Shown here: positions 1-64,000 of the stretch, in pieces
How positions within the stretch are numbered: the first letter of the stretch is position 1
Layout of the letters: each line of letters opens with the position of its first letter
Assembly (NCBI GenBank): GCA_963804955.1
Contig: CAWDSQ010000011.1
Location: forward strand, 32,001 to 96,000
Direction of reading: 5' to 3'
Length of the DNA: 64,000 nucleotides
Origin: an uncultured delta proteobacterium
Lineage (GTDB): Bacteria > Desulfobacterota > WTBG01 > CAIYCZ01 > CAIRTM01
Translations under genes and position numbers: made by a program
Notes under the pieces: generated by a model
What the model was told of the DNA's origin: nothing
The model's input: only the letters and a program-made list of their open reading frames with translations
Databases searched by the model: none

Positions 1-1
1 C

Positions 2-491
2 ATGTTCATGCAGCCCGTGCACCTTGCCATCGGGGTTGTTGAGGGCGCTGCAACCGCCGGCATTGTTTATTTTGTCATCAAGGCGCGGCCCGATATTCTT
101 GATGCAGTGCCCGATGGCTCCCCTTCGCTGCGCAATGTTGCGGTCGGGCTCGGCATAGCGGCACTGCTTATCGGCGGGGTTTTTTCGTGGTTCGCCTCTG
201 AAAAACCAGACGGCCTTGAATGGGCAATGTCCCGTGTTACGGGCACTGAAGAGATAAGCCCCCGGAAAACCGCAACGCACACTGCTTTTGAGCGCCTTCA
301 GGAGAAGGTTGCGCTGCTTCCGGACTATGCTTTTAAAAAGCCTGACAATGCTGAGGCAGGGCAGGGACAGGCCGCGGCCGGCGGTCAATCCCGAGACCTC
401 TGCCGCAGGCATAATCGGCGGCCTGCTGACCCTCGGGGTTGCGCTGCTGACGGGAGTTTTGCTGCGACGCCGGCGCGGCGGAAAAACATAA
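2..491 (+). CDS. cbiM: Cobalt/nickel ECF transporter S component, CbiM/NikMN-type with PDGLE domain (5'-truncated, frameshift near 385)
   Basis: HLAIGVVEG TM motif, WFASEKPDGLE motif; C-terminal TM helix continues in ORF 288..491; upstream of cbiQO. Confidence 0.85.
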
Positions 492-517
492 CTTGATTTG
501 TTGGGTTCGCATCACAG

Positions 518-651
518 GTAGGGTGCGCCGTCCGCACCGATGACGGATGGCTTATTGTGTTGCTATGCCCGGCAGTGTGCAAAACCGGGTTGGTGATGGG
601 GTTTTAATTTTGTTTTTTGATTTGACTTATCGGTGCGCACGGCGAGCCTAC
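518..651. repeat. GTAG-type REP doublet (REPIN-like)
   Basis: gtagggtgcgccgtccgcaccgat (518-541) and inverted atcggtgcgcacggcgagcctac (629-651). Confidence 0.7.
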
Positions 652-717
652 GGGCTTAACCTAACCTGCAAACAAAGTCACTAACAAATATGATGCCGTA
701 TGGCAGAGCGCTGATCC

Positions 718-1530
718 ATGACGTCAAACGACAAGCAACTGTTCAACCTCAACTATCTTGATATTCTTTCCCGTCAGGACACGCCCCTGCACCGCCTTGA
801 CCCGCGGGCGAAAGTGTTGACCGTATGCATCTTTATTGTGGCCGTTGTTTCGTTCGGGAAATATGAGGTCTCGGCGCTGCTGCCGTTTTTTCTGTTTCCG
901 GCGGTCATGATCGGCCTTGGCAATCTGCCGGCGGCATATCTTGGGCGGAAGCTTCTTGTGATACTGCCCTTTGCCCTTCTCATCGGCATTGCAAATCCGG
1001 TGTTTGACCGCGAGGTGCTCCTGAGAATCGGGCCTTTTTCTGTTTCCGGCGGCTGGATTTCCTGCTGCTCTATTATTCTGAGATTTGTTTTGACGGCCCT
1101 TGCCGCGCTTATTCTTATTGCCACCACGGGGTTTATAGGTGTCTGCGCAGTGCTTGAGCGCCTGGGGCTGCCGCGCGTTTTTACGGTGCAGCTGCTGTTT
1201 ATACACCGGTATCTGTTTGTCCTCACCGATGAGGCGGCGCGCATGTCGCGGGCCCGTGCACTGCGCTCTTTCGGCATCCGGGGTATGACGCTTAAAACAT
1301 TCTGCCCCCTGGTGGGCCATTTGCTGCTGCGGACCATCGACCGTGCGCAGCGTATCTATCTTGCCATGGTGTCGCGGGGATTCACCGGAAGCCTGCGCAT
1401 GCGCAGCAGGCTCGGCTTCGGCCGCCGCGAGGCAGTGTTTACTGCGGGCTGGGCCGCGGCATTTATGCTCATGCGTATCGTGAACCTGCCCGAGGCAGCG
1501 GGGCGGGCTATTGAAGGAATATTAAGATGA
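718..1530 (+). CDS. cbiQ: Cobalt/nickel ECF transporter T component
   Basis: LHRLDPRAK start motif, RAQRIYLAMVSRGF coupling helix, multiple TMs. Confidence 0.92.
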   Translation: MTSNDKQLFNLNYLDILSRQDTPLHRLDPRAKVLTVCIFIVAVVSFGKYEVSALLPFFLFPAVMIGLGNLPAAYLGRKLLVILPFALLIGIANPVFDREVLLRIGPFSVSGGWISCCSIILRFVLTALAALILIATTGFIGVCAVLERLGLPRVFTVQLLFIHRYLFVLTDEAARMSRARALRSFGIRGMTLKTFCPLVGHLLLRTIDRAQRIYLAMVSRGFTGSLRMRSRLGFGRREAVFTAGWAAAFMLMRIVNLPEAAGRAIEGILR

Positions 1531-2327
1531 GCCACCATATTATCGAAGTTTCGGACCTGCGTTACAGCTACCCCGACGGCACGCATGCTTTGCAGGGCAT
1601 TTCATTCAGGGCCGTGCATGGCGAATCGGTGGCCGTTGTGGGGGCTAACGGGGCCGGCAAGTCGACCCTGCTTTTGCACCTGAACGGCTATCTTATGCCG
1701 TTACAGGGCAAAATCCGCATCGGCGATCTGCCTCTTACCAAAAGCACGCTGCAGGAAATCAGGCGCACGGTCGGGATGATTTTCCAGGACCCCGATGACC
1801 AGCTCTTTATGCCCACGGTGTACGATGATGTGGCCTTTGGCCCTCTCAACCTGGGCCTGCCGCTTGACGAGGTCGATATGCGGGTGGCAAAAGCGCTCGA
1901 TCTGGTCGGGGTCCCGCATCTGAAGGACAAGCCGCCCTACCGGCTCTCAGGGGGCGAGAAGCGGCGCGTGGCCATAGCAACGGTCATGTCCATGTCGCCC
2001 GATATTCTGGTGCTCGACGAGCCCACGACAGGGCTTGATCCGCTGGCCCGGCGGCAGCTCATCGGGCTGCTGGGGAATTTTCGCCATACAAAAATTATTG
2101 CAAGCCATGATCTTGACATGGTCGCAGACCTGTGCGAGCGCACTATCGTGCTGCATGAGGGGGCCGTCCGTGCCGACGGCCCCACGGCCGATATTTTCAG
2201 GGACGATGCCCTGCTTGCGGCCTGCCGTCTTGAAAAGCCGCTGTCCATGCAGAAGTGCCCTGTGTGCTCTCCCAGAATAAATAAAGCGTCGTGCCCACAC
2301 ACGACCATCATTGAAGGATTGCCATGA
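1527..2327 (+). CDS. cbiO: ECF transporter ATPase
   Basis: GANGAGKS Walker A, FQDPDDQLF, LSGGEKRR, LDEPT; ATGA overlap with cbiQ. Confidence 0.93.
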   Translation: MSHHIIEVSDLRYSYPDGTHALQGISFRAVHGESVAVVGANGAGKSTLLLHLNGYLMPLQGKIRIGDLPLTKSTLQEIRRTVGMIFQDPDDQLFMPTVYDDVAFGPLNLGLPLDEVDMRVAKALDLVGVPHLKDKPPYRLSGGEKRRVAIATVMSMSPDILVLDEPTTGLDPLARRQLIGLLGNFRHTKIIASHDLDMVADLCERTIVLHEGAVRADGPTADIFRDDALLAACRLEKPLSMQKCPVCSPRINKASCPHTTIIEGLP

Positions 2328-3575
2328 CGGCATTACGCGGCATTATCGTACTCATGGGCTCGGGAGAGCTCACCTCCACCATGGTAGAGGTGCACAAGGA
2401 GCTGCTGGCGCGCCTCGGGCCTGCGGCAAGGGCGGTCTTTCTGGACACGCCTGCAGGTTTTCAGCTCAATGCCGACCAGCTGTCGCAGAGGGCTGTCGAG
2501 TATTTTAAGACGCATGTGCACCGGGGGCTTGAAATTGCCTCCCTGAAATCCTATGAGACAGGAAGAACCTATGGCGCTGAAAAAGCATTTCAGACGCTGC
2601 GGGCTGCTGACTTTGTTCTCATCGGGCCCGGCAGCCCCACCTATGCCGTGCGGCAGTGGCGCGCAAGCCCGGTACCCGATATTCTGCACAAGCGCATCCG
2701 GGACGGCGCCTGCCTTATCGCGGCAAGCGCAGCGGCCCTTACCGTTGGGGGCTTTACCCTGCCGGTCTATGAAATTTACAAAGTAGGAGAAGACCTGCAC
2801 TGGGTTGAAGGCCTGAACCTGCTCGGGCAGTTCGGCATACAAAGCTGCGGTCATTCCGCACTGGAACAATGCCGAGGGAGGCACGCATGACACGCGATTC
2901 TGCTATATGGGCGAGCCACGGTTCAGGCAGCTTGAAGCGATGCTGCCCCCGGAAGCGCTGGTCATAGGGCTTGACGAGCACACGGCCTGCATCATGGACC
3001 TTGAGCGGGATGAGGCTCTTGTCAGGGGCATAGGCAGGGTCATTGTCCGCACGAGAACCATGGAGGCGGCATTTGCAAAGGGCGAGCGCTTTCCCCTTGC
3101 GCTGCTGCGGGGCGAAACAGCGGCGCATGATCAGCAGTTTGCGCCCCTGCAGGCTGAACCCGTGCAGGAGACGGCGGCACCTCCGCAGGACTCTTTCTGG
3201 CAGCAGGTTCATGGGCTTGAGGACGCTTTCCGGCAGGGGCTTAGCGGAAACTCCTGGGAGGAAACAACAGGCGCGCTGCTGTCTCTTGACGATGCCATCT
3301 GGAAAGCCCACGAGCAGGGCGAAAGCGAGGAATTTATTTCCCAGGCGCGGGAAGCGCTGCGGGACATGCTGGCAGATCTCGGGAAACGGCTGGGCGCAGA
3401 GTCTGCGCATACTGCCCCTGCTGTAGCGCCCCTGGTTGACGGGCTCATTGCGCTGCGCGCCCGGCTGCGCGATGAAAAGAAATGGCAGGAGGCTGACGCG
3501 CTCAGGCTGTGCCTTGAACGCGCGGATATCATGATCGAAGATGCCAAGACGGCCCCCTGGCATGTGCGGCAATAA
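2324..3575 (+). CDS. Peptidase S51/cyanophycinase-like (GATase1 fold) protein with C-terminal CysRS anticodon-binding-like helical domain (frameshift near 2845)
   Basis: LMGSGE, GPGSP, AASAAA nucleophile elbow, VIPHWNN, IGLDEHTA; C-terminus LIALRARLRDEKKWQEADALR..IMIED resembles the CysRS tail. Confidence 0.7.
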
Positions 3576-3725
3576 CAGGCTGTTGAAAAACGCTCATCTG
3601 CTGCGTTGCGCTCATAATGCTTCACTGCGGCGTACGAAAAAGTACGCCTCATTACGCATGATTTCGCCTGCATAGCAGGTGTAGAGACAACGCGCCTTGC
3701 ATCTGAGCATTTTTGAACAGCCTGT
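3575..3725. mobile_element. MITE with terminal inverted repeats
   Basis: acaggctgttgaaaaa ... tttttgaacagcctgt (one mismatch); a second partial end ttttttcaacaacc follows at about 3734-3747. Confidence 0.75.
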
Positions 3726-3775
3726 ATGCATGATTTTTTCAACAACCGGCTAAAGCCGCAGGAGAGGAGATCGGC

Positions 3776-5424
3776 ATGTACGAGCATCCACAGCTTGCTG
3801 TTTTATGCGTAAGCGCTGCGGGAGACAGCAGCCTTGCCGGTTTTGCGGCATATCTCAAAGCGCTGCGGCATGTGCGGCTTGAGACGGCCGAGCAGCTGCC
3901 GCAGGACCTGGCCCCGTACGGAGCCATCATCACCGCCGGTTTTGCTTCATACGCCGCTCATGAAAAAAACCTGACCGATTTCGTGCGCGCAGGAGGCGGG
4001 TGGCTTGCTTTTGCTGTCAATGCAGAGGTGAAGCTTCCGCAGATTTTTGGCGCCACATGCGGGCCTGCCGGGCCTGAGGCCGAGGTCCGGGTTATGTTTA
4101 CCCACAAAAACAATCCTCTGGCTGTGCGGCTGCCCGATGCCGTGTATGTGACCGGCACGTTCAGGCCCCTTGAGCTGTCGGCTGCTGACACGGAGACGGT
4201 TTTATATGCCGACTGGCACTACACACACCAGGCGGTTCTTGTCACCCGAAGGGAAGGCGCTGGCCGCGTTGCCTGCACAACCCTTGCCCCGTTGCGGTAA
4301 TGAGGCGCTGCATCAAATACTTTACCGGGTGCTGCGCCGGCTCGGAGCATGCGCGGACCGGCCTTCGCCTCTTAATGTCGGCATACTTGGTTATGCGCCA
4401 TCGGTCGGCAAGCTCCACGGCTGCGGAGCGGCGGCCACCCCGGGCCTGCACCTGCACGGGGCATGCGATCTGAGCCCTGAACGGCTCGATCAGGCCTGCA
4501 AAGACTTTCCCGGCATTTGCATATATGCAACAAGTGCCGACCTTGCAGCCGACCCCGCCATTGACCTTGTGATTATTGCAACTGCCCCCAACACTCACGC
4601 GAAGCTGAGCATAGAGATGATGACAGGCCGGCAAGCATGTCATCTGCGAAAAGCCTTTAGCCCTCAGCCGGACCGAGACCGATGCCATGCTTGCAGCCGC
4701 TGAAGCAAACAGGGTGCACCTGAGCTGCCACCAGAACAGGCGGTGGGACCAGGATTACCTCGCCATCAGGCAGGCCCTTGCGGCAGGTCTCATCGGCGAC
4801 CTGTTTTATATGGAAACTTTTGTGGGCGGGTTCAGCCATCCCTGCGGCTACTGGCACTCCCATGCCCCGGTTGCGGGCGGCACCAGCTATGACTGGGGCG
4901 GCCATTACCTTGACTGGATCGTGGGCCTCATGCCCGGCCGTATTCAGTCTGTGCGGGCAACCAGCCACAAGCGCGTGTGGCATGATGTGACCAATAATGA
5001 TCAGGAGCGCCTGCAGCTGCGCTTTGCAGACGGCTGCGAGGCCGAGTTCATGCATTCCGATATCGCTGCCGTGCGCAAGCCCAAGTGGTATCTGCTGGGA
5101 ACTGAAGGGGCGATCATCGGCTCGTGGCGGGATGTGGCGGCCTATGAAATCGATCCGGTTCTCTACTATCACCGCCGCGATATACCCCCGACAGAGATGA
5201 CCCCTGAACTGAGCCTGCATCGCCGGGAGCCCTCGGGCCGGATCGTGGCGCGGGCCCTTGATATCGCCCCGCGGCAGGATTTCGGTTTTCACCGCAATAT
5301 CGCCGATCACCTGCTTACGGGCGAGGCCCTTGCAGCGCCCGTTGAAGACTCGGCACACGTCGTTGCCGTGCTTGAAGCTGCGGCGCGCTCCATGGCCCGC
5401 GAGCGGGGCAGAGGAGGTGCTTGA
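3776..5424 (+). CDS. ThuA-like/GATase domain fused to Gfo/Idh/MocA oxidoreductase (frameshifts near 4290 and 4630)
   Basis: LTDFVRAGGG...GAGRV N-domain; VGILGY, DLVIIATAPNTH, KHVICEKP, HQNRRWD, YDWGGHYLD. Confidence 0.8.
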
Positions 5425-6452
5425 TGCCTGACCGGGTCAGATGGGGAATTCTCGGCAATGCACACATTGGCCGCACCTGCGTTATCCCGGCCATGCAGAA
5501 GTCGCGAAACTGCGCAGTGCTGCAGCCTGGGAACCAGGAATCCCGCTGCTGCATAGGCTCGTTGCAGGCAGCACGATATCGCGAGCGTCGTTGACGGCTA
5601 TGAAGCCGTGCTTGCCGACCCGGCACTTGATGCGGTCTATATACCTCTGCCCAATCATCTGCACTGCGAGTGGACACTCAAGGCTCTTGCCGCCGGCAAG
5701 CATGTGCTGTGCGAAAAGCCCCTTGCCTGTAATGCCGGGGAGGCCCGGCGCATGGCCGATGCCGCTGAAAAGGCGGGCCTGCTGCTCATGGAGGCTTTCA
5801 TGTACCGGTTTCACCCGCGCACGCAGCGTATCAAACAGCTGGTGAGCGACGGCGCCATCGGCGAGCCGCGGCTGGTGCGCGCCTCGTTTTGCTTCTCCAT
5901 GGATCCGGTCACCCTTGCCGATCCCGGCAACCCCCGGCTCAGGCCGGATACGGGCGGAGGCGCACTGCTTGATGTGGGCTGTTACGGCGTGAGCGTCGGC
6001 GCGGTACTTTTTCGGGTGCGAGCCCGAGGCTGCGCAGGCCCAGGCAATCTATAATGATGCCGGTGCGGATATGCTCTTTGCGGGCACGCTTCAGTTTCCC
6101 GGGCGGCAGGCTGGCAACGGTGGAGGCGGGTTTTACGGCAGCCCTGCAGCAGACCTATGCTATCACGGGCAGCCGTGGCTCTATCGAGCTGCCCCATGAC
6201 GCGTTTATCCCCCGGGAACATGATGCAGCATATACGCTGCGGGGCGAGCATGATGAGAACGGCAGACTTTACAGTGTTGCCGGCGCTGATGAATACCGGC
6301 TCATGGTAGAGCATTTCAGCGACGCGGTGCTGGGGCGCGAGCCCCTTGCTTTTTTGCCCCGGGAAAGCGTCTGCAATATGCAGGCCCTTGACGGGCTGGC
6401 GCGCGCCGCCCGGGATGGTACGGCCATATGCCTGCAGGAATTTCAAGCATGA
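5424..6452 (+). CDS. Gfo/Idh/MocA family oxidoreductase (several frameshifts)
   Basis: MPDRVRWGILG start (TGATG overlap), DAVYIPLPNHLH, GKHVLCEKP, MEAFMYRFHP, GGALLDVGCY. Confidence 0.88.
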
Positions 6453-7441
6453 ATCAGCCAGGCAGCATCTGCACCGTGACGCGGGTAGCACCGGAGGGCT
6501 TCAAACGCTGCTGGGAGCAGAGCGGCGCCACTCTGGACTGGGCTTGCCCGTTTATGCTGCCGCCGTGGATAACATCATGGCTGCAGCATTTCGGAGCGGG
6601 AAGGGAGCCGCATATTTATCAGGTCAGCGCCGGGGATATGCTGCTCGGCATTGCGCCTCTGCTTGTGGGCGGCGGCACGGCAAGTTTTATCGGCAGCCCG
6701 GACGTGTGCGATTACCTTGATTTCATTGTAGCGCCGGGCATGCACGGGCGGTTTTTTGCAGGCCTCGCCGCACATCTCAGGAAGCAGGGAATCGTCTCGC
6801 TTGATCTGGGCCCGCTGCGGCCTGACTCGGCGGCTTTTGCCTGCTGCAACGGCGCAGCAGCGCAGTTTGCATGCAGCCTGACCAGCGCTGATGAGGATGT
6901 ATCCTATGAGCTTGCGCTTCCGGCGGATTGGGATGCCTATCTGAGCGGGCTTGCCGTGCAGCAGCGCCATGAGGTGCGGCGCAAGCTGCGGCGGCTTGAG
7001 GAGGCGGGGCCGTTTGACTATCGCATCGGGGATTCCCCTGAGGCGATTGATGCTGCCATGGACATGTTTCTGCATCTGTTCACAATAAGCAGGCCGGACA
7101 AAAGGGCTTTTATGACCGCAGCCATGGAAGCATTCTTTCGGAGCCTTGCACGGTCCATGGCAGACTGCGGTCTTTTACGGCTCGGATTTTTAGACATCAA
7201 TGATGGGCCGGCAGCAGCCGTCATGTGCTTTGAGTACAGCGGTACGGTGTATCTGTACAACAGCGGTTTCGACCCGCGGTTCAAGCGCCTCAACGCGGGG
7301 CTTCTGTGCAAGGTTCTCAGCATCCGCGACAGCATCCAGCGCTGCAAAAAGGTGTATGACTTCCTTAAAGGAGACGAACCGTACAAACAGCGCCTCGGCG
7401 GCGGCGTCGTACGGCTTCAGCGGTGCAGGGTGCTGTTATGA
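6449..7441 (+). CDS. GNAT family protein, Acetyltransf_6 (CelD/BcsL, FemAB-related double GNAT)
   Basis: DYLDFI, LPADWDAYL..RRKLRRL, YLYNSGFDP, YDFLKGDEPYKQR; ATGA overlap with upstream gene. Confidence 0.85.
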   Translation: MNQPGSICTVTRVAPEGFKRCWEQSGATLDWACPFMLPPWITSWLQHFGAGREPHIYQVSAGDMLLGIAPLLVGGGTASFIGSPDVCDYLDFIVAPGMHGRFFAGLAAHLRKQGIVSLDLGPLRPDSAAFACCNGAAAQFACSLTSADEDVSYELALPADWDAYLSGLAVQQRHEVRRKLRRLEEAGPFDYRIGDSPEAIDAAMDMFLHLFTISRPDKRAFMTAAMEAFFRSLARSMADCGLLRLGFLDINDGPAAAVMCFEYSGTVYLYNSGFDPRFKRLNAGLLCKVLSIRDSIQRCKKVYDFLKGDEPYKQRLGGGVVRLQRCRVLL

Positions 7442-7541
7442 ATTCAAAATTGAAGATTCAGAATTCAAAATTTAAGTATTAAATGTAGAGATTGCAGCCT
7501 CGCTCTGTTTTTTTTAATTTTGAATCCGGATGAAGTTAATA

Positions 7542-7625
7542 CGTCGTGCACCCCGGTGAATACCGGGGTCCAGAAAAATCTGATTAATCGCAAAAGACTG
7601 GATACCGGCTTTCGCCGGTATGACG
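7542..7625. repeat. CGTC-type REP doublet
   Basis: cgtc...ccccggtgaataccggggtccag and ctggataccggctttcgccggtatgacg in inverted arrangement. Confidence 0.7.
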
Positions 7626-7671
7626 GAAAACAAGGAGTCTGCTTTGAAAGACACACAAGCTCAGCATCGCC

Positions 7672-8883
7672 ATGATCAGCATTCATGCGAGCCCCCTGGG
7701 GGCTCTGGGGACACGGGATAACGGCGGCATGAGTGTTTGTGTTCGCGAGCTTGCGCGAGAGCTGGGACGCCGGGGGCACAGGGTTGATATATTCACCAGG
7801 GCTTCCCGGCCATCTGACAAAGACTGTATTGTGCTTGCCGACAATGTGCGGCTTGTGTATTTGAAGGTTCCGAAAGCCTACCGTGCGGCCAAAGATGCGC
7901 TGTTCCCGCATCTGCCTGATTATTTCAAGAGGCTTGAGGCCTTCCGCTTGCGCGAGCGCATTGCATATGACCTGGTGCACAGCAATTACTGGCTCTCGGG
8001 ATGCATCGGCAGCAGGGCCCAGGCATGCTGGAGCGTGCCTCACCTGACGACATTTCATACCCTGGGGCTTTTAAAGAACAGAATCGGCAACGGCCTGCAT
8101 GAGCCGGACCTGCGCATCGCCGCAGAAAAGCAGGTTGCGCAGGACTGCAGCCACATCGTCGTGGGTTCGCGGCGGGAGCGGCAAAACCTCAGCCGCCATT
8201 ATCATGTCGCCAAAAGCAAAATAGGCATAGCGCCCTGCGGTGTGGATTTGAAACTTTTCCGGCCCCTTGGCAGAGCGTATGCCCGGCGGAGGCTCGGGCT
8301 TGACACAGGTGAAAAAATCGTACTGTACGTGGGCCGGTTCGATCCCCTGAAAGGCATCAGCCGTGTTGTCGAGGCCATAGGCTTATTACGGCAGCATCCT
8401 GTGCGTTTTATCATCGCCGGCGGCGACGGACAGGCAAACCCTGAAGTGCGCAAGCTGCAGGCGCTGTCCGGCCGGCTTTCCCTTGACGGCGCTGTCCGGT
8501 TTGTCGGCAGGGTCGACCAGCAGGTGCTGCCCCTGTACTACAGCGCTGCCGATGTGCTTGCCGTGCCCTCGCTGTATGAGAGTTTCGGCATTGTGGCGCT
8601 TGAAGCGCTTGCCTGCGGCACGCCCGTTATCGCAACGCCCGTGGGCGCCATGGACAGCATTATCAGAAACGGCCGCAACGGCCTTATTGTCAAAGGCGAA
8701 ACGCCTGCTGCATTCGCCCGGGCCATTAAAGCCTTGACTGCGACAGGCGCGGCGCCGGTGCCCGCACGGGAGACTGTCAGGGAAACGGTTGCCGGGTACA
8801 GCTGGGCCTGTGCCGCAGACAGCATGCTTGAACAGTACCGGGCCGCAATTGCAGGATACAGCAAGGCGCGGCAGCATACCTGA
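7672..8883 (+). CDS. mshA: GT4 glycosyltransferase, MshA (D-inositol-3-phosphate glycosyltransferase)-like
   Basis: MISIHASPL..G..DNGGMSV, VHSNYWLSG, TFHTLG, YVGRFDPLKG, ESFGIVALEALACG; true start probably near 7644 with an indel. Confidence 0.8.
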   Translation: MISIHASPLGALGTRDNGGMSVCVRELARELGRRGHRVDIFTRASRPSDKDCIVLADNVRLVYLKVPKAYRAAKDALFPHLPDYFKRLEAFRLRERIAYDLVHSNYWLSGCIGSRAQACWSVPHLTTFHTLGLLKNRIGNGLHEPDLRIAAEKQVAQDCSHIVVGSRRERQNLSRHYHVAKSKIGIAPCGVDLKLFRPLGRAYARRRLGLDTGEKIVLYVGRFDPLKGISRVVEAIGLLRQHPVRFIIAGGDGQANPEVRKLQALSGRLSLDGAVRFVGRVDQQVLPLYYSAADVLAVPSLYESFGIVALEALACGTPVIATPVGAMDSIIRNGRNGLIVKGETPAAFARAIKALTATGAAPVPARETVRETVAGYSWACAADSMLEQYRAAIAGYSKARQHT

Positions 8884-8896
8884 ACGGAGGTTTTGT

Positions 8897-9593
8897 ATGG
8901 CAGCACACGCAGGCATACTCGTAATAGCTCCCCATCCCGATGATATAGAGTTCGGGGCCGCCGGCGCCATTGCCCGCCTCATACAGGAGGGCAAGCAGGC
9001 GGTCTACGCGCTGTGCACCAGCGGCGATAAGGGCACGAGCGACCGGAGCATCACCCCTGAGCAGCTTGCCGGCCATCCGCGAAAGCGAGCAGAAGGCCGC
9101 GGCGCAGGTGATCGGCGTGAGGGAGGTTGTCTTTTTGCGGTATCCCGACCAGGGGCTTGAAGACAGCCCCGCTTTCAGAAAAGATATCGTGCGGCTCATC
9201 AGGCGGTTCAGGCCGGAAACGGTCATGACCTGCGACCCCTATCACCGGTATGTCTATCACCGCGACCACCGCATTGCGGGGCAGGCTGTGCTTGATGCCG
9301 TATTCCCTTTTGCCCGCGATTACCATGCCTACCCTGATCTGATCCAGGAGGGCCTTGAGCCCCATAAGGTGAAGGAACTTTTTTTCTGGGGTTCGGAGAA
9401 TATCAATTACCGCTGCGATATAACTGATACATTTGTGCTGAAACTTGAGGCTCTGCGCTGCCACGCAAGCCAGATCAAGGAGTTTTGCATTCCTGATCTT
9501 GACGCATGGCTGCGCAGCCGCTGCAGCGAGATGGCCACAGGCGAACCCTTCGAGCTTGCAGAAGCATTTCACCGCGCTCTGCTGCCGCCATAA
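8897..9593 (+). CDS. PIG-L/LmbE family N-acetylglucosaminyl deacetylase (MshB/BshB-like; frameshift near 9070)
   Basis: APHPDDIE, TSGDKG, HRDHR, KLEALRCHASQ, AEAF; GGAGG RBS. Confidence 0.9.
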
Positions 9594-9613
9594 CGCCTGT
9601 ATGCGCAGCAAGG

Positions 9614-9886
9614 CTAAGCATAAAGCCCCACAAAAGAGGAGGTTAAAAAATTCCCCCTTTAGCAGACTGTGTCAGCAATTAACTTTGCTGTCATCTCGAC
9701 CGAAGGGAGAGATCTTTTGTAGTAAGTAAAATCAAGGGCTTAACGATTTCTCACCGCCTGCGGCGGATTCGAAATGACATTAATAAATCAATTGCAACAC
9801 AGGCTCTTAGCAAAGGGGGATTAAACAGGCTTATTTTTTCGTATAAAATTAATAGTGCCCCCTTGGTTGAGGGGAGCTGCGCTTAG
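9614..9886. mobile_element. Composite MITE: outer element A carrying inner element B (9662-9806, TTA duplication), which contains a CGTC-REP pair
   Basis: Outer ends ctaagcataaagcccc/ggggagctgcgcttag; hairpin tccccctttagcaaaggggga interrupted; B right end aattgcaacacaggctc; tta at 9659-9661 and 9807-9809. Confidence 0.75.
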
Positions 9887-9916
9887 TCTGAATAACGGGG
9901 GAAAGGAGGCTCTTTT

Positions 9917-11420
9917 ATGCAGCAGAGTTCCAATTACCATTTCTGCCATGACCTGCCCACAAATCCTCTGCCTGAATTGGGCAGAATACTTGTCACCGGC
10001 GCTACCGGCTATATAGGCGGCCGGCTTGTTCCGGAGCTGCTGGAGCGGGGATACCGGGTTCGGGCTATGGTGCGCGGCATTGCTCCCGAAGTAATTGAGC
10101 GCTGGCCGGGGGTTGAAGTCGCCGTTGCCGATGCGCTGGAGATTGACAGCCTTATGCGGGCACTTGAGGGCGTGCATACCGCCTATTATCTTATTCATTC
10201 TCTGCTGCTCGGCCAGAAAAAGTTTGAATCCGCTGATATTGAAGCAGCCATCAACTTCAGGGAGGCGGCGGAAAAGCAGGGGCTCAAAAGGATCATTTAT
10301 CTCGGGGGGCTTGGCGATGTTCAGTCTGAACTGTCGACTCATCTCAAGAGCAGGATTACGGTTGCGCAGGACGCTGATGCGCGGCACGGTGCCGACAACT
10401 TTTCTGAGGGCTGCCATCATCATCGGTTCCGGCAGCGCCTCGTATGAAATCATCAAGCACCTCGTGCAGAATTGCCCGGTCATTCTTGTGCCGTCATGGG
10501 CACGCACCAAATGCCAGCCGATCGCAATCCGCGATGTCATCAAATATCTCGTCGGCGTACTGGAGAAGCCTGAGGAAACAGCAGGCCGGTCATTTGATAT
10601 CGGGGGCAGCGATATACTGACCTATGAGATGATGCTGAAGACTTTATCCGAGATTCACCTGATAAAAAGACCTTTTATATCATTTCCTCTGAAAACGGTA
10701 AAGCTCTATGCTTACGCCGCCAGCCTCCTGACACCTGTTCCGGCAGCCATCACCATGTGCCTTATGGAGAGCTGCCATAATGATGTTATCTGCCAGAATG
10801 ATGACATACAGCGGATTATTCCTTTTCAGACCATGCCATACCGGGAGGCGCTGGTGCGGGCGATGTCGCGCGAAGAAACTGATAATGTATCCACCAGATG
10901 GTCTGATTCATATCCCCCTGCACACGAGCTTGCCATAAAGCTGAACGAAGTTGAAAGTTTTCCGCTGTACCGTTCAGCCTATTCAATGCTTACCGCAAAA
11001 AAAGCATCATCGCTTTTTGATTCCATAACCAGAATTGGCGGCAAAGAAGGATGGTTTCGCAGCAATCTTCTCTGGCGGATTCGCGGGTGGGGTGACCGGA
11101 TTTTAATGGGTGTGGGCGTATCCCGCGGGAGAAGAAGCTCCGCCACGCTGCGCATCAATGATGTCATAGACTTCTGGCGGGTTGAAGACCTCAGGGAGAA
11201 CGAGCGGCTGCTGCTGCGGGCTGAGATGAAGATGCCGGGCAGGGCCTGGCTTGAGTTTACCATTACGCCCGACACGAAATCTCCGGCACATGTTCTATCG
11301 GTTAATGCGTATTTTCAGGCCCGGAGTTTCTGGGGGAAAATATACTGGTATCTGTTCCTGCCGTTTCACGTATTTATTTTCAACGATCTTATACAGCAGA
11401 TTGAAAAAAGGAGCCTGTAG
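9917..11420 (+). CDS. NAD(P)H-binding SDR with C-terminal DUF2867 (YbjT-like; frameshift near 10370)
   Basis: ILVTGATGYIGGRL, AYYLIHS, IIYLGGLG, LRAAIIIGSGS, DFWRVE, LLLRAEMKMPGRAWLEF. Confidence 0.88.
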
Positions 11421-11482
11421 AGCTGCGAGGGAGCTTCCTCGAGGAATAAAAAATTCGGGCTTTTCTTGCATCCAGCGTTCAA

Positions 11483-12772
11483 TTACATGAGGACAGGCTG
11501 CGGTTTTTTTCGAATCATTATTTTATCGATTCTCGGGCCATCCATATCAACAATTTCCAGCAAAAAGTCCCCAAGGGAAAGGCTGGCCCCTTCGACGGGT
11601 ATGTTTTTCAGCCGGTCGAATACAAACCCGGCAATGGTGGCGTATTTTTCATGCTGCCCGTCAGGCAGGTCCAGGTGCAGCGCATCCATAATGTCAAACA
11701 GCGGGGTGCTGCCGTCAACCAGCAGCGCGCCATCGGTCATAGTCACAATGTGGTGCTGGTCTTCTCCCGCATCCGGCATATCACCCAGCACATGCTCGAT
11801 AAGATCATGCAGGGTCAGCACGCCCTCAAAAGCGCCGTATTCATTGACAACGATGCCGAAATATATTTTTGCCTCTCTGAAAATTTTGACTATTTGCAGA
11901 GGCGTAAGTCTTTCCGGAAGAAAGACCGGCCGTATTAGTATCGTGCGAGGGTCGAATGTCGGGTCGCAATGCCCTGCAAAAAAATCCTTTGCCCGCAGCA
12001 CGCCGATAATATTGTCCAGCGATTGTTCATACACGGGGAAGCAGGAATGCATGCTTTCCCGGATTGTCCGCTCTATTTCACCGCAGGGCCGGGCAATATC
12101 CAGTATGTCGACTTCCGCGCGATTGGTCATGATATGAAACGCCCTTTTATCGGAAAGCAGAAACAGATTCTCATGGAGCTGCATTTCCTCGTGTTGCAGA
12201 ACCCCCTGCCTGCCCGCCGTTTTAATCATGACGCGCAGCTCCTCTTCGGAGAGCGGCGGCTCAGCCTCCTGCCGTATGCGAAATGCCCTCAGAATCAGCC
12301 GGGTTGTGGCCGAAAGCAGAATGATAACGGGATAGGCTGTTCTGGTGAATGCCGCAATAAACGGAACCAGGAAAAAAGCGATGGGCTCGGGATTGCTCAG
12401 GGCGATTGTTTTGGGAATGAGCTCTCCGAAAACAATAGAGCAAAATGTGATGACAATGACCAGCAGCACCATGGAAATCTGATGGGCATAGGGCGCCAGC
12501 GCTTCAATTCGAGCTATAGAGGGCCGTAGATCTTCGGCAAGCGCAACACCGCTATAGGCTCCTGAAACAATGCCGATCAGCGTTATGCCCACCTGTATTG
12601 CCGACAGGAACCGTTCCGGGTCCTCCAGAAGCGCAAGAACGGTTTTTGCCCGCGCATTGCCCAGTTCTGCAGCATGCCCCAGCCTGCTTTTTTTGCAGGA
12701 CACAATCGCAATCTCAGCCAGAGCAAAAAGACCGTTCAATGCTATTAAAATACTGATGATAGCTATGTGCAT
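11483..12772 (-). CDS. HlyC/CorC (CNNM) family protein: DUF21 + CBS pair + CorC
   Basis: NGLFALAEIA, FLSAIQVGIT, GELIPK, VNEYGAFEG, VDMDGPRIDK. Confidence 0.92.
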   Translation of the reverse strand: MHIAIISILIALNGLFALAEIAIVSCKKSRLGHAAELGNARAKTVLALLEDPERFLSAIQVGITLIGIVSGAYSGVALAEDLRPSIARIEALAPYAHQISMVLLVIVITFCSIVFGELIPKTIALSNPEPIAFFLVPFIAAFTRTAYPVIILLSATTRLILRAFRIRQEAEPPLSEEELRVMIKTAGRQGVLQHEEMQLHENLFLLSDKRAFHIMTNRAEVDILDIARPCGEIERTIRESMHSCFPVYEQSLDNIIGVLRAKDFFAGHCDPTFDPRTILIRPVFLPERLTPLQIVKIFREAKIYFGIVVNEYGAFEGVLTLHDLIEHVLGDMPDAGEDQHHIVTMTDGALLVDGSTPLFDIMDALHLDLPDGQHEKYATIAGFVFDRLKNIPVEGASLSLGDFLLEIVDMDGPRIDKIMIRKKPQPVLM

Positions 12773-13183
12773 GCGGATACTTCTCCTTAAAATTTTTCAG
12801 GGGCTGCACCGTTTGCGGGCTGTTGCCGCATGCTCCGGCTCGTGCTGTGCGGATAACGTACAAAGCATACGCAGCATCATGCGGGCCGCTGATTTTACCA
12901 AAACAGGGGTAGTGCTCCCCGATGTTTTCCTGCCCAGTGGCTGCTCTTCGAAATTATATCACATGAGTCACTTCGGAATGGAGAGAAATCACGCAAAAAA
13001 AGGCCGCCGGTTCTCTTGCGCGATCCAGATGAAGGGCATGATTTGTATAATAGAGCAGGAGATACATTTGTTTGTAATTGTTAAACCCTTGAATAATAGA
13101 GGGCTTTTATGTTATACAGTGCGTCAGAGACCGACACTTACACAAGGGGGGATGATCACACTCGGCAATTCTTTGCATACCAA

Positions 13184-13215
13184 CAACTGATGGGTTCCGC
13201 TTCGCTGCACCCATC
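13184..13215. repeat. REP-like 32-bp direct repeat, copy 1
   Basis: caactgatgggttccgcttcgctgcacccatc; matches 14013-14044 with 1 mismatch. Confidence 0.85.
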
Positions 13216-13258
13216 CGATCTGCGCTCGACAGGGTGTCAATCTGGAAGTTTCCTCCTG

Positions 13259-13287
13259 TTGACACACAGCATCCTTTGCACTATACT
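13259..13287 (+). promoter_or_regulatory. sigma70 promoter for the TA operon
   Basis: TTGACA-17bp-TATACT. Confidence 0.7.
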
Positions 13288-13319
13288 TTTTGCCAATTCA
13301 AAAATACTGTGAGGGATGT

Positions 13320-13634
13320 ATGGCACGAATCAATCGTCCGGCGCTTTCCATAGAAGCTATCAATGCGCTTTTAACCTCCCATAAAGAGCTCCTGCAAAAA
13401 TATAAAGTCAAAAGAATCGGCCTGTTTGGTTCACATGTCCGACAGTCACAAAACAAACGCAGCGATATTGATTTTCTCGTGGAATTTGAAAAACCATCCT
13501 TTGACAACTACATGGATCTACTCTTCTCGCTTGAGCGCCTGTTCGGCAAGTCAATTGATCTCGTTACGCACAATGGCTTAAGCCCGTATATGCGACCCTA
13601 TGTTGAAAACGAGGTCAGGTGGCATGAAGTCTGA
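13320..13634 (+). CDS. Minimal nucleotidyltransferase antitoxin (MntA-type)
   Basis: GLFGSHVR...SDIDFLVEF, IDLVT; about 104 aa. Confidence 0.9.
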   Translation: MARINRPALSIEAINALLTSHKELLQKYKVKRIGLFGSHVRQSQNKRSDIDFLVEFEKPSFDNYMDLLFSLERLFGKSIDLVTHNGLSPYMRPYVENEVRWHEV

Positions 13635-13962
13635 CCTTGTTTTTTTGCAGCACATGCTTGATGAAATAAACTTCCTGCAGAAGGAATGTAAATCTTTCAC
13701 ATTTAAAGATTTTACCGACAATGAGCTATTGATGCGCGCAGCCTCAAGAAGCCTTGAAATTATTGGCGAAGCCGCAAAAAACCTTTCAATGGAATTCCGG
13801 AAAACACACAAAAGCATCCAATGGAAAAAGATTGCCGGATTGCGAGATAAGATCATTCATTTCTATTTCGGCGTTGACTGGGAAATTGTCTGGAATGTTA
13901 TTCAAGAAAAACTTCCGGAACTAAAAAACAATATTGAAGAAATTTTAAACACGCCCCAATAA
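13624..13962 (+). CDS. HEPN/DUF86 toxin (HepT-type)
   Basis: LEIIGEAAK, WKKIAGLRDKIIHFYFGVD with R-X4-H; overlaps the MNT gene. Confidence 0.9.
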   Translation: MKSDLVFLQHMLDEINFLQKECKSFTFKDFTDNELLMRAASRSLEIIGEAAKNLSMEFRKTHKSIQWKKIAGLRDKIIHFYFGVDWEIVWNVIQEKLPELKNNIEEILNTPQ

Positions 13963-13979
13963 CTTTGACTGTAGGAGTC

Positions 13980-14080
13980 GTAGGTCGGGTTGAAGAATGA
14001 AACCCGACAATTCAACTGATGGGTTCCGCTTCGTTGCACCCATCTACAGCTCAATACGGGCGGGATAACCTCGCCCCTAC
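13980..14080. repeat. Cluster of GTAG-type REPs including direct-repeat copy 2 (14013-14044)
   Basis: gtaggtcgggtt..aacccgac; gatgggt..acccatctac; gggcgggataacctcgcccctac. Confidence 0.75.
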
Positions 14081-14184
14081 AACACTCCGAACCTGAACCC
14101 CGACCCGCCCTCAATTTCTCATCAAACGCGCGTCGCATGGAAATGCAGACTGCGGCTGCATATGGGTATGCTGCATCAAAAATG

Positions 14185-14778
14185 TCATGGCTTGCGGGCA
14201 AAACCGTAGAAGAGCAGGGCGGCCAGCTCGCTGGCTCGATCCTGAATGTCGGGCATGATATTCACGAAATCGCGGTGGTTGACCAGGTCGCACAGGTGGT
14301 CGAACATGAACAGCAGCACGGGCATTTTTAAATCCGGGTGTATATGCCCCTGCTGCTGGGCCAGTATGAAAAAATCCACCGAGAGCTTCCGCGTTTTTTT
14401 CTGCATATCGCGGAAATAGCCGTTCAGGGGGGAATCCTCCCTCATCATGTCATCAAGCAGGGCCGGCCCCACGGCATGAATCTGTGCTGTTGTCTGCAGA
14501 AGCATTTTTTCAACCTTGGCGGCAAAAGGCCCATCCTCCAGCATCATGTCCTGAAAGGCTGCTATGCCGAAGTTAACAAGGGCGTCCAGCATCGTTCGGG
14601 CTATATCCCATTTGTCGGTAAAATATTTATAGCAGGTCATTTTGCTGACACCTGCTTCTTTGCAGATTTCCTCAACCGTCACCCGGCGAACGCCGTATTT
14701 AAAGAAAAGCTCCTGTGCTGCTTCCAGGAGCAGTTGCTTTTTTACCGGCTGTTGAGCGCCCTCTTTGTCAATCTTCAT
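14185..14778 (-). CDS. TetR/AcrR family regulator
   Basis: LLEAAQELFFKYGVRRVTVEEICKEAGVSKMTCYKYF. Confidence 0.93.
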   Translation of the reverse strand: MKIDKEGAQQPVKKQLLLEAAQELFFKYGVRRVTVEEICKEAGVSKMTCYKYFTDKWDIARTMLDALVNFGIAAFQDMMLEDGPFAAKVEKMLLQTTAQIHAVGPALLDDMMREDSPLNGYFRDMQKKTRKLSVDFFILAQQQGHIHPDLKMPVLLFMFDHLCDLVNHRDFVNIMPDIQDRASELAALLFYGFARKP

Positions 14779-14851
14779 TGCCTATCCTTACGAATTTAGT
14801 CTAAGTATACCGTTTTAGTAACTATAATGCAATAAAAATAAATTTACTGAC

Positions 14852-14898
14852 TTGACATTGTTATACGATTATTGTATTAAAAAAAGAGAATCGTATAA
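14852..14898 (+). promoter_or_regulatory. sigma70 promoter overlapped by an inverted-repeat operator
   Basis: TTGACA(14852)-17bp-TATTAA(14875); perfect IR ttatacgatt(14861-70)/aatcgtataa(14889-98). Confidence 0.7.
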
Positions 14899-14981
14899 TA
14901 ATTGATTTGTTTGGGTTGGTCATTCCAAAACTCATAATCGACTCAAACAGATCAAAACAATCAATGGAGAGGAACTGTCTT

Positions 14982-15743
14982 ATGAAGCGCAGACTTTTTC
15001 TCAAAGCACTGGGGATGGGGTGCCTCGGCTGTTGCTGCCAACCGCTGGAGGCTTTTGCTGCAATCGGCCAGAAGACCTACAGCACAACCAAACTTCTCGC
15101 GGATTATGATCTTAATCTACAGTGGCGTCGGGAGCTGTATCTCAAAAATCCCGCTTTAGCAGGCGATATCGACGGTGTTCTCGACGAGATGCGCGATTCC
15201 TACGAAGCGCATCATTCCGGACATCCCCTATATCGGTAAAAGAAATTTCCATCTCCAGTGGGCAATACCGAATGCTGAAAAACTCGCCGACTACCTTGTG
15301 GCCAAAAAGTACGGGGTAACGATTCCGGAGTTCAGCAGGCTGCATCTTGACCAGGCTCTGAGCGATCTGATGGTTATCCGACGGAAGAAAAGCGCCGGAA
15401 GATCGGCAGCATGCAGTTCGGGCCGATGTCCGATATGCTGATGCGTTTCGTGGCATGGCGCTCGCAGTTGCGAATATTTCCGGATGATTATATTTTGAAA
15501 TTCGTTCCGGGTGACGGGGTCGATTTTGACTGGGGCCTCGACTACACGCAGTGCCCCAATGTTAATCTCTACAGCAGGCACGGTGCTGCAGATCTTGTGT
15601 ACCCTATGATCTGCACCATGGACTATGTGGCCGGCAAGGCGCTTTTTGTCGGTTATCACAGAACCATGGATCTTGCCAGAGGAGTCCCAATGTGCGATCT
15701 GCGCTGGAAGAAAGGCGTTGAGTCCGTCATACCGGAAATATGA
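14982..15743 (+). CDS. L-2-amino-thiazoline-4-carboxylate hydrolase-like protein with Tat-like signal (frameshifts near 15210 and 15380)
   Basis: MKRRLFLK...AFA; DYTQCP...ICTMD...RTMDLARGVPMCDLRW three-Cys pattern. Confidence 0.65.
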
Positions 15744-15962
15744 GTTCTGTCATGGCGCTGCCTGCATGGTTTCAGATAATGCCTCCCGGCTAAAATTTGT
15801 TGGGCATAAAAGATAGGAGTCAGAAGGCAGGAGTCAGAAGTCAGAAGAAAAATTCAAGATTCCGGATTCAAATTCAAAATTGCAGGGGCAGACCTGTGTA
15901 TCTGCCCTGGGTGATAGGATTATGAGTTGCAGAACTGAAATAATTTATCCGAGGAGAAGGCG

Positions 15963-17213
15963 ATGAAGAAATTGATGATCTGTGCTGCGATACTCTGGCT
16001 CGGCATCGGCATGCTTACCGGCTGCAAAAAGACCTGCGAGCCCGGAGTGAAGCAGGCCTGCTACTGCCCCGAGGGTACCGTTAAAGAGCAGACCTGCAGG
16101 GATGACGGCAAGGGCTGGGACGCATGCCCGTGCACCTATTATTCATCCTGGTGCGACAACACTTCTGGCCTGTGCTGGCAGGACCCGCAGCGCGAGGCCT
16201 ACGACATGGATGAGGGCGGGCTTGAGCCTGCTGATGCGGTGCGTTATTGCGAGCAGGTTGCTTTCGGCGGACATGCCGACTGGCGCCTGCCCACCATTGA
16301 AGAGCTGCGCACGCTGGTACGGGGAAATCCGGCCACCGAGACAGACGGCGAATGCCCGCTTCGCAATGACAGCGTCAGCAGCGATATGAATGATCCGGCC
16401 TGCGCGCCCGTAACAGAATATGGCGGCCCCGGCACCGGCGGCTGCTACTGGCCGCCGGAGCTGACCGGCAACTGCGAAAAGCCCGACCCTGCTTCGCAGG
16501 GACATCCTCTGGAGTTCGTGGCCTCGACCCGGTGCCCCGGCCCTGATGTGGTGGGCTGGTATGGCACGATCATGTTTGAAAACGGCGCTGTCTGCTGGAA
16601 CCATATCAATACCTTTGCCGATGTGCGCTGCGTGCATGCTGCTCCCGCTCCCCCGGAAACCTGTATTGAGGAAGGGCAGTGCATGCCGGGCGAAACGCGC
16701 AGGTGCATCGCCGAAAATTCCAGGGCCGGCGCGCAGGTCTGCGCTCCCTGGGGGTGCTGGGGATCCTGCGACAGCACATCATTCAAAAAATCGCCCCCTC
16801 CAAAAGATGTCTGTTCGACATGCGATCAGATTAAGCTGATCATAAGGGTTCCGGAGAAGCTGGCGGCGCCGCCCGCGCAACTTCTGGCATTTCTGTATGA
16901 TGCCGAGACCTGGACCTTTCCGCCTGCAAGGCCGCCGGATGGCGGCACTTCCGACAACCAGGTGAAGAATCCCGATATTGACGTGGACAAACCATTTAGC
17001 CTGACAGTGCCTGCATGCACCTATTATCGCAAGAAATGTCTCAAGGGTGAATATAAACTGTATGTAGCCATAATGCAGAGCGAGACCATGCCGCCGGTCA
17101 TGCAGGAGGGCGATTACTGGTGGGGAGAGGTTCAGGAGCCCCTTATCCTCGGAGAAGGGCCTGCGCAGACTATAGACATGGATATTACCCTTGTGCCCTG
17201 GACAGCTAAATGA
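15963..17213 (+). CDS. Cys-rich lipoprotein with DUF1566 (Lcl C-terminal) domain
   Basis: Lipobox LTGC; DNTSGLCWQ..AVRYC..GGHADWRLPTIEEL..VRCV. Confidence 0.8.
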   Translation: MKKLMICAAILWLGIGMLTGCKKTCEPGVKQACYCPEGTVKEQTCRDDGKGWDACPCTYYSSWCDNTSGLCWQDPQREAYDMDEGGLEPADAVRYCEQVAFGGHADWRLPTIEELRTLVRGNPATETDGECPLRNDSVSSDMNDPACAPVTEYGGPGTGGCYWPPELTGNCEKPDPASQGHPLEFVASTRCPGPDVVGWYGTIMFENGAVCWNHINTFADVRCVHAAPAPPETCIEEGQCMPGETRRCIAENSRAGAQVCAPWGCWGSCDSTSFKKSPPPKDVCSTCDQIKLIIRVPEKLAAPPAQLLAFLYDAETWTFPPARPPDGGTSDNQVKNPDIDVDKPFSLTVPACTYYRKKCLKGEYKLYVAIMQSETMPPVMQEGDYWWGEVQEPLILGEGPAQTIDMDITLVPWTAK

Positions 17214-17410
17214 TCTATCAGCCTGATGCTTTTATGAAGAGAGCCTCGGCTGTTGATAGATGACAGAATAATTAAGCAATAGGGGAGAACAGGGTTTGCA
17301 GAAGGAAATTTTGAGAAGCGGCGATATGTGAATGGAGATGCGTGGATTTCAGACTTTTATGGTTTTTTGAAGAAGGCAACTCAAACACTACGGGTGGTTG
17401 TTGACATACT

Positions 17411-17596
17411 TTAGTACAAAGCCCCGCAAAGAAGGGGGCAAAAAGCCGGACACGAACCTGACGTAGTGCCTTTATTGTAGACCGGACAAAGCAAAGCGTG
17501 TCCGGTGATAGTGTAGGTATTGAGTAAAAGTCAGGTTCTTTGTCCAGCCTACGGGTTCTGTTTTTTTTACCCCCTTTATTGTGTGGGCTGTACTTA
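17411..17596. mobile_element. Element A variant carrying nested GTAG-REP hairpins
   Basis: Ends ttagtacaaagcccc / gggctgtactta; inner ggacacgaacctgac pairs with gtcaggttctttgtcc, and gtagaccggaca..tgtccgg. Confidence 0.65.
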
Positions 17597-17678
17597 AGAC
17601 ACAGTGTCCAGGTCAGGAGAGGGGGCTGGTTGTTCACCCCCGCATTTCAAGGTGAAGGCCTGCCATGCTGCATAAATG

Positions 17679-17711
17679 AAAAGAGCCGGGTGCATCAACA
17701 CCCGGCTCTTT
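17679..17711. terminator. Bidirectional intrinsic terminator
   Basis: aaaagagccgggtg-catcaa-cacccggctcttt between convergent genes. Confidence 0.75.
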
Positions 17712-17746
17712 GTACACTTCTTTAAAAGTTCCCGTACCGCGGTTGC

Positions 17747-18190
17747 TTATCGTATTTCAAGCGTACCCGTGCAGTTATCATCATCGCCAACTGTCACCTC
17801 AAACTCGCCCGGTTCCGCATTGGCTTGTATCCATACAAGGGAGAAGATGCGCCGCGGGAATCTGAACTGCAAAATGGTATTGATATCGTCGGTTCCCCAA
17901 TCAACCATATCACCCCTTTCAAATTCCACTCCGTCGCCTTCGCTCACGATAAACATACCAAAACGCCCCAGGCGCCTGCTGCGAATTGATTCCGGGAAAA
18001 CTTTCAGTGTGCAGGTTGATGCAAAGGCCTTGAAGTCTCCGTCCTGTTGAGCTGCATCATCGATGAGCAGCATTTCAGATTCAGCCGGATCATTTGCTGC
18101 GACTTCCTGCGCAGCTGCTTTTCCAGCCATACTGAAAATCAGGACAAGCGCCATGAGTATGCTGAAAAATGCCCCTGTTGCGTATTTCAT
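17747..18190 (-). CDS. Secreted hypothetical protein (possible Ig-like beta domain)
   Basis: Signal peptide ending AAA; GGAG RBS; beta-rich C-terminus PGEFEVTV. Confidence 0.65.
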   Translation of the reverse strand: MKYATGAFFSILMALVLIFSMAGKAAAQEVAANDPAESEMLLIDDAAQQDGDFKAFASTCTLKVFPESIRSRRLGRFGMFIVSEGDGVEFERGDMVDWGTDDINTILQFRFPRRIFSLVWIQANAEPGEFEVTVGDDDNCTGTLEIR

Positions 18191-18686
18191 AGAAGGCTCC
18201 TCTTATGAATGATGAAGCTGTTTTTTGCAGATTTTTTCTTATACATTTATATTTTTATACACTTGCCGGCTTGCTGTCAAGTTTTTTTAGTGTTTTTTAT
18301 GATAAAAAAAAATTAATTTTGTTATTTTAAGTATAAAAAAATAAATTTTTGTATGTCGCTAAGAGAAGAGTCTTTATAAAATATAAAGAACTTTAGAATA
18401 AAGGGTGACCTCTTTCAGGGCAGGTGATACAGGTTCCTGGAAATCAGCCGCATTGACTGCCTGCAGCCATTGTAGTAGATTCTTAGGTAAAAAATTTTTA
18501 GAAAACACTGCGCCGGCATGTGCCGCAACCCTGTGGTAAGCATTCAGGCGCCCTGCTTTGGATGCGGAGCACGAATGATGTATTGTATTCAGGAACCATC
18601 GTTTTAGGCGATGATCCTGAAGACGGCAATTCAAGCAAACCGCTATGCGTGCGGCTTGTTGATTTAATAACCCCGAGGAGCAGATA

Positions 18687-18884
18687 ATGTCAAAAACAGT
18701 ACGGGAAGCATGGATGACTGAAGCACTTGAGGCTGAGCTGAAACGAATTGCCCGGGATGGCTTCGTGAGCTGCGAACAGATTCAGGCCTTTGCGGCAAAA
18801 CACATTATCGAAATCACAAAAATGAAACCTTTTGTGGACTGTATCGGCCTTCAGGTATCCAATTGCCGGGGCCTGTGCGCTTAG
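18687..18884 (+). CDS. Small conserved hypothetical protein (C..C-terminal CxGL-type motif)
   Basis: GAGGAG RBS; DGFVSCEQ...GLQVSNCRGLC. Confidence 0.6.
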   Translation: MSKTVREAWMTEALEAELKRIARDGFVSCEQIQAFAAKHIIEITKMKPFVDCIGLQVSNCRGLCA

Positions 18885-19001
18885 TACAGCCCCACTCAAA
18901 AGAGGGGGCGAAAAATTCCCCCTTTAGCAAAGGGGGATAAAAACGGCATTTTTTTTGTATAAATAAAATATTGCCCCCTTTTTATGTGGCGAGGTACTTA
19001 G
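18881..19001. mobile_element. Element A, empty copy
   Basis: ttagtacagcccca...gaggtacttag ends; intact hairpin tccccctttagcaaaggggga (18917-18937); colinear with 9614-9886 minus its insert. Confidence 0.7.
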
Positions 19002-19132
19002 AAGGCCTCACTGAACGAAACATCGGCTGCAGACCGCAACATCCCGTATGCTGTGGCCAATGCAAAAATGTCGATACTTTGGAGAAATGTCGGCCTGCTG
19101 ATTCCCAATCTTGATCCTGGTGAGATGAAATT

Positions 19133-20369
19133 ATGCGCATCCACTATGGCATTATTATTCTTGGACTGATTGTGTGTTCCGTGTTCAGCGCGCTGGGCCT
19201 GGCGCGTTTTGGCTATACCAGTATCCTGCCCGCTATGCAGGAAGGCCTGCACCTGTCCAACACGCAAACCGGGGCACTGCAAACCTTGAACCTTGTCGGC
19301 TATTTGCTCACGGTGGTCTTTGCCGGCATTTTTGCCGCCCGGTATGGCCCGCGGATTGTTATAGCCTTTTCTCTGCTCATTGTCGGTCTGTCGATGATTG
19401 TAACCGGTCTTGTTCCAACGGTTGAAGCCGCCTGTATCGGCCGCTTTTTCGCCGGCGTGGGCGGAGCTGGCGGAAATGTTCCGGCCATGGGCCTTGTGTC
19501 GGCATGGTTCGGAGCCAGGAGGCGCGGCCTTGCCTCCGGTGTGGGCGTCACCGGGTCGAGCGTCGGGCTGATTGTGACGGGGCCGCTTATCCCTGCAATT
19601 TTAAATCAGTATGGTCCCGGGGGCTGGCGGATCAGCTGGTATGTGCTTGGAGCTCTCTCTCTTGCTGTGTGCGCTCTATGCGCTGTATTTTTGCGCAACC
19701 ACCCTGCGGAGAAGGGGCTCAAGCCCGTCGGCGAAAATGAAGCTGAATGCATACAACGCAACAAGCGGGGCCGGCGCCCCGTCTTTGCATTGGAATCTGA
19801 TCTGGAGATCGCGCCTGCTGTGGCAGCTTGCCGCGATCTACTGCGCTTTCGGGTTTTCCTATATCATCTATTCCACCTTTTTTGTCAGGCATCTGGTGAA
19901 AGACGGCGGCTTTACGCCTGGCGGCGCCGGGTCTCTCTGGATGCAAATCGGCATGGTTTCAATGATCAGCGGCTTTATCTGGGGCAGCGTCTCTGATCGC
20001 TGGGGGCGGCGCATGGCGCTGCTGTGCGTCTTCACGCTGCAGGGCGTATCGTTTGCTGTTTTCGGCCTGAGCACCCACGTGACCGCCGTTTATTTTTCCT
20101 CTGCATTGTTTGCATTGACCGCATGGAGCATCCCTGCCCTGATGGCCGCCCTTGCCGGCGACGTGTTTGGCGCTCGACTGGCCCCTGCTGCCCTTGGCCT
20201 GATGACAATCGTCTTCGGCATCGGGCAGGCGCTGGGTCCGTATTTCGCCGGCGCTGTTGCGGATGCCACACAATCGTTTTCAACAGCTTTTGTGATAGCC
20301 GGGATAGTCGCACTGGTCTTCGGCACAGGCGGGTCGCTTTTTTTGAGAACGTCAAAAGGCGTCACGTGA
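19133..20369 (+). CDS. MFS transporter, YbfB/YjiJ-like (frameshift near 19750)
   Basis: GLARFGYTSILPAM, GSVSDRWGRR, about 12 TMs over two ORFs. Confidence 0.88.
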
Positions 20370-20507
20370 CCTGAGGCCGACACTCCTTAAACAGGGTAAT
20401 TATTAATTTGATGCAAAAAAATATTTCTGTTTCATCCTCCATTGAAAAAAAGGGATACAGGGGGATTTTTTGCAGCCTGACAAATTCCCCTAACCCCCTT
20501 TGCTTAA

Positions 20508-20698
20508 GAGCCTGTGTCGCAATTGATTTATTAATGTCATTTCGAATCCGCCGCAGGCGGTGAGTCTCGCAGGTTGCGCCACCGCGCATGCAATCTTAAG
20601 CCCTTGCTTTTACGTACTACAAAGATCTCTCCCGGAGCCCGCCCTGAGCGAAGCCGAAGGGGTCGAGATGACAGCAAAGTTAATTGCGACACAGGCTC
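20508..20698. mobile_element. MITE (element B) with perfect 17-bp TIR and TAA target duplication, inserted in a reverse element A hairpin
   Basis: gagcctgtgtcgcaatt / aattgcgacacaggctc; taa at 20505-07 and 20699-701; internal CGTC-REP pair. Confidence 0.85.
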
Positions 20699-20886
20699 TA
20701 AAGGGGGAATGTTTCGCCCCATCTTTTTAGGGGCTTTGTCGGGAGTATTAACTTAAGCTTGACACAGTATTGCGGACGCCTGTATGGTTTTAGCGAAGAG
20801 GCATTAATATAATTTACCGGTTATATGAAGGCATACAAGGTGAGCTCCCGGACTGCGGCATGCGCCATCCGTCGGGCAATCCGTTT

Positions 20887-21507
20887 ATGAAACAGGTGAC
20901 ACAGATATCCTTTGTGCGGCACGGGCATGTGCATAATCCCGGTGCGGTCTTATACGGAAGGCTTCCTGGATTCAGACTCGACAGGCAGGGCGTGCAGGAG
21001 GCACAGCGTGCCGGCAGGGCGCTGTGCGGAAAAAATATTACCGCCATCTTCAGCAGCCCCCTGCTCAGGGCCCGCCAGACAGCCCGTGAAGTGCTTGCCT
21101 GCAGCGGAACCCTGCCGCTGCGCTTCTCAAAGCTGCTTACTGAAGTGCATACATACTTTGAAGGCCGGCCGTCAGCTGAAATTGATGCGCTGCAGGATGA
21201 TATTTATACGGGGGCGCCGCCGGGCTTTGAGCAGCCCGCAGATATTGTTGCGCGGGGTATGCGGTTTGTGCAGCGAATGCGCCGGCAGTATGCGGGACAG
21301 CATATTGCCGCCGTTACCCACGGCGACATCATCGTGTTTATGATTTTGTGGGCGAAAGCGATGCCCCTTACACCGGCAAATAAGCTTCGGCTTTCAGCAT
21401 CAGGCGTTCTTGACGCCTACCCGGCACCAGGCTCTATTACAACGTTTACCTATCGAACGCTGTCACCGGATGAAAAGCCGGCTGTGCGCTATGTGAAGCC
21501 TTTGTGA
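20887..21507 (+). CDS. Histidine phosphatase (phosphoglycerate mutase family)
   Basis: FVRHG, SSPLLRARQTA, LTEV, VTHGD. Confidence 0.9.
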   Translation: MKQVTQISFVRHGHVHNPGAVLYGRLPGFRLDRQGVQEAQRAGRALCGKNITAIFSSPLLRARQTAREVLACSGTLPLRFSKLLTEVHTYFEGRPSAEIDALQDDIYTGAPPGFEQPADIVARGMRFVQRMRRQYAGQHIAAVTHGDIIVFMILWAKAMPLTPANKLRLSASGVLDAYPAPGSITTFTYRTLSPDEKPAVRYVKPL

Positions 21508-21614
21508 CTTGTGTATGGCATATGCGAGCCTAACGGTGCAGAATATGTTTCATGCATTTTTTCATACGCGCACTGGTCTCTGCATGGCTTGCTGCTGATA
21601 CATCAAACATACTT

Positions 21615-21947
21615 ATGGATACGTATAAAATCCTTGATGACCTCATCGCTGTGCTTGATTCCCATGGCGTGAAAATCCGCATGGAGTCTCTTGATGACAG
21701 TTCCGGCGGTTTATGCAGATTCCATGAAACAAATATTTTATTTCTTGATAAAAATGCAGGAGCCGACCATCAGCTGCAGGTATGTGCCGGTGCAATTTTG
21801 AAGCTTATTGATATTGGAACAGTCTATCTTAAGCCGGAGGTCAGGCAGCTGCTTGAAAGCATTCAGAATACGGCGGACGAAGCCACGCGCCATATGCTCT
21901 CATTGAAGGCTGGCCATGCACAAGGACCCTGTTATTATTCCCCCTGA
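21615..21947 (+). CDS. Conserved hypothetical protein
   Basis: GVKIRMESL..SGGLCRF..ILFLDK..VYLKPEVR, protein-like composition. Confidence 0.6.
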   Translation: MDTYKILDDLIAVLDSHGVKIRMESLDDSSGGLCRFHETNILFLDKNAGADHQLQVCAGAILKLIDIGTVYLKPEVRQLLESIQNTADEATRHMLSLKAGHAQGPCYYSP

Positions 21948-22138
21948 CAAGCTTAAGCACAGAGGCCCTTCAGGGTATCATTGAGAAATTCATCCTGCGT
22001 GAGGGGACTGATTACGGAGAGAAAGAGATTGAGATCAGCCGTAAAATTGATGCAGTGAAGCGGCAGATTGATTCAGGAAGGGCATATATCATCTTTGACC
22101 CGGAGACAGAGACAACGACCATTCTGGCGTGCTCGTGA
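21916..22138 (+). CDS. yheU: YheU/UPF0270 family protein (frameshift near 21955; absent from the ORF track; end could extend to 22205)
   Basis: Manual translation: IIPPDKL/STEALQGIIEKFILREGTDYGEKE..KIDAVKRQI.SGRAYIIFD. Confidence 0.8.
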
Positions 22139-22317
22139 CCCTGCGTTCAAAAAGGCGTTTCCCTTCGAAAAAAGGCTGAAAGCTTCAACTGGGCGTGAAA
22201 AATAGACAGCACAGTCTGTCACTGATTTTTTGCAAGTTAATAAACGGCAGTTTGCTTCAGCCTTCATAGAAGCGCTTTCTTATTCTGATGCGGGAGCATT
22301 CAAGCCACAAACAGGCG

Positions 22318-22694
22318 CTACTTCAGGGCCACCAGCACAATGCCGCCGATGATGAAGGCCGTGCCGATGATGCTGTCGCGGTTGATGCGCTCACCGAGAA
22401 ACAGATAGGACGAAAAAAGGATAATGATGTACTGGATGCTGTCCAGCGGGAAGGCCAGGCTCAGCTCGGCTTCTGCCAGCACCAGAAGCCATACGGCCAT
22501 GCCGCAGCATACCACCAGCAGCCCCACCCAGATTTGCGGCTTTGCCAGCACCTGTTTGCAGAAAGCGCAGGTAGCCTTTGATACCGTGCGGATGTGTCCA
22601 TATCGATGCCGTTGACGCCGTGCTTGAAAAACGTATGCGTGCTGGCGCTGCAGATTTCGGCGATCAAGACGAGAAGGAAAATTTTAAGCGTCAT
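22318..22694 (-). CDS. SMR/EamA small transporter, ArnE/ArnF-like (frameshift)
   Basis: WLLVLAEAELSLAFPL..LFLGERI...G..I..G. Confidence 0.8.
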
Positions 22695-23108
22695 CGCGCC
22701 GCCTCCTCATGACGGGTGGAGCGGGAAATAAACCAGATGCCGATGATGATGAGGACAATGCCGCTCCAGCGGTACGGAGAAATCTGCTCGCCCGAGAAAC
22801 ACCATGGAAAGTACTGCAACGATAATATAGCTTGTGCTGCCGGTGGGAAAGGCGACGCTCAAGTCAACTTTGGACAGCACCGTTATCCAGAGAAAAAAGT
22901 TTATGACATAGAGCCCCGCCCCGGTCAGAAATCCGGAGCTCCCAAGCAGCTTGCCCATGAATTCAAAAAAATTATGGAAGGTGACATTGTCGATGCCCGT
23001 GGAGAGCGTGCCTTTTTTCCAGAACAGCTCGGCAAATGATTCGATCACATCGGTCATGATGATCATCGCAAGAACAGAAAGTGTGAGTTTGCCTTTTTTG
23101 TTTTCCAT
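22691..23108 (-). CDS. SMR/EamA small transporter, ArnE/ArnF-like (frameshift near 22790)
   Basis: WITVLSKVDLSVAFP..SY..VFLGEQISPYRWSG; ATGA overlap with the next gene. Confidence 0.8.
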
Positions 23109-23190
23109 GAGCGTGTTCTTATAAATTTTAAAAATAGCAGGGGCGGTTTGCAAACCGCCCCTGCATAATCAATGACACAGGATAGCTTAT

Positions 23191-24612
23191 TTATGCGGTC
23201 TGCTTGATGCCCAGCTGCAGGGCCTCTTCAAAAAGCTGCATCGACAGGTCGATTTCCTGCTCTCGTAATATAGAGCGACGGCGCAAGGGTAAAAACGTTT
23301 TTGCAGTAGCCGCCCACATCAAGGATAAGGCCGCGTTTTTTGCCGCCCGCCGTGAGATTGCCTCCAAGCCGATATTGGCAATGGCATCGGTAAGCTTTTT
23401 GTTGGGCGTGTACCCGTCGGCCTCGCACATCTCAACGCGCAGGGCAAGGCCGATGCCGTCAACATCGCCGATCTGTTTATATTTTTTCTGCAGCGCCTTG
23501 AGCTGCTCCACGAAATAGGCGCCTTTTTCCGGCACCGAGCGCTCAAAATCAGACTCCTCAATCAGCTTCATCGTTTCAAGCCCGACTGCAGTGCCCAGCG
23601 AATTGGATGAGAAGGTCGCATGCGTGCAGCCCGGGGGGAACACCTTCGGCTCGATCAGGTCTTCTCGCGCCCAGATGCCCGAGAGCGGGTTGAGGCCGTT
23701 GGTGAGGGCTTTGCCGAACACAATGATATCGGGCGTGACGCCGAAATGCTCGATGGAGCAGAACTTGCCCGTGCGGCAGAACCCCATTTGAATTTCATCG
23801 TCAACAAGCATGATATTGTGCCGGTCAAGAATCTCTTTGAGTTTTTTGAAATAGTCGTTCGGCGGAATCACGTAGCCGCCCGTGCCCTGTACGGCCTCAA
23901 TATAAAATGCGGCAAATTCGGCCGTGTTGGTCTTGGTGTTCAGCACGGACTGATATTCGGTCTCAAAGAGCTTTTCAAACTGCCGCAGGCAGAACATGCC
24001 GCAATCTTCACGCTTTTTTTCATAATGGCAGCGGAAGCAGTACGGATAGGGAATGAACCATGCCCGATCGGCAAAGTGGCCGTAGCGCTCCCGGTAGCGG
24101 TAGCTTGAGGTAATGGCCGAGGCCCCGAGCGTACGGCCATGATAGCCGCCCATGAAGGCAAAGACGAAATTTTTGCCCGTGCGGTTGCGCACCACCTTCA
24201 TGGAATCTTCAACTGCGGCGGCGCCACCCACATTGAAATGAATGCGGCCTTTTTGGCCGAAAGTTTTTTCAATGCGCCGGGCAAGGGCCGCGGCCAGCTC
24301 TATTTTTTCGCGGTGCAGGTACTGGCAGGCAAGCTGGGGCAGCGTGTCTATCTGGCGTTTCAGCGCTTCATTCAGCCGCTGATTGCCGTAGCCGAAGTTG
24401 ACGGCAGAATACCACATCTGCAGATCGAAATATTCCGTTCCCGCTGCGTCGTACAGGCAGTTGCCTTCTGATCGTGTAAAGATATCAAGCTTTTCAGCAT
24501 AATGAACCGTATCGCCCCAGGAGCAGTATTGGGCTTCGAGTTCGAGCAGTTCCTCGTCAGATAGTGGCCGGTCTGTGCTTTCGATGCAGGCGGCGGGGCG
24601 AGTCGGTTTCAT
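23191..24612 (-). CDS. Class III PLP aminotransferase
   Basis: GGAAAVE, GGYHGRT, EAVQGTGG, DDEIQMGFCRTG, PDIIVFGKALTNG. Confidence 0.9.
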   Translation of the reverse strand: MKPTRPAACIESTDRPLSDEELLELEAQYCSWGDTVHYAEKLDIFTRSEGNCLYDAAGTEYFDLQMWYSAVNFGYGNQRLNEALKRQIDTLPQLACQYLHREKIELAAALARRIEKTFGQKGRIHFNVGGAAAVEDSMKVVRNRTGKNFVFAFMGGYHGRTLGASAITSSYRYRERYGHFADRAWFIPYPYCFRCHYEKKREDCGMFCLRQFEKLFETEYQSVLNTKTNTAEFAAFYIEAVQGTGGYVIPPNDYFKKLKEILDRHNIMLVDDEIQMGFCRTGKFCSIEHFGVTPDIIVFGKALTNGLNPLSGIWAREDLIEPKVFPPGCTHATFSSNSLGTAVGLETMKLIEESDFERSVPEKGAYFVEQLKALQKKYKQIGDVDGIGLALRVEMCEADGYTPNKKLTDAIANIGLEAISRRAAKNAALSLMWAATAKTFLPLRRRSILREQEIDLSMQLFEEALQLGIKQTA

Positions 24613-25330
24613 CGGTGTACTCCTTGAAGTAGGTGTAAATGTCGCTGAGGTCGTCAAAAGGCTGGCACTGTCCGCCTGTTTCCAAGCAGATGGCGCTGCA
24701 GGGAGCAGCCCCGTTTGGCAAATACCAGGTCTGAGCGGCGGGCCGGGCACAGGTCCGAGAGGCCGTCGCCGATATACACTGCGCTGTTTGCCTGCGAATT
24801 CTGCTCTGGCAAGCGTTTCCGTCTTGCAGTGGCCGCAGCGCATGCACTCGGTGCCTGCATGCGGAAATGACGGTTGCAGGCAATCGCCGTGCATGCGCAG
24901 CGCGTTTGCATGCACGGTAATACCGCTGATGCCGTTATGATCAAGTATGTAGCGGATAATCTGTGTGAAGCTGTCGCTGACGATCACGGGCTCCACGCCG
25001 TGCCTGCGCAGCAGCGCCAGCAGCCTGCCGAATGCAGCGTCGATGTCACGGTTTTCAGGTAGTCATGCAGCTGGGCGCGCTCAACCCTGATGGAGCGAAG
25101 CTGCCCCTCAAGGCACTGGCGTGAGCCGATTTTGCCTTTTTTCCAGGCCTCTTCATAGGCAACCCAGTCGCGGTTGACCGAAAACTGCTCGATAATGCCG
25201 TCAAGCACGTCAAAGTCGGTAATGGTATTGTCGAAATCGAAGAATACCTGGCAGTTACTCAAGACTGAGCGCCTGTTCAGGAGCAGTATCAGGCAGGTTG
25301 CTGTGTGGCAATCGGCCGCGATGGCGTCAT
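24557..25330 (-). CDS. HAD-IB phosphatase, MtnX-like (several frameshifts)
   Basis: FDFDNTITDFD, VIVSDSF, CGHCK, VYIGDGLSDLCPA..VFAK. Confidence 0.85.
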
Positions 25331-25374
25331 GGTGTATATCCTTATCATTAGGCTTTTCAGCGCCGGTTATTATT

Positions 25375-26305
25375 TTACTGAAAAAAGCTGTCCATGCTGC
25401 GGGCAACCGTGGCCCGTTCCTGATCGGCGGTAATCACATGATAGCAGTCATCCAGAAGCACTATTTCTTTGAGTGCCGAGCCGATTTTGTCATAAATAAA
25501 GGTGGAGTTGCGTATGCTGGTCATATCGTCATCGCGCGCCTGAATAAGCTGCACCGGCACATTGATGGCAGGCAGCCTTACCGATAAGATGTCCTATCAG
25601 CTTATAGAGCTGATGCAGCAAGGTCAGGGGGAAATACGGATAGCCGTACTCGGCAACGCCCTGCTGGTCGTGGAAGGTTGCGGCAGTATAATATTTATGA
25701 ATGCGCTTCTGCAGGGCTTTGTTTTTGATGCCGTAGGGCGGCTCCTCTTTAAAGTAAGCCACATGCTTGAGCGGTGTTGCATAAAACAGCGGCAGCAGAA
25801 TTTTGGAGTACCAGGGTATGTTCCAGCCGTCATAAAAAAGGGTCGGCGACAGGCAGCTCACGCCCGCCACCTGGCCGGGAAATTCCTCTGCCAGCAGCAG
25901 CGACAGAAGCGCTCCCATGGAAAGGCCCGCGGCAAAGACGGGGCCGTCAAATTCCTGGCGCACCTGCAGAAAAGCCTCGCGCACGGAGGAGTAAAATTCC
26001 TGCCAGCGGGATTTTTTCAGTATGCTCAGGGGCGCCCCGTGATTGGCAAGCCGGGGGCATACGACCGTATAGCCTTTTTTCTTATGGAAAAAGTTTGCCA
26101 GATACCGCATCTCATTGGGCGTGCCGGTCAGGCCGTGTATGAGAAACAGCGTTCCCGTGCCGGTGCCGTTTAAAATGATATGCCCGTCATCGACCGGTGA
26201 AGGCAAAGCGTTTAAAGGTTTTTTTGTGTCAAAGAAAAACTTTACCGCCACTGCACTATCCTTATGCTGATCACTTGTTTGGCTGAAAGCACCCAAGTAA
26301 GACAT
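25375..26305 (-). CDS. Alpha/beta hydrolase, carboxylesterase-like (frameshift near 25575)
   Basis: LIHGLTGTPNEM, GLSMG, QARDDD, DCYHVIT triad. Confidence 0.88.
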
Positions 26306-26611
26306 TGCCTTAAAATAACTGAAAACAGTATTAAATGCACATTAAAATAAATTCATATATCCCGCTCTACACAGTGGGCCACGGAGGTCTGCTTATGAAA
26401 CCAAGCAAGTGAAAGGTTTATTTTTCATCTTATATGTTTTTAAATGTGTTTTGAAGTAAAAATTTGCCCGTATTAAAAAAGATTAACTTGAATACAATAT
26501 GTAATTCATTTAAACATAACATTCTAAACATAAAAAATAGCTGCGCCAACAGTGGTTGCTGCATAGGGAGGCTGCATAGGGACTCCACAGGGGAAACGCA
26601 TGTGGCCTATC

Positions 26612-28235
26612 ATGAAAAATATAAAAGTTATAGCTTTGCTGACACTGTTCGGCGCCGTTATGCTCGGCAACCTGGGCGGTTGGGAGCTGCAAAGGCGCAG
26701 ATGAGCCACGGTATGCACAGATTGCCCGTGAAATGCGCGAAACGGGCCAGTATATCGTTCCGCATCTCAACGCTGAGATTTATCCTGACAAGCCGCCGCT
26801 GTTTTTCTGGCTCATGGCTCTTGCGGCAGTGCCCTCAGGCGATGTATCGGCTTTCGAGGCACGCCTGCCTGCGGTCCTTGCCGGGCTTGGCCTCATTCTG
26901 CTCACCTATCTGTTTGCAGCCCGGCTTTTTGACTCCGGCACAGGGCTGCTTGCAGCCGGGGTGCTTTTCTGCTGCGAGCAGTTTTTCAGCACCACCACCA
27001 GCTCACATTTCGACACGATACTGGCATTCTGGACAACGCTTAGCCTGCTGCTTTTTTATATCGGCTATACCCGTATCGAAAAGGGGAAACCATATATGCT
27101 CGGGGCCTATGCCGCCATGGGCGGTGCGCTGCTCACGAAAGGTCCCGTTGGGCTGGTCGTACCGCTTGCGTCCATGCTGCTTTTTGTCCTGGCCAGAAAA
27201 GAGTTCGGCCGCATAAAAGACCTGCATATCGGTCAAGGGGCTTATTATCGCCGTGGGCATCATTGCCGCCTGGCTCATTCCCGCATGCATAATGGGGGGC
27301 GACACCTATACGCAGAATATACTTTTTAAGCAGACTGTGGGCCGCACTGTTGAATCTTTCGCGCATAACGAGCCTTTCTATTATTATTTTCTCGGGCTTC
27401 CCTGTTGATTTTCTCCCCTGGAGCTTGTTTGTGCCCGCTGCCGCCATTATTTCTGGAAATACCGCAGCCGGAACAAGGATATACTGCTGCCGCTTGTCTG
27501 GTTTGCTTTTACCTTTGCCATGTTTACTCTTGTTTCCGGCAAGCGCAACCTGTACCTGCTGCCCCTGTATCCGGCAGCGGCCATGCTCATGGCCAAATTT
27601 TTTACTGACTGTATCCGCAGTGATGAGATGTTTGCCAGGCTTTCCCGCTCGAAGCTTTTCATGGTTCCATGCTATATTATAGCCGGTGCTGTTCCTGCTG
27701 CAGGGTTGGCAGGCATTATCATGCTTATCGGCAATATCGGGCCGGTGAAAAACTTGAGGCCGGCAGATGGGTGCTGTTTGTCGCTGCCTGCGCCGCTTGT
27801 GCTGCGGGGGCTGTCTGGTTGCGCAAGCGGCAGGAACTGAAGCTTGTGAGGCGCTTGCCGTATTTGATCGTTGCCTGTACGACGCTTGTGTATGGGCTTT
27901 TTGTGGGCGTTATGCTTCCTGCCTGGCGAGGAAAGGCCGGAGCATGCATTTTGCGAACAATAGCGTAAGACGGTCGGCCCGAGGATAAGCTGTATGCCAC
28001 TTTTTCGCCGTATTTTTTTAATTATTTTCTGCACCGCTACCCGATCCCGGAACTGCGCGATGAGGCGATGATCCGAAAGCTTCTTGATTCGCCGGAGAGG
28101 GTTTACTGCCTTGCAAGGGAAAAAGATTATGCCAGGCTGCCCGATGATATTAAAAGCATGATAACGGTGCTGGAGAAAGAAACGATCGGCCATAAAATTT
28201 TTTACCTGCTTGTCAATACCCCCCCCACACAATGA
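26612..28235 (+). CDS. ArnT/PMT-family (GT-C) glycosyltransferase (several frameshifts)
   Basis: DEPRYAQIAREM, YPDKPPLFFWL, ARLP, LTKGPVG, FLPWS, KRNLYLLPLYP. Confidence 0.88.
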
Positions 28236-28527
28236 CGGATAATACTTTTAAATCGCTTGCCGTTTTATCTGCGCCTTCAGGTCAGCATGAACACGGCTGT
28301 GGAAACGCTCGTCCGGAAACTGCAGGGGGCCGAGTTGTCTGTATTTACCAGTGAGAAGCGCTATAACCACAAAAGATAGCTTGGTGCTCTCTGTACCCAT
28401 GGCAAGGCTTGTGCTGAACCAGACCGGCAACTGCTTGCCGACGATCCTGGGGCGCGTCCTGTGCTGTTGTATGTCAGGCAGCCCGGAATACGCTGCACAA
28501 CTTTATTGATCAGCAATGGAGCATGCC

Positions 28528-29205
28528 ATGCGCATACTGCTTGTTGAGGATGACAGAAGCGCCTCGCGTTTTTTAAAAAAAGGTCTTACAGAGGTTGGAT
28601 ACATTGTCGACGCGGTTTTTGACGGCGAGGAAGGGCTGTATCTGGCAACATCGCAAGTGTATGATATTATAATCCTTGATGTCATGCTTCCCGAAATGAG
28701 CGGGTTTGAGCTTTTAAAGGCGGCGCGCCGGGCCGGCATTGCGACCCCTGCTATTTTTCTCACGGCTCGTGATGAGAAAAACGATGTGGTGCATGGCCTG
28801 GAGCTGGGCGCTGATGACTATCTTATCAAGCCTTTTTCTTTCCCCGAGCTGCTGGCCCGTATCAAGGCTGTTCTGCGGCGCGGTCAAAAAGAGAGCGAGA
28901 GTTCGCGGCTGACCCTTGCGGATTTGACCCTTAATCTTATATCCCGCACCGCCGAGCGGGCAGGGCAGGTGGTAGAGCTTTCGGGTAAGGAGTTCGCTCT
29001 GCTTGAATACATGATGCGTAATGCAGGGCAGATTCTCACGCGCACCATGATCCTTGAGCGCGTTTGGGGCTATGATTTTGACCCCTCAAGCAATATCATT
29101 GACGTGCACATTAATCGCCTGCGCGGCAAGATAGACGCTGATGCCGCCGTTAAACTCATCAAAACCATTAAGGGCGTGGGCTATGTTCTCAAAGCTGAAG
29201 ACTAG
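28528..29205 (+). CDS. OmpR-family response regulator (CusR/CzcR-like)
   Basis: ILLVEDD, ILDVMLP, LTARD, GADDYLIKPF, IKTIKGVGY. Confidence 0.95.
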   Translation: MRILLVEDDRSASRFLKKGLTEVGYIVDAVFDGEEGLYLATSQVYDIIILDVMLPEMSGFELLKAARRAGIATPAIFLTARDEKNDVVHGLELGADDYLIKPFSFPELLARIKAVLRRGQKESESSRLTLADLTLNLISRTAERAGQVVELSGKEFALLEYMMRNAGQILTRTMILERVWGYDFDPSSNIIDVHINRLRGKIDADAAVKLIKTIKGVGYVLKAED

Positions 29206-30589
29206 TTTTTTTTCCCGGCTGGATGTACGGCTCACTGTTTCTTCAACGCTCATCCTGCTGGCCCTGGCCCTCGGGCTGTGTGTTTTTTTCTATATGCGGA
29301 TCGAGTACCTTCTGGAAAAGCAGCTCAATCGTATTCTCGCCGATGAAACGCATGAGCTTGCCGATGACATCGTCGAGCATAAGAGCGTTATCATCGGGTG
29401 CCAGATGTTTGAGTCTGACGTGGCGCGGCGAAAATATTATCAATTTGAGTTTCGGGTGCTGTCGGTCGAGGGCATGGTGCTGTATCAGTCGAAAAGGGCG
29501 GGGAAAATGCCGTTCCCCGACCAGGGGCATAAGCGGGAATTCAGCACTGTGCGCGTGCCCGGCAAATCTGTGCCGTATCGCCTGTTCGAGCGGAAAATTA
29601 CCGTTGATGAGGTTTCCGACCTGTATGTGCAGATCGCCACGGAAAAACGGCAGGAGCTGGATTTGCTGGACCGGTTCTATGAAAATTTGCTGCTCGCCTT
29701 CCCTGCCGTGCTGCTTCTGAGCCTGCTGTGCGGCATGATTGCGGCAAACAAACCCCGAAAGATCATCAAAGGCATCGCGTATGTGGCAAGCAGGATTTCA
29801 TCGCACAACCTCCAGGAGCGGCTGCCTGTGCCGCCGGCGTGTGACGAAGTGCAGGAGCTTACCCTGACGATCAACGCCATGATTGACCGGTTGGAAAAGT
29901 CATTCAGCGAGACCAAACAGTTTACCGCCGATGTGTCCCATGAGCTTCGCAATCCGCTTTTTGCTCTCAAGGGCACCATGGAAGTTGCGCTTTCGGAGAA
30001 CCGCGATAGCAGTGAATACCGTGAGACCATGGCTGAATGCCTGGAGCGCATCAATTTTCTCATAAAGATGGTTAATGATCTGTTTTTGATATCGCGCTTC
30101 GAGATGCAGAAGGTTAACCTGGATTTAACCAGTTTTAACATGGGAGAAGTAGTGCGTGATATGCATGAATTCTTTTTGCCCATGGCCCAGGAGAAGCAGC
30201 TGCAGTTTACCTGCGAACAATGCGATGATGTTGTGATATGCGGCGATAGAACGCGCATACTGCAACTGGTGAGCAATCTGCTGGACAATGCCATCAAATT
30301 CACACCTGAAGGCGGGCAGGTAACAACCATGCTCATTACAAACGACTCTGGCGTTGAGCTGCAGGTACGTGACACCGGCATCGGTATTCCCCCGGGCAAA
30401 ATACCGCACATATTTAATCGTTTTTATCAGGTCGATGCATCTCGGTCAGGGCTCGCCCGCGGAACGGGTCTTGGCTTGCAGATCTGCAAGCGTATTGCAG
30501 ATGCTCATGGCGGAACGATCAGCGTTCAACCGAATACGGACAGCGGCGTTACGTTTACCGTTATGCTGCCATCACAGGCAAAGGGTTGA
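29183..30589 (+). CDS. Sensor histidine kinase (CusS-like, HAMP + HisKA + HATPase)
   Basis: Two TMs, FTADVSHELRNPL, NLLDNAIKF, DTGIGI, GTGLGL. Confidence 0.95.
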   Translation: MFSKLKTSFFSRLDVRLTVSSTLILLALALGLCVFFYMRIEYLLEKQLNRILADETHELADDIVEHKSVIIGCQMFESDVARRKYYQFEFRVLSVEGMVLYQSKRAGKMPFPDQGHKREFSTVRVPGKSVPYRLFERKITVDEVSDLYVQIATEKRQELDLLDRFYENLLLAFPAVLLLSLLCGMIAANKPRKIIKGIAYVASRISSHNLQERLPVPPACDEVQELTLTINAMIDRLEKSFSETKQFTADVSHELRNPLFALKGTMEVALSENRDSSEYRETMAECLERINFLIKMVNDLFLISRFEMQKVNLDLTSFNMGEVVRDMHEFFLPMAQEKQLQFTCEQCDDVVICGDRTRILQLVSNLLDNAIKFTPEGGQVTTMLITNDSGVELQVRDTGIGIPPGKIPHIFNRFYQVDASRSGLARGTGLGLQICKRIADAHGGTISVQPNTDSGVTFTVMLPSQAKG

Positions 30590-31348
30590 GCGGTTTTATG
30601 CAGCCAAATTCTTTTTTTTACTGCATTGATTTGATCTGCCTGCCGCTGTTGAGACAGCCCGGCAGCAGGGCATAGGCAAGGGAATCAATAGCAAGTTCAG
30701 GGTCAAGTGAGGCCGGGCGGGTATCCATTTAAATTAATTTATACCGGCTCCGATGCGCTGTGCTGTTTTTAGGGGGCTTTTTGTCTCTATAGGTATGGTA
30801 AACCGCCGAGATGAAATAGAGATGAAAATGATATTAAAAAAATTAATGCAAAACAGCCCTCCTGATCCCGAGGGCGCAAATCGCCGAAGGATATCAGAGC
30901 TTGCTGGTATATCCGGCAGTGAGGTTGTTATGGTTTCTGCATTCCGGTTTTAATTGTTCCTCGCCAGTGAAACCCCTTACTTCAAACACTCCGCGTTCCA
31001 CTGCTCGCAAAGCAGAGATGCGCTCAAAAGCCGTATTAATGCTGCCTGCCTTGGATGGAGTTTCAATAGAACCGCCGGCACTGTTTAGCCTGCTTCCATA
31101 ATCCTGATAGTTCACGCGGGTTACAATTTTTTAATTAGCTTTTAACCGGTAATTCATAAAAGCATGCTATATATATAAGCTCTTGATAAACTGCTCCCGC
31201 AACAGGAGACATACTGTGAGGAATTGAACAGTACTGCTTGTTTCTGAGATTATCGTATGTTGTCATTCGGCCGATTGGTTGCCGCAAATAGGTGCATTTG
31301 CGTAAAGTTTTTGTGCATACAGCCGAATTAATTCATATAATTGAAACC

Positions 31349-32131
31349 ATGAAAAATAAAATGCAGCAGAGCAACGACACCTCAGAAACATCAAAATTGG
31401 TACGGCGATTCACCTTTGGTCACCGTTCGGCTGTTCGAGTAGCACTCCCGGTACTGCTGGTTGCGGGCAGTGTTTTGATATTTTTTCTGCCGCAATTTCG
31501 CGAGCAGTTCGGCCGAATTCACGAAATAAGCGAGTATTTATGCAGCTTTGGCTGGGCAGCGCCACTTGTATTTACCTTTGCCGTTGCGGGGCTGGTGGCA
31601 GTCGGCGTGCCGCGGCTGCTTTTGTGCCCTATCGGAGGAATGGCGTTCGGATTCTGGCAGGGCCTGCTCTGGGCGCAGCTCGGCACCATGCTGGGCTATT
31701 ATGCAACATTTCTTTTCGTGCACTGGTGCGGCCGGGATTTTATAGTACGCACATGGCCCCGCCTGAGCCGCTATACCAGATTTTCCCGGAAAAACGGCAT
31801 GATTTCCGTGCTGCTCATCAGGCAGTTGCCGATTACCGGTTTTTATGTAAATTTACTGCTTGGCCTTATGCCGCTGAAACATGCCGATTTTCTGCTGGGC
31901 AGCTTTATCGGCATTCTGCCTGCGGCAGTTCCGGCAACACTCGTGGGGTCAGGAGCCACTGCCTTCTCTTCCGGAGAAAGTAAAATATATGCGTTTCTGG
32001 CAATCGCAGGGGGGCTTGCGCTCTGGCTACTGGCAGGCCGCTTGCTGCGTTTGTATCTGAAAAATAAAAAGGCAGAGGATGCGCAAGTACCATCAGTGAA
32101 AGCTGCCGGGTCAATCCCTGTTTCGGAATAA
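31349..32131 (+). CDS. TVP38/TMEM64 (DedA/VTT) family membrane protein
   Basis: GGMAFGFWQG..GTMLG..F, LLIRQLP, NLLLG..FLLGSFIGILP. Confidence 0.85.
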   Translation: MKNKMQQSNDTSETSKLVRRFTFGHRSAVRVALPVLLVAGSVLIFFLPQFREQFGRIHEISEYLCSFGWAAPLVFTFAVAGLVAVGVPRLLLCPIGGMAFGFWQGLLWAQLGTMLGYYATFLFVHWCGRDFIVRTWPRLSRYTRFSRKNGMISVLLIRQLPITGFYVNLLLGLMPLKHADFLLGSFIGILPAAVPATLVGSGATAFSSGESKIYAFLAIAGGLALWLLAGRLLRLYLKNKKAEDAQVPSVKAAGSIPVSE

Positions 32132-32336
32132 TTAAAAGCGCGTTGCCGGCGGCTTTCGCTGACGACTCTCCGCCCAGAGACGGACCCCTCTCTGCTCCTC
32201 CTCCGTGACCGCCTCCACCCAGCGCCTTGTGCTAAAGGCAAAAGCCGTATTGCCATAAATCGCAGACTCCTGTATACTCTTAATCTTTTTTAAATTGTGG
32301 ATACAGAGTCCGTGTTTCAAGTGAAAGGAGTTTCAA

Positions 32337-33166
32337 ATGTCTGAAGTCGTGCGCTACGACAATCTTATGCAGTATCTGCTGCGCAAAAACGGCAACTACC
32401 TGTTCAAGGTGCCGTTCCGGGGCGGCTGGGCAGTGCTCAAGAACTACCAGGGCTCGCGCAGCCAGTTCGCCTATATGAAAAAAAGCGTCACCAACATACT
32501 TTACTACAACCAGACCTCGTTCATGCCCAAGGGGCGTCTGAAAACCGAGCTTGCCTGCATGCGCCTGTGGCGCGAGGCGGGAGTCAGGGTCTTTGACATT
32601 TATGACGGTGTGGTCGTCGAAGGCCTGCGGAGGGCTTTTACGCCATGTTCGAGTATGTGGACCGGCCGAAGTTTATCATGTACTTTGCCGACAAGAGCGT
32701 GCCGCTGGAAGAAAAGCTCGAGGTCTGGCGCAGGTTTCTGCCGGTCTGGCACCGGCGGCTGGCCCTGGCAATCGAGCGCCGGGAGGCGCGCCTCATTCAC
32801 GAAAACGGCGACATGAAGCATGTGATGATCATGCCCGACGGCGGTTTTCTGTTTTTTGATTTTGAAATGGCCTATCGCTCCCCCAACCGCGTGCCCGAGT
32901 TTGTGGCCCATGAGATCCTTGCCTATCTCAAATCGCTGTGCAAAACCGTGGGCCGCGACCAGTGGCCCATTTTCCTGAAAGAAACGGCCCTGCACTTCCC
33001 CGATAAAAAGCTGCTTCGAAGCGCCTATGAGTTTCAGTTCGAGCATCCCAATCCCGCTCTGCGCGTGCTCAGGCTGCTTGACCGTCTGCTGCGGCTGAAA
33101 AACAGGAAATATTTTTCCAAATACAATGTGGCGCGCCGCCTGCGCGATATTATTGATGCAGTCTGA
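32337..33166 (+). CDS. Atypical protein-kinase-like fold protein (Kdo/WaaP/InaA-like; frameshift near 32625)
   Basis: AVLKNY, KTELAC..W, MFEYV, IHENGDMKH, FFDFE. Confidence 0.55.
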
Positions 33167-34083
33167 AAGTTCCCGCTTCGACAAGGCCCACCACGTTTCT
33201 GGGCATGCAGGCCGAGGTGCTTGCCGTGAGCAAGCGGGGCGACGGCACACACCGCGTGCTGAAAGTGGACTTTCAGGGCACGCCTGTCGTGCGTAAAGTG
33301 CTATGGCCTGAAGGGCAGCCGCCTGCAGGCCCTGTCGCGCCAGTTCGGCTCGCGGCTGCTGCTCGGGAAATCGACCTATACGGCCCGGGGCCGCTATGCC
33401 ACCGAGCGGGCCGTGCTTGAGCTGTGGCGGCGTGAAGGATTTGATACACCACGGGTGCTCGATATCCCCGAGCTTGCCGGGGTTGGGCAGCCCTGTCTTG
33501 CCATGGAGTTCGTGCCCGGTGAGCTCATGTCAAAGCTCATTCGCTCCAGCTGATGAGCCGCTTGCCAGAAAAAAAGAGCTGGTGGCCCGTTTTGCAGAAA
33601 CCGCGGGACGCCGCCATGCCGAGCCCTCGAGCTGTCTGAGCCCGGCCTGATTTTCAAACATCCCACCTTCAGCCATATCATTGTGAACGGTGAGCGCCTC
33701 GTGCATTTTGATTTCGAGCAGGCCCTGACCCATACAAGCGGCATAGAGCGCTATATCCGCCATGAAATAGCAGGCTTTCTACATGCTCTGCCGCGTGCGG
33801 ATAGGGCCCTGTTTGCGGAACTTTTTTACCGCATTCAGCGCGAGCTATCCGGACCGGCAGCGCTTTGATCTGGTCATCGCCGAGCTGCAGCGCTTCGGCA
33901 CCGTGCCGCTTGCTTCGTGGCTTGAGCCGTTCGGCGGGCTTTTTCTGCGCTTCAAGCGCTATGAAAAGATGGCAAAGCTCGCGCGCTCTTTTGCGGCAGC
34001 GCCTCCTGCCGGAACGACGACTGCAGGCTGACCCGCTTGCATGGCCGCAGCGCTTCATTCATCCCTGGCGTCTTAATCATTGA
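33156..34083 (+). CDS. Second kinase-like paralog (multiple frameshifts, ends approximate)
   Basis: KCYG, ATERAVLELWRREGFDTP, AMEFV, FKHPTFSH, VHFDFE..HEIAGFL parallel the upstream gene. Confidence 0.5.
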
Positions 34084-34092
34084 GGACAGACA

Positions 34093-34476
34093 ATGCATAT
34101 AACCCGCTTTGATGCACACACCTATGTCCCCGCAAGCCACGAGGATTCTGTTGATCCCGGCGTCTGGAAGAAAGTGCTTTTCAGCCGGGCCGACAGTATC
34201 AGCGGCAGCGTTCAGATGATCAATTGGGCACATCTTCCCGCAGGCAGGATATTCCGGGGCCACTATCATGAAGACATGCAGGAGATTTTCATTATCGTAA
34301 AGGGGCGGCCGCGCATTACCATTGACAATGAGACAGCCGAGCTTGGGCCCGGCGACGGAGTTGTTATACCCGAAGGCGCGGTGCATGTCATGGAGGCCCC
34401 CTCCGGTCTGGAGGATGTGGAGTATATAGCTTTGGGGATTTCCCGGGGTGCGGGCGGCAAAACGATTACTGTATAA
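34093..34476 (+). CDS. Cupin domain protein
   Basis: GHYHEDMQEIF..G, PGDGVVIPEGAVH. Confidence 0.88.
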   Translation: MHITRFDAHTYVPASHEDSVDPGVWKKVLFSRADSISGSVQMINWAHLPAGRIFRGHYHEDMQEIFIIVKGRPRITIDNETAELGPGDGVVIPEGAVHVMEAPSGLEDVEYIALGISRGAGGKTITV

Positions 34477-34507
34477 AAAAAGACGGTGTTGACACCGTCT
34501 TTTTTTA
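34475..34507. terminator. Bidirectional intrinsic terminator
   Basis: aaaaaagacggtg-ttga-caccgtctttttt between convergent genes. Confidence 0.8.
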
Positions 34508-34531
34508 TACTCCAGTTCAGACGCATTGCCT

Positions 34532-35358
34532 TCAGACAATGGTTTTTTTTGTCAGCTGGTTTAGAACCTGCCACATTTTTTCCGGCGTTTTGCAGTCAAG
34601 CAGCTTTTCCCGCGCGGGCGCTTCGCGGAATGCCTCCATGAGGCCCGTGATGAGCTGCAGGTAGAACGCGCTTGCCGCAAGGGGAATCACCATGAAGAAA
34701 AAAATGCGGGTAAGATGTTTTTTTGGGTGCGCCGAAAGCAATGCCGTCTTTCTTGAGGCCGCAGGCCAGAATGAGCCCTCCGCCTTCAACGCCGCGCACA
34801 TGCGGGAAGGCAAGGCCGTGCTCGATAGCCGTCGGCACGATTGATTCGCGGCTCAGCGCCACCTCCAGAAGCCGGTCAGGCTCTTCAATATAGCCTTGCG
34901 CAGCCAGAAGCTGCGTCATCTCGGCAAGCACCTCCTGGCGGTCTTTTCCGGCAAGCTCGGGTATCATGAGACTGCTTGCCGAAAACCGGTCAAGGCCGGC
35001 GCTGGGCTTGGAAACGCGCTTCACCTGCCGGGGCAGGCTGTCGCGGTAATAGATGATGCGGGTGCAGCGGGGGCATTGTATGATTTTTTCCCCCACCTGC
35101 ACTTCATAGGCAAGGATAGTGGGCACAGCCATGCCGCAGCCCGTGCAAATGCCCTTGGCCATGGGCACGACGGCTGTGGCATAATGCTTGATGAGCTTTT
35201 GAAAAAGCTGGGCTATTTCTTTCGGGTATGCCGCCGGTCAGCGACTTTATGGATTCTTCAAGCGTTTGAAGGTGGGTTTCCGTGGTAAGGGCCTTCTGTT
35301 CTGCAAGGGTGAAGCTCAGGTCCTGCAGCTGTATCAGTTGATTCATTATTTGCTTCAT
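34532..35358 (-). CDS. C4 zinc-ribbon (DUF164-like) fused to PTS EIIA(Ntr/Fru) domain (frameshifts)
   Basis: LIQLQDL..AVVP..GICTGC..IIQCPRCTRII; RESIVPTAIEHGLAFPHVR. Confidence 0.8.
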
Positions 35359-35457
35359 GCGCGGGCGTCTCCGTGATAAAAGGTGGTTAGAGAGGTGTGA
35401 AATGCTTACTCTTATATCTATAGGAAAATCGGGATTTTTTCAAGAGGAATCGCCCGT

Positions 35458-36425
35458 ATGACCCTGGCAACAACTCCTCGACCATACCCGTTACTGCCGT
35501 TGATTCTCATGACAGGGCTTTTGTCGTCACGTTCGGCAGAGCCTGCGGCGGGCTTGTCAGCTCAATTCAGGAGGCGGGGCTCATCAACCCGCCGGTGCTG
35601 GCAGCACAGCCTGGAAAGCCAACATACCGCATTGTCTGCGGTTTTTTGCGCGTGCAGGCCCTGCAGCAGCTGGGCTTCGCCGGAGTTTCCGGCGCGCGTT
35701 ATACAGCCGGGCGCAACAGATGCTGAAATGCTTGCCTGGGCGCTGCATGATAATCTCGGTTCACCGGGCTTTTAATCCGGTTGAGCAGGCAGGGGCCATT
35801 GCTCGGCTTTTATGCTATCTTGCCGGAAAATGAGGTGGTGGGCCGGTGGCTGCCGCTGCTGGGGCTGCCGCCGACCATGAAAGCTCTTGATACGTGTCTG
35901 CGCATCGACGGGCTTGAGCATGAGCTGAAAGAAGCCCTTGCAGCCGGCCTGCTGTCCGGCCACAGCGCCGCAGAGCTTGCTGCGCTGCCGGCTGATGACC
36001 GGCTGGCTTTATATAATCTTTTCACCTCCGTGCATCTGAGCGTCAGCAAGCAGGCCGAGAGTCATTGAAAGCTGCGTTGATCTTGCCCGGCGAGACACTA
36101 TGACCATATGCGGCATATCTTCAGTGCTGCAGGGATTCAGGCAATTCTTGCAGCCCCGAATCCCAATCTGTCGCAGAAAGGAGAGCAGGTCCGGGCATGG
36201 CTCAGGAGCTGCCGCTTTCCCCGGCTTACCCGCCGGGAAGAGCGCTTTACCGCCCTTGCAAAAAAGCTGCCCCATGCAGGCGGCGTTCGTCTGGTGCCGC
36301 CGCCGTCATTTGAAGGCGGCACCTATCGCATCGAGATAGCTTTTTCGCGGCAGGAAGCGCTTGCAGCTGCAGCCCGAACCGTCCAGTCGCTTGCTGACGA
36401 CGAATCCCTGCGCGCAGGTGCTTGA
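35458..36425 (+). CDS. ParB/Srx N-terminal domain protein (multiple frameshifts)
   Basis: Manual translation SIQEAGLINPPVL..YRIVCGFLRVQAL; FNPVEQA; PPPSFEG. Confidence 0.7.
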
Positions 36426-36434
36426 GGACGGGCA

Positions 36435-37542
36435 GTGACGCTGTTTACACCAGAGCATATTTATGTTGAACAAGAGGCGGCCGATTTACCGCTTGCCCGG
36501 CAGGTGATCGAGCGCTGCCCGGGCGTGCCTGTCGAAGTCGTGCCATCGGCAAAGGAGCTTATCGCCACACTTCAGAAGCAGCGGGAAGAGGCGGTGCGGG
36601 GGAAAAAGAAGCTGCTGCTCTGCCGCAACCGGGGCCGGTTTCTCGATGCCTGCCCGGGCACGCAGAACTACCGCTGCTGCGGCTATTGGGTTTTGACGCC
36701 GGGCGCCGGCTGCCCGCTTGACTGCACGTACTGCGTGCTGCAGGCCTATCTGAACAATCCTCTCATCACCCTGTATGCCAATCTGCAGGATATGCTTGAT
36801 GAACTCGAAGCAGCCCCTGAGTTGCTCAGTGGCGCCATCAGGCGCATCGGCACGGGCGAGTTCATGGACAGCATGGCCCTTGAGCATCTTACGGATTTTG
36901 CCTCGTTCGTATCTGCCGTTTTTCCGGTCGCGGCCAGGCCTCGTGCTCGAGCTCAAGACCAAAACCGTGCAGATAGAGCCGCTGCTCAATCTCGACCACG
37001 GCGGCTCATATATAATTTCCTGGTCGCTGAACACCGCTGGTATTGTTGCAGCCGAAGAGCATGGCGCGGCCGGTCTTGACGAGCGCATAGCGGCAGCCAA
37101 AAAAGTTATTGAAAAGGGCTACCGGGTCGGGTTTCACTTCGACCCGATGATTTATCATGAGGGCTGGGAGCAGGGCTACCGGGCCGTGGTGGAGATGCTT
37201 GCGGAAAATATACCACCGGAGTCTATCGCCTGGGTGAGCATCGGGGCCCTGCGGTTCATGCCGCAGCTTAAAAACATTGCCCAACGGCGGTTTCCCGGCA
37301 CGCGTATTTATACCGGCGAGTTCCTGCCCGGCTTTGACGGCAAAATGCGCTATCTGCAGGAGATCCGCCTTGAGATGTTTAAAAAAATGGCCGGCTGGTT
37401 TAAAGACCTGCTGCCCGGGGTGTTTGTTTACTTCTGCATGGAAAATGAGCTTTCCTGGAATAAATCTTTCGGCTGTTTCCCCGCTTCAAACGCCGCGCTG
37501 AAAAACCTTCTCGATCAGCGGCTAGAGCATTTTTCTAAATAG
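36435..37542 (+). CDS. Spore photoproduct lyase-family radical SAM protein (frameshift near 36910)
   Basis: CPGT..YRCC, GCPLDCTYCVLQ, RIGTGEFMDS, ELKTK, GFHFDP, YFCME. Confidence 0.85.
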
Positions 37543-37555
37543 TGTAGCCCTATTG

Positions 37556-37644
37556 TCATTTCGAATCCCGCAGCAGGCGGGATGAGAAATCTTAACACCT
37601 TGATTATACTTTAGCCTAAGATCTCTCCCTGCGGTCGAGATGAC
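37556..37644. repeat. CGTC-type REP pair, stand-alone copy of the element B core
   Basis: gtcatttcgaatcccgcagcaggcgggatgagaaatc ... gatctctccctgcggtcgagatgac. Confidence 0.75.
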
Positions 37645-37789
37645 AGATAGGTAGACCGTCTATAGTAAAAAGAAAAATGCTCTAAGGTTAAATGATTCAA
37701 CATTCAAGATTCCGGATTCATGATTGCAGGGGCGTTCAGCGAACGCACTGTTTGCTGTCGAGCAGCATCGCCCGCCGCGCCCTTGTAAA

Positions 37790-37948
37790 TTGGAATCATC
37801 CGAAGGGAAAAACTCTGGTTTGCTGACAGATTCAGTTGTGATGACCGATAATCCGGCAGCCATCACCGATCTTGCCATAGACCGCGTGATTGGCAAACTG
37901 CCGATGAAGACAATTAACAAAGCCTTAAAATATACGCTCGGCTTGTAG
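37790..37948 (+). pseudogene. C-terminal remnant of a PemK/MazF toxin
   Basis: SGLLTDSVVMTDN...IDRVIGKL..INKALKYTLGL; N-terminal K.RP strand not found. Confidence 0.55.
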
Positions 37949-38094
37949 ATCGAAACCCCGGCCGACTACTTCATTACGTTTTCTTCTAAAGCACCTTAAG
38001 CATACACAAAAAGGCAGGCTCTCTGCAGAACCGGCCTTTTTGTTTATTTCAAGGATTCTGATACTCTAATCGCTATCGACGAAGATTCCGCAGG

Positions 38095-39929
38095 TTATTC
38101 CGGCGTATAAAAAACGCCCAGCAGGTCTTCAGTCTGCGATTTTGGAACCAGGCTTGCATCCGTGCTCTGCACCCTGAACTGATAATACATGCCTGCTTCA
38201 AGCGGCTGTGCCGGAGTTGTACATGTTCCGTCTCCGTAAGTATAGATGACGTTGGCTCCGCCTGTATGTTCCGGAATTTCACAATCCAGAACCTTTTCAC
38301 CGAAGGCATTGTATACGACAATCAAATAATGCTTTTCGCTTGAATCATCCTTCCAAACCAGCTGCAGGCTGGCGGGATCAATCAGCTCAGGTTCGGTTGC
38401 GCCGGGAGAAACAATGTCGAGGGCCCCTGTCACCTTAAATGAGGTCGGCAGGCTTATGTAGTAGGATGAAGTGGCATTGTCAGGCACATGCTGGTAGACG
38501 AGATTTGTTCCGCCTATGGAGGTGTCAGGGTCGCGCACCAGGAAATCATTCTCAAAGGCCGCAAGCACCACATAGTAGCCGTCGGGAACGCCTGTAATCT
38601 CAAAAGCCCCCTTGATGCTGGGGGTGCGGGCTGCTTGGGCGCACGCAAGCCCGGCGGAACCTCGCCCTTCACAAAAGTCGAGCTGAAGGTCGATACGGGA
38701 ACCAGCACGACCGTGGTATTGTCGCCGTCGCCGGGGTTGACGATATTGACGCTGCCGTTTACCGTGCCATAGGCCTTGTCATTTTCCACAAGCGAAACGC
38801 CGGTGAGGTTTTCGCTTGTAGTATGCGTTACCTCAGCCGGGGTAAGCTGCAGGAACTCTTTGTAGCCGCGGATTGTCCATGAGCCTGCCGGCACATTGAA
38901 AATGGTATAGCCGCCCTGCTTGTCGCTGAAGGTAAACGGACAGGTCAGCCCGCAGAGCCCGCCTTCTGCAACCACAAGTGTGCCGCCGGGGTGAGTGCTG
39001 TTGTCGCCGGCAAGAATAATGGAGCCTGAAATGCTCTTTCTGCCGGTTTCATTATCGGGAAGCTTGATCAAAGCAATATCGGTCGAAGCATTCTTAAGTA
39101 CATAGGTGCCGTTATCAAGCTGTGTTGCCTGCGTTGCATCAACAGGGATCGCCGGGCGTATGCCTGAAGGGTAGGGCTGATAATCATTTGCCTCGGCGCG
39201 CAGCGTCAGGGTGCCTTCAACCAGGGAGCCATTGTCACCACGCTCAACCGGCACCTGTAGCTTGTAGGTGCCATTGTCACCTGTTATGGCAACATCGGTT
39301 GCCACTGCGCCGGTCTTGTCCTTGGCAGCCACATGGGCGCTGACGATACCCAGGTTTTTGTCTGTCGAGTTAAAGACCCTGCCTTCAACATACACCGCGC
39401 TGTAGCAGGCATAGCCGCCGTCAGGGCCAAGCTCACAGGACTCGCCGGCGCCGCAGCCTTCGCTGCTGTAGGGATCACAACCCGGCATGCAGACGCCGGA
39501 GCCGTCTCCCAGATCCAGGCAGTACTCAGCCTGCCCGCATGACGCAGGGCCCGCCGCAGGATCGCATTCGGGCCTGCAGAGATTTTCTCCATCGGCTGCC
39601 ACGGGTGCGCAGAGCCAGCCGTCGGCACAGGAGCGCGGAAACCTCCTGTCAGGATTACAGGCGGGCGCGCAGGCGGACTGCCCTGCACCAAAACGGAAGC
39701 AGGTCTCATTTCTGCCGCAGGCGTCTGCGGCGCCGGTGTCGCACTCGTCCAGGCAGACGGTTGTCCTGCGGCCGATGTCCTGGCAGACCTTCCCTTCAGG
39801 GCAGGGTTTATCTTCAGTACAGCGCTTGTACCATTTTCCGCAGGCCGGCAGTATGGAAACAAGGGCTGTGGCGATCAGAAGGATAAGTATACGGCTGGCA
39901 GATTTTTTCATGGTTTTTGTATCCTCCAT
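38095..39929 (-). CDS. Cys-rich lipoprotein with carboxypeptidase-regulatory-like/Ig-like beta domains (frameshift near 38610)
   Basis: Lipobox LPAC; repeated C-D-P..C..C modules; VEGRV..TGDNGTY, GGYTIFNVPAGSW. Confidence 0.75.
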
Positions 39930-40024
39930 ATTTTAAAAGTAGTTTGATAAATTATAACTATAAAATTTGGGATATTTGTATGCAAAGTGCAATGTAAAAA
40001 ATTCATGCCCCGCAGCGTCAGGAC

Positions 40025-40064
40025 AAAAAAAGCGGGGATGACCTGCGTTAAAAGGTCATCCCCG
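40025..40064 (-). terminator. Intrinsic terminator after nrdJ
   Basis: gcggggatgacct/aggtcatccccgc stem with an A tract on the plus strand. Confidence 0.75.
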
Positions 40065-40086
40065 CCAGAGCAAACAAGACTTTTTA

Positions 40087-43000
40087 TCAGCTGCAGCCCG
40101 TGGTGGCGCCGCAGCTCACGCATTTGAGGCAGGCGCCGTTGCGCACGAGGGTAAACTGCTGGCATGCCGGGCAGGGGTCGCCTTCATAGCCCTTGGTCCG
40201 GGCTTCCCGCACGGTTGAAAGGCTGACGGCTTTTTTAAAGCCAGCTCCCGATGAAATGCTTCTGCCGCCGCCTGCTATGGCTTCAAGCCTTCCGGCATAG
40301 GCCTCCGTGACCTGGGCCACTTCGGCCTCAGGCTTTTTATCCTCCTGCCTGCCGATCGCGTCATGGCGCAGATCTTCGGCATTGATGCCGTGCCCGAGAT
40401 CTGCGCGTCCCAGATAGGTTATGGCAAGCTCCCGGAACAGATAGTCGATGATTGAGGTGGCCATCTTGATGTGGTCATTGCCCGTGACCATGCCGCTGGG
40501 CTCAAACCGGCTGAAAACAAAGGCATCCACGTATTCCTCAAGGGGAACGCCGTACTGCATGCCAAGGCTCACGGCTATGGCAAAGCTGTTCATGAGGCTG
40601 CGGAAGGCCGCGCCTTCCTTGTGCATATCGATAAAAAGCTCGCCGAGCCTGCCGTCATTGTATTCGCCCGTGCGCAGATAGACCTTGTGGCCGCCGACGA
40701 CCGCCTTTTGCGTATAGCCCTTGCGGCGGTTGGGAAGAGTTTCGCGGGTTGCAAGCGCCCGCTTGGTAATGACGGTTGCAATGCGCATGGCTTTTTCCGC
40801 TGCAGGCAGTGCATGAATGTCCTCAAGCTCGTCAAACAGCTCAAGGGCGGCCGTCAGGGGCTGGCTGAGCTTGGAGCCGTCGCGGTACAGGGCGATGGCC
40901 TTCAGGGCAAGCTTCCAGCTGAGCATATAGGCGTTTTTCACCTCTTCGACCGTGCTGTGATTGGGCATGTTGATGGTCTTGGAGATCGCCCCGGAGACGA
41001 AGGGCTGGCAGGCGGCCATCATGCGGATATGGCCTTCATAATGAATGAAGCGCGTGCCCGTGCGGCCGCAGCGGTTGGCGCAGTCAAACACGGCATAGTG
41101 CTCGTCGCGCAGATACGGCGCGCCCTCAAGCGTCATGGTGCCGCAGACATAGGTGTTGGCCTCCTCTATTTCCTCCTGCGTGAATCCGATGGCCTTGAGA
41201 ATATCGGCGCCGGTTTTTGAAAGCATGTCTTCGGGGATTTTCAGCACGGTTTTTATAAACTCCGACCCCAGCGTCCAGGGGCCGAAGGCATAGGAGATAT
41301 CAAAGGCTGCGGGCAGGGCCGCTTCGATGCGCTCGATCATATCGTCGGTGAAGCCCTTGTCCCGAAGGCTCTGGCGGTTGATGCAGGGCGCGCCCTTGAG
41401 CGTGCCGTGCCCCAGGGCATAGGCCACGATTTCCTGGGTTTCCGTAGTCGCTGTAGCCGAAGCGGCGCAGGGCGCGCGGCACGGACTGGTTGATGATTTT
41501 AAAATTGCCGCCGCCGGCCAGTGTTTTGAATTTCACCAGCGCATAGTCGGGCTCGATGCCCGTGGTGTCGCAGTCCATGACAAGGCCGATAGTGCCCGTG
41601 GGCGCGATGACCGTTACCTGGGCATTGCGGAAACCGTGGCTGCCGCCCTCGGCAAGCGCTTCGTCCCAGACCCTGTGCACTGCTTCAAGAAGTTCTGCCG
41701 GGCAGTCCTGCTGGTCGATGGGCACGGGCGGCGTATGCAGGCCCTCATAGTCTTTAGCGTCCTGGCCGCAGGCGGCGCGGCGGTGATTGCGGATGACGCG
41801 CAGCATGGGCTCGCGGTTTGCTTCAAAGCGGCTGAAGGCCCCAAGGCTTCCGGCTATCTCGGCGCTGGTGCGGTAGGCCTCGCCGGTCATCAGCGACGTG
41901 AGCGCAGCCGACAGGTTTCTGCCTTTGGGGCTGTCATAGGGAATCCCCAGCACCATCAGCAGCGCGCCGAGATTTGCATACCCGAGCCCCAGCGTTCGGT
42001 AGTCGAAGCTGCGGCGGGCAATTTCAGCGCTCGGGTATTGCGCCATGAGCACGCTTATTTCAAGGGTGATGGTCCAGAGGCGCACGGCATGCAGAAACAT
42101 GTCGACATTGATATCGCCTGTTTCATCATCAAGAAATCTCAGAAGGTTCAGGCTTGCCAGATTGCAGGCCGTATCGTCAAGAAACATGTACTCGGAGCAG
42201 GGGTTTGAGGCATTGATGCGGCCGTCTGCCGGGCAGGTGTGCCAGTCATTGATGGTCGTATCAAACTGCATGCCCGGGTCGGCGCACTGCCAGGCAGCCT
42301 CGGCTATCTGCTCCCAGAGCTCCCGGGCGGGAAGTGTTTTTGCCACCGCGCCGTCAGTGCGGCGGGTGAGATGCCAGGGGGCGTCGCTGCCGACGGCATG
42401 CAGAAACTCGTCGCTCACGCGCACGGTATTGTTGGAGTTCTGGCCGCTCACGCTCTGATAGGCCTCGGAGCCCCAGTCGAGCGTGTAGGTGTCGAAATTG
42501 TATCACCGTGTAGCCCTGCCTGGCAAACTGCACGGCCCGGTGAATGTAGTTGTCGGGCACGGCGTCGCGCCGGGCGCCGCGCACGGCCTCGGCAAGGGCG
42601 GGGTTGTGTTTAATGGAAAAGCGGTCTTCCGGCGTCATATCATCGTTCTGGCATGCCTGCATGATGGCATTGAGCCGGCGCTCACATATTATGCTGCCGG
42701 TCATGAGGGCTGCAACCTTCTGCTCCTCTTTTGCCTTCCAGACTATGAATTTTTCAATATCGGGATGATCGACATCAACGATGACCATCTTGGCTGCGCG
42801 GCGCGTGGTGCCGCCGCTTTTGATGGCGGCTGCCGCACGGTCGCCGATTCTTAAAAAGCTCATGAGGCCGCTTGACCTGCCGCCGCCCGACAGCGGCTCT
42901 CCTTCGGCGCGAAGGGGCGAAAAGTTGGTGCCCGTGCCTGAGCCGTATTTGAACAGGCGCGCCTCGCGCACCCACATATCCATAATGCCGCCCTCTTTTA

Positions 43001-43625
43001 CCAGCTCGTCGTGAATGCTCTGAATAAAGCAGGCATGGGGCTGGGGCCGCTCATAGGCGCTGGTGGATGCCAGCGTCTCGTTGGTTTTGGGGTCGACATA
43101 ATAGTGGCCCTGAGCCGCGCCGTCGATGCCATAGGCCCAGTGCAGGCCCGTATTGAACCACTGCGGCGAGTTGGGCGCCGTGATCTGATGGGCGAGCATA
43201 TAGGCCATTTCATCGCGGTAGGCATTGGCGTCATGGGCTGAATCGAAATACCCGTGTTTGAAACCCCAGTAGGTCCAGCAGCCGGCCATGCGGTCAAATA
43301 CGTCGCGGCTGTCCTCCTCGCCCCGAATGCGCTCTTCGGGCTTGAGCTGTTCGAGCGCCTCCTCATCCGCCGTGCCGCGCTGCAGCCATGAGGGCACATC
43401 GGGCTCGGCCACATGCGTGAGAGCCGCAGGTATGCCCGTTTTGCGGAAATACTTCTGGGATATGATGTCGGTTGCCATCTGGCTCCAGAAGGAAGGCACT
43501 ACCGCCTTTTTGACCTTGGACACCACCGAGCCGTCCATTGTTTTGATTTCGCTTTTGCGGGCTTCAAACGTGATGCCCTCATAGGGCGTGGCGAGGTTAC
43601 GGGTAAAAAAGCGCTCTATTTTCAT
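40087..43625 (-). CDS. nrdJ: Vitamin B12-dependent class II ribonucleotide reductase (frameshifts near 42500 and 41440)
   Basis: [63 protein letters not shown]-terminal CxxC..CxxC..GCS. Confidence 0.95.
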
Positions 43626-43676
43626 TTACAGCCCCCGGTTGTGACGTGAATGGTTGTTTTAGGAAGATAAGCGGGA

Positions 43677-43732
43677 AGCATAATGTAACCAAATGTTGTT
43701 GTCAATAATTTTCATGGCACAACATATGGATA
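43677..43732 (-). promoter_or_regulatory. nrdJ promoter with two NrdR boxes
   Basis: Minus-strand TTGACA (43705-43700)-17bp-TATGCT; boxes taaccaaatgttgttg (43686-701) and gcacaacatatggata (43717-732), 31 bp apart. Confidence 0.75.
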
Positions 43733-44171
43733 TTTTTTGTTTTCCTCATGCAATCCCTTATTTTAAGTATATCACAAAAAACCGCCCCGAAAGGAGCTGT
43801 TTTTTGTGTAAAATCAGGATACATGATTCACGGCCTTTGTTGCACAAGGCGCAACAGGGATCTTTACCCCTTTACAACATCCTCGTTCAGGAGCGGTTTC
43901 AGCCGGGAATATCGGGGGTTACTGATGATACGATATGCACCTCTGAGGATGAAAGGTACAGTCCGCAGGATGGAAAACAGTAACCACTGTTTTTTCTTAT
44001 ATTGAAAATGTGTCTGTTGAGAGCCGTACTGTGGATTTTTGGGAAGGCAAGCATGGGCATAAGAATAGTGTGATGAACGGCAAAGTTCGGCATCGACAAT
44101 TGAACTCAAGCGGAGTTGCCCGCCGATGCGGCGTTTGGCTGCACTCCGGTTGATCCCGGCTCAAATTTATT

Positions 44172-45185
44172 CTACTCATGAATAATCCGCTCAATGGGTT
44201 TTTTGATTTTTTTCTGCAGCAGCTTGACGGGGTGCAGTTTTTTCAGCTTTGCTGCATCGGAAGGCCCGTCGGGCTGAGTGCGCCAGCGAAAATTGGTCCA
44301 CATCCACTGCGCAAGGTCGGCCCTGATGCGCTGCTCGATGGCAGCCGTATACTGAGCGGTGATGGCAACTACATCAGCCTCGGTTGCGCCGGTTTTTTCA
44401 TACGGGATTTCCTCCTGAATGAGAATGCGCTGAGAGTTGTCGGGATTGCGGGTTATAAACACCGGTACAATGGCCGCGCCGGTGCGCAGCGCAAGGGCAG
44501 CGGGGCCGGGAGGCGTTGAAGCTGTGCGGCCGAAAAAATCGACAAACACGCCGCCCCTGCGCTTGTTTTCATCTGAGATGAGGCATAGAATGCCGTTGCG
44601 GCCGAGCGTTTTCAAGGCGCTTTTGAAAAACCGGCGCTCGGGGGTGGTATATAAAGTCTGCAGCCCGATCATGGCCCGGGCATGCTCATAAATACGGGAG
44701 GTGACCGGGCTTTTGGGATCGCGTATGACGACGGTGAAATCATAGCCCCGCTCGGTAAACTGGGTCCCCAGGAGCGGGTAATTGCCGATATGGCCGCTTA
44801 TGGCGATAACGCCTTTGCCCTTTGCAAGGGCCTGCTCAAGGTGCTCCATGCCCTGGATGGTGATACGCTTTCTGAGCTCGGGCTTATTGCCGCCGCCGTA
44901 GAAGAAAAGCTCAAGCCAGTTTTTTGCAAAAAAACGCAGAACCTGCCGGGCGATGCTGTTGCGCTGTGCCTCGGGCATGCTGCCGGCGAACGCGAGTTTT
45001 AAATTATGATGAATGCGGCGCTGCGGCCTGGCCAACAGCCCGTAGAGCAGATCACCGGCCGCATTCCCCAGGGCCATGGTGCGGTCATAGCCAAGACGGT
45101 TTGCAATAAAGGACGCCAGCTCAACGCCGGCAATGCCGAGACCTGCAATAAGACTTGTGCCTGCTGAATCCCGTGGTGTTTTCAT
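44172..45185 (-). CDS. Lipid A late acyltransferase (LpxL/HtrB family)
   Basis: GKGVIAISGHIGN, D..GVFVDFFG, PAALALRTGAAIVP, QWMW..FRWR. Confidence 0.88.
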   Translation of the reverse strand: MKTPRDSAGTSLIAGLGIAGVELASFIANRLGYDRTMALGNAAGDLLYGLLARPQRRIHHNLKLAFAGSMPEAQRNSIARQVLRFFAKNWLELFFYGGGNKPELRKRITIQGMEHLEQALAKGKGVIAISGHIGNYPLLGTQFTERGYDFTVVIRDPKSPVTSRIYEHARAMIGLQTLYTTPERRFFKSALKTLGRNGILCLISDENKRRGGVFVDFFGRTASTPPGPAALALRTGAAIVPVFITRNPDNSQRILIQEEIPYEKTGATEADVVAITAQYTAAIEQRIRADLAQWMWTNFRWRTQPDGPSDAAKLKKLHPVKLLQKKIKKPIERIIHE

Positions 45186-45499
45186 GGCCCACTATCATTT
45201 CCATAAATACGCCTGTTGTCAAGGGCATTGTCTGATTTCTTGAAAAACACCGCCTTTGGCGATGGCGGCAGAAGTCAACCTGGCGCTTCGTGCCCTTGTC
45301 TTCCCCTTTCAGGGGAATCCAAATCACCCGCTATGAGGGTGGCTGTTGGCTTACCGCCAGTGTTGCATATGTTCAATCTTGTATTACCATTCCGTTTGAC
45401 CGGAATGAGCCGCATAAACCCCGCCGTGCAGGAGGGGAGCGCCACAACCTTCGGCAATGCCTTCACATTGACAAAACCGGGGCGCTGTGCTACCTCTAA

Positions 45500-48183
<2,684 letters not shown>

Positions 48184-48190
<7 letters not shown>

Positions 48191-48323
48191 ATTGGTTTGA
48201 TTAGTTGGATTGGTTTCATTAGTTTATTGCTTCAGATTGAGTGCGGAGGGATGCCAGGGTAAATGATTTGGTTCGACTTTATTGTTGTTTCTTAACCAAT
48301 ATAACCAATGCAACCAACTAAAC
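48184..48323. repeat. Inverted arrays of degenerate 9-mer tandem repeats
   Basis: (attggttt/attagttg)n at 48184-48229 versus (aaccaat)n at 48294-48323. Confidence 0.6.
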
Positions 48324-48331
48324 TGTTTTAC

Positions 48332-49123
48332 CTACTCAAACCATTCGTACAGCCTTGATTGCTTTGCCAGGGCTGTGGAGGGGTTATCTATCATCATTTG
48401 TGCTTCAGCGGCATAGGCGCTGTCGGGATATTTTTTCACCATGAATTCAAGAATTTTTCTGCCGCGTCTTTCATCGCCCGATCTGATGGTGGCCTGACCG
48501 ATGAGCATGAGCAGCCTGTCTTTTTCCACCTGGTCGGGATAGCGCTTGAGTGCCCGGTTGTAGCGTTCAATGGCGCCTGCATAGTCCCTTTTTTTCATGT
48601 AAAAATCGCCCACAAAGATATCCCTGCCGGCAAGCTGGCGCTTGGCTTCGGCAATCCGCACCAGAGCATGGCCTGTGTACGGGCTTTGCGGGAAAATTTC
48701 AAGCATCTGCTGAAAATGCTCCACGGCCTCTTCGGAAAAAGTCTGGTCGCGGTCTTTGGAGAGCATCTGCTGGTAGGCGCACATGCCGCGCATATAGATG
48801 CTGTAGGCGACCTGCGGGTTGCTGGGGTGCAGGCGCCGGAAGTTGTCGAAAAAGTGGGCAGCTTCGATAAATTCGTCTTTATTATAGTGGCAGTCCCCGA
48901 GGCGCAGTTCGGCAAGCACGGCATAGGGGCTCATGGGGAACTTTTCACGCACCTCTTCAAAAAGAGGTATGGCATCGATGTAGTTGCCCTTGCGGTACTG
49001 TTCCATGCCCTTGGCGAAAGATTCCTCATCAGAGCCCGTCAGCTGGGGCTTGGCAGGCGTTGAGGCGCATCCCAGCACGGTCAGCAGACACAGCATGGCA
49101 GGCAGCAGATAATATTTTTTCAT
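48332..49123 (-). CDS. bamD: Outer membrane protein assembly lipoprotein BamD
   Basis: Lipobox VLGC; TPRs, FPMSPYA, RLHPSNP, DRDQT, FYMK..Y.GAI.RY. Confidence 0.88.
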   Translation of the reverse strand: MKKYYLLPAMLCLLTVLGCASTPAKPQLTGSDEESFAKGMEQYRKGNYIDAIPLFEEVREKFPMSPYAVLAELRLGDCHYNKDEFIEAAHFFDNFRRLHPSNPQVAYSIYMRGMCAYQQMLSKDRDQTFSEEAVEHFQQMLEIFPQSPYTGHALVRIAEAKRQLAGRDIFVGDFYMKKRDYAGAIERYNRALKRYPDQVEKDRLLMLIGQATIRSGDERRGRKILEFMVKKYPDSAYAAEAQMMIDNPSTALAKQSRLYEWFE

Positions 49124-49230
49124 GGCATGTTCACTGGTTACAGAGTTTACTTGTCTAAATGAACTACGGAGTGTATACTGCCATGAAACTTCCGGCATTG
49201 TCAAGGTTTCTTCAAAAGGACATTTCAGGT

Positions 49231-50652
49231 ATGGAACCAATGGTCACCGTCATCCTTGCAGCAGGCAGGGGAACGCGGATGAAATCCGAACTGGTGAAGG
49301 TGCTGCACCCGGTGGCGGGCAGGCCCATGCTTGCCTATCCGGTGGCGGCTGCCCGGGCTGTGGGCAGCCTGCGCATCATCGTGGTTGCGGGGTATCAGAA
49401 AGATAAAGTCGAGGCTGCGCTGCAGGGCCGGCAGGTTGACATCGCCCTGCAGGCAGAGCAGCTTGGCTCCGGCCACGCCGTGCTGATGGCTGCGCCCGCA
49501 TCTGGCGGCTTTGAGGGCGATGTGCTGATACTGTGCGGCGATGTGCCCCTCATCACGACGGCGACGCTTGAGGCTTTTCTTGCGGCGCACCGTGAAAACA
49601 AGGCCTGCGTGAGCGTGCTTACCGTTGAGCTTGACGACCCTGCGGGCTATGGCCGCATTCTGCGCACGAGACAACCAGTTGTGCGGCATTGTCGAGCACC
49701 GCGACGCAACCGAGGCCCAGCGCGCTGTGCGCGAAATAAACACGGGCATTTACTGCTGCCGGGCGCCGTTTCTGTTTGAAGCGCTCGGGAAAGTAAAAAC
49801 AAACAATGATCAGGGCGAATACTATCTGCCCGATATCGTGTCCATCGCTGCCGCTGCGGGCATGAAGGTGCAGGCCGTGAAGACCGGCGATTTTGCAGAG
49901 GTTGCGGGCATCAATGACCGGGCGGGCTTGCAAAGGCCGAGCGGGCCATGCAGGCCCGCATTGCGGGGCAGCATATGGCAAACGGGGTGACCATTCTCGA
50001 TCCGCAGGCTACCTATATTGAGGCTGACGTGCGTATCGGCGCCGATACCGTTGTGTATCCCGGCACGTCGCTGCGCGGCGCTACCGAGATCGGCTGCCGG
50101 TGCATCATCGACATGCACAGCGTGATTAATAATTCAAAAATCGGCAGCAGCGTTCACATAAAGCCCTCGTGCATGATCGATGAAAGCACCATAGCCGACA
50201 ATGCAGTTGTCGGGCCTTTTGCGCATTTGCGGCCGCAGGCCGTGCTGGATGAAGGTGCCCGGGTCGGGAACTTCGTGGAGATAAAAAAATCGCGCATCGG
50301 CACCGGCTCCAAGGTGAACCATCTCACCTATATCGGCGATGCCACCATCGGCTCGGACGTCAATGTGGGGGCCGGCACCATTACCTGCAATTATGACGGC
50401 AAGCGCAAGCATCCAACGGTGATTGAGGACAATGTCTTCATCGGCAGCAATACGGCCCTCGTGGCGCCGGTAACGATTTGCAAAAATGCCCTTATCGGCG
50501 CGGGCTCAACGATCACAAAAAACGTGCCTGAAAACGCGCTGGCGGTGGCCCGCGGCAGCCAGAGGAATTATGAGAATTTTATGGCTGCCGAAGATCAGGC
50601 AAAGACAACGTTTGAAAAGAAGCCGGAAGTCAGAAGTCAGAATTCAGAATAG
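49231..50652 (+). CDS. glmU: Bifunctional GlmU (frameshifts near 49670 and 49930)
   Basis: [65 protein letters not shown]. Confidence 0.97.
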
Positions 50653-50787
50653 AAGAGACCGTTGGCTTCAAAGAAAGTATTGGTTTCTTCCAGATCAATC
50701 AAGATGATTGAAAACGCTGTTTGCAATGTTGATTTCGAGGATCGGAGGTCTTAATTGCTGACTTCTGGCTACTGGATTCTGACTTCT
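50621..50787. repeat. Inverted heptamer tandem arrays (agtcaga-type)
   Basis: agccgga-agtcaga-agtcaga-attcaga versus ctgacttctggctactggattctgacttct. Confidence 0.75.
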
Positions 50788-50820
50788 AATAAATTTTATT
50801 TATCAAATGGTGGAGAGAGC

Positions 50821-52653
50821 ATGTGCGGCATTGTTGGATATATCGGTCCGAAAAATACCAGTGAAGTCCTGATCGAGGGGCTCAAGCGTCTTGAGTACCG
50901 CGGCTATGACTCAGCGGGCGTTGCTATTTTTCATGACGGAGCAATAAAAATCTGCCGCTGCGAGGGGAAAATATCGCGCCTTGACAAGCTGCTTGAGGGG
51001 GAATGCTTCGACGGCTCCATCGGCATCGGCCATACGCGCTGGGCCACCCACGGCAGGCCCTCCGAGGCCAATGCCCACCCGCACTATTATCAGGGCGTGG
51101 CCGTGGTGCACAACGGCATCATTGAAAACTACACGGAGCTCAAAAGCAGCCCTCAAGGCCGAGGGTGATGTCTTCAGCTCGGAAACCGACAGCGAGGTGC
51201 TCTCGCATTTGTTTGCGAAGTTCATACGGCGAGGGCGCATCCTTTGAGGCAGCGGTGCGCAAGGGCCTTGCCATGGTGCGGGGCTCCTATGCCATTGCCG
51301 TGCTGTGCGAAAAAGAGCCCGACCGGATAGTTGCCGCGCGCAAGGAAAGCCCGCTTATTCTTGGCCTTGGCAGCGGCGAAAATTTCGTGGCCTCAGACAT
51401 TCCCGCAATACTCAGCCATACGCGCGAGGTTGTTTTTTTGAGCGACGGCGAGATTGCCGTGCTTGACGCGCAGTCCGTGCGCATTTCCACCCTTGACGGA
51501 GCGCCGGTCGAGCGTGCTGCGCGCCATATCTCCTGGGACCCGATCATGGCTGAAAAAGCCGGGTACAAGCACTTCATGCTCAAAGAGATATTCGAGCAGC
51601 CGCGGGCCATTATCGATACGCTCCGGGGCCGCCTGATCGAGGACTCCGACGATGTCTTTCTCGACGGCGTGAACCTGACGCCGGAGGGGCGTGCGGGCTT
51701 TTGACCGCATCTGCTTCGTGGCCTGCGGCACATCCTATTACGCCTGCCTGGTCGGGAAGTTCATGATCGAGCAGCTGGTGGGGCTGCCCGTTGAAGTAGA
51801 CCTCGGGTCCGAGTTCCGCTACCGCAATCCCATGGTCAACGACAAGACCCTTGTGGTGCTCGTTTCCCAGTCGGGCGAAACAGCAGACACCCTGGCAGCC
51901 ATGCGCGAAGCAAAGGCAAAGGGGTCGCAAACCCTGTGCATCTGCAATGTTGTGGAAAGCACGCTGGCGCGGGACTGCGACCATGTGCTCTATACCCATG
52001 CCGGCCCCGAGATCGGCGTTGCTTCCACCAAGGCTTTTACCAGCCAGATGACGGCGATTTTCCTGCTGGCGCTGTATCTGGGAAGGGCGCGGGGCTCTGT
52101 TGACGGGCCGCGCAGCCGCGAGCTCATGCAGCACATGATCGAAGTGCCCCATCTTGTTGAGCAGGCCCTGGAGCATGAGCCGGCCATCAAGGCCATTGCG
52201 GAAAAATATGCCGTGGCGAAAAATTTTCTTTTTCTGGGCCGCGGCATCATCTACCCCATAGCCCTTGAAGGCGCGCTGAAGCTCAAAGAAATTTCCTATA
52301 TCCATGCCGAGGGCTATCCCGCAGGCGAGATGAAGCATGGCCCCATCGCCCTTATCGATGAGCATATGCCCGTGGTGGTGCTGGCGCAGCAGGACGCGAT
52401 TTACGAGAAAATACTGAGCAATATCGAAGAGGTGAAAGCGCGCAAGGGCCGCGTGATCGCCATTGCCATGACCGGAGACACCGTGCTTGCCTCCAAGGCC
52501 GACGACATACTGTATCTGCCTGAAACCGATCCGCTGTTTGCCCCCTTTGTTATGGTCATACCGCTGCAGCTGTTTGCCTACCATGTGGCTGACTTCAAGG
52601 GCACCGATGTCGACCAGCCCCGCAATCTTGCCAAAAGCGTGACCGTTGAATGA
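50821..52653 (+). CDS. glmS: Glutamine-fructose-6-phosphate aminotransferase (frameshifts)
   Basis: [64 protein letters not shown]. Confidence 0.97.
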
Positions 52654-53171
52654 AATAATCGCAGCTCTTTTTTATCATCTGCGCCATGCTCGGCTGCAGC
52701 GGGGATCCTTCCGGCGACTGTCGGGTCATGCGCCGAGCTGTTCGGCGATGTGCCGTTTACCGATCTGGAGGGGCGCGAAGCCCGGCTGCCCTGCCAGGGG
52801 CACAGGTGCTGGTGGTGAATTTCTGGGCCACCTGGTGCGGCCCGTGCAAGCTCGAGGTGCCGCATCTTGTCGAGATCGCACACTGAGTACCAGCGGCAGG
52901 GCGTACGGGTCATCGGCATATCCCTTGATGCCGCAAACCCCAGAGCACTATCAAGTCAGCGGTGGCCGCCTTCGGGATTACCTATCCGGTGCTGGTGGGC
53001 GGGGCGGAAAAAATTTTCAGCAGGACCGGCATCGACGGTATTCCCGCAACCCTCATCATAGGCGCCGACGGAAAGGTCAGCCAAAAGCTTGTCGGCTATC
53101 ATACCAAAGAAGAAATGCTGGCTCCCATCACGGAGCTTTTAAAGAAAACCAGGGAGAACGCACAGCTATGA
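52650..53171 (+). CDS. TlpA/ResA-family thioredoxin-like lipoprotein (frameshifts)
   Basis: Lipobox [29 protein letters not shown]. Confidence 0.85.
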
Positions 53172-54960
53172 ATCTGTACCTGCGGCTGCTTCGTTATGCG
53201 CGGCCATATCTCATATACATGATCGGCTCGGTCATCTGCATGGGCATACTTGCCGCCACCACGTCGGCCATCGCCTATCTCATCAAGCCCGCCATCGACG
53301 ACGTGTTTCTCAAAAAAGACCTCGCCATGCTGTATCTGATACCGGCGCTGGTGGTGCTCGCCTACTTCATCAAGGGAGCGGCCGATTACGGCCAGGCCTA
53401 TCTCATGGGCAATGTGGGCACGCGGACGGTGACGGATATTCGGGATATTCTCTACCGCCATATCCAGAGCCTGTCTCTGTCCTTCTACAGCAAGACCTCC
53501 ACCGGCATGCTTATGTCGCGCATCGCCAATGATGTCGGTATTCTGCAGCGCTCCGTTTCCGACTCCATAAAAAAAATACTTGAAAGCATCTTCACGGTCA
53601 TCGGCTTAACCGGTGTGGCGTTTTACCAGAACTGGAAGCTTGCCGCGCTCTGCTTTCTGGTGCTTCCCTGGATGGCGATCCCCATTGTGCGCTTCGGCAC
53701 CAAGAACCGCCGGTTCAGCCGCAAGACCCAGGAGCGCATGGGCACCATGACCATGTTTCTTGATGAAACCATCTCGGGCAATCAGACCGTCAAGTCCTTC
53801 TGCATGGAAGAGTACGAAACCAACCGGTTTTTTAAAGAGACCCGGCGCCTGCTTGATGTCAGCATTGCAACCCTTCGGGTCAGCGCCTATGCCTCGCCCA
53901 TTATGGAGTTTTGCGGCGCCGGCATCATGGGCGCGCTGCTCATCTACACGGGCGGCTACCTCGTCATCAAGGACCACATGACGCCGGGCGAGTTTTTTTC
54001 CTTTGTTGCCGCCATGGCCATGCTGTTCCGGCCCATCAAGGCCATGAGCCGCGAGAACATGAAGGTGCAGAAAGGCATGGCCGCTGCCACGCGCGTGTTT
54101 GAGGTGCTTGACATCAAGCCCGATATTACCGACAAGGAGGGCGCCATGTGCCCTGCCGCCCTTCAGCCGCAGTATCGAGTTTCGCGATGTTGTTTTTCAG
54201 TATGAAGAAAAGCCCGTGCTCAAGAGCCTTACCTTCACCGCTGCCGCGGGCGAGGTCGTGGCCTTTGTGGGCCACAGCGGCGCGGGCAAGACCACTATTG
54301 CCAACCTGCTGCTGCGGTTCTATGATGTCAACTCCGGGGCGATCCTGATCGACGGCATTGATATTCGCGACGTGACCATACGGTCGCTGCGGGAGCAGAT
54401 AGCCTTTGTGGCGCAGGAAACGGTTCTTTTCAATGACACCGTGAGCAACAATATTTCCTACGGCAGCCCCGCGGTGACGCAGGAGCAGATTGTCGAAGCT
54501 GCCAAAGCAGCCCTTGCCCATGACTTCATCGAAGCCATGCCCGAAGGCTACAATACGGTCATCGGCGAAAAGGGCGTGCGCCTGTCGGGCGGCCAGCGCC
54601 AGCGCATGGCCATAGCCCGGGCCCTGGTGAAAAATGCGCCCATACTGATTCTTGACGAGGCAACCTCTGCCCTTGACACGCATTCGGAGCAGCAGGTGCA
54701 GGCAGCACTTGAAAATCTCATGAAGGGCCGCACCACCATCATGATCGCCCACCGCCTTTCAACCATCCGCAATGCCGACCAGATCATCGTGCTGCAGGAA
54801 GGCGATATCATCGAGCGCGGCTCGCACCAGCGACCTGCTCGACCAGAAGGGTGTCTATACCCGCCTCATTGAAATACAGAGCGGCTACGAGAAGAAGACG
54901 CATGATGTGGAGGAAATGTTTCTGGAGCCCGTTCCCGTACCCGCGAACGAGGAGGAGTAG
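53168..54960 (+). CDS. msbA: Lipid A export ABC transporter MsbA-like (frameshifts)
   Basis: TMD with LMSRIAND; GHSGAGKTT, LSGGQRQR, LDEATSALD, IAHRLSTI. Confidence 0.88.
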
Positions 54961-55035
54961 GCTCTTTCGTGCACCGGCAGCGTTGGGAGACACACAAGAG
55001 AAATGGTTATTCAGCAATAGCTGCTTTTTAGAAAA

Positions 55036-55150
55036 GAATTCAGAAGCCGGAATTCAGTAGTCAGTAGAAAAAGAAGAAAACCCTTACTGACAAAGTGTCT
55101 TTTATTCTGAGACTTCTGGATTCTGACTCCTGATACTTCTGCGACTCCTG
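55036..55150. repeat. Inverted heptamer tandem arrays
   Basis: attcaga-agccgga-attcagt-agtcagt versus tctggat-tctgact-cctga. Confidence 0.7.
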
Positions 55151-55178
55151 AACCCCGACCCCTACTCCCCTTCATATA

Positions 55179-56132
55179 TTATGGCTGCAGCCCGATTCTG
55201 GTGAGCACGCCTGAATGGTCCGACACCCAGGGCGCTTCGTTAAACACCACCCGGCTTTCAAGGCTGGCGAAGCTCCCGCCGCGGACAAAAATATAATCGA
55301 TGCGTACGCGGCGTGCCGGAGACAAGCGTATTGCCCGGCACGGCATAGGTGCAGCCGTCAAGGCCTTCGGCCTCAGAGCAGCAGTCGGTGCAGCTATTGG
55401 CCGCCGCATAGGTGTCGGTAAATCCATTGTCATCGGTTATCAAAGCATAAGCGGGACATCAGAAGCAACGGTGATATCGGTATTGAAGTCACCTCCCAGC
55501 ACGACAAGGCGGCTTTCATTGTCTTCGCGCCGGTCTAGAAACCGGAACAGGCTTTTCGTCTGGCGCAGGCGGTCCTCTCCGGGGCAGTAGGCGCACAGGT
55601 GGGTATTGTACACCGAGGCCGAACCATAGTCAGGCACGTCAATGACGATCTGCTGCACTTCATGCAGTACCGGCAGGCCGATCTCGGCCACGGGCCGCTC
55701 GGGGGCATAGGGCAGCAGCCGTGAGGCAAAACCGGTAATGGCGCATCTGCTGAGCATGGCATTGCCCACCATGAACACAGCCGGCAGACCCGCCACCGGG
55801 CGGAAGCGCAGGTTGTAGTCAAGCCCCTGCCGCCTCAGCATGGCGTTCAGGTTGATGCTCAGGCTCACCGTGCCGGCAGCAGCGCCGCTCACCACCTCCT
55901 GCAGAAGTATGATATCCACAGGCTCGCCAGCCTGCTCCTGCGCTGCAATGAAGTCGGCAACGGCCTGCAGCCTTTCCATGCGGCTGAAAAAATCCGTATA
56001 TAATATATTAATAGTAAGCACATTGAGATGTCCGCGCTGCATGACATCATCGCAACTTGCCTGCCCGGCCTGTGCCGGTAAAGCGCCTGCAAGCACTGCA
56101 AGCAGTGCGCATAGTGCAAGAAGGTGTTTCAT
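55179..56132 (-). CDS. Secreted endonuclease/exonuclease/phosphatase family protein (frameshift near 55445)
   Basis: Signal peptide AQA; TINI, LQEV, NTHL, GGDFN, RIDYIF, SDH. Confidence 0.88.
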
Positions 56133-56298
56133 GGCGTGCTCCATGCAGTGTTGTTTTCAATTGTAATACTGTTGTGCTAACCGCAGTCAAGACTTACAAT
56201 CAGCCTTTTGACTGGACAGCAGCAATTAGACATGCTGACCCACAGCCGCTCTATCTGGTATAGTCTGAACGAAATAATTTTTTTTCCGGCACAGATCA

Positions 56299-58806
56299 AT
56301 GCGCGACCGTTTCAATCTTCCCATCGATGACGTGCTGCCCGGCCTTCGCCGGGCGCTTGCGAGCGGCTCACGCGCCGTGCTTTCGGCGCCGCCCGGCTCG
56401 GGCAAGACGACCTGCGTGCCCCTTGCCCTGCTTGCAGAGCCCTGGCTGAAAGGCGGGCGCATCATCATGCTCGAGCCCCGCAGGCTTGCGGCCCGGGCTG
56501 CCTGCCGCCGCATGTCGGCCATGCTCGGGCAGGAGGCGGGCGGCACTGTCGGCTACCGCATCCGCAGGGAAACGCAGGTGGGGCCGGCTACGCGCATCGA
56601 GGTCGTCACCGAAGGGATTCTTACCCGCATGCTGCAGACGGATCCGGCCTTGACGGGGTGGGGCTTGTCATTTTTGATGAATTTCACGAGCGCAGCCTCA
56701 ATGCAGACCTTGGCCTTGCCCTGTGCCTGGACGCGCAGCAGGCTTTGCGCGAGGATCTGCGGGTGCTGGTCATGTCTGCCACCATGGACAGCGATGCCGT
56801 GTCGCGCCTGCTCGGCGGCGCGCCCGTGCTGAGCGGGCAGGGCCGGCTGTTTGACGTGGCAACACGCTATAGAAGCAATGCCCTGCGGCTGAACATTGAA
56901 GCAGAGGCGGCGGCAACCATAACGCAGGCCCTCGGCTGCGACGCAGGCAGCATGCTCGTTTTTCTGCCGGGTGAAGGAGAGATTCGGCGCACGGCCGGGC
57001 TTCTTGCCAAGAGCGTCCTCCCTGCCTGATGTTGCCGTGCTGCCCCTGTATGGCAATTTGCCCCGCCAGGATCAGGACCGCGCCATAGCCCCTGCCCCGA
57101 AGGGCTTGCGCAAGGTGGTTCTGACAACCTCCATTGCCGAGACAAGCCTCACTATCGAAGGCGTCAGTATTGTTGTCGACAGCGGCCTTATGCGCCTGCC
57201 GCGCTTTGACGCCCGCAGCGCCATGACGCGCCTTGTTACCGTGCCGGTTACCCGGGCCTCTGCCGACCAGCGCCGGGGCCGCGCCGGCCGCACCGGGCCC
57301 GGTGTCTGCTACCGGCTCTGGACCGAGTCTCAGCACGGGCAGCTGCAGGAATACACTCCTGCTGAAATCCGCAGCGCCGATCTTGCCTCATTTGCCCTTG
57401 AACTTGCCCTGTGGGGCGAGATCGATGCGGCCCGTCTTTCATGGCTCGATCCGCCGCCTGCAGGCGCTCTTGCCCAGGCCCGCGCGCTTCTGCAGGAGCT
57501 TGACGCCCTTGACAGCCAGTACCGCATCACGGAGCAGGGCCGGCGCATGGCAGCACTTCCCCTGCACCCGCGTCTCGGCCATATGCTGGTTCAGGGCGCG
57601 CGGATGGGGCTTGGGCGGCAGGCATGCCTGCTTGCGGCCCTGCTCAGCGAGCGGGATATACTGCGGTTTGACCCGGGCATGAAGGATGCTGATCTGCGGC
57701 TGCGCCTCGAGGTTTTACTGAACGACTCGTCGTCATTTGAAGGATACAGCGTGGATCGTCAGCTTGCGCGCCAGATTCGCGAGCAGGCCGCAGACCTGCA
57801 GCGGCTGCTGCAGATTCCTGACGGGCGGATATGCCTTGAAGCAACGGGCAGCCTGCTTGCCCATGCCTATCCCGACCGCATCGGCCTGCGGCGCGGGCCT
57901 GATGGCGGGTATCTGCTGGCAGGTGGCCGGGGCGCACAGTTTGACCGGTATGAGCCGCTGAGCGCGCAGGAATTTCTGGTGGCTGCCCATCTTGACGGCG
58001 GCCAGCGGTCGGCCCGCATATTTCTTGCCGCAGCCTACAGCCGCGCCGAGCTTGAAGAGCAGTTCGCCGGCCATCTCATGAAAGAGGACTCCATAGGCTG
58101 GGACCATGCAACGCTTTCCGTGCAGGCTTGCTCGCGCATGCGGTTCGGCAGCCTCGTGCTTGATGAGCGGCCGCTGCGCAAACCCGATCCGGACAAAATC
58201 GCCCGCGCCCTTCTTGCAGGCATAGCCTCCGAAGGGCTGCATCTGCTGCCCTGGAACCGCGAGCTGCGCTCGTGGCAGGAGCGGGTGCTGTTTCTCCGGC
58301 GCGTGCTGCCGGAAGAGGAGTGGCCTGATGTGAGCGATGCAGCCCTTGCGGGAACCATGGAGCTGTGGCTGCTGCCCTTTGTGCAGGGCATGAGCCGGGC
58401 CGAGCACCTGCAGCGGCTGCACCTGAAAGAGGCCCTGCAGGGGCTGCTGCCGTGGCGGGCACAGAAGCGCCTGGATGAGCTTGCGCCCACGCACGTGGAA
58501 GTGCCCAGCGGCTCGCGCATCGCCCTTGATTACAGCGCAGAGGAGCCCGTGCTTGCCGTGCGGCTGCAGGAGCTGTTCGGCCTGAAAGAAACGCCCCGCA
58601 TCGCCGCGGGCCGCGTTCCGGTCATGCTGCACCTGCTGTCGCCTGCCATGCGGCCTATGCAGGTGACGCGCGATCTTGCAAACTTCTGGGCGGTCACGTA
58701 TTTTGAAGTCCGCCGGGAGCTGCTGCCCCGCTATCCCAAGCACTACTGGCCCGACGACCCCCTGGCCGCTCAGCCCACCCGCCGCGCCAAGCCCCGGCGG
58801 CGCTGA
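56299..58806 (+). CDS. hrpB: ATP-dependent helicase HrpB (frameshifts)
   Basis: APPGSGKTT, EPRRLAAR, DEFHER, MSAT, IAETSLTI, QRRGRAGR, RLQELFG, RYPKHYWPDDP. Confidence 0.96.
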
Positions 58807-59290
58807 AGAGCCGCTTCTCTGTGCGGCGGAGACCTTTTTTACCGCCTTCTAGATTGCATGTATATCGTTCCGGAGGTTCCAGCTTTCTTTTATGAGGTAA
58901 AACGAATATCCTTGACGGATAGAGCATCCATTGAATAGAAATCCTTTACGCAATTTTTACATTGTTTTTAACAACAGTATTAATCATATACCGTCAAACA
59001 CCCCGCTTATTAGTTTTGAGGCTTACAGATTATTATTCCTTGGCCATAGGATGCAGCTTTATTTATTGCATATTCGGTTAGGCAATCTTGAATTTTCGGG
59101 ATTTTGTTTTGTCAAAGCAGAGAGAGCCGCAGTGTTGAGTTTAGGGTAGACAAGCATGGACAAAAGATATGGCGGTAAAAAGAGCGGTTGATGCATACAT
59201 GCCGCAACCGCTCTTCGCAAGGCAGTATTTTAGGTGCGTCAGATTTTTCAGCTGTAACACTGTACGGCAAACGGCAGGTAAAAGACTCTT

Positions 59291-59482
59291 TTACTCGTCA
59301 ATAATAATGATAGCAGTTTCGGGACAGGCATCCCGGCAAAAGCCGCAGCAGTTGCAGACTATTCCGGCTTCTTCAATGACTCGCACCTTTTTTTTCCCGC
59401 TTCATCCTCTACAAGCTCCCAGAGCTCAAGGCCTTCAAAAGGTTATGGCGGGCCCGCTATTTTATCAGCAAAATGGATCATG
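59291..59482 (-). pseudogene. 4Fe-4S ferredoxin fragment or degraded small ferredoxin
   Basis: Manual translation VRVIEEAGIVCNCCGFCRDACPETAIIIDE* (CxxCxxCxxxCP); upstream frame has an indel and a stop. Confidence 0.55.
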
Positions 59483-59927
59483 TCTTTGAAATCGACCCGG
59501 GCCATAGAAAAACCCCCTGAAAAAAGTCATTATGTTTTTTTTAAATTAAATTATATAAATTTTTACTTTTAAAAGCAATTAACTTTGCACGGTCTTTCCA
59601 ATATGCTACTAAATAATAGTAGCCTGAGTTAATATAGAGCATGAGTGGCAAGGGCAACTACTCCTATGCACGGGCTGAATTCTTTTTCCACACATTGTAA
59701 AGACCGAATTGTATTTTGAGGTTTATCAAACCAGGGCTGAAGCCAGAGAAAGCAACTTTGAATATATTGAGGTGTTTTACAACCAGGAGCGCAGGCATTC
59801 TGCTTTGAACTGTTTGTTCCCTATTCCTTTTGAACTGCTTCCAAAAGTCGCCTAACTGTGTATCTTGTTTTTGTGGGCAAGATCATCGATAGACTGAGGT
59901 GCCCTAACCACCAATTTAGGAGGAGGC

Positions 59928-61946
59928 ATGAAAATGCACCAAAGGATCCCGGGTTTATTGCAGCTACTGGTCTTAGCCATACTCTGTATGCCGCTGGCAT
60001 GTGTAAAGAAGGAAAAGATAGGGGTTATCTATATTCTTCATGGCGGCATGGATGAGTATAATCCGCAGTTTTTGTGGGATGCATCGGTCCATCAGTTTTC
60101 CTTCGACCAGAACCACCCCGTATACACGACGATAATCTGGAATTCAGTCTGGTGGCCAACGGTGTTGACATCTGAGGAGTCTGTTAAGTTTATCAGGAAG
60201 TATGCGTTTGAATACGAGCGCATTGGCGGAACCGATCCCTTCCAGAAGCTTTCCGATAAACAACTGTCCGATATGAAAGCCGCCCTGAACAAGAACACCG
60301 AGGGTCTTAAATTTGAAGTTGAGTTTGCCTCATGGATGGCAGGAGACCGCCCGGGCAACTATCCCTATCCACGGTTTCTGTACAACGGCCCCGGGGGCAA
60401 GATCCTGATAAATGCACCTACTGCGGCGAAGGCGAAGCTGGCGGGCCATGGGCTGGCTGCGATCCGGAGCGCTACAATATTGACGGACCGGTAGAGCGCC
60501 TTTTGAAAAAAGGGGTGTCCCGCATTATTGCCATTGACATGGCCGTGGGAGGAGTGCGCTTTTACAAGCCCTTTGATGTTGTTCAGATGACAAAACGGGC
60601 AATGCAGGACTATGACAACGGTAAAGGAACAACGGTGCCGCTCCTGTGGGTTAACGATTACGGCAATGTAATGGAGCGCTCCTATCCCCTGGAGCCCGAG
60701 GGCTGGACTGCTTTTTCGCCTACTCCGCCCACACTGGACAGCCACGTTGTATTAAACGGATGCCCAAATCCTGTTGCCGAAGACCCTGATTTGGCGCTTC
60801 TGCATGTGGAGGGAATAGAAGCAGGCATGTCTGGTGCTGTTAATGACGAGGACACCGCCGTGCTTTTGTTCAACCACGGTCTGTTCCGTGCGGCCCGGCG
60901 CTATTTTGATCCGAAGATAGATGACACCGTGGCGCTGAACAAAAACATCAAGGCCCTGATGCTTGAGCGGCATCCTGGAATACATCCCGATAATATCATA
61001 GGTGCCTTCGGCGGCGTCAGGGAGATAAATCCTGCAAACAATATCTATGAGCGCACACGGGAAATGCGCGGTGAAGACCTCGCGCACAGCTACCTGCATG
61101 AATCCGAACAGGACATGCCAGGCGACGAATGGGGTTACCGGTACTGGGATGCCCTTGAATATCTGAAAAACCGGGGCGTTAGGCACATTGTGGTCAGCTT
61201 TCCGCAGGTTGTCACCGATTCCGTTCTTACAATCAGTTGAGTACTATAATCAGATCGGAAAAGAGATCGGGACAAAGACGTGGCTCTACTCCGGCACAGG
61301 TGATTTCGAGACCTATCCAGGGGTGGGGCATCCTTTTGCTGATTACTGGGGAAACTGGGTGGATACTGACTGCGGAGGTGAAGCATGCTGTTTTGAAATG
61401 GGTGGATGCGACGACGGCAGGCCCTATCCTCCGCCGCGCCAGCAGCCCATAAATCAGGCCCTGCAGGACATGGACCCTTCTCTTGCCTATGATCTCAGCG
61501 ATTATGGCCACCTCGGCTATGACCCGGTAATAGGACCGCCCGACCCGAACGCTCCGGTCCAGGAGCAGTATACGGGGACCTGGTCGATGTATGTTCCGCC
61601 CGGCGATGATCCGAAGATGGGGAAGCTGCTTGCAAAACATGTGCTCAATGCGGTGACCAATCCCATGGTATATATTACCAACGGCGAAATTGAAAAAATA
61701 ACGGATAACCAGAGCATAACCTGGCAGGCGAACGTGGCAGGCGGGTACCCGGATTACCAATACGAATGGTCCATAAAGAAGGATGGTGCAGCAGACTGGA
61801 CAGCAGCGGGTGACAACAGTGCGTCCTGGACATGGACCCCTGCTTCAGGTTCAGCCGGAACATATGCAATTCGGTGCAAGGTGACCGATTCTAAAACACA
61901 TACCGGCGAGGTTACCTGGAAAGGGTTTGTTGTTTCCGGTTTGTAA
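59928..61946 (+). CDS. Lipoprotein with ferrochelatase-like fold and C-terminal PKD/Ig-like domain (frameshifts near 60400 and 61235)
   Basis: AGGAGG RBS; lipobox PLAC; KIGVIY, YERIGGTDP, LLKKGVSRII, VLLFNHG, ALEYLKNRGVRHIVV..VTDS; YQYEW..WTWTP..GTYAIRCKVTD. Confidence 0.6.
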
Positions 61947-61978
61947 TAAATAAAACACTGTATTTTGAGGAGAGCATT

Positions 61979-62966
61979 ATGAAAAGGGAAGGATATCTCC
62001 GGGTCGTATCGTTTGCTGCGCTGCTCTGCGTTATGGTTGTGACTTTTCAGCAATGCAAGCCAAAAGAGCCGCCATTAAAGTCAATCCCCATGCAGATCGT
62101 TTCCGGGATTCCCATCTGGGTTGCCGGGGACAATGATACCGCAAGCCCGGATACCATCAAAGGCAGGGATCAGCTCGTTGACGCGCTGGATGCAGCCTTT
62201 GCCCGCGTTCTGGACAGCGGAAAATTCAGGGAGATCATTAACAGCGATCCGGTTGCCGGGCCTCTTGTCATCAACATCGGGGACTGCTATCCAAGAATAA
62301 CGGATGACGGGGACGAAATTTACCCGTTTCCTGAAAATCCGACCGGGGTTCTTGCAACCATACTGGCCGGCAAAAGGATCAGATTGGGTACTGTTCGATG
62401 TGGTCAACACGCCGGGCACTTTTCATGTCTTTGATGATTTCAACCCCGCTCTCATGCGGGCAATTATCGATGAGCTTGGCAAGGGATACGGCCTCCCACC
62501 CTCTCCCGACCCGGGCGCACTCCAGATAGTCCCGGTCCTGATATCGCCGCCGAGCAGCAGTTTAGTGTTTACTGGATTGAATAACGGCGACTATGACATT
62601 ACCGACTTTCTCGGGGCGCTGGGAGCAACGGCGTCAGTCAACGGGGTGGAGGCGAGACGCAGGAAACTGGCACGTTTCACCTGCACTGCCTTTGGCACCC
62701 CGTGGTACATTCATGTACGAAATGATTCAACATACAACACATTCGATGATGTCGTGGCGGACACGACCGCTGACATATGCGTGGGGCAGCTTTCCGCACG
62801 GCTCTCAGAGGACTATTTTAAAAACGCCAAAAGCATAACGCAGGTATTTGAAGAAGATGACCTGGTAAAGTGCAGCGAGGGGGTCATGGACGGGACCTAC
62901 GATGCCTATCTGCACTTTGACCCTGTGCCGTATTGCGACAATGCTACCGGTAGAGCCGGGAAATAG
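61979..62966 (+). CDS. Putative substrate-binding lipoprotein (SBP family 3-like; frameshift near 62390)
   Basis: Signal peptide with Cys; LVDALDAAFARVLDSGKFREI, LATILAGKRIRLG, GLNNGDYDI. Confidence 0.55.
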
Positions 62967-63000
62967 ATACCGCCGCTTTGCGAATCAGCACATGATTTGA

Positions 63001-63031
63001 AAAAAGGCCGCGGGAGCACCTGCGGCCTTTC
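63001..63031. terminator. Intrinsic terminator
   Basis: aaaggccgc-gggagcacct-gcggccttt. Confidence 0.7.
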
Positions 63032-63426
63032 TATTATCAAACGGATACATTCTCCTTAAACTTTGGGAAAAGCAGGATAGCGTGCTCTATTTTTATCAGA
63101 CGAACGCACAACATCACCTCCAACATACGGGGGCTGAATATGCCTTATAACAATCCATATACATTTCGCATACGATCGAACATTGATAAGTATCCGCACT
63201 GGTCATATGTCAAAGCCGATCCCGATTATCCCGGACTGCGCGCCGTGCCGCAAAATTCTGCTGGATTAGCATCGAAGGCCGCCCTTAAAACTGAGGCTCC
63301 GCCGTCCCGGTGCATCAGCCGGGCATTACCGGTTTTCTTTCATTAAAAAATCCATGCACGACCCGCTGCCTTAGTATATATTATATACAGGTGCTGTGTT
63401 TCTAACCTGGAAAGGAGGAATACTCT

Positions 63427-63648
63427 ATGTCGAAGCAGACACTTTTCAGACAGCAGCGAAAAATTGAAGCGCTGCACAAAATAGCGGCCTCCGTCGAAGG
63501 GGGCAGGAAAAATAAATTCAATTATCTGAAGGCCCATCGCTTTAGCCTTGACAGGCCCGTGAGGGGTTTTTCAACCGAGCGCGGCATGAGCCGGTATCAG
63601 ATCCATGATTACCGGACACTGCTCCGCAGGAGCAATCAGGAGCTCTGA
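63427..63648 (+). CDS. Small basic hypothetical protein
   Basis: Strong AGGAGG RBS upstream; 73 aa. Confidence 0.5.
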   Translation: MSKQTLFRQQRKIEALHKIAASVEGGRKNKFNYLKAHRFSLDRPVRGFSTERGMSRYQIHDYRTLLRRSNQEL

Positions 63649-63742
63649 CCTGCGCGGGAGCGAACGCGCTTGCATGATGTGAAAAACTGCGGGCTGAAGC
63701 CGTGCGGAAAGAAGTATAAACTATAGACTATGAGGTCATTGT

Positions 63743-64000
63743 ATGAAATGCATACATTGCGTGGTAACTGCCGGGTTATTGTTCTGCTGTCTGGCAATTC
63801 CGGGCATAGCACAAAGCGGGGATACACAGGGCGCCACAGGGAAAAAAGTTCCGGCTGGCGCAACGGGGAGCCTGGGATCACGGGGGCGTTACCGGGAAAG
63901 CACCTGTGGGCGCAATGGGGAAGGCACCTGTCGGCGCAATGGGGAAAGCGCCTGTTGGCGCAACAGGCAGCCTGGGATCCGGGAGCGTTACCGGGAAAAC
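63743..64000 (+). CDS. Secreted low-complexity protein with GKAPVGA(M/T) octapeptide repeats (3'-truncated, indel near 63880)
   Basis: GAGG RBS; MKCIHCVVTAGLLFCCLAIPGIA signal; 24-bp tandem repeats at about 63895-63966. Confidence 0.65.
   Translation, partial: MKCIHCVVTAGLLFCCLAIPGIAQSGDTQGATGKKVPAGATGSLGSRGRYRESTCGRNGEGTCRRNGESACWRNRQPGIRERYREN

Follow-up and report, generated by a model that had tools for sequence, protein, structure and literature searches.

An MshA-like gene cluster of an uncultured delta proteobacterium as a candidate for tRNA-dependent assembly of an aminoacylated glucosaminyl-inositol

The window, that is, the whole stretch of 64,000 nucleotides that was analysed, carries six genes between positions 2324 and 9593, all co-oriented on the + strand (Table 1). 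Their domains were assigned by Pfam and from the intact orthologues of a relative locus (L018), in agreement with an earlier note on this DNA. Stop/start overlaps are present where CbiO meets the S51 gene (2324-2327) and where Gfo meets the GNAT gene (6428 versus 6452). The cluster is preceded by genes for ECF-type CbiQ and CbiO, and the stop of CbiO overlaps the start of the S51 gene.

Table 1. Genes of the cluster and the associated phosphatase gene in the window
Feature	Positions	Strand	Basis and remarks
S51 + CysS_C fusion	2324..3575	+	Pfam; split in this assembly, frames 2324-2890 and 2907-3575
ThuA + GFO_IDH_MocA fusion, accessory gene	3776..5424	+	Pfam on pieces
Second Gfo/Idh/MocA oxidoreductase, accessory	5417..6452, start approximate	+	Pfam GFO_IDH_MocA + C3 domain
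Double-GNAT (Acetyltransf_6), FemX-like fold	6428..7441	+	PF13480; frame intact
MshA-like GT4 glycosyltransferase	7672..8883	+	NCBIfam/PDB matches; frame intact
PIG-L (LmbE) family deacetylase	8897..9593, start approximate	+	Pfam; split in this assembly
His_Phos_1 phosphatase	20860..21507	+	Pfam; 11 kb from cluster, putative member

Only the GNAT and GT4 genes are single open frames in the window. The gene content given by the earlier note stood, but it had overlooked that four of the six genes are broken: the S51 gene into two pieces, the ThuA-Gfo gene into three, the second Gfo gene into at least three and the PIG-L gene into two. Comparison with two same-genus relatives revealed 1-bp insertions near 2840 (S51), 4294 and 4623 (ThuA-Gfo), 5521, 5996 and 6090-6098 (second Gfo) and 9071 (PIG-L), and a further one at about 5400. 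Contigs from public runs, 90-99% alike to the window, had one letter fewer at 2839/2840 (run X1, n = 1; X4, n = 1), 4623/4624 (X1, n = 3; X2, n = 2), 6095 (X1, n = 1) and 9073 (X2, n = 1), these being the break sites for which a contig row was listed. Since the extra bases are absent from the relatives and the public contigs, and the essential rpoB gene of the same genome likewise lies in two frames, the breaks are read as assembly indel errors and not as pseudogenes. This bears on the idea that the genes serve to salvage or break down a GlcNAc-inositol or peptide-sugar compound from the environment and are decaying to pseudogenes here. Such a role would fit the frameshifts in four of six genes, the peptidases of family S51, the ThuA and Gfo/Idh domains typical of sugar utilisation and the overlapping CbiQ/CbiO genes upstream. 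However, the frameshifts are specific to the window, CbiQ/CbiO are linked in just 5-9 of 80 loci, the orthologues are unbroken and strongly conserved (mean column identity 57-71% in the S51 family), and a GT4 synthase with a Fem-like transferase is biosynthetic in character, which makes salvage extremely improbable.

The gene order was repeated in seven of the ten relatives' loci fetched. Of the S51-anchored loci, 52 had a downstream flank of 5 kb or more. At least one of GNAT, GT4 and PIG-L was found in 39 of these, and all three in 30. The genes cluster far more than by chance and the module is strongly conserved; the neighbourhood is kept in Desulfobacterota-type, Nitrospirota, Nitrospinaceae, Syntrophomonadaceae, Dehalococcoidia and Aminicenantes records, so that the conservation check proposed earlier was borne out. 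In a phylum sample of 301 genomes, which are related and hence not independent, the GNAT was present in 33 of the 37 genomes with the S51 fusion, and among 41 relatives in 15 of 16 S51-positive genomes. Both genes also co-occur unlinked in genomes of family f4. Where the S51 gene stands alone in other phyla (Syntrophomonadaceae, Dehalococcoidia, Aminicenantaceae), the GNAT was found elsewhere in all five genomes, together with GT4 and PIG-L in four of them; the contig of the fifth ends at the GNAT. Conversely, no S51 fusion, extra CysRS paralogue or BshC was found in four f4 genomes (73-87% complete) and in genome G074 (90%). As these genomes keep an MBL-GNAT-GT4-PIG-L arrangement, the fusion is apparently not always required. 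The fusion was also missing from 31 of the 64 GNAT-positive genomes of the sample, most of which have lower-scoring GNAT subfamilies and several no PIG-L, and variants exist with GNAT-GT4-Ino1 but without PIG-L or the S51 fusion.

The GT4 protein was best matched by the NCBIfam model of MshA (TIGR03449, 305.1 bits, cut-off 462.5); the next-best model reached 125.6 bits and BshA 96.9 bits (cut-off 273.7). The best solved relative in the PDB was MshA of C. glutamicum (3c4q/3c48, 243 bits), with 237 bits for cyanobacterial Tll1590 (6kih), 64 for BshA and 50 for PimA. Judged by these similarities, the protein is a candidate UDP-GlcNAc:inositol-phosphate GlcNAc transferase, although its acceptor could be another sugar phosphate, because Tll1590 is nearly as similar as MshA. 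The adjoining PIG-L gene gave Pfam scores of 44.5 and 65.3 bits on its two pieces and 114 bits for the intact L018 orthologue, for which BshB1 was the best NCBIfam model (101.8 bits, cut-off 182.5; Mca 56.8, MshB 45.6). It is a candidate GlcNAc-inositol deacetylase. In the scoring against MshA, MshB, BshA and BshB that had been proposed, MshA was thus the best model for the GT4, but both proteins fell under the curated cut-offs.

A phosphatase recurs at the side of the cluster, of the His_Phos_1 or, in other genomes, the HAD type. The His_Phos_1 protein of the window (Pfam 95.8 bits) shares 49.5% identity over 206 aa with the L018 neighbour, and homologues adjoin the cluster in 13 of 80 loci (10 of the 52 with long flanks), in many of them beside PIG-L. 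It may be the GlcNAc-inositol-phosphate phosphatase. The genome-wide search for ino1 suggested earlier found Ino1 outside the cluster. In L018 it lies directly upstream of the S51 gene, it is found in the flanking DNA of 9 of 80 loci, and in families f52 and f31 no more than about 2 kb separates it from GNAT-GT4. In the phylum sample of related genomes Ino1 was present in 36 of 37 S51-positive, 61 of 64 GNAT-positive and 123 of 237 GNAT-negative genomes, being common regardless (184 of 301).

The product could also be imagined as a membrane glycolipid or an envelope glycoconjugate. One example would be GlcN-phosphatidylinositol, made by a PIG-A-like GT4 plus PIG-L as at the start of GPI-anchor synthesis and aminoacylated later, in the manner of aminoacyl-phosphatidylglycerol. 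The PIG-L family takes its name from the GlcNAc-PI deacetylase, GT4 includes PimA, the fold of the GNAT also matches MprF aminoacyl-lipid synthase domains, and Ino1 is widespread in the phylum. A glycolipid is nevertheless very unlikely: the GT4 is far closer to soluble MshA (243-305 bits) than to PimA (50 bits), no hydrophobic stretch typical of membrane helices was detected in any module protein, the recurrent soluble-type phosphatase fits an inositol-phosphate acceptor, and no CDP-alcohol phosphatidyltransferase was seen among the conserved neighbours.

The two oxidoreductase genes were found to be accessory. The intact L018 orthologue of ThuA-Gfo (554 aa) matched GFO_IDH_MocA with 70.5 bits. 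In NCBIfam it came closest to PRK11579 (107 bits) and IolG (89 bits), in each case far under the cut-off. The piece of the second Gfo at 5608-6054 gave 63.7 bits for GFO_IDH_MocA and 46.8 bits for the C3 domain, and its L018 orthologue (340 aa) matched Gfo6 (126 bits) and IolG (101 bits), again under cut-offs. They occur in 15 and 14, respectively, of the 52 S51-anchored loci; in roughly one locus out of three the two enzymes may alter the cyclitol. A further neighbour, a small MBL hydrolase, is most similar to glyoxalase II (GloB, 83-92 bits, cut-off 200.8). It adjoins the cluster in 10 of 80 loci, in locus L114 and in all five S51-lacking loci examined, which is a hint of a thiol.

The GNAT protein matched PF13480 with 112.5 bits and FemAB_like with 16.5 bits (32.6 in the L018 orthologue, cut-off 27). 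Its AF2 model (pLDDT 92.2) was closest in Foldseek to 9wqw, 9wqy and 9wqx, the aminoacyl-tRNA-dependent peptide synthases Sbb17/Sba18 (TMt 0.67-0.75). FemX, FemA and MprF domains came next; the matched Sba18/Sbb17 structures include the amino sugar streptothrisamine bound. The Fem-like character suggested in the earlier note thus found structural support. Lys320, in the C-terminal YKxRLGG motif, was invariant in 24 of 24 homologues, and a review assigns FemX a catalytic Lys. Orf11, as described in that review, aminoacylates the amino sugar streptothrisamine using Gly-tRNA, the type of reaction proposed for the cluster. The fold (TMt up to 0.75) and the conserved C-terminal Lys are therefore shared with FemX/FemA, the MprF domain and Orf11/Sba18/Sbb17 of streptothricin-type antibiotics. 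Unlike these enzymes, the GNAT shows just 10-15% identity to them, belongs to Acetyltransf_6 and not FemAB in Pfam, is only predicted to use tRNA, and sits in what looks like primary metabolism of several phyla instead of an antibiotic or cell-wall pathway. The model makes it a candidate for the enzyme that would pass an aminoacyl group from aminoacyl-tRNA to the GlcN amine. Acetyltransf_6 membership alone is no proof of tRNA use, which counts against the preferred reading.

The S51 gene product gave 19.9 bits for Peptidase_S51, under the cut-off of 23.9, and 24.5 bits for CysS_C (cut-off 23). A profile of 14 homologues matched the cyanophycinase-like 6nqc over residues 6-257 and the last ~125 residues of the CysRS structures 3tqo, 1li5 and 8qhp (E 6e-8 to 3e-6). 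The AF2 model (pLDDT 82.6) matched 6nqc (TMt 0.81), PepE, cyanophycinase and 1u0b_B. The fold is that of dipeptidase E and cyanophycinase (TMt 0.74-0.81), with Ser, His and Glu in the expected motifs. Among 40 homologues, the residues of the putative triad, Ser135, His179 and Glu218 (numbered as in L018), are conserved in 39, 40 and 40, respectively. In contrast to family S51, the Pfam score is sub-threshold, identity is 14-20%, many further residues including a Cys are invariant, a tRNA-synthetase tail is present and the operon context is not suggestive of Asp-peptide hydrolysis. For the last ~120 residues CysRS was the sole match among solved structures (five CysRS sequences); they correspond to NCBIfam cysS positions 345-464 and align with CysRS (1u0b, 1li5, 3tqo) at ~336-460, the conserved residues coinciding with the CysRS motif W..AD..R...ED...G..W. 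According to a review, this C-terminal part recognises the anticodon GCA, which is a major identity element. The fusion appears to be a predicted Ser-His-Glu hydrolase tethered to a CysRS module reading the tRNA-Cys anticodon. Unlike CysRS, it joins the module to an unrelated hydrolase fold and, as the Rossmann catalytic domain is lacking, it cannot activate cysteine.

No MshC above cut-off was found in the genome, in which one CysRS-like gene scored 311 bits against an MshC cut-off of 485, and BshC, gshA and gshB had no match (genome 87% complete); the search beyond the window for mshC and bshC that had been proposed thus agreed with their absence within it. One solution would be a mycothiol-like split of roles, in which the S51-CysS_C protein alone moves Cys from Cys-tRNA via a Ser acyl-enzyme, as a counterpart of MshC, and the GNAT caps the Cys amine from acyl-CoA, as that of MshD. 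Cyclodipeptide synthases work through a serine acyl-enzyme, and a mechanism of their type is the one proposed for the S51 domain. A review describes ping-pong catalysis with aminoacyl-tRNA as the aminoacyl donor in these enzymes, a precedent that differs in product and in its unrelated fold, derived from a class I synthetase catalytic domain. The split would map one-to-one onto MshA, MshA2, MshB, MshC and MshD and agree with the conserved triad. MshD is a tandem GNAT too. The sole, weak NCBIfam match of the GNAT was the crotonyl-CoA transferase BspF, an acyl-CoA user, and its Foldseek matches include the AcCoA tandem GNAT 2wpw (TM about 0.5) and the glucosamine N-acetyltransferase 5kga. Yet the GNAT is closer in structure to tRNA-dependent enzymes (TMt 0.67-0.75) than to CoA-dependent ones (0.4-0.5), the MshD model did not match it at E <= 0.001, and the MBL-GNAT-GT4-PIG-L lineages, whose genomes are incomplete, yielded no S51 fusion, MshC or BshC and on this view would be left with no ligase. 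The split of roles is possible but unlikely.

The preferred reading, to which we assign a probability of roughly 0.5, is a cytoplasmic operon for an aminoacylated GlcN-inositol on the mycothiol scaffold, with a tRNA-dependent ligation and most likely a Cys-GlcN-inositol-type low-molecular-weight thiol as product. Ino1 would supply inositol phosphate, the GT4 would attach GlcNAc, the His-phosphatase (HAD in other genomes) would remove the phosphate and PIG-L would free the GlcN amine. The amine would then be acylated by an amino acid from aminoacyl-tRNA instead of through activation by an MshC- or BshC-type ligase, a step for which tRNA-related features in two proteins, the FemX-like GNAT and the S51-CysRS-module hydrolase, may account. 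The analysis itself establishes the domain content, folds, conservation and co-occurrence of the genes and that MshC, BshC and GSH genes were not detected, whereas all substrates, the involvement of tRNA, cysteine as the amino acid and the way in which the GNAT and the S51 fusion share the work are inferred. Cysteine is probably the amino acid, by analogy and from the CysRS-type tail. With another amino acid, the same scaffold and tRNA chemistry would give a compatible solute, storage compound or signalling glycoside, the tail serving general tRNA binding or regulation. Inositol glycosides are osmolytes in other prokaryotes. The case for cysteine is indirect, a review names Gly, Ala, Ser, Leu or Lys as the amino acids used by known enzymes of the Fem type, and the GNAT-GT4-Ino1 variants would suit such a product. 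Against it stand the exclusive match of the tail to CysRS in solved structures and family models, with its motif kept, the recurrent GloB-like neighbour and the lack of any detected GSH, BSH or MSH pathway in the carrier genome, so that a non-thiol product seems rather unlikely.

The cysteinyl reading recalls actinobacterial mycothiol synthesis (Ino1, MshA, MshA2 phosphatase, MshB, MshC, MshD) in its MshA-like GT4, PIG-L, linked phosphatase, Ino1 in the genome (adjacent in relatives), two-domain GNAT and CysRS-derived protein. It differs in that the cluster has no MshC but an S51 hydrolase that bears just the anticodon-binding end of CysRS, that the GNAT is Acetyltransf_6/FemX-like rather than MshD, that GT4 and PIG-L lie under the MshA/MshB cut-offs, and that it is carried by anaerobes from several phyla outside the Actinobacteria. 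Bacillithiol synthesis (BshA, BshB, BshC) shares the GT4 plus PIG-L logic and the BshB1 affinity of PIG-L, and the glyoxalase-II-like neighbour recalls thiol-dependent glyoxalase systems. Unlike there, BshA matches the GT4 with just 97 bits, BshC was not found, and the Ino1 linkage suggests inositol, not malate, as aglycone. The sub-cut-off scores of the GT4, PIG-L and S51 domains count against the preferred reading. The interpretation of the earlier note is hence partly supported: all its computational checks were favourable, while the scores of the GT4 and PIG-L, the equal likeness of the GT4 to Tll1590, the indirect case for cysteine and the S51-less lineages leave it short of full support. 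No description of such a system was found in the literature searched. If the reading is right, many anaerobic bacteria would make an undescribed small molecule, probably a thiol, in whose synthesis the usual cysteine-joining enzyme is replaced.

Running Pfam on the window pieces and on the intact orthologues of L018, the locus of a same-family relative that also provides the numbering of the S51 triad residues, recovered the six co-oriented genes and the domains described in the earlier note. Only the genes for the GNAT and the GT4 were found in single open frames, and the other four extended over two or three frames. In DNA alignments with two same-genus relatives, every break came down to the insertion of one base in the window (at ~2840, 4294, 4623, 5400, 5521, 5996, 6090-6098 and 9071). 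A ninth insertion, at ~10370, lies within the downstream NmrA-DUF2867 gene, and the rate in the cluster region is about one per kb. Public metagenome contigs that are 90-99% alike have exactly one letter fewer at 2839/2840, 4623/4624, 6095 and 9073, the sites for which matches were listed. The rpoB gene of the window's genome is likewise split into two frames (G000:C30:222099-226147), and same-strand overlapping ORF pairs are abundant across the window (e.g. 19133/19611, 26464/26733, 36435/36775, 52646/54099 and 59928/60332/61188). Based on the DNA of the relatives, the public contigs, the split rpoB and the overlapping ORF pairs, the breaks were attributed to assembly indel errors and the genes were treated as functional. 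A pseudogene reading of the frameshifts was rejected on the strength of the same-genus alignment, the split rpoB and the public contigs. Such insertions will break up gene calls on this genome and may also lie behind its 87% completeness estimate.

Features of the cluster, its surroundings and two related loci
Feature	Position	Strand	Remarks
Six-gene cluster	2324-9593	+	Pfam on window pieces and intact L018 orthologues
S51-like domain, then CysS_C domain	2324-3575	+
ThuA and Gfo/Idh/MocA fusion	3776-5424	+
Second Gfo/Idh/MocA	~5417-6452	+
Acetyltransf_6 GNAT	6428-7441	+
GT4	7672-8883	+
PIG-L	~8897-9593	+
CbiQ- and CbiO-type ECF transporter genes	718-2327		Overlap S51 gene start by stop/start
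~150 bp repeat, inverted ends CAGGCTGTTGAAAAA ... TTTTTGAACAGCCTG	3576-3730		Between S51 and ThuA-Gfo genes
~35 nt palindrome, stem ATACCGGC/GCCGGTAT	7592-7631		Between GNAT and GT4 genes
NmrA/NAD(P)-binding and DUF2867 fusion	9917-11420		Directly downstream of cluster; frameshifted near 10370
MFS transporter	19133-20369		Frameshifted; just upstream of His-phosphatase gene
Orthologue of His-phosphatase neighbour	20860-21507
Class-III aminotransferase	23191-24996	-	601 aa; N-terminal extension of ~170 residues
S51-fusion homologue (locus L077)	10001-11251		Ser motif gone (GGT for ASA), several tail residues gone; no trio nearby
S51-like paralogue without CysRS-type tail (locus L122, genome G107)	7058-8170		39% identical over residues 6-261

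The operon boundary was not clear from a promoter and terminator scan of 500-11600, which returned 4 promoter-like sites vs 4.9 expected and 19 terminator-like sites vs 11.9 expected. No Rfam match was obtained at E ≤ 1 for window positions 1-12000, including the ~150 bp repeat. This repeat is present in ~19 copies in the genome, and in 3 of 4 unrelated metagenome runs it showed a summed contig depth of 350-390x, and its borders had loose ends. The repeat resembles MITE or REP elements. The palindrome has ~11 genome copies and high depth in 4/4 metagenome runs.

The S51-CysS_C family, in which the second domain is the C-terminal helical bundle and anticodon-binding module of CysRS, comprises at least 8000 clusters at 90% identity. 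Their database names are only 'peptidase E', 'cyanophycinase-like exopeptidase', 'type 1 glutamine amidotransferase-like' and 'CysS/YqeB C-terminal domain-containing'. Relatives were found in at least 596 species-representative genomes, and the record titles among the matches listed are Desulfobacterales or delta-proteobacterial, Syntrophobacteraceae, Nitrospirota/Thermodesulfovibrio, Nitrospinaceae, Deferrisomatales, Syntrophomonadaceae, Dehalococcoidia and Aminicenantaceae MAGs. Within 41 relatives, the GNAT was present in 20, the full S51-CysS_C protein in 16, both in 15 and neither in 20. In a phylum sample of 301 genomes (≥ 90% completeness requested; thresholds E ≤ 1e-40 for S51 and E ≤ 1e-30 for GNAT) the S51 protein was detected in 37, the GNAT in 64 and both in 33, counts that, as those for the 41 relatives, are descriptive, since the genomes are related and hence not independent. 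One of the 37 S51-positive genomes, G107, lacks the CysS_C part.

Gene order was surveyed in the 80 best S51-anchored loci, 52 of which reach 5 kb or further downstream of the S51 gene. At least one member of the trio (GNAT, GT4 and PIG-L) was encountered in 39 of these 52, all three in 30 and none in 13. The ThuA-Gfo gene (15/52) and the second Gfo gene (14/52) form an optional pair. Other genes that recur among the 80 loci encode a His_Phos_1 phosphatase (in 13, mostly convergent and immediately past PIG-L), a HAD phosphatase and an MBL-fold hydrolase (10 each) and, by clustering, two types of inositol-phosphate synthase (9 in all). When ten GNAT loci were fetched, the S51 gene lay in the same array in seven; one contig begins inside the array, and the other two, from the class-level family f4, carry the trio alone with the S51 gene on a separate contig. 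The survey also covered five genomes with a lone S51 gene (two Syntrophomonadaceae, two Dehalococcoidia and one Aminicenantaceae), each of which possesses, at another site, a strong GNAT orthologue (E 1e-64 to 1e-109). This orthologue adjoins GT4 and PIG-L in four, while the contig of the fifth stops at the GNAT. The conservation of the neighbourhood, suggested earlier as a check, is thus observed in several phyla, the trio recurring beside the S51 fusion or in the same genome. CbiQ/CbiO-like genes occur in only 5-9 of the 80 loci and, because of this rarity, their position next to the S51 gene is probably lineage-specific synteny. The two same-genus relatives have the NmrA-DUF2867 gene in the corresponding place, and in L018 a more distant homologue follows the cluster at 2 kb on the downstream side.

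The GT4 had been described as MshA-like. The MshA equivalog TIGR03449 is its best model by a wide margin (305.1 bits; 292.9 bits for the L018 orthologue), followed by a model at 126 bits, BshA TIGR03999 at 96.9 bits (cut-off 273.7) and the SPS domain at 91, but the MshA cut-off of 462.5 is not reached. Among solved structures, C. glutamicum MshA (243 bits) scored highest, with Tll1590/6kih (237 bits) almost level and BshA (64) and PimA (50) well behind. In the alignment with MshA, the inositol-phosphate-binding residues are identical. Tll1590 is presumably a sucrose-phosphate synthase, hence its acceptor would be phosphorylated too. A phosphorylated acceptor for an MshA- or Tll1590-like GT4 fits the linked phosphatase. 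The PIG-L orthologue of L018 scored higher with BshB1 (101.8 bits, cut-off 182.5) than with MshB TIGR03445 (45.6 bits, cut-off 224). The proposed scoring against MshA, MshB, BshA and BshB models therefore assigns the GT4 to MshA as best match, but neither the GT4 nor the PIG-L attains a curated cut-off.

Inositol-phosphate synthase (Ino1), which the earlier note had suggested looking for elsewhere in the genome, was found as one copy on another contig (G000:C24; PF07994, 316 bits). Its gene is directly upstream of the S51 gene in L018 and within ~2 kb of GNAT-GT4 in two families (f52 and f31). In the phylum sample, again as descriptive counts, Ino1 was present in 36/37 S51-positive and 61/64 GNAT-positive vs 123/237 GNAT-negative genomes. 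Combining the GT4, PIG-L, Ino1 and phosphatase results, the best-supported scaffold, as judged from sequence comparison, would be formed from GlcNAc-inositol-phosphate via GlcNAc-inositol to GlcN-inositol. Membrane-helix-like stretches were found in none of the module proteins, which argues against a glycolipid pathway. Most likely, the amine freed by PIG-L would then be acylated from an aminoacyl-tRNA.

The GNAT was modelled with AF2 at a pLDDT of 92.2. In Foldseek, the model came closest to two aminoacyl-tRNA-dependent peptide synthases, Sbb17 and Sba18 (one with the amino sugar streptothrisamine bound); FemX, FemA and MprF aminoacyl-lipid synthase domains came next (E 1e-12 to 1e-9 for all of these), and CoA-dependent tandem GNATs rank lower. 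The predicted double-GNAT fold agrees with the structural kinship to FemABX noted before. Acetyltransf_6 is the main sequence match, and FemAB_like PF04339 (cut-off 27) gave 16.5 bits with the window GNAT and 32.6 bits with that of L018. An NCBIfam scan at E ≤ 0.001 returned only BspF (25.8-34.9 bits) and no MshD-type model, and searching PDB sequences with a profile of the GNAT yielded nothing meaningful. In a 2026 review (PMC12945691), Orf11 is described as converting streptothrisamine into glycylthricin with Gly-tRNA as source, and FemX as having one catalytic Lys. Lys320 is invariant in 24/24 GNAT homologues and, from its position in the C-terminal YKxRLGG motif, is a candidate equivalent of the FemX catalytic Lys305. 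The fold matches favour a first form of the acylation step, in which the Fem-like GNAT would be the transferase, and the S51 fusion would handle or select Cys-tRNA or add a second residue.

A distant variant, observed at L119, L121, L123, L131 and L132 (genomes G225, G070, G107, G137 and G252), consists of GNAT-GT4 with Ino1 close by, and is devoid of PIG-L and S51-CysS_C. In several of the genomes without PIG-L the GNAT frames are unusually long (553-710 aa). As no deacetylase is present, the acceptor atom in this variant must differ; an ester as in aminoacyl-lipids and another donor sugar are possibilities.

Conservation of the S51-CysS_C protein is very high: alignment columns average 71% identity in a set of 14 sequences and 57% in a set of 40. 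Its S51 domain scored 19.9 bits (window piece) and 19.6 bits (L018) with Pfam PF03575, under the gathering score of 23.9. With a profile of the fusion, residues 6-257 matched 6nqc, and residues ~294-414 matched CysRS structures only (five, at their last ~125 residues). The AF2 model (pLDDT 82.6, linker 271-288 disordered) was matched by Foldseek to 6nqc (TMt 0.81), PepE and cyanophycinase (0.74-0.77) and the CysRS-tRNA complex 1u0b (1u0b_B). The CysRS-like tail reported earlier is corroborated by these structures, by the anticodon-binding domain PF23493 (24.5 and 25.8 bits for window and L018; cut-off 23) and by the NCBIfam cysS match, which covers model positions 345-464 of 466 only. The catalytic Rossmann domain of CysRS is absent from the fusion, the N-terminal 260 residues having the S51 fold. 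The 40 homologues share an invariant Cys193 and retain the CysRS-type W..AD..R...ED...G..W motif. The GCA anticodon is described, in a review, as a major identity element of tRNA-Cys.

Ser135, His179 and Glu218 are retained in 39, 40 and 40 of 40 homologues, respectively, and their motif positions make them the candidate S51 triad. This near-invariant triad speaks for a second form of the acylation step, in which the S51 fusion would be the Cys transferase, acting via a serine acyl-enzyme, and the GNAT would cap the product. A one-to-one mapping of the two proteins onto MshC and MshD is also in its favour. The predicted complex of the S51 fusion with the GNAT, run without controls, had a score of 0.00. 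The degenerate homologue at L077 could be a copy that is inactive or in decay. G107, the host of the tail-less S51 paralogue, carries the GNAT-GT4-Ino1 variant without PIG-L.

Searches for other thiol ligases in the window's own genome (87% complete) revealed one CysRS-like gene, with 311 bits to MshC TIGR03447 and nothing above the cut-off of 485 bits. BshC (cut-off 265.8) had no match in this genome or in 5 further genomes, and gshA (PF04262) and gshB (TIGR01380) were not found in the 87% complete genome. The absence of mshC and bshC noted earlier for the window thus extends to the 87% complete genome, which also contains two further PIG-L paralogues. The recurrent MBL neighbour, a small hydrolase, has GloB (glyoxalase II) as best match (TIGR03413; 83-92 bits, cut-off 200.8). 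No orthologue of it was detected by tblastn at E 1e-8 in the window's genome, which may be an effect of the 87% completeness or of the frameshifts.

A colinear MBL(GloB-like)-GNAT-GT4-PIG-L array was observed at L125-L129 (genomes G032, G028, G038, G039 and G074). A search of G028, G032, G038 and G039 (73-87% complete) and G074 (90%) found no S51 fusion, second CysRS paralogue or BshC. These lineages are a further point in favour of the GNAT as the transferase. In the f4 genomes with the fusion (G030 and G036), no MBL gene adjoins the trio, and the MBL and S51 hydrolases may be partial substitutes.

The attached amino acid would be cysteine, judging by the CysRS-type tail, the analogy with mycothiol and bacillithiol and, weakly, the GloB-like neighbour. 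The cluster could be a variant of the mycothiol/bacillithiol-type pathway, with one protein family possibly representing a new enzyme class. At a probability of roughly 0.3, S51-CysS_C would represent a new class among aminoacyl-tRNA-dependent transferases, in which the CysRS module would select Cys-tRNA-Cys by its anticodon and the cysteinyl group would pass onto Ser-His-Glu and then to an amine. Together with the FemX-like enzyme, this would constitute a two-step, ATP-ligase-free, tRNA-dependent assembly of a hitherto unknown low-molecular-weight thiol (Cys-GlcN-inositol or an aminoacyl-Cys variant) in anaerobes of at least five phyla. In the openly accessible full-text literature, no description of the cluster, the S51-CysS_C fusion or a tRNA-dependent mycothiol-like pathway was found.

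To our knowledge, no protective thiol has been described for most strict anaerobes, including sulfate reducers, Nitrospirota, syntrophs and Dehalococcoidia. The module offers these organisms a concrete candidate thiol pathway, in at least 596 species-level genomes. It may also help to explain how cysteine can be ligated without an MshC-type ligase, a question that arises for BshC as well. If the proposal is true, the mycothiol/bacillithiol family of sugar thiols would reach far past Actinobacteria and Firmicutes, charged tRNA would be a cysteine source for central redox metabolism, and a hydrolase-fold, anticodon-guided enzyme would join the few known classes of aminoacyl-tRNA-dependent transferases.
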